DNA of 62,482 nucleotides, filler included. It is 13 parts of 13 records of this genome, joined end to end, with 100 filler letters (N's around TTAATTAATTAA, not from the genome) between each part and the next. Parts side by side here need not be neighbours in the genome. Positions count along the whole stretch, not along the records: positions 20,555 to 23,669 come from SRR7504441_4008; 12 more parts are not named here. One strand, given 5' to 3'. Positions 1-62,482 of the stretch are shown here, piece by piece (positions within the stretch are counted from its first letter, which is position 1; each line of letters starts with the position of its first letter). The notes beneath the pieces are model-generated. The model was not told the origin of the DNA. It made no database searches and was given only the letters and a program-made list of their open reading frames with translations. The translations under genes were made by a program, and so were the position numbers.

Positions 1-186
1 GCTGGCCGCCTGACTGGCCCGCTCGAACGCGACCGTCACCAGCTGGTCGGACATGCCCTTGGCCTTGAGGAAGCTCTTCTTCTTCTCGACGTCGTCCGAC
101 GCCTGGACCTTGGGCGACAGCAGGAAACCGAGCGCCTGTGCCAGCATCGCCTCGTCCAGCCCACTGCTACTGCCTGCCGCCTGCAT
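1..186 (-). CDS. PEX14: Pex14 N-terminal domain protein, 5' part (runs off window start)
   Basis: Manual translation MQAAGSSSGLDEAMLAQALGFLLSPKVQASDDVEKKKSFLKAKGMSDQLVTVAF fits the Pex14_N pattern (A..FL..P.V......K..FL..KG). Not in the ORF track. Confidence 0.7.
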   Translation of the reverse strand, partial: MQAAGSSSGLDEAMLAQALGFLLSPKVQASDDVEKKKSFLKAKGMSDQLVTVAFERASQAAS

Positions 187-246
187 GCTGCTGGCGCGCT
201 TCACGCCCAATTAGTTCCGTTATCTCGTTTTTCAAGCAGGCGCGGG

Positions 247-2931
247 ATGGAGCTGAACGACAGCCACGCGAATGCGGCCTTCAAGGTGTTTTACCAGAAG
301 AGCTTCAAGGAGGCGCCGGCCGACACGGTCCGCTTCTTCGACCGGAAGGGCTTCTTCACAGTGCACGACCAGAACGCGCTGTTCGTGGCCGACACCTACT
401 TCAAAACCCAGGCGGCGCTCAAGACGGGCAGCGGGCTGAGCTACGCCACCGTCTCGCAGCAGATGTTCCAGACCATGCTGCGCGACCTGCTCTGCGAGCG
501 CGGGTACCGGGTGGAGTTGTGGCAGGGCTCGGGCGGGGCCTGGAACCGGACTCACCAGGCCTCGCCGGGCAACCTGCAGGCGTTTGAGGACATGCTGGAC
601 GGCAACGCCATGTACGGGGTGGCCACCATCCTGGCGCTCAAAGTGGCCCCGGGCAGCGGGCACAAACTGGTGGGCGTGGCGATTGCCGACTCAAGCATGC
701 AGACTTTTGGCCTCTGCGAGTTTGCAGACGACGACGAGTACAGCACCCTCGAGTCTGTGTTGGTTCAGGTCAGCGCGAAGGAGTGCCTCTATAGCGCCGA
801 TATGGAGGAAGCTGAGTTGGCCAAGCTGCAGACAGTGTTGCAGCGCTGTGAGGTTGTTCCAACCGAGAGGAAGCGCGGTGATTTTGTGGCGAAGGAAGTC
901 GAAGCCGACATCACACGGCTGTCAAGCACCAAGTACTTGACCGCTGATTTCCAGAAGACACATGCGCTCTCTGCTGCGGCGTGTGTAATCAAGTACTTGG
1001 GGCTCACGACAGATCAGCTAAACTTTGGGCATTACAAGATGCTTGATTTTGACGTCTCGAAATTCATGAAGCTTGACAGTGCGGCAATACGTGCGATGCA
1101 CGTGACTCCAAGTGGTGAGGGTGCCCACAAGTGCACCAGTTTGTATGGGGTATTGAATAAGTGTAAGACGGCTATGGGTCAGCGACGGTTGATGCAGTGG
1201 CTGAAGCAACCACTGCTGGACATTCAGCAGATAGAGCAAAGGCTTGACCTCGTTGAGACTTTTATGGACGACACAATGCTTCGCGAGTCACTCATGGAGT
1301 ACTTGAAGCGTGTCCCTGATATGGACCGAATGGCTAAGAAGTTTGCAGCCAGAAAAGCTGGCCTGCAGGACTGTGTGAGTCTCTATACCTTTGTCAAGAG
1401 TCTCCCTGAACTCGTGGACTGCTTCGGTTCGCACAGTGGCAGCCAGGAAGAGCTACTGAAATCCAAGTTCTTGTCTATAATCGAGGATGCCAGGCAAGAC
1501 TGCGCTCCACTGGAGAAGCTTGTTGAAAGCTCCATCAATCTCAAGCTGGTTGACCAACACATCTACGAAGTTAACCCTTCGTTTGACCCGTCCCTGGGAG
1601 AATTGGATGAGCAACGCAAACAAATTGAAGCTGAGATAGATGGCGAGTATAACCAGCTCGTCAATGACATATCATCTTCAATCAAGCTTGAGTTCAACGC
1701 TCAGTATGGCAAGCACTTGAGGGTGACTCGAAAGGATGAGAAGGCGATTAGAGGTAACAACAAATTGATGAGTTTGGCCACACTCAAAGCGGGGTGCCTT
1801 TACACGACAAAAATCTTGAAAGGGCTTAGTGAAAGCTACTTGGCAGCAAATGCAGAGTATGAGAAGTGCCAGAGGGACTTGGTGAAAAAATGTGTGGAGG
1901 TTGTGGCCTCCTATGTGCCAATAATGGAGGATATGCGTAATGTTCTGTCCGAACTTGATGTATTCTTGAGTTTTGCGCATGCATCAGTGAGTGCGCCTAA
2001 ACAGTACATTAGACCAAAGCTTTCAGATACTGGTAAGGGCGACATCGTTCTCAAACAGGCACGGCATCCCTGCCTCGAACTGCTTGACGACAGCACAATC
2101 TCATTCATCCCAAACGATGTGAGCCTGGTCAGGGGATCGTCTCAACTTCAGATCATAACAGGTCCTAACATGGGTGGGAAATCGACCTACATCCGCATGG
2201 TGGGCATGATTTCATTGATGGCACAAGTTGGATGTTTCGTGCCTTGTGAGGAGGCCACTCTCTGCGTGTGTGATTGCATCCTGGCTCGTGTTGGAGCCGG
2301 GGATAGCCAGCTCCATGGGGTTTCTACATTCATGCAAGAGATGCTGGAGACAGCCTTTATTTTGAGGACTGCGACTTCGAGATCGCTCGTCATAATTGAT
2401 GAGCTTGGTAGAGGCACGTCCACGTACGATGGCTTTGGACTGGCATGGGCAATATCGGAACATCTTGCCGTCAAAACCAAGGCCATGTGTCTCTTTGCCA
2501 CCCACTTCCATGAGCTCACAGCCCTTGCCGACGAGGCTGATGGCGTGAAAAATGTGCATGTGTCTGCCCATTCGGAACAGAACAAGCTTACTATGTTGTA
2601 CAAAGTTGTCGATGGTCCCTGCGACCAAAGTTTTGGCATACATGTGGCAGAGATGGTCAAGTTTCCAGAACATGTGGTGCAGATGGCAAAGCGCAAAGCT
2701 GATGAGCTGGAAAATTTTGGTTGTGCCGCACCTGGGAACGTGTCCAAGCGGCAGTGCTCAGAGGAGGCGCAGGCGGAAGTTATCCTTCAAAACTTTCTCA
2801 AGCAATTCGCTTCATTGCCTCTCGATACCATGACCACTGATGACATTCTCCCTTCTATAGCTCGCCTCACCGAAAGCTTAGCCTCGCAAGGCGCATCCCA
2901 TCCTTCAATCACAGCATTGATGAGCAAGTGA
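247..2931 (+). CDS. MSH2: DNA mismatch repair protein MSH2 (894 aa, intronless)
   Basis: MutS motifs TGPNMGGKSTYIR, GVSTFM, IIDELGRGTSTYDGFG, FATHFHEL; MSH2-type N-terminus (TVRFFDR, QASPGNL). Confidence 0.97.
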   Translation: MELNDSHANAAFKVFYQKSFKEAPADTVRFFDRKGFFTVHDQNALFVADTYFKTQAALKTGSGLSYATVSQQMFQTMLRDLLCERGYRVELWQGSGGAWNRTHQASPGNLQAFEDMLDGNAMYGVATILALKVAPGSGHKLVGVAIADSSMQTFGLCEFADDDEYSTLESVLVQVSAKECLYSADMEEAELAKLQTVLQRCEVVPTERKRGDFVAKEVEADITRLSSTKYLTADFQKTHALSAAACVIKYLGLTTDQLNFGHYKMLDFDVSKFMKLDSAAIRAMHVTPSGEGAHKCTSLYGVLNKCKTAMGQRRLMQWLKQPLLDIQQIEQRLDLVETFMDDTMLRESLMEYLKRVPDMDRMAKKFAARKAGLQDCVSLYTFVKSLPELVDCFGSHSGSQEELLKSKFLSIIEDARQDCAPLEKLVESSINLKLVDQHIYEVNPSFDPSLGELDEQRKQIEAEIDGEYNQLVNDISSSIKLEFNAQYGKHLRVTRKDEKAIRGNNKLMSLATLKAGCLYTTKILKGLSESYLAANAEYEKCQRDLVKKCVEVVASYVPIMEDMRNVLSELDVFLSFAHASVSAPKQYIRPKLSDTGKGDIVLKQARHPCLELLDDSTISFIPNDVSLVRGSSQLQIITGPNMGGKSTYIRMVGMISLMAQVGCFVPCEEATLCVCDCILARVGAGDSQLHGVSTFMQEMLETAFILRTATSRSLVIIDELGRGTSTYDGFGLAWAISEHLAVKTKAMCLFATHFHELTALADEADGVKNVHVSAHSEQNKLTMLYKVVDGPCDQSFGIHVAEMVKFPEHVVQMAKRKADELENFGCAAPGNVSKRQCSEEAQAEVILQNFLKQFASLPLDTMTTDDILPSIARLTESLASQGASHPSITALMSK

Positions 2932-3323
2932 TAGTGCTACAAGGGTATGCAGAGGCTCATATGCATCGGCATGAACTGAAGTATAAACTGAAGTATAGAT
3001 ACGAGTACTAGTGCCCCGGCTGCGGCAGTACCGTACCGCCGGCCTCACATGGCCTAGTATTGAGCCGGTTAGCCGGCGCTTTCACGTGTGTTTTGACGTA
3101 CTGCGCACTTACTACGCACTGTTGTAACTTAGTTGTAACTGCTAGCTATGCGCATAATGTAGGAATAGTGTACCTATTGAGTAGACATGCATGGGACCTG
3201 TAGACAATGTACGAGTATATCGAATTCATGCGAATTATCGATCGGTTTCGCGGGTTCTCTCGATGTTACGATGTTCTTTCGACGGGCATTGCATTTTTTA
3301 TTCACGTGCTTCGATATACGAAA

Positions 3324-3913
3324 ATGCCTCCCAAGGGTGCTGGCCTGACCATCCGCGTTCGGGTGCTGGCGGGAGGCGGCGAGTCGTTCGCGGGGGACCG
3401 ATTCGGTCAGCGCTTTGCTGGCCTGGTGCTTGCTCACTCTTGTGACTGGCAGGCGTGCTGAAGCCTTTTGTGGCTGTCACAGTGGTCGGGCAGTGTGCCG
3501 GCAAAACGAGCTGCGAGAAGCGCACACGCACAGCCAAGCCTGGGGAGCCGTGCCCCGAGTGGAACGAGGATCTAGACTTGTGCGCCGCACCCGGCTGCTG
3601 GGCTCTCATAGGTGGCCGGCAGTGGGACCCCGGAAGCCCCCATCGAGGCGCCCGAGTGCCTGAAGCTGCGCGTGTTCGACGAGGTGCCACGCCCGTTGCC
3701 CGGCACAGACCTGGTGCAGGATATGTTCAATGCCGACCTGATTGGTGAGGCCGAGCACGACTTCAGTGACCTGCAGCTGGAGGACGGCCGGCCGCAACCC
3801 TTCAGTGAGACCGCCGGTTGCAGGGCCGCTTACCGCTGGGTCGGGCAGAGCTCATGCTTTCACTGACGCAAGATGCGTTTGTTAGGGTGGTAGTGACGAT
3901 GCGCAAGTGCTGA
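3324..3913 (+). CDS. Small C2-domain protein, spliced (about 4 mini-introns)
   Basis: Spliced reading ...LKPFVAVTV...KRTRT...PEWNEDL...LKLRVFDEDMFNADLIGEA matches the C2 pattern; GT-AG introns restore the frame. Confidence 0.7.
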
Positions 3914-4079
3914 CCTGCAGTTGTCCGATAAACATAGAGATCCTAATGACAGCTTGATTGATGAGTTTGCATCAATACGCGAGAGTACCGCAGACTGGCG
4001 CAGAGTTGATGCTCAGGCATTCACTAGGTATTCATGATAGTTGTGAAGTTAAAATTATTAAATCAAAAATGTACACTAG

Positions 4080-5625
4080 CTACAACCCGAACGTCGGGCC
4101 CGCATTTGGCGTATCCGCAGCATTGTCCACCACACCAGAATACGTGGGGCACACCGCCTTAATTGCCTTGTACGCTGCTTTGCCTCCATACCTGCTAGCT
4201 TGTCAAGCAGGGAGGGGTGGAGACGTCGAGCTCACCTATGATACAGCTGCAGCGTATCCTCGACTAGCGGCCCCAGGCTCGGACCCGACCTGATATCCGC
4301 GTCCAGTGCACCGTCAGAGTAGCCACTCCCTGCACCGGCCGTTCATGCAAGCGCAGCTGCCAGGGCGCACAGCTCTGCTGATGCAGCAGCCTTCTGAGAC
4401 ATGGGAGCAGCTTCTTCATAAACGGAAGCAGCGCCTTGCGTGTGAGCTTGCCCACCTGCGCCCTCCCGTCAGCGGAGCCACTCGGTTGTTGGCTGCCTGG
4501 ATCAGCTGGTTGAGACTGGAAACCACCGCCACGCTCACAGCTGGATCGCTCTCGCCCAGTCCGCCTGCCAGAGCATCGGATCAGTGTACGCAGGGCGGCT
4601 GGGCACTTCGGATCTCGTGCACCACCAGCGGCACCGCACCCGCCACATACTTATCCTCGCCAGCCTGGAGCAGGTCGCGGGTGCCGCACCGAGCAAACAG
4701 CATGTACGGCTCTGGCCCAGCACTCAGGCTCCGCCGCGCCCGGGGGCTGCCTTCGAGCTCGACCAGCCCTCCGAAGAACATGGGCAGGTACGTGTCGTAG
4801 TCGAGCAGATGCGGCGCCACCTAGCTCGCGCTCAGCCCAGCCCAGCCAGCCAGCCACCTCCCAGACCACGTTTCCCCCGGAAGGGTGCGACAGCGGCCGG
4901 CCAGAAGACACTGGCAGGTCGCCCCGGTCGTAAAACTGCCGCATCACAGTGTTCCGCCGTCGTGGCTTGGTCGGGCGGGCGCGGGCCGACTTGGCTGTCT
5001 GAGGCCTCTGGGTCGGGCCAGTCTCGCCAGGGGCGCTGGTTCGAGTGCAGCTGCCCCGCGACTCGAGCGCCAGGCTGTTGACTGTGCTGGCCGGGCTGCT
5101 CTTCCGCGACGAGGCCCGCGACGGGCGTGGAGCTGCGAGCGAGCGGCCGGTTGCTGAGCCGGCCGGGGAGGGAGCGGCCATGCAAGACACCGACCTGCAC
5201 CCGGATGAGCCCAGCCCGTGTCCAGTGCACCTGCGCGACGCCTCGGCCTGCACCGCGACCTCGCGCTGCCGGGCCTGGCTGGCACCCGACGCCACTGTAT
5301 TTCGGGACGGTGGGCGCGGTGGGGCTCTCCTGGGACCGCGGTTGGGCTACTCGAGCGGGGCAGCGAGTCACCGTTGCTGCGCTCGCTTTTCCCGCCGGCG
5401 GAAGGAGTCTGACGTCGAAGAGAAGCTGCCAGCGCCGGCTGAGCGGCGGTGCTGGTCGGCTGCGGCACCGGCCGGTGGTAGGCTGTTTCCAGTCGTTCGA
5501 GACGTCGAACAGGTCCTGCCGCACGTCGTAGTGCGACGCATCCAGCTCCCTGCCCAGCCCTCGCCCGAGCCGGCCAGCTCCCAGCACCGGGCCGACCGAA
5601 GCTCTCCGCTGCGCGAGGTCGGCAT
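4080..5625 (-). CDS. PACRG-family (parkin co-regulated, axonemal) protein with N-terminal extension, multi-exon
   Basis: RQFYDRGDLP, LDYDTYLPMFFGGLVELEEPY..FA..GTRDLL, and C-terminal EDTLQLYHRYGGKAAYKAIKAVCPTY. Start and 5' exons are less certain. Confidence 0.8.
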
Positions 5626-5719
5626 TTTTTTCCCCGATTGCTAATATAAAATCCGGACGCCGTTTGTCGCTAGCCGTTAATCATGGCTGGGAGGTGGACC
5701 AGCTGACAGGGCCAAGTAG

Positions 5720-6957
5720 ATGACAGGGCCGGAGGATGAGGAGGCGGTGGAGGCGCGGCTGTTCGGGATCGAGTGCAAGCTCTCCCAGCTGGAGCGGCTG
5801 TGGCACTCGCTGGACGCCCACCAGCTCATCCAGCTCACCCAGCACGTGGAGCAGAACTGCAACCAGGTGATCGCGCTGTCGGCCAGCCAGGAGCGCGCCC
5901 AGAACGACGAGGCCCTCCAGTCCATGTTTGTGGCCCGGGTGCGGCCGGTTGGCCACCCTTGGCTGACCCAGGCCGGCAGGTGGCCTCCGGGATCAGCGCC
6001 ACCGCCGCCGAGATCGCCAGCGTGAACAGGGCGCTTGCACAGCTGGAGCAGACAGTGCCCAGCCGGTTGCAGCCCGACAAGTACGAGGAGCAGCTCCGGT
6101 CGGTCCAGCGCCGCACGCTCACACAGATAGAGGCTGCCGAGAACATCGACGAGATGGTCAAAGAGATCGAGGGCCGCGGGGTGCTGTCAGCCAGCCTGCC
6201 CCAGCTGCAGGCCCTCCGCCAGTCTGCCGATACCACAGCCGAGCGCGCGGCTCGTGTGCTGAGCCGGAGCCGTGGCCTGGCGCTGAAGAAGGAAATGCAG
6301 CAGGCCCGGAGCGAATGGGCGGTCAACCATTGCAGCATACAGCTGTTGCTCAAATTGGCCAATGCAGCCGGTGGTCGGCTGGAGCTGCAGGACGCCAAGC
6401 ATGTGTCCGACGTGCTGGCCGCCCTGTGCCGTGAGACGGCCGAGCTGCATGCAGACAGGCCGCCACCTGAGCAGATTGCAGAGCTGCAGCGGTTGGCCCA
6501 GGAAACACGGAGCGAGTGCGATCAGCAGCAGGCGGCTGCGCACAAGATGCTGGTCGCCGCGGGTGCGGGCTCCGAGTACGAGCAGGCCACGCTAGTTGGG
6601 ATCGTGGAGGCGGTGCAAGAGCAGATAGCCACTGCCAGCGCACGGGCAGCCAAGCTGGAACAGCATCTGGAGGCCGAGGATGAGGGGGTGCCGCCTGACA
6701 GCACGGAGGCCAGCCTGGACGCGTGCGCAGAACACCTAGACGCGGTGGAAGCTACCGTGGACATGATGCGAGTCCGAGTGGAGGAGCACCAAGATTTCAT
6801 TTGCGAAATGTACGAGCTTATTAATGAGGCCAAGGCCAAATCGGAGGAGGTGGCTTCACCCCAAATGGCTGCACTAGGCAGGGTCAGAAAGGCAGTTAAT
6901 GCTATTACAGCTGCTCAGCGGTTGTCTGGAGCGCAGCCACAGGATAACACGACATGA
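5720..6957 (+). CDS. Uncharacterised coiled-coil protein (one mini-intron near 5939-5979)
   Basis: ORFs 5720-6025 and 5773-6957 are joined by a GT-AG intron; heptad-rich E/Q/A/L composition. Confidence 0.6.
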
Positions 6958-7076
6958 GTGTGCAGGCTAGCATAACTAATAACTCAAAAAAAGTACATGT
7001 AGTTCAAGGTTCAGTACAAGTTGATGTGCCGGTAGTTTAATACCACTAACTCACGTTAACATCAGCTGGATTTATG

Positions 7077-8302
7077 CTACCACATCTCGAGCTTGTTCGT
7101 CTTGTCCGGGTTGTTGCGATGCCAAAACTCAGTGAAATGCTCTATGTATGCCTGGTGGTGCTGCCGGACCTGAGCGCGCTGCATCAGTGCCGACCGGGCT
7201 GACATCTAAGGATATCTTAATTGATTTACCTGCTCAGAAGTAGGCTTCTCGATTTTGGGAAGCTGATACGCGTCCCCAACGCAGAGCAAGATATGTGCCG
7301 GCCGCATCAGCGGTGGACACAGCCACACTCCCCAAGGCAGTACTGCTGGGAGTCCAAGGCTGCACCACCGTGTCATGGGCCCGGCTGTGGCTGAGAGACC
7401 TATTGAGGAATAACCGAATGCTCCATCCACCCTGACCAGAGGCTGAGCACGGCCTGCTGGCAGCTACCTGCAGGTTAGAGAACGTTTGGCTCTCACCAAA
7501 GCAGTAACAAGGGGTCAGCGAGTAGCCGTGCATCAGTGCGTACCTGGCTGCCACTCAGTGCCCGTTGCAGCGTGTGGCAACTTGACAAAGCCGGCCCGGC
7601 GCTTGAGGTACACGCGGCAGATTTGCGAGTGATGAATAGTCGCCTCCTCAAATCCGCCTGCTGCAGCGTGAGACCGCCCTGCAGGGACCGAAGACCTGGG
7701 ATAATAGCCCAGCTCTCCCTCTTGGCCAGCAGCTTCGTGATCGCCGACTTGCTTGCTGAGGCCGGCTGCGTACACCCTCAGCGAGCAGGCTTTCGCAGCA
7801 GCCTCACATTTCCCACCAGTCTGGAGAACAGCCGGAACGCAGGCGAAATCAGTAGCACAGACGAGAAGCAGAATTTCATTCTCCGGAATTGCGGCAGCAT
7901 GTAAGCGAGACCCCAGCCCATACTGAAAACGCCGTGAGGGTGCACGCACATCACTGTCGGGCGGGCCGGATCCGCACCCAGGTTGGCCAATGGCTCGATC
8001 CGGAGCTTGCAGGAAGCGAAATAGAGCGGACAATTCCTGAGATAGAACTCTCTCACCGCTGAGCACACCGCTGCGGGCAGAGGCAGCCACGATAGGACCG
8101 CGAGCCCGATGATCATGGTACCGGTGGTGTACCAGCCGCACAGAACAGCCACCGGCAACCCGACCAGGCTCAGCAGGCTGCCGACCCAGATGACCGGATA
8201 CGAGAGCACTGCGAGAAGCCCACAAATCCTCTGCCCAGCAGTGGCACGCTGGCCCACTTCCAAACCGCCCAGGCAGATGTCTGTGGGGGAATCGCGGGCC
8301 AT
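7077..8302 (-). CDS. DGAT2/MOGAT-family acyltransferase, multi-exon
   Basis: HPHG catalytic motif, IIPGGFEEA, VYLKRRAGFVKYAL, YCFGE, PKIEKPTSEQV; all introns checked are GT-AG. Confidence 0.88.
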
Positions 8303-8412
8303 CTCGCTCTGCTGTGCAACTTCTCGCCGACTGCCTGGGCTCGCGGGCTAACACTGCGAAGTTTGCCGTTGGCCGAACAATAAAGTGGCGCTCGACTACG
8401 AACCCTGCAGCG

Positions 8413-9397
8413 ATGGGATGGGGTAACGCAGCGCCTCCTAGCCCCGCACCCCCCCGGCTAGCTGGGCCTGGTCGGCGCCCGGCTCGCTGTGCCTGCGCAT
8501 TGAGCGGTGCGCGCGGTGCAGACGATAGCGACGAAGATGACTGGGAGAGCAACGCCGATGCCCAGATCACCAAAAAGACTGCTGCGGCAAAGACGACCTG
8601 GGAGGACGACGACGATGAGTCCGAGCCGGTGCGGCTGGCAGCAGCGGAGTTGCTTTGACCCACTGCTTGCGTTCGCAGGAGGACAATGTAGTGGCATCAA
8701 AGCCAAAGAACGAGAACAAAAAGGTCGTGTCCAAGGCCAAGTCGAAGAAAGACCTGCTGAAGGGCATGAAGAACTCGACTGCCGACGCGGTACTAGTGTC
8801 GGGCCGCACTGCCGGCATGAGCCTGCGCAGGAGCCGGTGGACCCCGTGGCCGAGAAGCTCCGGCTGCAGAAGCTGGTAGAAGACGAAGACCTGGTGCCCC
8901 CCGGGCCAGCTCGCGCCGAGCGGGGCCGGCTCAGGCGATATCGTCGGAGCTGTTCGGGGAGGACACCTCCGGGGGCTCCGCGGCCAACCCCAAGACCAAG
9001 ACTGAGTTTGAGGCGTTTGCCACCATCCTGGGGAACAAGCTGAAGGAGCACGAGGTGCCGTGGGCGCCGCAGCCCAAAGGAACCGGCTGGGCAGGGGTCG
9101 CCACACTACTCCACATGCCTGAAAGCCCTGCTCAGAGTGGCCCTCGAGAACAGCCCCAGCTCGGTGAGGCTGCCAAACAGTGCTGTTGTTAAGCCTGCCC
9201 AGGTGAGCAAGGAGGTAGCCACACTGTGCAACACTCAGAGCGCTGAGAAGCAGAGGAAGGAGAAGGAAGAGGCAAACAAAGGCAAGAAGAAGAAAACAAA
9301 AGCCTCGCTGCAGAAGGACCATGGGGATTTCATGGACGCCGGTCTTGGACACGATGACTATGACGACGTGGGCTTTGACGATGGCGACTTCATGTAA
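8413..9397 (+). CDS. EIF3J: Translation initiation factor eIF3 subunit J (Hcr1), multi-exon
   Basis: Acidic N-terminus (DDWES, TTWEDDDD), DPVAEKLRLQKLVEDEDL, PKTKTEFEAF, EKQRKEKE, C-terminal DDGDFM. Confidence 0.88.
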
Positions 9398-9611
9398 GCT
9401 AGTGCATGGCTGGAATTTTCTCGGGGCCTCATGGCCTCATGTTCCGTTGGGTTGAGAGAATGGTAAAGAGGCATCGCTTTATGGGTTTTACGGTCGCATT
9501 CATTACCGCATTGCCATCGTTCAAATTTCAAAATACGTTCACGCCAACGGTCGTGCTAATGCAGTTTATTCGGTTTATTCAGCTTTTTCGCTAGCTCTTG
9601 TGCATTCTAGT

Positions 9612-9691
9612 TGAGCCGTCGATCGGGTTCCCGTGGCTCTACTCCATTCGACGAGTAACTCACTTCCTTCATGAGCCGTCGATCGGGTTCC
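9612..9691 (+). repeat. Two exact 20-nt direct repeats TGAGCCGTCGATCGGGTTCC, period 60 nt
   Basis: Copies at 9612-9631 and 9672-9691, just upstream of the ATG at 9734. Confidence 0.9.
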
Positions 9692-9733
9692 GCGCGGGTC
9701 CTGAACGCGGCCGAATTTCGAACTCTTTGAAGC

Positions 9734-11280
9734 ATGGCCGCGCTTTCGCCAGCAGAGAAGATCAAGGTGTGGTCAGACTGCGCCTGGCGCTCACCCGTGG
9801 CGCTGCAGCTGCACCGGATCGGCGACCGCGAGCTGGCGCAGGCCTTCAGCATCCCCCAGGACGGTGGATTCAGCTCGGACGAAGCTGACGAGACGTCCAC
9901 CGTCGACAGCGACTACGCGCCCCGTCTGCTGTTCCAGGAAGAGTCGAGCCAGGGCGACAGCGAGAGCACCGACGATGAGGGCTATCACGCAGCAGTGACC
10001 GACCAGAGGTCCGCGGCTGACGCCGAATGCTTTTGAGCTCGGACGCCGGCAGGGCGTGGAGGGCTGGAGACGAGGGCAGCTTGCACCAGCCAGAGTGGTC
10101 TGTGTCGCCGAAGGCGCGTGCCGAGATCCTGGAGCACCTGGAGGCGACACAGCAGCGTCTCGAATGCGCGCAGGAGGTGAGCTGCCTCGAGTGGCCCGAC
10201 GTAGACAGACAGGGCAGGTCCTGGAGTTTGCTGAGGACGAGAAGGTGGAGTTGGAGGACCAGCTTGATGCGTCGATCATGGAGAACACAGACCTCGAGAT
10301 TGAGAACATGCGGCTCCGTGAAGAGAAGCTGCTGCTGCAAGCTGGTCGGCCAGCCTCGCCCACACGAATAGTTGACCCATGCACAGAGAATGATCGGCTG
10401 GCTGAGCTGCTCGAAGAGGCTGATCGCACTCAGACCCAGCTGCTCGAGGAATCCGAAGAGCTGCGCCGGCAACTTGAAGTCCGTGACCTTCGTGGGTCGA
10501 AAACTCAGGTAATGATATTACTCCTGTCGTCAACATTGAGCTGTGCTCTCACAGGAGCAGCTGCATCTGCGAGAGGCCGACTTGGAGCTTGCGGAGTCAC
10601 ATGTCTCTGTGCTGAGGGCACATCAGAATCTGGAGACCCGGCGGATTGAGGAGGTGGCGCTGTGGCGTGGCGTACTGGACTGAGTCAAGTGCACGCAGGC
10701 AGAGCAGGAGGCGGAGCTTTGGAGGCAGCATGCGCAGGAGCTCCTTGACCACGTCCACGAGCTGTTGCCATACGAGGTATCATTGCGTGACTTGGCCGCC
10801 TGATGGTCGGGTCCAGGAGGAAGAAAATGAGACAGTAGCTGAAAAGCCAACCGAGATGCTTGAAGCAACAATTGAGCACCTTCGTAACCAGGCGGAGATC
10901 CTTCGTAACCGAGTCAAGGTACCGGTGCCTACATTGGGCCACATAGTCACCTCTGAGTGCAGGAAGAAACGCGAAGGGCTAATGTGGCTGAAGGTGCTGC
11001 AGAAGTCTTCTCCCTGAGGAGCCCTCGGTCAAAGGAAGAGGTTGATGAGATTGAGCTCGACAACGCCATACTGACAAAGAGGATGGCTGACTACGAGACC
11101 CAGCTAGTCGAGCACAGGAATGATCTCGTGCGTCAGCTGAACACTCCACAGAAAAGCATGAGAGTAGAACCGCAGCCCGACACGCCGTATGATGACGACG
11201 ATGTCCAGCCGATGGGCCTCAAACCCAAGTATGATTTTGAACGGTCGCGATATGCAGTCATCCCGGAGACTGCGTACTGA
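9734..11280 (+). CDS. Uncharacterised coiled-coil protein, multi-exon
   Basis: Chain of acidic, coiled-coil ORF fragments separated by short GT-AG segments. Confidence 0.55.
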
Positions 11281-11519
11281 GCACTGCTAGAGCTGCAATG
11301 CTCGGATCTGTTTCTCTCTAGTGCACATGGATGCACACATGAGGATCTATCAAGATCTCACAACAGGTCTTGGTCTGAGACATGATTGTGGAGTAGTACA
11401 TTAAATTAAGGATGCGTACGGATGTGATGCTGGGATCTCGCAAAACACTAGATTAGTGTTCAAAATGGCACTAGTTACATGTAAAGGTAAGTACGTTTTA
11501 TCAGAAAGCATAAAACTGT

Positions 11520-12164
11520 CTAGCTACACTTTGCTATACATGTATGCGTACTCTCTACCTTGTGCATCGATGTTGTTCCTCTCGTCCCATTGGCGTACCA
11601 GAATGCTAGAGCCGCGCTCACCGCAGCTGCACAGGCACCAACAGCTATAGCCATCTGGGCTAGCGTGGCTGCCACAGTGTTTCTTTTTATGGTTGGCCGA
11701 ATGTAAGTGCTCATCAGCAGTTTCCAGGCAGCCTGTGATGCCTCAAACCACGCAGAGTCCTCATCGCCCAGCATGTATATACCTGCCGACTAAAGGTCTA
11801 CAGACGTTCGTCGGTAGGCAACGCACCATACTTATTAAACGCCTCTGCCAGCGCATCCAGCTTCCGGGTGAGACCGCGGCAACTACCGCAACACTTGCAG
11901 GACGTGCAAAACTTGGCGTGCATTTCCAACCATCCCTTCATCAGAAACTCTGTCACAAAGATGATAAACGTGGATGGAAGTACGAACACTGAGCCAATCA
12001 CAATCGACCCAAATTTGAACCGAAACGCGTTGCTCACGGCACTCAACACCACTTGAGGCTCGCCTGCCAACAGCAGTCAGTGCTTCGGCCACAAGATCAC
12101 TACCCACTCTCCATGAACTGATGAAGCCGTACGGCCATCTTCTCTGGGGTATTACCCTCCTTTA
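11520..12164 (-). CDS. Choline transporter-like (CTL/SLC44/Pns1) family, 3' part
   Basis: VLSAVSNAFRFKFGSIVIGS, CKCC, AFNKYG|IYMLG...WFEASQAAWKLL resemble the CTL C-terminal domain. Truncated by spacer. Confidence 0.55.
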
Positions 12165-12264
12165 NNNNNNNNNNNNNNNNNNNNNNNNNNNNNNNNNNNN
12201 NNNNNNNNTTAATTAATTAANNNNNNNNNNNNNNNNNNNNNNNNNNNNNNNNNNNNNNNNNNNN
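12165..12264. other. Artificial contig spacer, first of 12 (others: 17127-17226, 20455-20554, 23670-23769, 26826-26925, 31570-31669, 35196-35295, 39517-39616, 44535-44634, 50095-50194, 54456-54555, 59169-59268)
   Basis: Identical N-run + TTAATTAATTAA (stops in all six frames) + N-run at each site. Confidence 0.98.
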
Positions 12265-12889
12265 CTCCGGCAGCGCGGCGTTCAAGGCCCGGCAACAGCT
12301 CGGGCTGGACGAGGCCCGGCAGATCAAAGCAAGCAGCGCCACTGCGGGGAGTCAGTCCACCTCGCCCTTCAAGGATGTGCTGGACAACCTGCTATCAACC
12401 CCAGCTCCGAGTTCTACCGGCACTGAAGAAAGCCGCGGCCCATTGCTACGGGGTCTGTATTCACAGCTGGAGACATTGCAGAACGAGCTCCTTTCTCAGC
12501 CGAGGGCAGTCCGGAGCAAAGACACCCAGAGGCGGCAGCAGATCAAGGAGATCGAGCTGCTGATCGAGCAGGAGAACCGCAAGCGAGGAATCGGCCGATC
12601 GTCTTCAGCTGCGATACCGCACACGCCGACTGTAGCAGTTCAGGACGCCCAGCCGGCCGCTGCTGCCGCCCCTGGAGCACCGATGAACCTCTTCACTGCC
12701 CAGCGTGACGACGACAGCAGCAGTGACATTGATGAGGAGACCCCGATGAACTCTCCTGTCGGTCGCAGGGTGCGTGCCAATGTGCCAGTGACCAGGCCTG
12801 TTTCTGCAACTCCTCCACAGTCGATGAGCCCTGATGAAGAGGCCAAATTTGCTGCATACATGAAAGCCTCGGGAAGCACTCGGACCTAA
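12265..12889 (+). CDS. 3' part of an uncharacterised low-complexity protein
   Basis: Open frame from the contig edge to the stop at 12889, with coding-like composition. Confidence 0.45.
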
Positions 12890-13362
12890 AGCCTCTATCT
12901 GAGCCTCTCAATACTCTGACAACCATGACGATGCACGAATACTACCTATTGCACACTAGTCATTACACAATGATATTATGCTGGTATGTAGGTATCCCGT
13001 ATCCTCAATGTAATAGATATCATGGGGGTTGTTTTTGTGTATCGTTTATGGCATTGATGTTGTGCTCGTAATAATTATAATTATATCATACAATAATGTA
13101 CACTCGTACGATACGTAAGTAACATGCAAGCGTAAAGCAATAGCATGAACAAAGTTGCTTATGATAGTTACGTTATACTGGTGATTTATTGTCCGGCATG
13201 TCGTGCTCAACCCTGGTTTGAATAAATACAGGTATCGATTCACTACGTCAACTCACAAGCTGCCGACACGTCGTCCATAAATTGAGCCGCATCATCGCGG
13301 CTCTCCACTATACTAATCTGGATGGTTACTACTAGTGCGCTCAGGCGCAATACTTGCTTGGT

Positions 13363-15705
13363 TTACAACTCCTTGGCGTCCTCGTCCTCCTTGCTCTCCT
13401 CCTCCTTGGGCTCCTCCTCAGCAGCAGGCTCGGGCTCAGGGTCCAACTCAACCTCGGGGTCCTCTACAGCCTCATCCTTGGACACACCCAGCCCAAGCCG
13501 CATCAGAGTCTCGAGCCGAGTGGCAAAGCTACTGGGGTCGGCTGGGGTCAGGCCCGCCTGCACGAGCGCAACATCGAACAGAGTGTCTGCCATCGCCTTG
13601 GCCTCCTCGTCAGAGTTGTCCTTCTCGACACGGTTCTTGAGCTCCTTAATGATCGGGTGGCCCGGGTTGATCTCGAGGGTCTTCTGAGCCACCATGCTGC
13701 TCGAGCGATCGTTGTTGCCCATGGTCTGAGCCTTCATGATACGCTCCATGTTAGTCGACCAACCGTATTGGCTGGACACAAGAATCGCCGGAGTGTCGAG
13801 CAGCCGGTTAGACACCACAGCCTTCTCGATCTTGGAGCCCAGAGACTCCTTGAACCAGTCGGTCACCGGCTTGTACATCTCACCGATCTTGGCGAGCTTC
13901 TTCTCCTCGACATCGTCATCCTCGAGCTTCAAGTTCTCCTTGTTGGCACCAGCAAACTGGAAGCCCTTGAACTCAGTCAGCTGGGGCATGGCATACTCGT
14001 CGATCGGGTCGATGTAGTAGAGCACCTCGTACCCCTTCTTCTTGAGCCGCTCCAGGTAGGGAGACTTCTCGACTGCCTCCTTTGACTCGCCAGAGATGTA
14101 GTAGATCGACTTCTGGCCCTTCTTCATCCGGGAGATGTACTTCTCGAGCGAGGTGTAGTTGTCGCCGCTCTTGGATGAGAAGAAGCGGAGCAGCTTGGCC
14201 AGCTTGGTCCGGTTGGACGAGTCCTCGTAGAGCCCAAGCTTGATCGCTTTGTTGAACTCCTTCCAGAAGGTGATGTAGTCCTCGTGGTCCTCAACCTCCG
14301 CAGCCGGGTCCGACTCCTTCTCCTCCTCCTCCTCCTCGGCGGCCTCCTCGGCCTCCTCGTCGTCGTCCTTCTTCTTCTTCTCGGCGATCTTGCGGATCAT
14401 CTCGAGGGTCTTAGTTACGAGCTTCTTCTTGATCACTCGCAGCACCTTGGAGGTCTGGAGCATCTCACGCGACACATTCAGCGGCAGATCCTCGGAGTCG
14501 ACCACGCCCTTAATGAATGACAGCCAGCGGGGCATCAGGTCTTCGAACTCGTCAGTGATGAACACACGACGCACGTAGAGCTTGATTGAGCTGCTCTTGG
14601 CCTTGCCCTCCATCAGGTCGTACGGGGCCTTCTTTGGGATGAACAGGATCGATTTAAACTCGATCTCGCCCTCAGCCGAGAAGTGCATCTTGGCCAGAGG
14701 TCCGTCTGTCTCCTTGGTGATCGTGTTGTAGAACGAGTCGTATTCCCCCTCCTCGACTTCACGCGAGGACTTGGTCCAGATCGCCTTCTCGCTGTTGACC
14801 TGGTTGGTCTCGACCACTTCCTTCTTCACCTTCTTGGTCTTCTTCTTTTCGGCCTCGTCGCCATCCTTGATGTCCAGGTCGTCGTCGCCCTCCTTCTTCT
14901 CCTCGTCGTCGCCCTCCTTCTTCTCCTCTGAGGCCTCCTCGTCGCCCTCCTCAATGGGGACTTCCTCCTCGACCTCCTTGGTGGTCTGCAGCAGAATCGG
15001 GAAGTTGATGAACTCAGAGTACTTCTTCACCAGCTCCTTGAGCTTATCGGGTTCGGTGAACTCCTTGCAGTCGTCCTTCAGGTGCAGGGTCACCTTGGTG
15101 CCCCGGCCCAGGGTGTCGCCGGCTGGGTCCTCGCGGATGGTGAACGACGAGTCAGCGGTCGACTCCCAAATGTACTGCTTGTCATCGTTGTGCTTGGTGG
15201 TCACGGTCACCTTGTCTGCCACGAGGTAAACCGAGTAGAACCCCACCCCGAACTGGCCAATCAGGTTGACGTCGCCGCCATCCTTGAGCTTCTCTAGGAA
15301 GCTAGAGGTGCCCGATTTGGCGATGGTTCCCAGATTGTTGATCAGGTCCTGCTTGGTCATGCCGACCCCGCGGTCGGTGATCGAGACCGTGTCGTCGTTC
15401 TTGTCGCCCTTAATCGTGATGTCCAGCTTAGCGGTGTCGCCCTCGCCCAGCATGCCGGGGTCGGTGACTGAAAGGAACCGGATCTTATCCAGCGCGTCCG
15501 AGGCGTTGGATATGATCTCACGCAGGAAGATCTCCTTGTGCGAGTACAGCGAGTTGATGATGATATCCATCAGCCGGGTGACCTCGGCCTGGAACTCAAA
15601 CTTCTCCGATGGAGCCTCCTCCTCCGCGGTGACCACGCCGTCTACCGAGCAGAAGCACACCGCCGCGATCGCCACCAGTGCCAGGAATTTCTTGAGAGCC
15701 ATCAT
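13363..15705 (-). CDS. HSP90B1: Endoplasmin / GRP94 (ER Hsp90), intronless
   Basis: Signal peptide [58 protein letters not shown]-terminal ER-retention-like AKEL. The true start is 15705; the ORF track extends further upstream. Confidence 0.97.
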
Positions 15706-15807
15706 GTTGTCTCTTCGATCCAGCAGCTCGCGCTCCCGCGTTCTAGTCTCACGATCGACGTCATAAGGTCCAGACCGTCTGTTTTGGGAGTTCGGTAAAA
15801 ATCTGAG

Positions 15808-16316
15808 ATGGGCTGGGCGCCCGGCCCTCGGTCCTGGGCCACCGCGGCCCGGATCGTCGCGAGCGGCGAGCTGGGCCAGTTCAACCCGCCACGATCCCGG
15901 GCGGTGCAGACAGTGTACGACGCCTGGAGGGTCCGCACACTCGAGCAGTACCCCTCGCTCGAGCGCTGGGCGCTCGCGGCCCGGATCGGGCTGGACGGCG
16001 CCGTTGGAGGGGGGGGGGGCCGCGGGTCGTCTGGTGGGTGAACGACTTTCCTTACTGGTGGGAGCCCGGGATCGAGCAACACGTGATCTGGTGCCACGGG
16101 CTGGGCGGCCCGTCGCTGCTAGAGCTTCCGCCGGTGACGGTCGAGCTAGCCCGGAGGCGGCCGGCTGGCGAGTGGGAGGTGCTGTGCTGGGAGAACCCGA
16201 CCAACCTACAGTCGATCCCCGGGGTGCGGCACCTACAGGCACGTGCATGCCGACTGGCGGCTCAGGGGGCCGAGCAGGTGCTCTCGCGCCGCCGGCAGCC
16301 GAGCGCGAAGCTATAA
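15808..16316 (+). CDS. DUF3605 / GIG1-like protein (apparent frameshift at a poly-G run)
   Basis: [17 protein letters not shown] and [17 protein letters not shown] match the family pattern (NDxPY...H.V.W...ENP..L.SI..V.H). Confidence 0.65.
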
Positions 16317-16567
16317 CAACACGAGTACTTGTACACTACACTTGCTAGAGAGATGCTCAAATAGATATTTGAACTATGAAATCGTTCTTAATAGTACATG
16401 AGAATTTTAATACTGATCTAAGCAATGCTATCTACACCGAAGCATTTGTTGTACGTACTCGTACTCGTACGAGTACATGACGACTACTTACACTAAGTCT
16501 TGTTGGGTGACAAAATACATATTTCCGACGGAAAGGACCGCCTCTGATAACTGAACCCACCGACTAA

Positions 16568-17126
16568 TCATCGGACATGGCCATAGTAATCCTCAAACAC
16601 GGCCACCGTCTGGTCCAAGGTGCTCTTGAGCAGCGTGAACTTATCCCGCGACCGCTTGACCTGGTTGCTGTCCACGTAGCAACCGCCACTGTCCTCAAGC
16701 TCACGCGCCTGGTGGATGTATTCCTCTAGCATCCAGTCGCAGTCCTTGGCCAGCTGAGCCAGCTTGATCCCGATGATGTTGGTGATTGTCTCTTTCTTCA
16801 CCTTCACCCAGCCCACCTCCTCCTCCTCCCTTGGATCCGTGTTGTACGCGAGAAAGGCTCGCTGCATCGTGGACCCAGCCATAGGCACGTTCCCGTTCAT
16901 TGCCCGGCAGGCCCCCGAGGGCACGAAGCTAGCGTCCATCGTCCAGTCAGCGTTTGAAGGCACCCGGATGTTATCATAAGCCGCCAGTTCGTCCTCCTCT
17001 CCATAGAACCTCACCTACATTCCAGGCTCAGTCCCATCTCAGCCCTCATGCGAGTGCCTGCACTGTCGGTCCGACTTCCTTCGCCTGCCAGCGCCCGCGA
17101 ATCACGAACGTCTCGTCGTTATACTT
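16568..17126 (-). CDS. 3' part of an uncharacterised protein
   Basis: 148-aa ORF with strong GC3 codon bias; truncated at spacer. Confidence 0.45.
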
Positions 17127-17441
17127 NNNNNNNNNNNNNNNNNNNNNNNNNNNNNNNNNNNNNNNNNNNNTTAATTAATTAANNNNNNNNNNNNNNNNNN
17201 NNNNNNNNNNNNNNNNNNNNNNNNNNACTTGTAGGGGTTATTAATTTAAGGCCCGTACCTAGTAGGTATTGTACTGTAGTACGTATACTACCTGGTACCG
17301 GTAGTCTAATAAGACTAGATCTACCGAGTACTAATAGTTCTACGGACCGGACGCACGGCTTTCACCAGCTGAAGCTGAGGCGCCGGAGCAACTCTGCGAG
17401 GAGCCAACCACGAGACAAGGCACGACCTACCGACCGACGGA

Positions 17442-20400
17442 ATGTCCGGCGAGGGATTTTTTCAGCGCCGACGCGCCGGGCTGGACCCGCCCGCTGCCGT
17501 GCTGCTCGACGCCATCACCGAGTCGATCACCGAGCGCGCCCGGGCCACCGGCACCCCGCTGCAGGTCCGCAGCCCAACGGCAACCGTAACTGAATACAGC
17601 TGGGCGCCACTGCGTACTACGCGGCGCTGCTGACCGCGGTCGATCGGCCTGAGTCGCTCGAGGCCGGCCACGCGGACCGGACCGGCCGGTTGCTGCTTCT
17701 GCTGGAGCTGGCGCTCGAAGGGTGGCTGGCGGTAACAGCAACAGTGACGGCGAGGGGGCAGGGTGCCGTCCGCGGTGCTCGGGCAGCCCGCGGTTGGCCG
17801 GTCGAAGCTGATTCCATTGCTCATGGGCGCGGCCACCGCCCACAAGAGCGACCCGGTTCATGGGTCGCTGGGCTAACAACTCACTGCAACGCAGGCGGTG
17901 CTCAGCCGGGTGATCAGCTGTAGCAGGGCCTTGTTCGAGCTGAGCGACCGTCAGGCGGCCGCTAAATACTTTACCGTTGACCGGGGGCAGGTTTGGACGG
18001 CTGACCGAACTCTGCCGGCACTGTACGAAGGCCTGCTCGCGTTGTCGATTGACACCCGGCCCGCAGTAATTGCCGCCGCACCGGTGTCCGTTACAGCGGT
18101 TCAGGTGTGCCAGGGGGCACAGGAGGCTGTGCACGCACTCTGGGGCTCAAACAAGCCACCGGCCGCTGTGGGGACAAGCACCGCCAACTGGCTCGCCGCA
18201 GTGCCTCCCGGTGCTAGTGGTAGCTGTAGCGGAATCGCAGGTGCTCGAGAAGGGGAAGACTGCCACCGGGGGCAACGCCATGGAGCAGCTGGTCCAGGCA
18301 ATTCCCGTTAGATCCGGCAACTTAGATTCTAGATTAGTTGGGTTTAGGCGCTCACACTGCTCCGGCCGCTCTGGTGTCAACTAAAGCCCAAATCAACCGT
18401 CTCGCTGGCCACCCAGGTGCTCGCGCTGCGTGAACGGACCCAGACAGGGTTGCAACTCGCGTGCAACGCCGCTTTGGAGGGTCTGTTCACCGGCTTAAGC
18501 CCCTCAGTGCTGCCAGACTTGACAATCTCCAAGCTGGTGGTCGCCACAACTCAGGTGCCAACATCTTTACAACAGCAGTTTAACTGACTTCTAATCGACA
18601 GTGGCGGCCGAGCGAAGGCTTGGTCAATTTGGACCTTGTGACCGGTTATTTTCGCGTGGTGGCTGCTGGTTTCGGGCTCTGGGCGCAGGTTTTATACTTA
18701 ACTGATATCATGTCTCGATATGGCTCATATACAGCCGGTACGCGGGGGGTTGAGATGCGAACTGTCAGGTCGCCCCGACTGAGTGCGCACAGAGCCTGCC
18801 GTTGGCCGTGGCAGGGATAGCCCGTTACCTCGGCAGCCCGCACCCCAAGGTTAGCCCGTAGCCGACGTGTCATCCAACCGTTGCCGATGGCCAGGTGAGC
18901 GCACAGGCGGTTGGCAAGCTTTCCGACCTGATTCAGTACTTCGGGCCGGCCGGGCTGCCGCAGGGGACACTGGCAGCTGTCGTGACTCAGCTTGAGGCTG
19001 CCATACAAGGCCTCGAGGTGCTCCCCTCTGCAATATAAATACTGGACCGTAACTGTAACCAGCAGGCGGCTCGGCTGGCGTCCGGCCTGGATGTTTACGC
19101 CGCACTGTTCGAGGTGCTGGGCCCAAAATCGCTGCCAGCACTCGGCGAGGTGCCTGATGCTCATGTCGAGATGAGAGACTTGGTCAATCGAGGGCAGGTA
19201 CTGGTGGCAGCAGCAAGGCTGCGTGCGGGGGGCAACGGAAAGCTGCAACGGGCGATCAATCGGCTGGTCGGGTCAGCGATCCGGGCAGTAGGGCCACCAG
19301 CAGTGCTGCAGTTGATTCCACTAGGTTCGCGCGACAAAGCAGAGCAGGTTGACAGTTTTATCCAGGCGTGGACCCAAATGTGGGCGTGACCGACAAGAGT
19401 CAGACATGGTTGATCCCTTTGATGGCCCAGAATGTCCGACGGGCCTCGCTGCTCTGGTGTGCTGCAGTGCTGCTGTCTGCTCAACGCTGCTTAATCAGGT
19501 TTGGATCATCTCTAGTTGCGCTGGCCAATGCTCTGTTGGCAGCCGCTGCGAGCAATGCCGAGGCCGGGCTGGAGGTGTTATATAAGTCTGACTGTGATAC
19601 CAACTATTGTCAGGTGGCAGCGCGCAACATGCAGCTGATTGCACATCAGCTGTGGGGCCTGCTCCCAGCGTTCTGCCGCGACCCAATCGACCTCGTGCAT
19701 GCCTTCCCACACATGGCTAAGGTGTTAACTGTTATCAGTCAAACACCAAATAAATGCCCTCAGGTGCTTGGAACCAAGATTTCGGAGGGCGGCGAGATTT
19801 CAGTGACGGTTTGTGGTTCAATTGCATCTCTGATTGCCACTGCGAGCAAGCAACAGGACCAGCAGCAGGCCCAGGCATCAACAGCTGCAATTGCCGCGTG
19901 CGCCGCTGCTGGCAGCTCGGACTGATGGACTTTAGGTTTGCACCCAACTTCCTGCCGGTGCTGTTTAATTACTTTTTGTCGGCAAGCTCTGCACAGCAGC
20001 AACAACAGCTTGAGGCTGCCAAGCGGTGGCATTTGCGACCGTGTTAAGCACTGACTCCACAAACCACCACTGCAGGTGCATCACAGGATTCTGCGGGATT
20101 ACGCCTAAAGCCACTGTGTCTGAATTTTTCAAAAGCATAGTGCATCGGATCCTCTCGTCACAGGTGCTTGCCACTTATTGTTTGGTTGGGTGAACAGTTT
20201 GATTGAGCAGGAAAGTGCTGCTCCTGCTGCAGGACTTCAATCGGATTTAACTGAACTGGCACTGCTGCTTGTTGGCTCATTGGACTCTGAGGCCGCCGAG
20301 CTCCTCTTCCAAGTCCGACTTATAATAATCCCATTTGATTTGGCCAAGTTAGTCTAATCTCAGGTGGTGGAGCCTATGTTGTTGGAGGCCGAGCCCGTGC

Positions 20401-20454
20401 TGATGAAGAAAGCTTACAAGGTGGTGTAGGTTGGCACAGTCGTCATGACTTGGA
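17442..20454 (+). CDS. RRP12: RRP12-like ribosome biogenesis HEAT protein, 5' part, many mini-introns
   Basis: LLDAITESI, AYYAALL, LVGSAIRAVGPPAVLQLIPL, TWLIPLM, QLWGLLPAFCRDPIDL, FAPNFLPVLFN, LMKKAYK are RRP12/NUC173 motifs. Confidence 0.85.
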
Positions 20455-20697
20455 NNNNNNNNNNNNNNNNNNNNNNNNNNNNNNNNNNNNNNNNNNNNTT
20501 AATTAATTAANNNNNNNNNNNNNNNNNNNNNNNNNNNNNNNNNNNNNNNNNNNNCTCGGTGCAGCCGCTTATGGCTGCATCCATCAGCGTCGCGCAGCTA
20601 GATTCCTGCCTCTCCCATGACGGCGTCAGCTGCCTAATCAAGGCCCGACCCGCCATGCTGTGCCCAACCGAAACCTTGGAGAGGCTGGCGATCGGCG

Positions 20698-22825
20698 ATG
20701 GCTGCTCGCACAGTGGAGCTGCCGGACATTCACGCCACTGAGGGGCTCGGGGCGGTGAGTCGGGGCCCGCTCGCTGGTTTGGCCCGGTCTCTCACAGCTT
20801 GCCGGGCGCAGGCGCTGGCCCCGCACTGCCGGCCCGGGGACGTGATCTTCCTGATCGGAGACCTCGGCGCCGGCAAGACCTCCCTCTCACGGGGGCTGAT
20901 CCGCCAGTTCTTCGGAAATCCGACGCTAGACGTGCCCAGCCCGTCATACCTGCTCCAGTTCACCTACCGCGACGAGGGCAGCGAGCAGGGGGCGCCAGCC
21001 GAGGGCCAAGGGATGGAATTCAGAGCAGGCCGGTTCGCCAGTCTGCCGGGGGTGGCGGTGGGTCCGGCGGGCGGCGGCGGGCGGACTGGGGGGCAGGTGC
21101 AGCACCTCGACCTGTATCGGCTCAAGCCGGGCCGGATTGCGGGGCTGGTGGATTTTGATAGGATCTGGCGGGAGGACATCTCGCTGGTCGAGTGGCCCGA
21201 CCGACTCGGCGACCAGCTCAGCTCGGCCAGCCACCCGGCCCGGCTCGAGATCACCTTGTCTGGGAGCGGGCCGCAGGGCGGCAGCCGGAGGGCCGAGCTG
21301 AGAGCCGTGGGCGACCGGTGGACCGAGTTGCTCCGCACACTGGACCTGTCGCAGCCGGCGGCGGCACAAGGGTCAGGCAATACAGGGGCCGCCCCGATGG
21401 CGCCGTTGAATGTGGCCCAGCCTGAAGCCCTGCTCTCGGAGGATAAGCTGGAGAAACTGGTGGTGCTCGGTATTGAATCCAGCTGCGACGACACGGGCGC
21501 GGCTGTGGTCCGAGCCGACGGCACAATCTTGGGCGAGGCACTGGCTTCGCAGGCGGCCGTGCACGAGCAGTGGGGCGGCGTGGTGCCGAATCTAGCCAGG
21601 GAGGCCCACGCCCAGGCGATAGATGCCACGGTCGAGCAGGCAATCAGCAAGGCTGGACTGACGCACGCTGACATCGACGCTGTGGCCGTCACAGTGGGCC
21701 CCGGCCTGGCCCCATGCTTGCAGGTCGGCGTGGGCAAGGCGTATCAGATTGCGGCCGAGCATCAGATCCCGATTGTGCGGGTGCACCACATGGAGGCGCA
21801 CGCGATGATCACGCGGCTGCCTGCTGCGGGCCGGGCTACCCCTGACTTCCCATACGCGACGGTGCTCGTGAGTGGAGGGCATAATATGGTGCTGCTCACC
21901 ACCAAGATCGGAGAGCACTGCATTCTAGGGAGCACGCTGGACGACTCGATCGGCGAGTCGTTTGACAAAACTGCCCGTCTGTTAGGGATCACGCAAGTCC
22001 CAGGAGGGCCTCACCTAGAGAAGCTCGCAACTTCTGGCGACCCTGCGGCCTACACACTACCCAAGCCGCTGTCCAACAGCAAGGATCCAAACCTGCGCAA
22101 AGGCTGCGACTTTTCGTTCTCTGGGCTCAAAACCTCGACAAGGACGTTGATAGAAAAGGAGCTGCGGCCTGAGCTGGTGAGCCATGCCCTGCCCTTGTGC
22201 CTAATCGTGTTGTGCAGTCCGGGGAGGCTCGGGAGATAGTGCGCGCCAATCTAGCGGCAAGCTTCCAGGCCGCCGCTGTCGGCCATTTGGTCGAGCGTGT
22301 GGATAGAGCAATGGTGTGGGTGCTGGAGGTGTGGCAGATGATTCTAGTTTTGATTTGACTCGTGGCGGCCAGGCGCGTCCTGAATCCAAGGCAATGATTG
22401 TGGCCGGGGGCGTGGCTGCCAACAAGCTGGTCCGGTCTGAGCTGACCCGAGTGGCGGCCAAGTATGGGCTGGAGATGCTGGTCCCCCCTGGCCGGCTCTG
22501 TGTGGACAACGGCGTGATGGTGGCATGGACCGGAATAGAACGGTTGAAGATCGGCCTCGGCGAGAAGCCTCCATCGAGCGTGGAGAAGGCTGGGCTGTTC
22601 ACCGAGGTGTGTCGACGCTTGCCCAGGGTTGTTCAGGTGACTGGCCAGGTGAGGCCGCGGTGGGTGCTGGGCCCCCGTGATGCAAGGAGCCAACCTGGTA
22701 ATCGGGAAAAGCCAATATCTAAGAAGCAAGAACAAAAGCGAAAGGCTGCAGAAGACGCCCAAGAGGCAGCGAAAGTGGGTACAAAGCGTGGAAGGGACCC
22801 ACAGACAGCTAATGAGACAAAGTGA
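20698..22825 (+). CDS. TsaE (YjeE ATPase) - TsaD/Qri7 (t6A carbamoyltransferase) fusion, about 5 mini-introns
   Basis: TsaE: GDVIFLIGDLGAGKT, VPSPSY, HLDLYRL, LVEWPDRL. TsaD: LGIESSCDDT, GGVVP..A...H, TVGPGL, HHMEAH, VSGGH, DDSIGESFDK, DFSFSGLKT, AGGVAAN, CVDNGVM. Both lie in one continuous frame. Confidence 0.9.
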
Positions 22826-23902
22826 GGTGATTAATCAGTGTGCTGCATAGCTATTAACCAATTTAATTATACGATAACTAAAACTAATAAAGGGAAACTC
22901 GGTTGGATGAAATGCTCAATCCAATACAGATGATCTGAAGTGTAATTGGTTACTACTGCTGGTTGACCCTTTAGTGCCGCTCAACAGAAATTGTTAAGAA
23001 ATTGTAATCATATTCATGTACGAAATACAACATGTAATTGTTAGTTCGGACTCTCTAACTACCACCGCGCATTGTGCTCATTGTGGTCATGCCTACATGA
23101 CATTGCTAACATGCCGGCAAATGACTCATCAATCTTCAACCGGCTAAGATGCGTTGGGTGACGTTCATGCCATTTGATCTCCATTCGTATGATCTAGAAC
23201 CCCCTGGCTGTCCTTTGGCATGCACGCCCTATCGTCCAGCCGAACCCCCGGTAGTGCCGCCGCCATTGCCTCCACATCGACATATCCTGAATGTTCCCCT
23301 TCAATCTGTTGGACAAGGTCTGGTGGTCGAGGCAGTCCGCCAACTCCCATATCGCTCCAAGTAGGCATCTGCTGTGCCTCCAGGGATGCTGGGGGCGAGG
23401 TCGTGTCCACAATCACACTCATTTGCGGCAAGGCAGGCTCGTCCCTGACCGTGCTAGGTAGTGGTGCCCTGACAGTTCTTACCTTGTCCTTTCTTTTGGT
23501 TCTATTCTGTGGAGTAGGCGGATTATGGAGCTGTTGTACTGGTAGGGTCCCGTTGGGGTTTCCATTTGGGTAGGGCCCAGGCACTAGCCCGGCCGGAAGC
23601 TGCTGTCCAGGAGGACATGGCATCGCTGGTTCCGGAGGGGACATGCCACTGTAGCCGACGTAGCCACCANNNNNNNNNNNNNNNNNNNNNNNNNNNNNNN
23701 NNNNNNNNNNNNNTTAATTAATTAANNNNNNNNNNNNNNNNNNNNNNNNNNNNNNNNNNNNNNNNNNNNACCATAAATTATGCATATGCATATGCATGCT
23801 GTACAACAAATGACTGAATTACGTCTAGTCGTCAACCCATGTGCATACACCCCGCGATACTTGCTTCCTCGGCAAAGAGGATTCGGACACTTCGGAGCAT
23901 GC

Positions 23903-26813
23903 TTATGCATACTCTTTGCCAAGCACCTGCGTTACCACGCTTTTCATATCCATGTGTGGAGGGGCCGCAATAAAAGGAACGGAATGAACGTATCCCGCCT
24001 TTGAGCTTTGTGGTCGAGGCACACCACCAAGCTTTGCACGAATCGTCTGCTCGAGTTTGATTTCTTCTGCTGGATTACTGTACCGGCGTTGAGGCAACCA
24101 GTGCTTATCTGGATGGTAATACACCTGAAGACCTTTCGCTTTCAGGAAGTCAGCAATTGGTTCCATCGGTGTTGCAATCAACGGGAAGAAGAGGAAGATT
24201 GGCGCACTGTCGAAGCAGTCGTAACATCTCTGAAGAGTCTTAACTGAGATGTACGAGAAAGCCCCAGTGGCGCAGCACAGGCCTGTGGGTGCCATGGCAG
24301 CAGCTTCGCACACTGTCGGAGCTTCAACCTCCAGATTTCGCGGCACAACAGAGCTGTACAGTCCCACCTCTGCACCATACTCTAGAGCATGGGCAGCCAC
24401 ATCCTGCGCAACTACCCTAATCCCAGGCCGTTCAGGGCGCGCTGCTCTAGTAAAGAATTCTTTGTCCTGCCGCCGGCTTTTGGTCGGATCGCAAGAGCGC
24501 TGCGGGCTCATAAAGTGCTCAAACATGAAAACCGAGGTCATTGTGCTTAGGATTGGGCCGGTCGACAGTCCATACCCAGCGCACAGCTCAAGCACTACAC
24601 GCTTATTTGCAGGCAGGATCTTGAGAGCACGAGAGCAGATGGTGGCGGTGTGATCTCCAATCTCGTATCCTACTCGGATCATCTCCTTGACGTATGGCAA
24701 AATATCGACCTGGCCACAATCAGTAGGAGAAGTCTCGCCAATTCGCAACCTGGTCGTACACGTCGTCAAACCCTTCTTTCCCCTTAGTGTTGGCGTTCCC
24801 TGCAGTGGCGACGGCCAAATGTCCAAGCAGCGCTTTGGTTCGTCGCTGATGCGCCATCTGAGCGCTAGCAGCCTGTGCCCCCAGCTGCGGCTGAGATCTC
24901 GTTTCTATGGCGAAATCATAGATTGCACCAATCATCTCTTCGAATCTTGGATGCCCGAAATGCATGAAGTCGTTATGCTTAACACCAGCAAGCAGCACAG
25001 GGTTTGTGCGGTTAGTCTGAGCAAATGCTCGAATGTTGTCGGGTGTGTGCAACTCATTCTCTGCGCCGTGCACGAGGAGGACTGGGCAGGGCAGCTTGGT
25101 GGTACCAAACGAGACATTCGAGAGCTCTTGCCAGAACGACCCGCGAACTCGAGGGAGCGCGTAGCCCTCGTGCGCGTACAATTCGTCAATAACGACCTGC
25201 AGCGTCTTGGCATCCAGCGGGTAACCCAGGAATGGAGGGTAAAGCGCGTTAGGCTCCATCCCGTCAACCATTTGTTTGAACTCCGCATATGTCCCCGGGG
25301 GCAAATCTACATCGCTCTCAAGACCACGTGCAGCAATCTTCTGCGTCAGTTCGGCCCGGGCCGAGTTGACAGAGGCAATGACAGACGTGTGTACCATCTC
25401 AGCATCGAGCAGACCGTTCAGAAGGCACACGCCGTCGTACCCGCCGGTTGGCGGTTGGCCAGCAACAGCCGTCGAGAGCGAAGCCGATCCCATGGCCCAT
25501 GCGGCGCCGACCACTCTGTCAAATCCGAGCGCATCGCGAGCATACGCAGCCGCTGCACTGTATCCGTTGGCCTGCTGGCGAATATTAATATCATGAACTC
25601 CACGGCCTGTGCTCCGACCGTACGGAGGGTACTCCAGCGCCAGCACTGTAAGTCCTTTCCGAGAGAGCGCCTGGGCTATTAGAATCGGGTACAGCGCCAC
25701 CCAACCCGTGTACCCACTCCCCACAATGACGACCATCTTCTCACCAGTCCGCTTGCAGGCTCCGCTGGCAAGAGTCTGTGAGCCGTCCGGAAATGCCCGG
25801 CACGGCCGGACCAACACAGCGTGCATGCTCTCAGCATCTTTGACGGGAACAAACACATCCTCTCCCCAGTACCAGTCAGGCTGTTCTGCGTGAATCATCC
25901 CCTGCGGCGCGGGCGGCTTGGCTGGACTCAGATGCAGCAGAGCAGCGTCGGAAGATAGCTCGCAATTCGACTGCAGAACAGCCCGGGTCTGGATCTTGAG
26001 GCTGTTTACCCATCCCACCGGGCCTGAGACCGTTGCCCGACCGAAGCTTCGATCGTGGCAGGTCAGATGGCCTACATGCGGCGCGTCTGTGCAGTCGAGA
26101 ACAACACGATCCTCGCCGAGCGCCTCAACAGCGGCTGCGACGTACGGAGCCACTGCCACGACAGACGCGGATGTTCTGTGCCCCGGGCCTTTGATCATTA
26201 CGTTTCCACTGCGGGCTGCTAGTTTGGCCAGAAGCACCCTGTACGCCGCCGCCGGAGGGCTGTCCCAAGCGCCGAGATGGTCGATCATGAGCGGGAGATC
26301 AGAGGGCACCAGATCGACCGCGGCCGACAGAGTGGCCAGACTCGTTGCCCAAAGCTCCAAGAATTTGCCTTGACGACGCAGCTCGTCGATCGGTGCGTTC
26401 TGCACCAGCCGAGCTACTTCGGCGGCCTCAGCTCCCTGCAAGAAACAGCGGGCGCCGACCACCAGTGGGTGACGGACCAGAGTGGCAGCTCCGGGCTCGT
26501 CAGCGCGTACAACCCCCAGCACGGAGCAAACACGCCGGTACCGGCAGCCATAAAGGGTCTGAAGGCGCGCCAGCTCGGCAAAAGAGTCCAGCACGTGCGC
26601 GGAGGTCGGGAGGGCCGAGTAGGCCACGTTCAGCACCACGACGCGGCCGTTCGGGCGGGAGGCCAGGAGTGCGTCCAGGTGCTGGCGTAGGGTCCAGGCC
26701 GCCGGGCGTGGTGCGGAGCCGAAGTTGCCTGCGTCCAGGTGCGCATCGGTGAAGAGGTGGCAGTGAGCGTCCATGGGAGCGGCAGCCGACTGTTTCCCGC
26801 CAGTCCCGGACAC
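23903..26813 (-). CDS. Three-domain fusion: amidohydrolase (Amidohydro_2-like) + alpha/beta-hydrolase fold + class I SAM-methyltransferase-like; one intron at 24710-24749
   Basis: DAHCH, IDHLG, TDAPH (amidohydrolase); EYPPYGRSTG, LLVHGAENELH, KHND (alpha/beta-hydrolase); VVLELCAGYG, VVAQDV (SAM motifs). A 40-nt GT-AG intron joins FDDVYDQ|VDILPYVK. Confidence 0.78.
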
Positions 26814-27375
26814 GACACACTGACANNNNNNNNNNNNNNNNNNNNNNNNNNNNNNNNNNNNNNNNNNNNTTAATTAATTAANNNNNNNNNNNNNNNNNNN
26901 NNNNNNNNNNNNNNNNNNNNNNNNNGATTGATAGAAATTAACTCTTGAATAAAAATCAGCCTGGACTTTCTAATTTACTTTCTAACTTTCAAAATCCGTC
27001 CAAATCGAACCGTTAGCCTAACCTTTCTTACTCACCAAATTTCTTACTTTCGGTGGTTTACTGTAGGTGCCGACTAAGCCCGACTTAGTGCCGACTGCGC
27101 CCGTGCCATCCTCAAAATCGGCAGTCAGCTCAGTAAGGAATTCTATAATACAAGGGGTCCCCATACGTACCCAGTAACTTGTACCTGTACCACCCCGCGC
27201 CCCTAAGTTCTGCAGTTCTACGCCTGTACATGTACCCGTCCGGTACATGACCGCCGTACCAGGTGTAAAAGTCCGTTGTCAACACAGATTGATAGATTCG
27301 CTGGCTGCGCGCGAAGAAAGTCGAAGGTGCATGGCCGGGCGCGGGCGCTGCGAAGCTGACTGGTGCGGGCAGAGA

Positions 27376-28955
27376 ATGGCGCGACTGTACACGACTAAAG
27401 GCAACGTCAATGGCTTCAAGGCCATGGTGGCCGCGCTGTACAACGGGCTCCCGCTGCAGATCCCGGACAACTTCGAGATCGCGAAGCACGCCGCCACCCC
27501 GGAGTACCTGGCGCTCAGCCCGCTGGGCGAGGTCCCGTGCCTCGAGGTGGATGGCGCCTCGATCCATCAGCCCGACGCCATCCTGCGCTACGTGATGCGC
27601 TGGAACTTAGCCTCGCAGCTCTACGGTCCCCCGCCGGCCGCCGGGCCGGGCTGACATCGGTGCAGGCAAGTCGGCGGTGGAGCAGGCGGCAGTGGACCAG
27701 TTCATCGAGTTCTCCAAGGTGAAGCTGGAGGCCCCGCTCAACGCCTGGACCTACCCGATCCACGGGCTGGTCAAGTACAACCACCAGATCGTCGAGCAGG
27801 CCAAGAAGGACGTCCCCGCAGCTCTCGCCTACCTGGAGGCGCACCTGGCCACCCGCACCTTCCTGGTGGGCGAGTGCGTCACTGGCGCCGACATCGCCTG
27901 CGCGCTGGCCATGCTGGACGCGGCCACTCAGGTGTTCGACGCGGCGTTCCGCGAGCCGTTCCCCAACGTGTTCCGCTGGTTCATGACCTGTGTCAACCAG
28001 CCGCAGTTCCTGGCCGTGATCGGGCAGACTGCACTCTGCACAGAGGCCAAGGATGCCAAGCCAGCCAAGGCTGCCAAGCCAGAGAAGGCCAAGAAGCAAC
28101 CACAGGAGCCCAAGCCAAAGAAGGAGAAGAAGAAGAAGGAGGAGGACGCCGAGGCAGATGAGCCGGCCGCACCGCCGGCCGCGAAGCGGGTGCGGGCTGT
28201 GCTGCCGATGTCGGCTGAGCGTGTCGACAGGAGAACCCGCTCGAGAAGCTCCCGAAGAGCAGCTTCAACTTGGACGAGTGGAAGCGGACCTACTCCAACA
28301 AGAACTGGCCCGAGGCCAAGAAGTGGCTCTGGGAGAACTACGACGCTGAGGGTCAGCCACCCCCGCCCCTGGCTGTCCGCTCTGGCCTAGACATGATGAT
28401 CCCGCAGTGCATAGTTCAGCTGACGAGTTGAACCTCGGTGAAGACTGCACAGCAATTTAGTCTTTCGCTCCTATCTGAACCTTCCTCGGCCAGCCATTCT
28501 CCCATGCGCGCGCTACAGGCAGCAGCTGAGTCTGTGACTGCAGGCTGGTGTTGGTACTTCTGCAAGTACAAGCATCCTTCTGACTTCACCAAGCTGTTCA
28601 ACGCTAACAACCTGATCAATGGCTTCATCCAGCGGCTCGACCCGCTCCGCAAGTGGGGATTCGGCTCGCTGGTGGTGTGTGGCGACGCAAACTCACCGCC
28701 CTGGTGCCTGGCTGGCTGGTCTCTGGCTGATTCTCTCATGACCACAGGAACATCTACGGCGTGTGGCTGTTCCGTGGCAACGAGGTTCCATTCGAGATGT
28801 ATGACTGCCCGGATGCCGAGGTTTACGACTTTGAGCGAGTGGACCTGAACAACGAGGAGCACAAGAGCAAGATGGACTGCATTATGGCTGTGGAAGGCCC
28901 ATTCTTTGACCAGGCTCCCGAGTTTGAGTGCCAAACATGGAAGCCGTTCAAGTAA
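27376..28955 (+). CDS. EEF1G: Elongation factor 1B-gamma (4 introns)
   Basis: GST-like N-domain (PLGEVP, TRTFLVGECVTGADI, FPNVFRWFMTCVNQPQF) and C-domain (SFNLDEWKRTYSN, NLINGFIQRLDPLRK, WLFRG). Confidence 0.96.
28389..28482 (+). ncRNA. Intronic box C/D snoRNA, snR60/U80-like double guide for LSU rRNA
   Basis: Box C ATGATGA at 28393-28399; D' CTGA at 28420-28423 preceded by GCATAGTTCA; C' GTGAAGA; box D CTGA at 28475-28478 preceded by TTAGTCTTTCGCTCCTAT. The two guides are antisense to conserved LSU motifs UGAACUAUGC and AUAGGGGCGAAAGACUAA. Lies in the 192-nt intron 28352-28543. Confidence 0.9.
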
Positions 28956-29345
28956 ACAGCTCGACTTGTGCACCTTGCTTGTACAAAGGCTGATTACCAT
29001 CTGCCGCATCCAGATAAGGCGGCTAATAATATAGCTAAGCTCATCAAGAGGCCTCGTCGGAGGCATGTGTAATTTCTGATGTTTGCAAAATACACCAAAT
29101 AGTACATGTAAACACAACTTCAATGAATTTTTCATGGAATTTTGGTACATTCATGATTGTACGCGACTCATCCGAAGCCGAATACCCATGAGTTCCTCAT
29201 GAATGAGTAGACCGACGTTTTACGTAAGACCAAGGTACCTAAACTTGTTTTGAATTATCTAATCCAAAGCCAACAATTCAGATGGCGTTCATGACTTCAT
29301 GGTATGCTAGTAGTACTTATGCTTCAAGTATGCTTGCGCAACAAG

Positions 29346-31397
29346 CTATGACACGAGCAGCCCTTGTCGGTCAAGCTGTTGGGCATGCCGGGTCTGTTGG
29401 CCGTACCAGCGATCTATCTGCAAGCAGCTGGCCAACAGTTGATCCCTCACTACCATTAGCTGGCTGTGCTCCGCGTGCTCGTCCGGGGTTAGAGCGGCAA
29501 GCCGCTGGGCGAACTGCATATAGTTTGCAATCTGCTGCACCGGCTGCGCGAGCAGCGCCTGGAACCCATTTGGCGACTTGTTCTGATCGTCCTCCCTTCC
29601 GTCGATTGCTGCAAGCTGTCGAAACAAATCATGGGCTGAGCCGAAGGCGGCTACATGGATGATGGCCATTTGATTCATGTATGCCCGGTAGTGCTGGGCC
29701 AGCGTGTTGGTCAGCTGGCCGAGCATGTCTGGTAGCTGCGCCGCTCCCAGCCTGAGCTGTCGGATGGCACTCAGATGAGTCCCATGCGCGTGCCGGATCA
29801 CATGCAGAGCCTCGAGCAGCCCGCACAGTGGCCCTTGCAGAGCCCACTTGGCCTGGTCTGGCCAGCGGGGCGACACCCGCTGCACCAGAGGCTCCACAAA
29901 CACAACGGCCAGTCGGTCGAGCTGCTCGCAGTACTGCCGCTCCTTCTTCTCGAGCTCGCGTATCACGTGCGCCCGGGTGTGCATCTCGCGCAGCTCCGGG
30001 GCCTCGCTGCACCCAGCCAGCCGGACAATCGAGCGGAGCTGCCTTCGCATTTTCCAGCCGCGGGCGAGCTTGGCCAGCATCTGCTTGAGCTTGAGCACTC
30101 GGAACGGCCTCAGGCTCTCGAGCTGGGCCTCGGCGGCCACTCGGGCGGCTTGGTGGACCATCAGCATCGTCTTGAGCCGCTGGGTCTCGATCTCGCCCCC
30201 GCGGGCCCGCTGCTTTGTGCTAATCTTGGCCTGCAGCTGCTCGGCCCTGCTGGCCGCACTGGGCCGCTGGGCCAGCTGACTCTGGAGCAAGCTGCACTGG
30301 CCCGTTGCTGCGGCCAGCTCCTTCTCCAGCTCGGTCTCCCTTTGCTCGGATGCCGTCAGCTGCACTCGCAGCGCTTCCAGCTCGCCCTCCCTGTGCTCGG
30401 ATGCCACTTCCAGCTCAGCTGCTAGCTCGCTCGCCCTCCGCTCGGCCGCAGCTTGGGCCTGCTCGGCTCCTGCCAGACTGGACTCCATCCGCGCCAGCTG
30501 GGCCCGCTGCTGCTCCCGCCGCCGCTCGGCTTGCTCCAGCCGGCGTTCGAGCTCCGTGGCCCGCTGGCTGGCTTGCTCCAGGCTCCCAATTGCTGCGTGC
30601 TGCTGCAGCTCGAGAGAGGCTTCGGCCAGCCGCCGGCGCTCAATCTGCTCGTGCTCGGCCTCGCCCGCCTGCTTGGAGCGCTCGACTGCTTCGGCCAGCT
30701 TCCGCTCGGCCGCCGTCAGTTGGTCTGCCATGCTGCTCTGTTTGGCCTCGGCTGCCAGCCTGCTCGCCTCAGCTTGCTCGAGCGCCCGGTTGGACTCTGC
30801 AAGCTCCAGCCGGAGCTGGCCGACTTGCCCCTGCAGCTGGGCCGCCTGGGCGTCCGATCGGTCCTGGTTCCGGGTGCAGCTCACCAGCAAGGCCGACATC
30901 TTCTCGTTGGCCGCCTCGGCCAGCTCAGCCCGCTGCCTGCAGCTGGTCTCCTTGTCCAGCGCTGCCGTCAGGAAACTCTCCCGCGCACGGAGCCGGTCCA
31001 ACTCGCCCGACTGCTCCTCCACCTGTGCCGGGGCTGCGGGGGCGACCAGCTGTCTCTCTATCGGGGAGGCCCCTGCTGTCGCCGGTCGGTTGAGAGCTGG
31101 TCGGTAGTCAGGCATACTGTAGCTGTCCTCCAGCGCAGCACTGCTGCTACTCGGATAGACGCTGAGGACCGGTGCCTGCCTGGCAGTAGGTACTGTCGCG
31201 AATTGATTAGCCTGCAGTTCTCGTCTCTTTCTATCGTCTTGCTCCAGCCTCCGCGGCTCCTGCGCGTTGGTTAGCAGAGCCGTGACGTCCACCAGCTTGG
31301 GCGGGCCAGGCCGGTCAATTTGCGTGCGCCGCAGCGGGGCCGTTCGCTCCACACGGAACGGGGAGGCAAGCCTCGGCGCCGATTGGCCGAGCGTCAT
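29346..31397 (-). CDS. Long coiled-coil protein with C-terminal RhoGEF (DH)-like domain
   Basis: RAHVIRELEKKERQYCEQL, FQALLAQPVQQIANY..L...TPDEHAEH match DH conserved regions; long heptad region upstream. Confidence 0.7.
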   Translation of the reverse strand: MTLGQSAPRLASPFRVERTAPLRRTQIDRPGPPKLVDVTALLTNAQEPRRLEQDDRKRRELQANQFATVPTARQAPVLSVYPSSSSAALEDSYSMPDYRPALNRPATAGASPIERQLVAPAAPAQVEEQSGELDRLRARESFLTAALDKETSCRQRAELAEAANEKMSALLVSCTRNQDRSDAQAAQLQGQVGQLRLELAESNRALEQAEASRLAAEAKQSSMADQLTAAERKLAEAVERSKQAGEAEHEQIERRRLAEASLELQQHAAIGSLEQASQRATELERRLEQAERRREQQRAQLARMESSLAGAEQAQAAAERRASELAAELEVASEHREGELEALRVQLTASEQRETELEKELAAATGQCSLLQSQLAQRPSAASRAEQLQAKISTKQRARGGEIETQRLKTMLMVHQAARVAAEAQLESLRPFRVLKLKQMLAKLARGWKMRRQLRSIVRLAGCSEAPELREMHTRAHVIRELEKKERQYCEQLDRLAVVFVEPLVQRVSPRWPDQAKWALQGPLCGLLEALHVIRHAHGTHLSAIRQLRLGAAQLPDMLGQLTNTLAQHYRAYMNQMAIIHVAAFGSAHDLFRQLAAIDGREDDQNKSPNGFQALLAQPVQQIANYMQFAQRLAALTPDEHAEHSQLMVVRDQLLASCLQIDRWYGQQTRHAQQLDRQGLLVS

Positions 31398-31669
31398 CGG
31401 GGCGACATTTCTGCAAAACAAACTGAAAAATGGGATTTTATTTAGAGAAAATTACGGTTCGGCACTGTGCGACTGTGAATCACTGTGCTCGACGTCCAGT
31501 TCGCTACCAGTTCGCCAGTGATTCGAAATACAGGCCCTGATGACCCTGTTGACCCCCTGTTGACCCTGTNNNNNNNNNNNNNNNNNNNNNNNNNNNNNNN
31601 NNNNNNNNNNNNNTTAATTAATTAANNNNNNNNNNNNNNNNNNNNNNNNNNNNNNNNNNNNNNNNNNNN

Positions 31670-34600
31670 TTCTAAATCTGGCAACTGCTCCAACAAGCTT
31701 GTCATACCTGCAATGAGCTGTGCTTCGCATAGAAGAGTCCTGCGATAAAGGTGCCGCAACAGCGCATTGACCCTGCTCCGCTCCTTCTCCTTCTTTTCCA
31801 TCACATGCAACACAACAATAGATGGAAACATAGCTAGCAAATCGTAGCTGGCTGCGAGTTCTTTGACACATTCTGTAGCCTCTTCCTCATCAGAACTCAC
31901 CAAATACTCATCGAGTATCGACACAACTCGCTTCTCAAATAGATCAGAATCCATTGGTTGGTGCTGAACCACTGGATCTGCTGCTTCTGGCTCGTCCTCT
32001 GCAGGTGCTGGTGAGGGGGCTGGAGCAACAGTCTGACTGCGAGACGCAGCAGATTTGGCTTCAACTTGCAGTTGTTCTGACGAGGGCGTCTCCCATTCTG
32101 AAAATCCACGCTGCCTTCCTCCATCCTGATGGCAGGCATGTTGTCACAATATACGACATGCTGCAGGGTGCTAAGATATTATATATAGGCATTAAAGTTC
32201 TACTCGATTCAACTCTCCAGCGTGCTGCTCACCTCTTCTAAATCATGAGCCTCGTTGAGAATTTCTCGTGAAGTTTTACGACGAATCTTGAGGTTTTGGA
32301 GTAACGCTGGATCCATCACACCTCGAGACAATGATGCGTGCCCGTCCTGCCCCCAGATCGCACAAGACAAGAGTCATAATAGATAGAAATGGTCACCGAG
32401 AACGAGCGGGCCATTAGATTGGCTGGTTTTGTTGGAGTTGGAGTCTTCCAACTCGATCCGAGCTTTTTGGAGAAAGGTGACTGATGACCTTTCTTTGATG
32501 GGGTATGGTGCACTTCGGATAATTTTTTTGGGGTCACAGTCTGCTCTCGACGAGGTTCCCAATCATTTGCTCGTAGATCTAATACACCTTCAAGCATAAA
32601 CCTTCACATACACTCAGTCAACTCAGCCTTCTTCTGTTGATTGAGCATGACTATCACATTTTTACCTGATCCGCGAGGGCAACCTTGAGTCACGGGAGAG
32701 CTCATCTATCTGGCCCATTATGCTGTCCACATACTGCTCCAACCACTTTCCTACGCTGCTCAGCAGTAGACAAAGTGCTTCAATGTCCCTGCAGTCTGGA
32801 TCGTCCAAACTCTCTTCAAGGAGCAGCGTGATGCAGATCTTGATGATGTTCTCTGTCAGAAGACCTTTCTTGAAGAGCTCTCCAATCAAATTCACATTTC
32901 CAAACATCCTGTGGAAAGAGATCATTATGTACCAGCAACGCACACGGACCTCTTCTTTGCTGCATTGAAGCGCTCTTCCGCTTCCTGCTGTTCCTCACCT
33001 TCAAGCAACTCCGGCTCGTCCTCCTCAGCCTCGTTCATGAAATTATCATAACACTTCTTGAGCAACATGCGCTTGAAAGTGTGCGTCTCTCCGTGCTCCT
33101 CCACCTGCACCAGCCACTCATGCCTCATACAGAATGCAGCCCATGCATCAAGCACAATTGCTCACCTCCGGAGTGGCAACAGACAGTCGCTGGCACAGTT
33201 CCGCATACATCGTAGCATAAGCTGGCTCGCCTACAGCTTTGTCAAATATGCTCCCAATTACCATCGACATGATTGCTTTTGTGTCCAGTGTAATCTCAAG
33301 CAGCTGTTTAAGGAGCCTCTCGAATTTTTCGGGAGTAAGTTTGTTGAGCAGAGACAGCACCTTTTTTCGCTGCACCTCCTCATCTGCATTGTTCTGGTGT
33401 TGCTTTGGCTGCCAGCGGTTGCTTGTTTCCTGCAGTGGCTCAACAGGCCCCGTAAATTGAGGCTGCTGTTTGTTCCAAGGAGAGCTTGATTTATTGTTGA
33501 GGTGTTGCCCGACTGAGCGCTGCTCTGGATGATCAGTGAACACTGAATTCGGGAACTTGTTGCGTGGCGCCACTTTGGCAGCACGTTGCTTCTTGCCGCT
33601 CTTACGCCCGGCAGAGCGGCCTGACGATATCAACGACGGGATCGAAGGGTGTGGCGAAGACTGCTTGTTACCACCTGTGACAAAAGGTAGGTCTGGCAGT
33701 TCGAATCCAGCCAGCTCTGGTGGGGTATTTGACATGTGTTGGAACTTCATCAAAAAGTCGGCGTCATAGGTTTGCACACCGCGGGCTCGTGGGACGTGCA
33801 GGTCCTGCTGCCGCGACAAGTCTGAACGCTGGGCCATCCCATCGAGCACCATCGTGGACCTGTCCGAACCAAGGGCCCGGTGCTTGCTCTTGAACGAGGT
33901 GTTCATGTGGCGTTGGGATGCAAGTGGTGCTGGCCCGTGATTAAGCAGGTATGCGGGCAGCTCGTCTGGGCGCTTCGTACACTTGGTCTGGAACTGTAGC
34001 AGGAACTGTGAATCGTACTTGGTCACGTCACCCTGCTTGTCACCCTTGGGGAAGAATAGAGAACCGCACCATGGCTGCAACTCGGTGCCCTGCAGGGTGG
34101 CCCGAGTATAAGGCGAGGTCGAGGCGGAAGAGGTGCCGCTGCTGTGCCAGTGAGACTTATCGCTCCGCCGAGACCAATTGGTCAGCATGCCAGAGAGCGG
34201 GAACCCCGGGCCGTGCTCCATCCAGTACTCGCCCTGCCCCTCGGGATCACCCCGGATTGGATGGCAGGCAGGCAGCGCCTGGGCGTCCAAGTAGTCCTCG
34301 AACCCGTACGAGTTGTACGAACCGTTCTCGTCCCACGAACCTTCCTCCCAGTTCTGCCGGTCGCACATCAACAGGATCAATGCAAGGGTCTGAGCTCAGG
34401 CTGGCGTACGCACCTCGCTCTGTTGCCATTCCATTTGTTCTTGCCACTCGGATGAGCCCTGCCAGTCTGCCGACTGCTGCCACTCGCCAGACTTCTCCCA
34501 CTCCCCGGCTTGCTCATCCCATTCCTGCCCCACCCCGTCTGCGGCCTCGGCCTGCGCCGGATCGGAAGCCTCAGCCCTGTCAGACAAGAACTATCAGCCC

Positions 34601-34967
34601 GATAGCCCACGGTGGGATGAGTCACGTTGCTGGCAGGCTCGGATCCCCCGCCGCCGGCTGCCCGAACTCCGGCTCGTTCTCGCTGACAGACTGCCGACTG
34701 CATCAGAGACCGGGGCAGCCCGACCGATTGGGCGAGGGGGGCTAATGGTGGGCGCACTGGTAGACGCTGGACCGCTAGGGCACTCGAGGGACGGAAGCTG
34801 AAGGAGGGCGCGCCCGGATTGAACACGAATGAGTTCGCATTCGGGTTGAGCTTGAAGCTGTCGGTTGCTGGCGCATCGGGTGCATCGGTGGGGTTCGCCT
34901 CTTCTGACTCGTGGTGAACCAGCTCGTCGTCACTGTCCGAAGACGTGTCATTGGCGTTGCCCTCCAT
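31670..34967 (-). CDS. EIF4G: eIF4G (PAM2-like, two 4E-binding motifs, MIF4G, MA3); 3' end truncated
   Basis: VLSLLNKLTPEKF, IFDKAVGEPAYATMYAELC, FKRMLLKKC, RMFGNVNLIGELFK, IEALCLLL, LRANDWEPR; MA3 segment SILDEYLVSSDEEEA. Confidence 0.92.
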
Positions 34968-35667
34968 GTGAAGCACCCCTACCGTGACTCTCTGAGCTCG
35001 GCCTGTCCACAGCCAAGCGCACCTTGCTCCACCGTTCCCGATTTAACGGAACGCCAGGACGACTCAACAGGGCCTCGGTTGGCCCGCGGGCCCAGAATCC
35101 CCAGATTGGGCCCGCGCCCACCCCGGATCGGCACTGTAATTATTCGGTGACCGTGTAAACCGATGGGTGAACGAAGAGAGGACCCATTGAATCGANNNNN
35201 NNNNNNNNNNNNNNNNNNNNNNNNNNNNNNNNNNNNNNNTTAATTAATTAANNNNNNNNNNNNNNNNNNNNNNNNNNNNNNNNNNNNNNNNNNNNACAGC
35301 CCGGCAGCCGGCCGTTGGGTCGCCCAGCCTGTTCTATCCCGGGCCGCCCGCCTCCGGATCTTTGCCCTGACCGCGGCCACTGTGGACTTGGTGCGCGGAG
35401 TGAGCGCCTGCTGCTGGCGGGCGGTGAGCGGGCCCATGTCCTCCCGGCTCCAAGTCGCCCGGGCCCGCGCCAGCCGGCCCATGTCCAGGCGCGGCACCCC
35501 AGGCGGAGGCATGATCACGCCCCTCCACACTTCACGACGGACGCCACGAGTGCCAAGCCAACGGCAACATCTTGCAGCTGGCTGATCGCCTGTCCGAGTC
35601 GGCGCCCTGATTTCTCAAATGCGCCTCCGGTAAAGGTGTGGAGGCCTCTCTAAATCAGTTCGAAGCT

Positions 35668-38600
35668 TTATTGACCGAGGATACTGTACTCTCGGGGAGC
35701 TGCCCAAAGCTGCTGCTACTTGCAACACTCACCCACTTGGATACAACGGAGCGCACTGGTACACGTACTTGAACTTTGCGGTCTTCTCTCCAAACCACGA
35801 ACCTGGCTTCCACCATGTGCTCTGGTCATTTCCACCGCCGCAACCAACAGGTCTGAATGCAGTCAAGACCATGTTTTTGCCTTCGCACTGCACGTCGTAA
35901 CTGCTGAGAGACCTAACAACACCAAATCAGGGCGATCCGAGCCGGCGATTCACTCAAGTTTCTTGCGTGCGAACTTGTCGCATTCAGTCTCTTGATCCTC
36001 AGCAGGTCCGATATTCAAGCCAGATATGCACTGATACTCGAACCGCCTGTCGCTGCTCGAGCCGGGGCACTGCGAGTTCGCCTTGTCCAAGAGGCGAAAT
36101 CCACCGAGGACTTCTCCATCAAGACACTTGATCAAGTGTCGATCCAGGTAATGGAGCTCTTCGCCGCTGATCAGGTTGCAACCAGTCTTTCGCCAGGTAC
36201 TAACCGGGCCTTCAGTCGGGGCGCCCTTCTTGTCTGCTTGGAACCCTGCATGCCCTGCATTGAGGCATGTGAACTGATATTGATAGTCATCGCTAGTGCA
36301 AGATTCCGCAGTGAACTTGAACTGACTGAGCACTTTGGTGGCGGGGAGTGGACAGAATGTTTCTGCCCTGGCCCAATCTAGGCCCGCTCCGGACTCCTTG
36401 GGCTTGCCACTGATATCCAGCATCTTCTTGTTGTCCTTACTGCAGTAAATAGAGTTGTGGTCAGTGTACTTTGGGCCACTCGGACTGTACTTGGAACAGT
36501 CCTTGGTTGTCTCACAACTGGCTCCGCCCCTGAGGCAGCCTTTGTTGCCTTGGCCATAGCAATACGCTAGATTACCCTCAAATCCAATACAGATGCCAGC
36601 AGTGTCCACGGGTCGCCATTTCCTGCCATCTACGCTGTACAGAACAGAATATCCTGTGACCCACTCATCCTTGTCCTTCCGGCCCTGAGTCACCACACCA
36701 GTGACTGTCTGGTTACTATCAAGATCAATCTGCATCCACTCCCCAATCTTATCATTCTTTTTGGGAGACCAAGCCTGCTTCGAGTCCAGCATCGACCGCG
36801 CATGCTTAGTTCCAATCGCATTGTCGTCCCAGATTGTAGAGTAGGTGCGCTTCTTCTCGGCAGGATTCTCAGTTGTGCCCTTTGCAGCCTCAGGCTGCTT
36901 CTGGACCGTGACACCTGCACGCATCGAGATCCCGCGGCGCCTGCTGCTGCCGCCCCCTTTCCTCCAGGTCTGGACAGTAATCCGGATATAGCGTGCCTGC
37001 ACAGGTTTTGAGAACTGACGCGTCACCTTAGTGTTCTGGTCGCTATTGCCCTTGAACTCTTTGGCCGCTGTATTGGCCACCTCACACTTGATGGGCCCAT
37101 GATTGCACTGCACATTTTGCCTGTCGAGGTATTGCAGCTTTTTATCCTTAGCCAGTTGGCAGCCCGAGGCCCTTTTTTCGGGGTCGAGCGTGTCAGCGCT
37201 AGACACGCCCTCGCATTTCGATGCTCCTCTTTTTGAATACTTCCCCTGCCGAACAAATCGATGCTAGCGTGGATCTACAAAGTTATCAGATACCTTTGGA
37301 CACTTTTTGCACTGGGTCGCACCATCCTTGTCCGAGTACTTGTTCTGCTCGCAGAGTGTGCACTGGGTCATTTGAACATCAGTGCCTTCGCGTGGGAAGC
37401 ACATCTGATTGGGATTCTTGGCGCGCCGATTCTCAGTTGTGGCTTGCTCGAGCTTGTTCTGCTTGCGCTCAGCTCTGCTCTCGAGCGCTGTTATTGGATA
37501 CTTCGGACAGACAAACCCTGCGCACACAGTGAGCAATGAATCTTAGAGATCGTACCGTCTCTGGGGCAGGCGTTGGTCATCAAGGAGTTGTCTGAAGCAC
37601 ATTGCCGCCGGCCAACACAGTCGGAGGAGACGTTGTACCAGGATCCATCAGCGTCACACATATTGAAGTACACCGAATCGGCTCCGCACCAGCAATTCCA
37701 TTTCTCCTTCGCATTTTCACCGCAGGCGCCTCCTTTCATCGAGCACAGTGGACTGCACTCACCATTGGCACCAGACTGACTATACCAGGTCTTGTCTTTG
37801 TCGCACAGCTTGTTGACGTACTTGACTGCGCAGCCACACTTTGAGTTGATGTTTTTGTCGCCTTTGCAGGGTCTTTCAATCGTGCAACTTGGATCGCCGC
37901 AATTATACATTCCGCCATCGTCGGGGCACGTCTCTTTGCCAAAGATGACAGAAGAGAAGACCTCACTGTCACTTGCTGAATAAACAGAACAGCCGGACAC
38001 CTCGCCATTCTTGCACTGCTTTGGCATGAATGGAGAACGTGCAACGCACTTGCCAGCATCATCCTTCGCAACCCCAATTTTGAGTGAAGAGTTCGGCTTG
38101 GTCCGACTGGTGCATTTGCATGTGCAGTCGGGCACGGCCTGCTGCGCTTCTGTCTGTGTAGATAAGGTCTGCACCGCATATGTACCAGGATTGCATTTGG
38201 CTCTCTTCGTGCAGACGCCTTTCTCCCTATTCCACTCATATCCCGGCAGACAATCGACCTTGTACTCTTTATCGATGAAGTGTTCCATCCATTTGCCCAG
38301 CTCAGGCTTCTCCAACACGTAGGTGACGAGCGCCGCAATAGACTGCAAGCGATATTCGATCGCCGCAGGCTTTTGATCGCATGACTGACACCATAGCGTC
38401 TCGTCTTTTTGCGGAACCCCACCATAATAAAATTCCTTGCGGTCTTTGTTCTCGTTCGAGTTGCTTTTTGTGGTTGTTTTGCTTTCTTCAGACTCTTTCT
38501 TCTTTGATCCCGACCCCGACACGCTCTGCAAGAGCTGCCTGCCCCGTGCCAACCCAGGCATAGTCGCGATCCTGCGACTGCGCCGCTGGTCTTCTCCCTG

Positions 38601-39516
38601 GGCTTCCTGGTTTTCAGGCCCCTGAACTTCTTCTGCATCCTGGACTTTTTCTGCCGGGGCGTCCTGGGATTTCTGCTTGTTGAGGGCCTCGTTTATCTGC
38701 TCTTGATAGTGTTTCTTCATATTCTTCTTGTTGTAGGGCATTCCAGTGGCCTGGGCGAACTCCAATTTGCTCTGAAGATTCTCCTTCATGTTCTGCATTT
38801 GTTCTTGCTTTGGCAGCATGGAGACTTCCATTTCAGCGCCGAAGTTACTCGAGTGTGCTTCTTTCTTCTTGGACTCTGTCTTGTACTCTTCGGATGTAAA
38901 AGAATCTGTAATCGTCATCTTGCAACCTGCGCCAGGCCTCATCGGCTCGGGGTCCACAAAGCCAAAGTACCGAGTATCCCTGAGAACATGAAGTCGGTGC
39001 CAAAGGTGGTGATGAAATATCGCAGCTTTTGATCGAACACCGCTTCCGCGCAACTTTTGTAATTCCGACCTGCAGCACTACTCACGGCCACGCGTGCGTG
39101 CTTAATTTAAGAACCATAGCCCGTGCATAGTGTATCCAGATGCTCACGGTTTTGCATCAAGGAAGGGTCTTTTTTAAAATTGAACCAGTCATTCAACTCT
39201 TTGACTCTGCTCGCAAAGGCTGTGCTGACGGATCTTGGATCGACAACGTAGAATTGATAGACTTTAGCAACCACCTAAGAGCAAGTACTGATTGCAAGCA
39301 ACCTCGCGACTTACCGTCTGCAACCTGAGCACTGATTTGCCCGTCTTGGACTCGCTTTGGTATGTCTGCGCAACAGGTCAGCCAGTCAACTCGAATGCGC
39401 CGGGGCTGCACCTCATATGTATCAGACCAACCCCCGTTCACTTTAGGCGAAAGGCTCAGGGGTATCCCGACCTCCTGCATCCAGCGTCAAGCGTGCTGCA
39501 CAGTGCACTCCCAGCC
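35668..39516 (-). CDS. MACPF (perforin-like) protein with Cys-rich repeats and F5/8 type C (discoidin) domain; 5' truncated, multi-exon
   Basis: Spliced LRYFITTFGTDFMFSGILGCK (MACPF signature variant) and YYGGVP...WCQSCDQKPAAIEYRLQSI; discoidin motifs WMQIDL, VTGVVTQGR, WVTGYSVLYSVDG, ARYIRI. The 3' end coordinate is approximate. Confidence 0.75.
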
Positions 39517-39616
39517 NNNNNNNNNNNNNNNNNNNNNNNNNNNNNNNNNNNNNNNNNNNNTTAATTAATTAANNNNNNNNNNNNNNNNNNNNNNNNNNNN
39601 NNNNNNNNNNNNNNNN

Positions 39617-40885
39617 GAGGAAGAGGAGGAGGAAGAGGAGGAGGAGCAAGAGGCGGATATGGATCTGGAGGTGCGGTGTGATGCAGCGGCAGCTTCAGGG
39701 CTTGAATGTGCAGGACAAAGACGATGAGGAACAAGAGGCCGAGGAGGAGGTGGACGACGAAGAGGCTAAGGCTAGGAAGCAGGTGGCCAGCTGACTCTGG
39801 CCGACAGCTGAGCACGCCGGGCACAGGCGGAGGCCGAGGCTAAGGAGGCCAAGAATGCTGAAAAGATTGCCAAGCGAGAGGCAGCGAAGCAGCTGAGACA
39901 GGAGAAGGCCGCCGAGAAGAAGGCCAAGCAAGAGGCTAAGGAGGCCAAGGCGGCCGAGAAGGAGGCCAAGGCTGCGCAGAAGGAGAAGGAGAAGGCCGAG
40001 AAGGCGGCCGAGAAGGAGGCCAAGGCTGCTGCCAAGCAGGCAGAGAAGGAAGAGAAGGAGCGGAAGAATCCAAAGAAGCCTAAGTGCCGTGGCTGACTAG
40101 CAGCGCTGACCCTGTGATGCAGGAGTGCATTTGCCATGTATGTTATTGACTTCAAGCCAACATTCGTGGTCAGTTACCAGCACGCACGCTTGGCTAAGTC
40201 TTGGCCCAGGAAGCTAATCCGGAAGCCGACAAGTCGGCCAAAGCAGTGGCCGAGGCAGCCAAGGCTGCGTGGGATCAGATGGACGATGAGGCAAAGGCAG
40301 TGTACGAGCAGCAGCACGAAGAGGCCAACAAAGCCTACCTGGAGCGGTGCACCGAACTTGGGATCGAAGTCAAGGCAGCACCCGTGGCATCAAATCAGGG
40401 TTGACCTGGCTGTTTGCAGGAGAAGACAGTCAAGCCCAAGCAGCCTAAAGTGCCCTCTGCCTTGGAGTTGTATGCTGCGAAAAATGAGGAGAAGATCAAG
40501 AAGCGTCACCCAACTGAGACAGACACGCCCGAGAAGCTAGAGGCCAAGCTGCAGGCAGGTCGAACAACTCTAGCTGATTCTAACGGATGCTTGCAGTGGT
40601 ATTGGAAAAATGCATCCAAGGCTGAGAGGACGCTGTTTCAAGACCAGTAAGCGTAAGCCCTGCAATTGGCTGAGAACTTGGTGCAGGAACCGCCAATTGA
40701 AGAAGGCAGCAGATCAGGCAAAGGAGGCAGGAGAGACAGAGCAGCCAGTGAAGCAGACGGATGGTGCAGAGCCTGCAGCAGAGGCGGTGGCAAAGGAACC
40801 GGAAGCCAAGGAGGAGGTAGAGGCCCCCCAGGAATCCGAGGCCCCCCAGGAATCCGAACAAGTAGCAGAGGCGGACAAAGAGTAG
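39617..40885 (+). CDS. HMG-box protein (two boxes, acidic and Lys/Ala/Glu-rich regions), 5' truncated
   Basis: PKKP..AFAMY, AAWDQMDDEAKAVYE, PKQPKVPSALELY, WKNASKAER. Confidence 0.8.
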
Positions 40886-41259
40886 ATCGATGTTGTCGCG
40901 AAGCGTCTCCAGAAGCGTACGCTAAGTGCTCAAGCAATCTTGAGAGTCGTAGTTAGTTGAACTGAGTTAGAACTGAGTCATTTATTGACGTGTAAAAAAA
41001 TACCTAGTAAGACAAAGGTTTAATTCTGAGATGGGAGAAGACAAGATTCTTATACAAGGTTCTCATGAGGTTCTGGGGAGTACATGTACTGATAGTCCAG
41101 ACAAAAGCAAAATCCATCTGGCACCAACTTTTGTTCAAAACCTCAGACTGCCTTGTCAGCCTACATGTGAGCCTGCGTCAACCTCCGTATGTGTCATGCT
41201 ACAACCTTGGAACCTAAGTTACTGTATTTGATTTTAAATGCCTTTATTACAATGTATAG

Positions 41260-44200
41260 TCAAGTAGCATCTGCCCTTTGTGCGAGCCTTGGGGAGACGC
41301 GTGGAGTGGCGTCTCGGGAATGCGCGTTGCCTTTGGAACAACATGTTCTAAAACACCCAAGAATCCATTGTATTGCCGGGTTGAGAGAGCAGCAATTACC
41401 GGTTGGTCCGACTGCAATCATTAAGGACAAGAAAAACACGAGTGCCCATAACAAGCTACTTGCTACGACAACACAGATCATCACAGACATTTTGATGAAA
41501 AAGGTCATCTGACAACCTTGGAGGATGATTCCAGATGCCATTGTGGTCCCAGCCCCCGAGAGAATGGTCATGCCCATTACCCTATTTGCTTCCTCAGACT
41601 TTTCTTTGCTGGTTTCCGCTTGACTGAATGCATAAATGTGTCCTAAATGCACCGTGTAATCAACCGAAAACCCAACACTCATCACGGCAGCAATAGTCTC
41701 AACCACGCCGAGTTTGTATCCCATCACCGCTGACACAAAGCTGAGCAGTGTGGCTACAATCCCGACAATCGTCGTGATGGCGTATGCAGAGAGCAGGACG
41801 TTGCGGGTTGCGAGCAGCAACACGCCAAGCGCACATGGGAAGGCTACAAGGATGCCAATGTAGAACCCATCGACCAAAGCCTCCGAACTAGCCTCCCAGG
41901 CCTCAGGGTATCCTCCGCTGTAGAAGATGGGCAGGGTGGTGCTGTATGCCGTGGTGGTCAGCTGATTGACCATTTGATTACATATCTCCCACACCCCATC
42001 GTAATTTGCGTGATCCCACATTGCTAGAGTGCTTGTGAACTTGATCATAAAGAAGCCGACCTTGCCGTTGACCTTCCCAACAAGACTCGAATACTCACTA
42101 TATTCCTGCAACCCTGACCACGTATCAAAATATGTATCAAAACTAGAACCAGTGGGATAGCCATTGCTGTCGCCGCTTGTGGTTCGATAATATGATAGAA
42201 ACGACTCGATCCAGCACACAGTTGAACTGGGAGTGGCAAGCAATGCAGAGTTGCGACAACCGCTGGCTGAGCAAGGGTAGCTCCTCACTGTAGCGCATGC
42301 TTGCTCTACGCTCTGCTGAGCAGCTTGAGATGACATATCGAAGTCGCTGCTGAACGTGACACGCCCGCGGTTGTCTCCTGGTTTGTAATAGTTGACACCA
42401 TCTCGGTCAATCCCTGTGATGCCGAAACCAATGTGAAATGTGACATAGCTGGCTGAGGTGCCAGTTAAATAATCGGAGTAGATCCTCTCTGTGATGCCAT
42501 TGAACATATGGCCCGGACGGTACCAGCTCTCCTGACCATCTGGTGCTTTCATGGATATAGCCTCGATCAAGCAGGGTGGAAGCAGAGCAATGAACAACGC
42601 AATGATGAGCCACGCTACCACACTGTAATCGCGCCACTGCCACGATAAGAAGGGGAAATGCCACTGTGTGAAATACCCGATTAATATCCGCCGGAAGCAG
42701 AGCTGATTAGGATCAAATTCGTCCTCTGCCACGTCACTTTGGAGATTTACTGCTTCGTTCTCTAAGTCAGCTTTAGAGTCAGCCGCTTCATCAGCTTTAC
42801 AGCTGGTTTGATGATGACTGAGAGTGTCCAACTTCACTTCTGTGTTGGTGGCATGCTGACCCGTGGCGGTTGCACCCACAGTTACCATTAGAGCGTTTGG
42901 GTGCGTGGACTCCTCCGCCGGCTGACTGCGGCAGCACGAGCAGCAGCATGGAGGGCAGCAGCAGGGTTTGTTTAGGAAGTACTTGAACTGCACGATCGCC
43001 GCCCCTGGTGTGACAAATACAGCAAATATGTAGTTGAAGAAGACACATAGCACAGCAAAGATCCCGAAAGTGGATATGGGAATCAGTGGAGAGAGGGTGG
43101 TCCTGCAGTTCAGCACTCAAAGGCGGCCCTTGGCAGGCAAGTACCCGACAAACGCCATACTGGTAGTGAAGGACGTAGAGAGGATAGAAGAGGCTGTGCG
43201 GCTGATAGCAAAATGCATTCTCACGGCGTTGAGATCCTCCTCAGTGTCCTCTGGTCCCATACAGCTACGCGGCCATTTATTCACGGCCTCGGCCCAGCCA
43301 TCAAAGAAGACAAAGACGTCGTCAGCTCCAATTCCTAGGATCACAAAGATCACGAGGATCTGCAGCGTGTCAAAGAACTCGACCTGAAGCACCCAGCGGT
43401 ACACTAGATATGATACTGGAATCGAGAGCAGGATCTGCATGATGCTAATTGCGGCATAGAACCAGCTGCCAGTGTGTAGTGTGATGTACAGGTAGGCAAA
43501 CACAACACAGAGCGGGATGAGCAGGGTGTCCGACGAAACCACGCGTTTCATCTCGAGTGATCCGAGCTCGACCGAATAGAAGTCGACTTCGATCTCACCA
43601 GTGTTTGGCCTATCCATGTACGCCGATCGCATGAAGCTGTCAGACATGGACAGCCACTCCCACAGGCTGGTCTCTACAGCCTCCCATATGCCTTTGTACT
43701 CTGTTCGCTGCTTGTCTTCCCCCGAATTATACTCAATTGAATACGGCTCTCCAACTGCTAAGCTCGTCTGGGACCGCTTGGACACGCCACGGCTCAGTGC
43801 ATCTTCTGACAGGAACAGACCGACCTGATTCGCTGTGCTCGCGTCCGCAGCCTTTGAGAAGAGGCCAGCTGTTGCTGTGTCCACCTCGGCTTGAGACAGG
43901 AGCGTACACTGGCGATATATATGCCGGACCCCGTCCCACTCAAAGCTGCTGTTGGAGTAGAACCAGCCAGCGAGTGAGAATTGCTGATCTCGGCAACAAT
44001 AGCCCGTCCAGGTCGCCTGGTCGCACACGAGTGAACTGTCCTCGTAGATTGGGCAGTACCGGCCCCAGTTCTCCGTCTGGAATATGACGTTCTCCAGCTG
44101 ACAGACGCGCTGCACATTGGTCGGAGTGAAGAAGTTGTCGGATTTGCTATCCTCGTCCCAGTTGAGAAGGAAACTGACCGCCATGCTGGTCCATTCCTTC

Positions 44201-44481
44201 GTCTTCGGGGTGGCCTGGGTGACAGACTGGAGCGAGATCTCCACCATGTCGTACCGCTCGACTCGTTCGTCGTCAAAAATAAGCCAGCCCTCATTTTGGT
44301 CTTTATTCATCTCGATCGTCATCCCCCCGATGATCCCCAGCAACAAGACAAGCCCCCCGCTGCAGGCCAGGTAGCGCCGCGAGTGGCAAACCATCAGCCG
44401 GGCCATCCAGAGCACCGGGCCTCCAGACCGTGCTTGCAGCTCGGCCGCCAGTGGCACCCTCTCATCTGCCAGCTCAGCCAC
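41260..44481 (-). CDS. Dispatched/Patched-family RND membrane protein (one mini-intron near 43103-43143)
   Basis: FVILGIGADDVFV, TSFTTSMAF, SVGFSVDYTVH, TILSGAGTT; two TM clusters with large luminal loops. Confidence 0.88.
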
Positions 44482-44634
44482 CCAGCACTCTCCCTGCCCC
44501 GAGAGCGGCTGTACACCAATAGACTGCTGCGGCTNNNNNNNNNNNNNNNNNNNNNNNNNNNNNNNNNNNNNNNNNNNNTTAATTAATTAANNNNNNNNNN
44601 NNNNNNNNNNNNNNNNNNNNNNNNNNNNNNNNNN

Positions 44635-45636
44635 ACTGGCCTCCGCACGGGTCGGCACCGCATTCTCAATCATGCTCTCAAGCATCTGGGTGGCTGTGAT
44701 CGTGAGCAGCCCGCGGGCCCCGCCGGCCGCCAGCAGCGCTTTCTGGGCGAACGGCACCCGCTCCGGACCTAGCTCGACGCCGAGGTCGCCTCTGGCCACC
44801 ATGAGTGCTCCTGACAGCTCTAGAATCCCTGCGAGGTTATCTAGCGCCTGCGGCTTCTCGATCTTCGGGCAGATCTTGGGCCGTGCCGCCGCCGGTATCT
44901 GCATGCGGTCCATCAGATCCACGAGCGCCTGCAGATCCTCCTTGCGCTGCACAAAAGACAGCGCTAGGTACTCGACCGGTGGATCCAGTCTGAGCAGGAA
45001 CGTAGCGTCCTCGATATCTTTTGCTGTGAGCGCCGAGCAGTCTACCTGGAGGTCGGGCACATTGACCCCCTGCCGCGACCGGAGCGGCCCCCCGACCAGC
45101 ACCTCCATCTCCAGTTCGTCCTCGGAGACCCGGCCACGGACCTGCAGCCGGCGCTTTCCGTCTTCTATCATTACCACCATCCCCGGCGCCAGCCCGCGGA
45201 CGAGCGCGACTTGCTCGGGGGTCCGACTCAGCGTGATCCGGTCCGCGGTGGTCAGGTCCTGGTCGAACTCCTGCAGGGCGAGGCTGACCAGCTCGCCTTT
45301 GGCCAGCCTGCATTCCCCTTCGTGCTCCACTTGACTGATCCGGAACTTGGGCCCCTGCAAGTCGCCGAGCACGGCCACTGACCGGCCCAGCCGGGCCGCC
45401 TGTGCCCGTATCCGGGGGTAGACTTTCTCGAACACGCCGGGCCGCCGGTGGGAGCAGTTGAGGCGGAAGATGTCCACCCCGGCCTCAATCATCTTGGGTA
45501 GGGTCTGGTCGCTCCACGAGGCCGGGCCCAGGGTGGCCACGATCAGCGTGCGACGGGGGCCGGGCTCGACCGGCGCGGCCGCCTGGGCGCACAGCTCGAC
45601 CGGCCCGTTTTTTTCCCGAGGGCGCTTGTGCGACAT
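44635..45636 (-). CDS. Pyruvate kinase, 5' part
   Basis: IVATLGPAS, FRLNCSH, DLQGPKFR, KIEKPQA, MVARGDLGVE, ATQMLESM, PTRAEA. Confidence 0.95.
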
Positions 45637-45949
45637 TCGCGCCTTCCGAAGATTCCGTTAACTTATGAGCCGGTACCGGAGCATCGACGTATAGCCGTCC
45701 AGTACCAGACCTGTACGTACTGTAGGAATTCATATATCCTACTAATACGAATCCTACATGTATAGACTGCGGCTAATCAACAGAGTATTACGAGTATAAT
45801 CAATCCCATGCGCATGCCTGCAGCTTCGATTCGTTGTGTTTATGTTGAAACATGTTGAAATCGGAATCAAGCGGTCTTAGGCAGTTCGGCTGAGTTGGAA
45901 CATCAAACCTACCAGTAAAGCAGCTGAAGGTTTGCCTTATGCTTTTGAT

Positions 45950-47735
45950 TTAGAAATTCCCGTCATGCAATAGCCAGCGCTTGAAGAACTCCAACGCACG
46001 CTCTGGCTGATATTGAGGAACCATATGGCCACTGTCCTTGATAGTGACAAACGTCAAGTTGTGCGAGTGTGCCGCATATGTTGTGACATACCCTGCCGGT
46101 ACTTGTCCCATCAGCCATGGATGCCACGGATCGAGGATTGGATAGCCCTGCTGGGCTGCAAGCACCCGCACCCACTCCTCGTTCGAATTGTACGGCACAC
46201 ACGCGTCCTGTTGCACACAACAGCTTAATAAATTGCATGCGACCATAGGCGCACTGACCACGTCGCCGTTGTAAATCGTGACCCGGAGATGCTGTAGAAT
46301 ATTCGGATACAGGTCAAAGCTGGAGCCAGTGTAGGTACTGTAAGCCATCCCTGGGCCGGCTTGAGTCGACCAAGGTCGGCCATAGAACGACTCCGGCTTC
46401 ATGTTGAGCGCAGCCCGCACCTGCATGCTGTTGGCCCAGGCCACAGCGGCAGCTCCGGTCCCGCAGGCATATGACTCGCCGCCGCTTACTCTTGGCCCAG
46501 AAGGAGTAAATGTGCGGCGGATGGGCGGGGAGAGAGTAGGGTTTGGCTGAGAGCCGGATGCCATGTGCTGAGCCCACGACATCATCTGGTTACCCAGCCC
46601 ACAATTGTCATAATAATTGTAGATCTGTAGCGCAATTCGTCAGAAAAAAAGCGCCTTCAGCAACTAGGCAAGCCCAAGGGGCTGCTTACATTGAAAGGGC
46701 CAGTCTCAGCGTCAACCTTTGCCAGTTCGGCTGTGCAGTTGGGACTGAACGTGGAGCAGTCCTCACTCCAGGTAGGAGCCTTGCACGGGAACCCGCAGCT
46801 CGCCCTCACACGAGCACTCAGCTCGGTGTCAATCCCGCCATGGCCGCTGATCAGTTCAAACACATGCTGAGTGTCGTAGTCGCCATATGGCCCATTGCAC
46901 GCACCGGGCTTGGCCGGACTTGCGCCTGATGTGCCCGGACAGCCATTGCCGATGGCCAGAGCCTTGAGCTGCCTGGCAGGCACCGAGGTCGGATTGCTAA
47001 TCAGCCGGTCGACCAGAAACGGCAACAGCAGCCCTGCGTAGCTTTCACCGATCATGTACAGATCTCGCGCGTTGTACTCTGGCCAGCTCCTATAGAACTG
47101 CACCAGCGAGGCTTCAAACGCCTCGGCCTGGCTCTGATCGTTCCAAGTGCAAGCGATCGGACGATCGTGCTCGTCAGCGCAGTAAGAGAAGCCGGTACCG
47201 GGCGGGTGTTCGAGGATGAGTACGTTAGCCACTGCAACCCAGAGCAATCAGCGCAGGACAGCACAGGCGGCACCCTGGTCGAAGCTGTCGTTGTTGTGGA
47301 ACACTTTGGGGACTCCGGATTGGTTCTGCTCAAGTGATCGGCCGTTCACGGTATAAGGGCCTGCAGCCGATAGATTAGGCCGATAGTAGGAGTGAGTCGG
47401 GACCGAGCTCAGCGAGCCAGCCGAATGCCATCCCCGACGACCCCGGCCCGCCCTGCTGCCAGAGCACCAGCGGGGCCTGATCGGGCTCGTGCCGGCTCTC
47501 AGTGAGAATCTGCACATTAAGCGCATTATCGGCCGCCAGCTGGGGCCTTTACGTAGTGCGTGTAGAAGGTCTGGTTGCCGGCCGAGGCCTTTACATAGCC
47601 GCTGAAAAGCCGGGAGCTGAGCTGATCGAGCCCTGGCAGCTCGGCAACCAGGTCGGATTGGACCATCGCTGAGCAAGACAGACTGGCGGATGCAAGCAGC
47701 AGCAGCTGAAGCTGCAGCGGCACTCCTGTACTCAT
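45950..47735 (-). CDS. Serine carboxypeptidase (family S10), secreted, multi-exon
   Basis: Signal peptide, LPGL, GGPGSS, EHPPGTGFSY, GESYAG, AIGNG, IYNGD, TIKDSGHMVP. Confidence 0.93.
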
Positions 47736-47830
47736 GGCGACTCGAATCACGGGCCGTTATCAAAGCCGTTGGAAGCCTCAGTAGGCGGCTCCACAATAAT
47801 ACACATGGTGAGACTGATGGGGTACATGTG

Positions 47831-48393
47831 ATGCCGCTGTCTGTGACCCCCAACAAGGGGTGGTGGGCGCGCAAGGAGCGCGGATTCTTGCTCGACTCCG
47901 TGGCGGTCGGCTGGGCCGGGATCCCGCCTTACAACCCCCAGGCGCCTGGCAGCCCCGGGGGCGGATCCAGCCGGCGGTTCAGTTCGACCGAGCCGCCCAG
48001 TCTTACTTTAGCAAGTCGGTCAAGCAACTAATGCGGCGCACCAAACAGGCCCCCGGTCTGTCCCAGCCCCGGCTCAGCCTCGGCTCGGCAGGACCTGGGC
48101 GGGACGTCACAGCTAGGCTGGCTGTATGACCGACGGTACGCCTCCACCCCTGGCGCCAAATACATCCGCGAGCGGTCGCGCCAGTACAAAGGTGCCTTAT
48201 CACAGTCATTCCGTCCGGCAGCGCCTCGAGTGCAGGCGGGTACCAGAAGTCAGTTGTAGCGGGGCACATGTCGGGATCCCCTGCGATGCGCACGCCGACT
48301 CCGGCCATGTTGAGGTGCCATCGGCCCGCTTTCGAGTACCAGCGTGTGCTCTTGTACAGGCAAAGCTTCATGGATACACTGCCCAAGAGCTAG
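47831..48393 (+). CDS. SPMAP1/C17orf98 (DUF4542)-like axonemal protein, 4 mini-introns (2 GC-AG)
   Basis: Spliced product ERGFLLDSVAV...IPPYNPQ|FDRAAQSYF...RRTKQ|DLGGTSQLGW...TPAMLRQS resembles recalled C17orf98 motifs (GFILDGVAV, IPPYNAQ, ARSYF, DHGGT...GW). Confidence 0.72.
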
Positions 48394-48718
48394 CTCGACC
48401 TCTTAGCTGCCAACGCGGAGCTGGCGCGCGCAACGTGAGCTCACCGCGTTGCATGCCTCGAGCCATTATTACTGTACGAGTCAGTATCAAAGCTACCGAT
48501 ACCGAACTGCTAGTAAATTGCTAGGTCGTGACTGTTTTGGAGCCACATGCGAGAGCTCTCATGCTCTGAAGTATTCAATGAATGCTGTGGTACTCCGTAC
48601 ATTTACGTACATTTCAAGTACAATCTAGGACAAAGACTTAGTACGAGTAAGCTCACTAAGTTGAATGTAATTCATGTAATTATCGTACGAGTACTGGTAT
48701 CATGCATCGATGTCCTTG

Positions 48719-62482: not shown

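What the first reader, a model, noticed from the sequence alone, without database searches (positions are those of the whole stretch)
20698..22825. Eukaryotic single-chain TsaE-TsaD fusion for t6A tRNA modification
A complete TsaE ATPase domain runs in frame, via a ~45-aa linker with no stop, into a complete bacterial/mitochondrial-type TsaD. Mini-introns in both halves show it is a nuclear gene, not contamination. In the established pathways, bacteria use separate TsaB+TsaD+TsaE, mitochondria use Qri7/OSGEPL1 without TsaE, and the cytosol uses KEOPS. A tethered TsaE may reset a homodimeric TsaD without TsaB, giving an intermediate architecture of the pathway. No clear N-terminal transit peptide is visible, and the C-terminus has a basic NLS-like tail (KKQEQKRK, TKRGR), so localisation is open.
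Basis: partly seen in the sequence, partly recalled or inferred. Interest (0 to 1): 0.8.

Follow-up and report, generated by a model that had tools for sequence, protein, structure and literature searches.

The report
Protist TsaE-TsaD fusion gene for t6A
A marine protist gene joins the bacterial-type helper ATPase TsaE to the tRNA-modifying enzyme TsaD in one protein, an arrangement that proves common among protists but that we found described in no paper.

Summary
Window 20698-22825 (+) is one gene. It encodes an N-terminal TsaE ATPase, a 38-residue linker, a bacterial-type TsaD and a basic tail. I find five GT..AG mini-introns of 39-57 nt, two in the TsaE part and three in the TsaD part, giving a 634-residue product collinear with relatives.

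The fusion is not unique. 86 of the 120 best database clusters carry both domains. Named members come from diplonemids (closest, 56-59%), euglenids, dinoflagellates, Amoebophrya, Perkinsus, chromerids, a haptophyte, a green alga and Picozoa. Many are complete ORFs from transcriptomes, so relatives make one mRNA.

Catalytic motifs of both domains are invariant in 48 fused proteins. The TsaE parts form one eukaryotic clade with stand-alone red-algal TsaE; the nearest named prokaryotes are Alphaproteobacteria.

Most fused proteins have no N-terminal presequence, whereas stand-alone eukaryotic TsaE proteins do, so localisation is open.

Eight t6A-related literature searches found no description of a eukaryotic TsaE or of this fusion.

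Not tested: TsaB independence, dimerisation, and transcript continuity in this organism.

Verdict: a real, new variant of a known system, widespread but uncharacterised. Interest 0.6.

The parts
20698..20754 (+). Exon 1: start codon and the first 19 residues. The TsaE domain begins at once, with no presequence.
   Evidence: In-frame TAA at 20635-20637 upstream. Relatives start at the same place.
20755..20811 (+). Intron 1, 57 nt, GTGAGT..GCGCAG, in frame and without a stop
   Evidence: Relatives lack these 19 residues. A polyA-RNA contig starts matching at 20811 after 2 unmatched letters, as expected for a spliced copy.
20812..21057 (+). Exon 2: TsaE Walker A (GDLGAGKT, 20857-20880), SPSY motif (20938-20949) and a low-complexity insert
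21058..21096 (+).
   Evidence: It would be a 13-residue insert absent from all relatives. The same RNA contig stops matching at 21060 with 6 letters left over, which fits a spliced junction exactly.
21097..22176 (+). Exon 3: rest of TsaE (HLDLYR 21103-21120, EWP 21190-21198, domain end about 21342), 38-residue linker (21343-21456), and the first two thirds of TsaD from 21457 (HHMEAH 21784-21801, SGGH 21871-21882)
22177..22217 (+). Intron 3, 41 nt, GTGAGC..GTGCAG; shifts the frame
   Evidence: tblastn frame change and alignment to relatives
22218..22328 (+). Exon 4: middle part of TsaD
22329..22372 (+). Intron 4, 44 nt, GTGTGG..GGCCAG; shifts the frame
22373..22606 (+). Exon 5: C-terminal part of TsaD (GGVAAN 22406-22423, DNGVM 22505-22519)
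22607..22648 (+). Intron 5, 42 nt, GTGTGT..GGCCAG, in frame
   Evidence: It would be a 14-residue insert absent from relatives just before the conserved RPRW. There is no RNA evidence.
22649..22825 (+). Exon 6: end of TsaD (RPRW 22652-22663), 53-residue basic tail, TGA stop at 22823-22825
   Evidence: A tail of 31-56 residues with 7-14 K/R is found in most relatives where the motif was located.

Best explanation
This is a real, intron-bearing nuclear gene of a marine protist, most likely a diplonemid relative. It encodes a single polypeptide with two working parts.

The C-terminal part is a bacterial-type TsaD. TsaD is the metal-dependent transferase that moves the threonylcarbamoyl group from TC-AMP onto A37 of ANN-decoding tRNAs to make t6A. 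The N-terminal part is TsaE, the P-loop ATPase that in bacteria docks over the TsaD active site, competes with tRNA, and by ATP hydrolysis resets TsaD for further turnovers. Here the two are tethered by a disordered linker of about 38 residues, so the reset factor is always present at 1:1.

The gene belongs to one family of such fusions that is spread over many protist lineages. Its TsaE part descends from a single eukaryotic TsaE lineage whose nearest named prokaryotic relatives are Alphaproteobacteria.

Shown here: the gene structure, both domains, motif conservation, the family's spread and the clade structure.

Inferred, not shown: t6A activity; that TsaE acts on the attached or a partner TsaD; that a TsaD-TsaD dimer replaces TsaB; and the compartment. 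The protein lacks a classical N-terminal presequence, so it is either imported by another route or works outside organelles.
For: Domains. TsaE and TsaD lie in one frame. The NCBIfam TsaD equivalog gives 253 bits on the partial exon and 330.9 bits against a cut-off of 296.1 for the orthologue P0003. All 48 of 48 fused proteins match both the TsaD and the TsaE NCBIfam models.

Gene model. The 634-residue product is collinear with relatives. All five introns are GT..AG at the places where relatives have no residues.

Motifs. Walker A, SPxY, HxDxYR, EW, HxxxH, SGGH and DNG are present in the window's product. They are invariant in 48 fused proteins.

Spread. 86 of 120 listed clusters have both Pfam domains. 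Named taxa are given. Many members are complete ORFs from transcriptome assemblies, so relatives make one mRNA.

Trees. All 95 fused or fragment TsaE parts lie on one side of a branch (98, FastTree, 292 rows). A 100-supported split puts 24 fused, 2 red-algal and 5 unnamed short TsaE against 56 bacterial rows (IQ-TREE quick, 87 rows). In the TsaD tree, 82 fused plus 7 mostly truncated rows separate at 99 from 19 TsaD-only rows.

Prokaryotic relatives. 71 of the 79 loci that entered the tree are Alphaproteobacteria by class. The named bacterial hits in an independent search are Rhodospirillaceae, Sediminicoccus and Rubritepida.

Fold. The AlphaFold model of P0003 has pLDDT 83.9 and pTM 0.69, with two folded domains. 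The TsaE insert (78-101), linker (213-235) and tail (618-655) are disordered.

Mechanism of the parts. TsaE sits at the TsaD active-site entrance, excludes tRNA, and holds ATP between TsaE and TsaD (PMC6009658, passages). Its ATPase allows multiple turnovers (PMC10275265, passage).
Against: No transcript of this organism was seen crossing the linker or any intron. Only 7 short contig pieces from 4 runs lay on the gene.

The TsaE equivalog cut-off of NCBIfam is narrowly missed: 59.3 against 60.1 bits for P0003, and 49.7 for the unspliced window ORF. A lineage-specific insert splits the domain.

In bacteria TsaE does not bind TsaD homodimers, so action without TsaB would need something new. Presence or absence of TsaB, KEOPS, Sua5 and a separate Qri7 could not be checked, because no genome is held.

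Diplonemid mitochondria are presumed to import all their tRNAs (PMC12699882, passage). This leaves the substrate of an organellar enzyme unclear.

The alphaproteobacterial affinity has no outgroup from other phyla. The locus scan was also seeded by an alignment that held two alphaproteobacterial rows.
Confidence: 0.75

Rival explanations
1. The fused enzyme is an organellar (mitochondrial) t6A synthase. It would be the orthologue of Qri7/OSGEPL1 that kept its TsaE, imported by a non-classical signal.
For: The TsaD is of bacterial type and the TsaE of alphaproteobacterial type. Qri7 and its relatives are mitochondrial in yeast and worm (PMC2760799, passages). Stand-alone eukaryotic TsaE proteins carry presequence-like extensions in 6 of 6 cases, so the lineage was organellar at some time. 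One database record for Perkinsus is labelled 'mitochondrial' by its source.
Against: 62 of 79 complete fused proteins have at most 15 residues before the TsaE domain. The window's N-terminus has E and D within its first 10 residues.

The held parts of the in-silico Diplonema mitoproteome tables contain no entry with the family's names or five invariant motifs. One file was cut when stored.

The Euglena orthologue's id is absent from the supplement file of the 1,786-protein Euglena mitochondrial proteome.

Diplonemid mitochondria are presumed to use imported, cytosolic-type tRNAs.
Confidence: 0.4
2. The fused enzyme works in the cytosol or nucleus as a second, bacterial-type t6A (or related carbamoyl-transfer) system beside KEOPS.
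For: Most of the family lacks a presequence, while stand-alone TsaE and TsaD-only algal relatives have one. The family has a conserved basic C-terminal tail. The orthologues are missing from the mitochondrial lists that could be searched.
Against: The basic tail also occurs on presequence-bearing TsaD-only proteins, so it is more likely an RNA-binding element than a nuclear signal. No localisation data exist. The need for a second cytosolic system is unexplained. Presence of KEOPS in these taxa was not tested.
Confidence: 0.4
3. The fusion is an artefact: two neighbouring genes read through by chance, an assembly chimera, or bacterial contamination.
For: The window is stitched from short pieces, and the gene's piece is only 3.1 kb. 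No RNA read of this organism crosses the linker.
Against: One uninterrupted exon of 360 codons, 21097-22176, spans the end of TsaE, the linker and two thirds of TsaD. The same architecture is found in 86 of 120 clusters, including complete transcriptome ORFs from several diplonemids. Spliceosomal introns rule out a bacterial source.
Confidence: 0.03

Closest known systems
Bacterial TsaB-TsaD-TsaE threonylcarbamoyl-transfer complex (E. coli YeaZ/YgjD/YjeE; T. maritima structures 6N9A, 6S84)
   Same: The same two protein families with the same catalytic motifs. The TsaD part scores best against Salmonella and E. coli TsaD (1e-53 to 1e-70). The TsaE part matches HI0065, B. subtilis and T. maritima TsaE.
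   Different: Here TsaE and TsaD are one chain in a eukaryotic nuclear gene. TsaE carries a disordered insert between SPxY and HxDxYR, and TsaD has a basic tail. A TsaB partner is unknown. In bacteria TsaE needs the TsaB-TsaD heterodimer.
Mitochondrial Qri7 / OSGEPL1 (TsaD orthologue that works alone as a homodimer)
   Same: A eukaryotic, nucleus-encoded TsaD of bacterial descent. The match to yeast Qri7 structures is 1e-29 to 1e-40.
   Different: Qri7 has a targeting presequence and no TsaE. [quoted passage not shown] The window's protein has TsaE and no presequence.
Archaeal Kae1-Bud32 fusion (MJ1130, HVO_1895)
   Same: A single chain joining the TsaD-family transferase to its regulatory ATPase or kinase (PMC4615747, passages).
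   Different: The ATPase is unrelated (Bud32, not TsaE), the domain order is reversed, and it belongs to the KEOPS system.
Stand-alone eukaryotic TsaE of red algae (Cyanidioschyzon merolae, Cyanidiococcus)
   Same: It lies in the same eukaryotic TsaE clade (100 support), with 36% identity to the diplonemid TsaE part.
   Different: It is not fused, and it carries an N-terminal extension of about 50 residues that is basic and poor in acidic residues.

Membership tests
TsaE / YjeE (PF02367, TIGR00150) | Profile match above the curated cut-off | tested here: inconclusive
   Pfam is met: 67.4 bits against 26.6 for the window ORF, and 76 bits for P0003. The NCBIfam equivalog is narrowly missed: 49.7 bits for the unspliced window ORF and 59.3 for P0003, against 60.1.
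TsaE / YjeE (PF02367, TIGR00150) | P-loop Walker A plus the SPT[FY], HxDxYR and EW motifs | tested here: met
   All are present in the window's product and invariant in 48 fused proteins. The motif list itself is partly recalled. Walker A and SPTFT are named in PMC6009658.
TsaE / YjeE (PF02367, TIGR00150) | ATPase activity stimulated by TsaB-TsaD | not testable with these tools
   Needs biochemistry.
TsaD / YgjD (PF00814, TIGR03723) | Profile match above the curated cut-off | tested here: met
   Pfam gives 195.7 bits against 24.8 on the partial exon. The NCBIfam equivalog gives 330.9 bits against 296.1 for the orthologue P0003. The window's partial exon alone gives 253 bits. The spliced product could not be submitted.
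TsaD / YgjD (PF00814, TIGR03723) | Metal-binding HxxxH and C-terminal D (DNG), plus the SGGH and GGVAAN motifs | tested here: met
Bacterial TsaBDE system | A separate TsaB (YeaZ) partner forming the heterodimer that TsaE binds | not testable with these tools
   No genome is held for the window. No way was found to search protist proteomes for TsaB.
Qri7 / OSGEPL1 type (mitochondrial, stand-alone) | N-terminal mitochondrial presequence | tested here: not met
   The TsaE domain starts within the first 10 residues, and the window's first 10 residues include E and D. 62 of 79 complete relatives likewise lack an extension. No targeting predictor was available.
Qri7 / OSGEPL1 type (mitochondrial, stand-alone) | Works without TsaE | tested here: not met
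   TsaE is fused and its motifs are conserved.
Qri7 / OSGEPL1 type (mitochondrial, stand-alone) | Homodimer through the N-terminal helix bundle | not tested
   The complex job was accepted but not folded.

The most novel reading that the evidence does not exclude
Eukaryotes inherited TsaE along with TsaD from the mitochondrial ancestor, so the textbook 'Qri7 alone' pathway is a derived state of animals, fungi and plants. In many protists the two fused into a TsaB-independent, self-resetting t6A synthase. That enzyme has lost its presequence and now works outside the organelle, as a second, bacterial-type t6A or related carbamoyl-transfer system beside KEOPS.
Probability: 0.15. Interest if true: 0.85.

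Novelty: new variant of a known kind. Interest (0 to 1): 0.6.

Why it matters
Reviews and primary papers on t6A treat TsaB and TsaE as bacteria-specific and describe three layouts: bacterial TsaBDE, KEOPS, and mitochondrial Qri7 alone (passages).

A conserved TsaE, fused to TsaD in many protist lineages and free-standing with a presequence in red algae, adds a fourth layout. It also bears on how the mitochondrial pathway was simplified.

The fusion is a natural 1:1 tether of the enzyme and its reset ATPase. That could help mechanistic work on why TsaD needs resetting and whether TsaB is dispensable.

The host lineages include coral symbionts, parasites (Perkinsus, Amoebophrya) and abundant marine heterotrophs. 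The enzyme has no counterpart in animals.

Tried and rejected
Own genome. None is held, so TsaB, Qri7, KEOPS and Sua5 could not be sought.

Earlier findings.

Complex prediction. I submitted two TsaD parts plus one TsaE part of P0003, cut from alignment A2. The queue was full, and one search was not sent on because it came within the 120-second wait. The job was accepted and returned NOT FOLDED. There is therefore no result on docking or dimerisation.

RNA evidence. All 24 runs hold only a small share, 0.05-0.09. The 4 runs laid gave 7 short pieces, none across the linker or with a listed joint. The fit of one 258-nt contig to exon 2 rests on arithmetic over coordinates, not on letters seen.

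ESM Atlas gave no usable hit.

Named control genomes of the genome search gave a tally but no sequences, so I could not add non-alphaproteobacterial outgroups.

Amoebophrya. I considered arguing from its reported lack of mtDNA. The claim is contested (search listing only: John 2019 against Kayal and Smith 2021), so I dropped it.

Oyster hit. I took P0087, labelled Magallana gigas, as evidence of closeness to animal OSGEPL1. I rejected this because it nests at 100 support inside an algal fused clade and is probably a contaminant or truncated model.

Mitochondrial proteome tables. Nothing was found in the Euglena table or the Diplonema tables. The 'tsad' and 'tsae' hits are letters inside unrelated protein sequences. 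One Diplonema file was cut when stored, so absence is weak.

The third homology search and the representative-library search were not used.

Full report
**What is in the sequence**

From the ATG at 20698, which follows an in-frame TAA at 20635-20637, one frame stays open to 22176. Its translation matches Pfam TsaE (PF02367, E 1.5e-18, 67.4 bits, cut-off 26.6) and Pfam TsaD (PF00814, E 1.6e-57) in the same frame. NCBIfam gives the bacterial TsaD equivalog TIGR03723 as the best model (253 bits on this partial piece) and the TsaE model TIGR00150 (49.7 bits). The missing C-terminal third of TsaD lies in two other frames downstream.

**Gene model**

tblastn with six full-length relatives, followed by a multiple alignment, places the exon borders. 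A 13-residue stretch peculiar to the window turned out to be a further in-frame intron.

- Exons: 20698-20754, 20812-21057, 21097-22176, 22218-22328, 22373-22606 and 22649-22825.
- Introns: 57, 39, 41, 44 and 42 nt. All begin GTG and end CAG.
- Product: 634 residues, collinear with relatives from end to end.
- Three introns are in frame and free of stops. This is why the raw ORF looks continuous.

**Direct RNA support is thin**

All 24 public runs found hold only 5-9% of the sampled words. The four runs laid gave seven short contig pieces.

One 258-letter contig from a polyA metatranscriptome lies on 20811-21060 as its letters 3-252. That is exactly what a spliced copy would give: 3 letters of exon 1, the 246 of exon 2 and 9 letters of exon 3. 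The flanking bases that happen to be shared explain the one and three extra matched letters. I did not see the overhanging letters, so this is a hint only.

RNA contigs cover parts of both the TsaE and the TsaD region. None crosses the linker.

**Setting**

The window is not one stretch of chromosome. Pairs of 44 N around TTAATTAATTAA recur every 3-5 kb, so it is a chain of about 13 short pieces. The gene lies on the piece 20555-23669.

Large ORFs on other pieces are ordinary eukaryotic genes: MutS, HSP90, RhoGEF, eIF4G, an RFC1-like protein and RRP12. They say nothing about linkage.

The case for a eukaryotic origin of this piece rests on its introns and on its relatives.

**Relatives**

A search with the 493-residue ORF found 7934 proteins at E 0.001 or better among 8000 scored. 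Of the 120 listed, 86 carry both Pfam domains.

The closest are complete transcriptome ORFs of three diplonemids:
- Artemidia motanka, 59% identity.
- Namystynia karyoxenos, 57%.
- A record prefixed Hpha, 56%. I read this as Hemistasia from memory.

Other named members:
- Lacrimia lanifica, a diplonemid.
- Euglena gracilis and Ploeotia vitrea, euglenids.
- Symbiodinium, a record prefixed symbB, Effrenium, Polykrikos and an unnamed dinoflagellate.
- Two Amoebophrya strains.
- Perkinsus olseni.
- Vitrella and Chromera, chromerids.
- Prymnesium parvum, a haptophyte.
- Tetradesmus obliquus, a green alga.
- A Picozoa fragment.

So the fusion is widespread. In relatives it is carried on one mRNA.

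**Conservation**

In an alignment of 48 fused proteins the following are invariant: the Walker A glycines and lysine, SP of the SPxY motif, H, D and R of HxDxYR, EWP, HHMExH, SGGH, GGVA.N and DNG. The window's product has them all.

All 48 match the NCBIfam TsaD and TsaE models. P0003 passes the TsaD equivalog cut-off (330.9 against 296.1 bits) and misses the TsaE one by 0.8 bit. A disordered insert splits the TsaE domain.

An AlphaFold model of P0003 built on that alignment has pLDDT 83.9 and pTM 0.69. It shows two folded domains, with low confidence only in the TsaE insert (78-101), the linker (213-235) and the tail (618-655).

Among solved structures the TsaD part is nearest to Salmonella and E. 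coli TsaD, then T. maritima TsaD, then yeast Qri7. The TsaE part matches HI0065 and B. subtilis TsaE.

**Descent**

A search with the TsaE part of P0002 among short proteins found, in order:
- Fragments of fusions.
- Stand-alone TsaE of the red algae Cyanidioschyzon and Cyanidiococcus, at 36% identity.
- Bacterial TsaE. Those with names are Alphaproteobacteria: Rhodospirillaceae bacterium LM-1, Sediminicoccus rosea and Rubritepida.

A scan of one genome per prokaryotic species kept 80 loci. Of the 79 that entered the tree, 71 are Alphaproteobacteria by class, 6 are unclassed, one is labelled Flavobacteriia and one Gammaproteobacteria.

Two caveats apply. The scan's patterns came from an alignment that included two alphaproteobacterial rows. 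No outgroup from other phyla was available.

Tree results:
- All 95 fused or fragment TsaE parts fall on one side of a branch (98).
- A 100-supported split separates 24 fused, 2 red-algal and 5 unnamed short TsaE from 56 bacterial rows.
- On the TsaD side, 82 fused rows plus 7 TsaD-only rows separate at 99 from 19 TsaD-only proteins of prasinophyte type. Of the 7, three lack a start methionine and several begin in the linker.

I infer one eukaryotic TsaE lineage, within which fusion to TsaD arose once or few times.

**Localisation**

Of 79 complete fused proteins in which Walker A was found, 62 have at most 15 residues before the TsaE domain. Of the 17 with more, four carry a HIT domain there, and most of the rest are not presequence-like.

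By contrast, all six stand-alone TsaE of the eukaryotic clade have extensions of 43-69 residues with 7-11 K/R and 0-4 D/E. The TsaD-only algal group has arginine-, alanine- and serine-rich extensions of about 50-130 residues.

The basic tail is shared by fused and presequence-bearing TsaD-only proteins. I therefore read it as a likely RNA-binding element rather than a nuclear signal.

Three further points bear on the compartment:
- The Euglena orthologue's id does not occur in the supplement file of the Euglena mitochondrial proteome.
- The held parts of the Diplonema in-silico mitoproteome tables contain neither the family's names nor five of its invariant motifs. One file was cut when stored.
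- That paper also states that Diplonema mitochondria are presumed to use imported tRNAs.

None of this is decisive. I leave organellar and non-organellar sites at about equal odds.

**Mechanism**

In the T. maritima complex, TsaE sits at the entrance of the TsaD active site, touches both TsaB and TsaD, excludes tRNA, and holds the nucleotide between TsaE and TsaD. [quoted passage not shown] Its ATPase permits multiple turnovers (PMC10275265, passage).

By inference the fused protein makes t6A with a built-in reset ATPase. The tether may make up for weak binding if TsaB is absent.

Whether TsaB is absent, and whether the TsaD parts dimerise as Qri7 does, was not tested. The complex job was not folded.

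**Literature**

Eight t6A-related searches turned up no description of a eukaryotic TsaE or of a TsaE-TsaD fusion. I read passages of:
- The 2022 review (PMC9654439).
- Thiaville et al. (PMC4615747).
- The TsaN paper (PMC10484737).
- Oberto et al. (PMC2760799).
- Wan et al. (PMC3695523).

These papers call YeaZ and YjeE bacteria-specific, or undetectable in yeast and worm. Subscription journals and bioRxiv supplements were not searchable.

**Verdict**

The gene is a real feature and a member of a widespread but apparently undescribed protist family. It is a new variant of the t6A machinery rather than a new kind of system.

Noticed in passing
window 12165-12264, 17127-17226, 20455-20554, 23670-23769 and eight more places: Pairs of 44 N around TTAATTAATTAA recur every 3-5 kb. 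The window is a chain of about 13 short assembly pieces, so gene order across spacers carries no meaning.
   Followed up: partly
P0244 (Chromera velia), P0090/P0097 (Tetradesmus obliquus), P0077, P0083: Triple fusions HIT-TsaE-TsaD: a histidine-triad nucleotide-hydrolase domain sits in front of TsaE. This may link hydrolysis of an adenylate such as TC-AMP to the transferase.
   Followed up: partly
P0133 (Cyanidioschyzon merolae), P0135 (Cyanidiococcus), P0136, P0143, P0149, P0159: Stand-alone eukaryotic TsaE proteins with presequence-like N-terminal extensions of 43-69 residues. They lie in the same clade as the fused TsaE parts.
   Followed up: partly
P0087 (labelled Magallana gigas): This oyster-labelled TsaD nests at 100 support inside a clade of fused proteins that neighbours the haptophyte Prymnesium. 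It is probably contamination or a truncated model in the oyster record.
   Followed up: no
window 20950-21057 and relatives: A disordered, low-complexity insert of variable length sits between the SPxY and HxDxYR motifs of TsaE in most fused proteins. It is absent from a metagenomic group of about 610 residues.
   Followed up: no
G001 (genome of locus L005), contig 1, 4160530-4160913: In this alphaproteobacterial genome the TsaE match lies in an open frame of 1422 residues. This may be a fusion or merely a long open frame in GC-rich DNA.
   Followed up: no
window 19353-19922 (+), 23165-23713 (-): An RRP12 HEAT-repeat fragment lies on the preceding piece. On the gene's own piece, a convergent proline-rich ORF without a Pfam match is cut by the spacer.
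   Followed up: no
P0076 (Euglena gracilis), residues 1-143: The Euglena orthologue has a 143-residue N-terminal extension with a hydrophobic stretch, unlike the diplonemid proteins. It could be a targeting or anchoring region.
   Followed up: no

What the first reader, a model, noticed from the sequence alone, without database searches (positions are those of the whole stretch)
23903..26813. Hidden three-enzyme fusion: amidohydrolase + alpha/beta hydrolase + SAM methyltransferase-like
The ORF track shows two overlapping ORFs. Removing the 40-nt intron GTTGCG...CTGAT...GGCCAG (24710-24749) gives one protein of ~950 aa. The junction FDDVYDQ|VDILPYV...GYEI rebuilds an N-terminal motif I recall from a bacterial methyltransferase-like family (F.DIY.Q.D...Y......YxI). 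All three domains look bacterial-type and the gene is intron-poor. It may be a horizontally acquired operon fused into a multifunctional enzyme for an unknown small-molecule pathway; the substrate cannot be inferred from sequence.
Basis: partly seen in the sequence, partly recalled or inferred. Interest (0 to 1): 0.75.

Follow-up and report, generated by a model that had tools for sequence, protein, structure and literature searches.

The report
Spliced three-domain enzyme gene, protist
A real eukaryotic gene with one 40-base intron encodes a 943-residue protein that joins a lactonase-like hydrolase, an alpha/beta-fold domain lacking its usual catalytic serine, and a methyltransferase-like domain from an unnamed family; its substrate is unknown.

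Summary
On the minus strand of a 3,056-base contig (23770..26825), removing 24710..24749 (GT...CTGAT...AG, 40 nt) joins two ORFs into a 943-aa protein with no stop. A 945-aa database protein (P0001, 72-77% identical) is colinear across the junction with no gap. A family HMM built without the window reads through the junction in one stretch. EF1-gamma on another contig also has a 40-nt intron.

- **N-terminal domain:** LigI-like Amidohydro_2 barrel with its HxH/H/D residues kept.
- **Middle domain:** alpha/beta-hydrolase fold, but Ser is Ala and Asp is Asn in every homologue seen, so it is not a classical serine hydrolase.
- **C-terminal domain:** class I methyltransferase fold (pLDDT 96) from a family with no Pfam or NCBIfam model.
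- **Bacterial linkage:** only the first two domains are linked in bacteria, fused or as adjacent genes in Rhizobiales plasmids. Relatives of the third domain lay near relatives of the first two in 0 of 86 bacterial loci examined.
- **Timing:** the third domain was added within eukaryotes. Only the window and P0001 have it.
- **Transfer:** codon usage is host-like, so there is no sign of recent transfer.

Substrate unknown.

The parts
24750..26774 (-). Exon 1, codons 1-675, from the ATG at 26772..26774 to the splice donor
   Evidence: P0001 aa 1-675 aligns here at 72% identity and starts with the same MDAHCH. No in-frame ATG lies in the 17 codons upstream to the contig end.
24710..24749 (-). 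40-nt GT-AG intron with CTGAT 9 nt before the AG. It holds an in-frame TGA.
   Evidence: Same length as the EF1-gamma intron at 27626..27665. A 52-nt alternative donor at 24761 would delete 4 residues of the conserved spacing.
23903..24709 (-). Exon 2, codons 676-943, plus stop TAA at 23903..23905
   Evidence: P0001 aa 678-945 aligns at 77% identity. Stop codon confirmed.
25920..26774 (-). Amidohydro_2 / LigI-like TIM-barrel domain (about aa 1-285). Conserved H4, H6, H166, D230, H233.
   Evidence: Pfam PF04909 at 22.3 bits, below the 26.4 cut-off. Profile A3 against PDB 2ffi, E 1.3e-4, over aa 4-272 including DxHxH, DHxG and the aligned DAPH/DWPH. These residues are invariant in A3. The model shows 8 alternating strands and helices.
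24885..25877 (-). Alpha/beta-hydrolase-fold domain (about aa 300-630) with Ala427 (25494..25496) at the nucleophile elbow, Asn573 (25056..25058) at the acid position and His600 (24975..24977) kept
   Evidence: Pfam PF00561 at 23.7 bits, below the 25.8 cut-off. Foldseek 7qjm E 1e-12, TM 0.73-0.78 on the target. Elbow is strand 420-426 then helix 428-438. Alignments to GHSLGG and ADQL of solved hydrolases. Columns in A3.
24783..24884 (-). Linker (about aa 631-664), predicted disordered. It contains an RRTxxLLxHLA stretch that also precedes the orthologous domain in P0010.
   Evidence: pLDDT below 50 at 632-640 and 651-675. P0010 sequence.
23906..24782 (-). Class I methyltransferase-like domain (aa 665-943), interrupted by the intron after its first 11 residues. 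Numbered within exon 2: motif I E41-x3-G45-Y-G47 (24569..24589) and acidic D103 (24401..24403).
   Evidence: AlphaFold model pLDDT 96.1, pTM 0.93. All 40 PDB matches listed but one (4piv, the pseudo-methyltransferase/ketoreductase part of fatty acid synthase, rank 15) are methyltransferases or methyltransferase-like, E 3.5e-6 and weaker, TM 0.30-0.42. Invariant Y15, D82, D103, Y111 in 40 sequences. HMM read-through.

Best explanation
A nuclear gene of a GC-rich, intron-poor eukaryote. One 40-nt spliceosomal intron is removed to give a 943-aa protein with three domains.

1. An N-terminal LigI/COG3618-type Amidohydro_2 TIM barrel keeps its catalytic His-x-His, His and Asp. It is probably an active lactone, lactam or ester hydrolase, or a decarboxylase.
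2. A central alpha/beta-hydrolase-fold domain has Ser replaced by Ala and Asp by Asn throughout the family, with only the His kept. It cannot act as a classical serine hydrolase. It most likely serves as a partner, lid or binding module of the barrel, or as a non-canonical catalyst.
3. After a disordered linker comes a class I SAM-methyltransferase-fold domain. Its glycine-rich loop and ribose-binding acid are intact, so it presumably methylates the same small molecule or a neighbouring one in the pathway.

Shown: gene structure, folds, residue conservation, and the domain history (parts 1 and 2 are linked in bacteria; part 3 was added within eukaryotes).

Inferred: catalytic competence, SAM use, and that the domains act on one pathway. 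The substrate is not known.
For: **Gene model:**

**Eukaryotic setting:**
- The other contigs carry MSH-type MutS, HSP90, eIF4G, TCP-1, RFC1-like and EF1-gamma genes.
- A 40-nt intron in EF1-gamma is colinear with human EF1-gamma 5dqs.
- Codon-usage RSCU r = 0.80 against the pooled other genes, whose own values span 0.34-0.83.
- Homologues come from mmetsp and eukprot transcriptomes.

**Domain 1:**. The bacterial homologue L085 scores PF04909 at 56.6 bits, above the cut-off.

**Domain 2:**

**Domain 3:**

**History:**
- P0009 is a 629-aa two-domain protein on contigs of up to 82 kb.
- The N-part is one ORF of 643-649 codons in two Rhizobium plasmids, and two adjacent genes in Shinella (4-nt overlap) and Mesorhizobium.
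- Only P0001 among 9 N-part homologues carries domain 3.
- In the tree of the C-domain, the window groups with P0001 and the second domain of P0010 (support 100). That group lies inside a 13-row clade split from 45 bacterial-type rows (support 99).
Against: - There is no transcript evidence for this locus. P0001's continuous ORF may come from a transcript or from an intron-less genome.
- The window protein scores below the Pfam cut-off for all three superfamilies. Family placement rests on profiles, models and homologues.
- The two-domain model is only moderate (mean pLDDT 76.7, 10 sequences in the alignment).
- The top 500 structure matches to that model were dominated by alpha/beta hydrolases, so the barrel has no Foldseek confirmation.
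- Methyltransferase structure matches are distant (TM 0.30-0.42, at most 15% identity), and the profile search of PDB sequences gave nothing significant (best E 0.05).
- Fusion alone does not prove a shared pathway. The C-domain is also found fused to unrelated partners.
- The contig ends 51 nt upstream of the ATG, so an upstream exon cannot be excluded. The 68%-identical homologue P0002 begins 16 residues upstream of its equivalent Met.
Confidence: 0.75

Rival explanations
1. A bacterial three-gene operon was acquired horizontally and fused into one eukaryotic gene.
For: All three parts have bacterial relatives. Parts 1 and 2 are adjacent genes or one ORF in Rhizobiales plasmids. Loosely similar neighbours (asparagine synthase, CN hydrolase, ABC transporters) occur near both the N-part genes and some C-domain genes (7 and 5 of 79 loci).
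Against: No co-location of part 3 with parts 1-2 was found: 0 of 79 loci, 0 of 3, 0 of 4. The 68%-identical homologue P0002 and the 'complete' transcripts P0005 and P0006 end after domain 2. The orthologous C-domain is fused to a different partner in P0010. The eukaryote-type C-domains form their own clade with several paralogues. Codon usage is host-like. The 79 loci were all actinobacterial, so sampling is biased.
Confidence: 0.07
2. Two separate genes or products. The 40 nt are not removed, giving a two-domain protein that stops 9 codons into the segment, and an independent methyltransferase-like protein.
For: Two-domain homologues are the commoner form. Stand-alone C-domain proteins of about 300 aa are the rule.
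Against: ORF B has no ATG before the conserved region. The first Met is 10 residues past the junction and would cut off the conserved N-terminal motif. That motif is completed by the last 11 codons of ORF A. P0001 is continuous and colinear. GT-AG ends, a CTGAT near the 3' end and a length equal to another intron of the assembly all fit an intron.
Confidence: 0.05
3. A pseudogene or assembly artefact. The 40 nt are an insertion or mis-assembly that breaks the frame.
For: The contig is short (3,056 bases), from a fragmented assembly.
Against: The extra segment is exactly bounded by GT and AG, and both flanks are otherwise free of stops and conserved at 72-77% to P0001. The catalytic and motif residues are intact.
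Confidence: 0.03
4. The contig is a bacterial contaminant in the assembly.
For: It is a small isolated contig with bacterial-type domains.
Against: It needs an intron to be read. Its nearest relatives (42-72% identity) include proteins held by eukaryotic transcriptome sets, while the bacterial relative is at 29-31%. GC content of 0.58 and codon usage sit within the range of the other contigs.
Confidence: 0.02

Closest known systems
Bacterial two-domain 'amidohydrolase family protein / alpha/beta hydrolase' (P0009; Rhizobium sp. CB3171 and NXC24 plasmids as one ORF; Shinella sp. HZN7 pShin-01 and Mesorhizobium sp. 131-2-5 plasmid as two adjacent genes)
   Same: Same two folds in the same order. 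Same conserved DxHxH, DHLG and TDAPH. Same SWAMGS elbow without Ser, the same Asn, and a His at the aligned His position.
   Different: 29-31% identity. No third domain, and no C-domain relative within 9-15 kb in 0 of 4 loci. Function uncharacterised. The annotation names are generic.
LigI-type Amidohydro_2 hydrolases (PDB 2ffi, putative 2-pyrone-4,6-dicarboxylate hydrolase)
   Same: Aligned over about 270 residues with the His-x-His, DH-x-G and D-x-PH positions matched.
   Different: E is only 1.3e-4 with a family profile. The window's own Pfam score is below the cut-off. The substrate is untested.
Monoglyceride-lipase-like alpha/beta hydrolases (PDB 7qjm, 6eic, 3hju)
   Same: Fold match: Foldseek E 1e-12 to 1e-9, TM 0.65-0.78 on the target. 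Cap region and His position are present.
   Different: Nucleophile Ser is Ala or Gly and acid Asp is Asn across the family. Identity is 13-18%.
Class I SAM-dependent methyltransferases (best structure matches BioC 8x8j, PsmD 7zkg, histamine N-methyltransferase 1jqd)
   Same: Rossmann-like methyltransferase core, glycine-rich motif I, and an acidic residue after strand 2.
   Different: TM only 0.30-0.42 and at most 15% identity. About 50 residues are inserted between motif I and strand 2. The family has its own N-terminal motif and a C-terminal PQRR[FY] region. No Pfam or NCBIfam model matches. RefSeq names relatives 'class I SAM-dependent methyltransferase' or 'hypothetical protein'.

Membership tests
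Spliceosomal intron | GT...AG ends; removal restores one open frame colinear with homologues | tested here: met
Spliceosomal intron | Length and branch-site-like motif typical of the same genome | tested here: met
   The EF1-gamma intron at 27626..27665 is 40 nt with CTGAC 10 nt before the AG. Further candidates of 39-65 nt were not verified.
Spliceosomal intron | Spliced transcript observed | not testable with these tools
   No RNA data are available. P0001's contig of 2,967 nt may be a transcript, but its nature is unknown.
Amidohydro_2 (PF04909), LigI-like | Pfam score at or above the gathering cut-off | tested here: not met
   Window: 22.3 bits against 26.4. 3 of 10 aligned homologues match at E <= 1e-3. 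The Rhizobium homologue L085 scores 56.6 bits.
Amidohydro_2 (PF04909), LigI-like | His-x-His on strand 1, a later His, and Asp on strand 8, in a (beta/alpha)8 barrel | tested here: met
   H4, H6, H166 and D230 are invariant in A3 and aligned to 2ffi. The model shows eight strand-helix units.
Alpha/beta hydrolase (serine hydrolase) | Alpha/beta-hydrolase fold | tested here: met
   Foldseek 7qjm E 1e-12, TM 0.73-0.78 on the target. Pfam PF00561 at 23.7 bits is below the 25.8 cut-off.
Alpha/beta hydrolase (serine hydrolase) | Ser/Cys/Asp nucleophile at the elbow, with the acid and His of the triad | tested here: not met
   The elbow residue 427 is Ala (Ala in 7 and Gly in 2 of the 9 sequences reaching the column). 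The acid position 573 is Asn in 8 of 8. The His position 600 carries His in 8 of 8 (P0007 and P0008 do not reach it).
Class I SAM-dependent methyltransferase | Rossmann-like methyltransferase fold | tested here: met
   Model pLDDT 96.1. 217 PDB matches at E <= 1e-3. All 40 listed but one (4piv, fatty acid synthase pseudo-methyltransferase/ketoreductase part) are methyltransferases or methyltransferase-like, but TM is only 0.30-0.42.
Class I SAM-dependent methyltransferase | Motif I glycine-rich loop and an acidic residue ending strand 2 | tested here: met
   Motif I reads E41-L-C-A-G45-Y-G47. G47 is kept in at least 90% of the 40 sequences of A1, and E41, G45 and G47 are invariant in the 9 sequences of A4. 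D103 is invariant in all 40 and follows strand 98-102.
Class I SAM-dependent methyltransferase | Match to a curated methyltransferase model | tested here: not met
   No Pfam or NCBIfam family matches the window piece. 4 of 40 family members match Methyltransf_25 at E <= 1e-3, all below the cut-off.
Class I SAM-dependent methyltransferase | SAM binding and methyl transfer | not testable with these tools
   Needs biochemistry.

The most novel reading that the evidence does not exclude
The C-terminal domain would represent an unnamed, functionally uncharted family of SAM-dependent methyltransferases. The family is common in Actinomycetota (at least 595 loci among species representatives) and has a separate clade of paralogues in microbial eukaryotes. 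It has been welded repeatedly to different metabolic modules: a lactonase-like barrel plus a serine-less alpha/beta partner here, asparagine synthase in a bacterium, a CDP-alcohol phosphatidyltransferase, and a second copy of itself in other eukaryote-type proteins.

On this reading the window protein is a self-contained module that makes or recycles a methylated small metabolite. One possibility is a glutamate- or 2-hydroxyglutarate-derived or betaine-like solute, suggested by bacterial neighbours such as YdiJ D-2-hydroxyglutarate dehydrogenase, AsnB, CN hydrolase, betaine-type transporters and GlxA regulators. The alpha/beta domain would then be a conserved non-hydrolytic partner.
Probability: 0.2. 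Interest if true: 0.55.

Novelty: new variant of a known kind. Interest (0 to 1): 0.35.

Why it matters
- The gene gives a clean case of stepwise domain accretion: a bacterial gene pair, then a two-domain protein, then a three-domain eukaryotic protein.
- It flags a sizeable methyltransferase-like family that curated libraries do not cover.
- It identifies an alpha/beta-fold domain that has kept its His but lost Ser and Asp from bacteria to protists, which points to a conserved non-canonical role.
- It does not in itself answer a standing question, and the substrate is unknown.

Tried and rejected
- **Cluster look-up:** The listing of cluster members for P0001-P0009 was not available. Source organisms of most database proteins therefore stayed unknown.
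- **C-domain against PDB sequences:** the profile gave nothing significant, best E 0.05.
- **NCBIfam:** no family for either piece of the window or for P0001. P0009 gave only far sub-threshold hits to 4-sulfomuconolactone hydrolase and an esterase.
- **Conserved neighbours of the C-domain gene in 79 actinobacterial loci:** weak. ABC ATPase in 14, asparagine synthase in 7, CN hydrolase in 5, Rieske oxygenase in 5. Many of these loci are related Rubrobacteraceae, so the counts are not independent.
- **Atlas look-alikes:** for the N-part all scored 0.81, leads only. For the C-domain they were actinobacterial clusters named hypothetical or 'putative Methyltransferase type 12' at 0.97.
- **Word-indexed searches for close C-domain relatives:** 1 hit with the single sequence and 15 with alignment A4, so they add little beyond source labels.
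- **Literature:** two full-text searches, listings and abstract starts only. One used amidohydrolase, beta hydrolase, methyltransferase, gene fusion, HGT and protist. The other used DGCC, betaine lipid, methyltransferase and CDP-alcohol phosphatidyltransferase. Neither found anything on this architecture or family, which is not proof that it is unpublished.
- **Plus strand of the contig:** 0 of 5 ORFs match Pfam. No Rfam family on either strand.
- **Intron scan of the window:** the regex scan was too noisy to give a length distribution.
Full report
**Setting.** The window is not one stretch of genome. It is 13 contigs of 3-12 kb joined by N44-TTAATTAATTAA-N44 linkers. The finding sits alone on contig 23770..26825 (3,056 bases, GC 0.58), so nothing in the window is its physical neighbour.

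The other contigs carry plainly eukaryotic genes: MSH-type MutS, HSP90, eIF4G, TCP-1, an RFC1-like protein, EF1-gamma, Patched and RhoGEF. Their GC content is 0.53-0.61.

**Observation.** On the minus strand two ORFs overlap (24720..26873 and 23903..24904).
- The ATG is at 26772..26774.
- The donor GT is at 24749/24748 and the acceptor AG at 24711/24710.
- The stop TAA is at 23903..23905.

Removing 24710..24749 (40 nt) gives 943 codons without a stop. Unspliced, the frame stops at codon 685.

P0001, a 945-aa protein on a 2,967-nt contig, aligns as follows:
- aa 1-675 to 26774..24753 (72% identity);
- aa 678-945 to 24706..23906 (77% identity);
- between them lie two codons plus exactly 40 nt.

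A 52-nt alternative donor would also keep the frame, but it would delete four residues of a spacing that is conserved in the family.

**The intron lies inside a conserved domain.** Relatives of the C-terminal part start with the motif GKAxFxxxYxxPDPRxYxxxLxxLDYxIP. In the window, the last 11 codons of exon 1 and the first codons of exon 2 rebuild this motif.

A family HMM was made from 39 homologues without the window:
- the spliced protein matches positions 6-286 of 296 in one stretch (243.1 bits);
- exon 2 alone matches positions 27-286 (225.0 bits);
- the tail of exon 1 matches positions 6-22.

ORF B has no ATG before this region.

**Is a 40-nt intron plausible here?** Yes. EF1-gamma on another contig is interrupted at 27626..27665 by 40 nt, GT...CTGAC...AG. 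Its two exons are colinear with human EF1-gamma 5dqs: exon 1 runs to about residue 91 and exon 2 starts from about residue 89. Other candidates of 39-65 nt were seen but not verified.

Long uninterrupted open frames in HSP90 (990 codons) and MutS (976 codons, cut at the window's start) show that intron poverty is normal for this genome.

**Domain 1 (aa 1 to about 285).**
- Pfam Amidohydro_2 scores 22.3 bits, below the 26.4 cut-off.
- A profile of ten homologues matches PDB 2ffi, a putative 2-pyrone-4,6-dicarboxylate hydrolase, at E 1.3e-4 over about 270 residues. DxHxH, DHxG and the aligned DAPH/DWPH are all aligned.
- H4, H6, H166 and D230 are invariant.
- The model shows eight strand-helix units.
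- A Rhizobium homologue passes the Pfam cut-off at 56.6 bits.

**Domain 2 (about aa 300-630).** The fold is clearly alpha/beta hydrolase: Foldseek 7qjm at E 1e-12 with TM 0.73-0.78 on the target, then monoglyceride lipases.

The triad is not there.
- The elbow between strand 420-426 and helix 428-438 carries Ala427. It aligns to the Ser of GHSLGG. That column holds Ala in 7 and Gly in 2 of the 9 sequences that reach it.
- The acid position is Asn573 in 8 of 8 sequences that reach it.
- The His position (His600 in the window) carries His in all 8 sequences that reach it.

This pattern runs from the bacterial P0009 to all eukaryotic members. It is therefore a conserved state and not decay.

**Domain 3 (aa 665-943).**
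- No Pfam or NCBIfam model matches. Of 40 family members, 4 touch Methyltransf_25 below its cut-off.
- The AlphaFold model is confident (pLDDT 96.1, pTM 0.93).
- All 40 PDB matches listed, but for one fatty acid synthase entry (4piv, rank 15), are methyltransferases or methyltransferase-like: BioC, PsmD, histamine, phenylethanolamine and glycine N-methyltransferases, and Tam. They are distant, with TM 0.30-0.42 and at most 15% identity.
- Motif I (E-L-C-A-G-Y-G) and the acid after strand 2 (D103, invariant in 40 sequences) are intact.

An exhaustive search of 1.84 billion cluster representatives found 207 relatives at E <= 1e-3. Most are stand-alone proteins of about 290-310 aa. Of the 150 listed, 3 exceed 500 aa:
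- P0010, a tandem of two such domains;
- P0031, CDP-alcohol phosphatidyltransferase plus this domain;
- P0064, asparagine synthase plus this domain.

A scan of bacterial and archaeal species genomes found at least 595 loci. The record titles of the best 79 all name actinobacterial taxa, by my reading. RefSeq plasmids label relatives 'class I SAM-dependent methyltransferase' or 'hypothetical protein'.

**History of the fusion.** Parts 1 and 2 go together in bacteria.
- P0009 is a 629-aa two-domain protein at 29-31% identity.
- Two Rhizobium plasmids have one ORF of 643-649 codons.
- Shinella and Mesorhizobium plasmids have two adjacent genes, with a 4-nt overlap in Shinella.

Part 3 is not linked to them.
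- tblastn of the N-part (from the window and from P0009) found nothing at E <= 1e-3 in 0 of 79 actinobacterial C-domain loci with up to 10 kb on each side. The window's own C-piece hit 78 of the 79.
- It found nothing in 0 of 3 alphaproteobacterial plasmid loci. There the window's C-piece also failed to hit, so that test rests on the N-part queries alone.
- Nine C-domain queries found nothing at E <= 1e-2 in 0 of 4 N-part loci with 9-15 kb on each side.

Among eukaryote-type N-part homologues, only P0001 of 8 has part 3. P0002 (68% identical) ends right after domain 2. P0005 and P0006 are labelled complete ORFs.

In a quick maximum-likelihood tree of 58 C-domains, the window, P0001 and the second domain of P0010 form one group (support 100). 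That group lies inside a 13-row clade separated from 45 bacterial-type rows (support 99). Two members of the wider eukaryote-type set are held by the mmetsp and eukprot collections. The sources of the others are unknown.

P0010 shares with the window the RRTxxLLxHLA leader before the domain. The same domain has therefore been attached to different partners in related organisms.

Codon usage of the gene correlates with the pooled other genes of the window at r = 0.80, where their own values span 0.34-0.83. Its GC3 of 0.53-0.66 overlaps the lower part of their span of 0.57-0.82, exon 2 lying just below it. Nothing marks a recent arrival.

**Mechanism.** The most likely reading is one polypeptide in which:
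- the barrel is catalytically competent (residues kept);
- the alpha/beta domain is a conserved non-classical partner;
- the methyltransferase-like domain uses SAM.

All three would act on one small-molecule pathway. Only the residues and folds are shown. Activity and shared substrate are inference.

Bacterial context gives weak leads.
- The N-part genes lie beside GlxA-type regulators in the 3 of 4 loci whose neighbours were read.
- A YdiJ-type D-2-hydroxyglutarate dehydrogenase is adjacent in Mesorhizobium (NCBIfam equivalog, 1459.8 bits against a 1350 cut-off). Shinella has two adjacent FAD-oxidase and Fe-S ORFs at the matching place, identified by Pfam only.
- Asparagine synthase lies beside them in Mesorhizobium. 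A CN hydrolase lies a few kb away there and about 8 kb away in Shinella, next to a betaine-type ABC transporter.
- Asparagine synthase and CN hydrolase also recur near some actinobacterial C-domain genes.

This hints at amide, lactone or quaternary-amine metabolism but proves nothing.

**Verdict.** The gene model is right and well supported. 'Three-enzyme' should read 'two likely enzymes plus a serine-less alpha/beta domain'. 'Acquired operon' holds at most for the first two parts. The architecture is rare: the window and P0001 are the only two cases seen. The C-domain family is uncharted, so this is a new variant of known kinds, of moderate interest.

**Left unchecked.**
- Transcripts of this locus.
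- The organisms behind most database proteins (unavailable).
- A genome-wide co-occurrence scan from the N-part side (cap reached).
- The metagenome and viral contig collections (closed).

Noticed in passing
whole window; linkers at e.g. 23670..23769 and 26826..26925: The window is 13 contigs (3.1-12.2 kb) joined by N44-TTAATTAATTAA-N44 spacers. Genes on different segments are not neighbours.
   Followed up: yes
27626..27665 (+): The EF1-gamma gene has a 40-nt GT...CTGAC...AG intron. Its exons are colinear with human EF1-gamma 5dqs.
   Followed up: yes
20638..22236 (+), continued at 22307..22822 (+): One open frame carries Pfam TsaE (aa 56-113) and TsaD (aa 296-505), with the end of TsaD in the next ORF. 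This looks like a TsaE-TsaD fusion gene in a eukaryote.
   Followed up: no
41263..43116 (-) and 43120..44532 (-): Two long ORFs in the same frame are separated by a single stop codon, and the upstream one matches Patched SSD. This could be an in-frame intron, read-through or a sequencing error.
   Followed up: no
47232..47273 (-), 46625..46689 (-), 40084..40122 (+), 49766..49805 (-): Further candidate short introns of 39-65 nt with CTRAY near the 3' end. Two of them flank serine carboxypeptidase ORFs. None was verified against homologues.
   Followed up: partly
P0002 and P0005 (homologues, not in the window): Two-domain homologues end in -SKL and -SRL, which look like peroxisomal PTS1 signals (recalled consensus). 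The window protein and P0001 end in -EYA.
   Followed up: no
P0010, P0031, P0064 (database proteins): The methyltransferase-like domain also occurs as a tandem pair, fused to a CDP-alcohol phosphatidyltransferase, and fused to asparagine synthase B.
   Followed up: partly
L081 (Mesorhizobium plasmid) 3730..13960; L080 (Shinella plasmid) 9001..19524: In Mesorhizobium the bacterial amidohydrolase and alpha/beta-hydrolase gene pair lies beside asnB, a nitrilase-related CN hydrolase, a YdiJ-type D-2-hydroxyglutarate dehydrogenase and GlxA-type regulators. In Shinella it lies beside two FAD-oxidase/Fe-S ORFs, an AraC-type regulator, a betaine-type ABC transporter and a CN hydrolase.
   Followed up: partly
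L082-L084 (alphaproteobacterial plasmids): In L082 and L084 the stand-alone C-domain gene sits among IS elements and transposases. In L083 it lies in a short run of unrelated genes bounded by IS6 transposases. None shows a conserved operon.
   Followed up: partly
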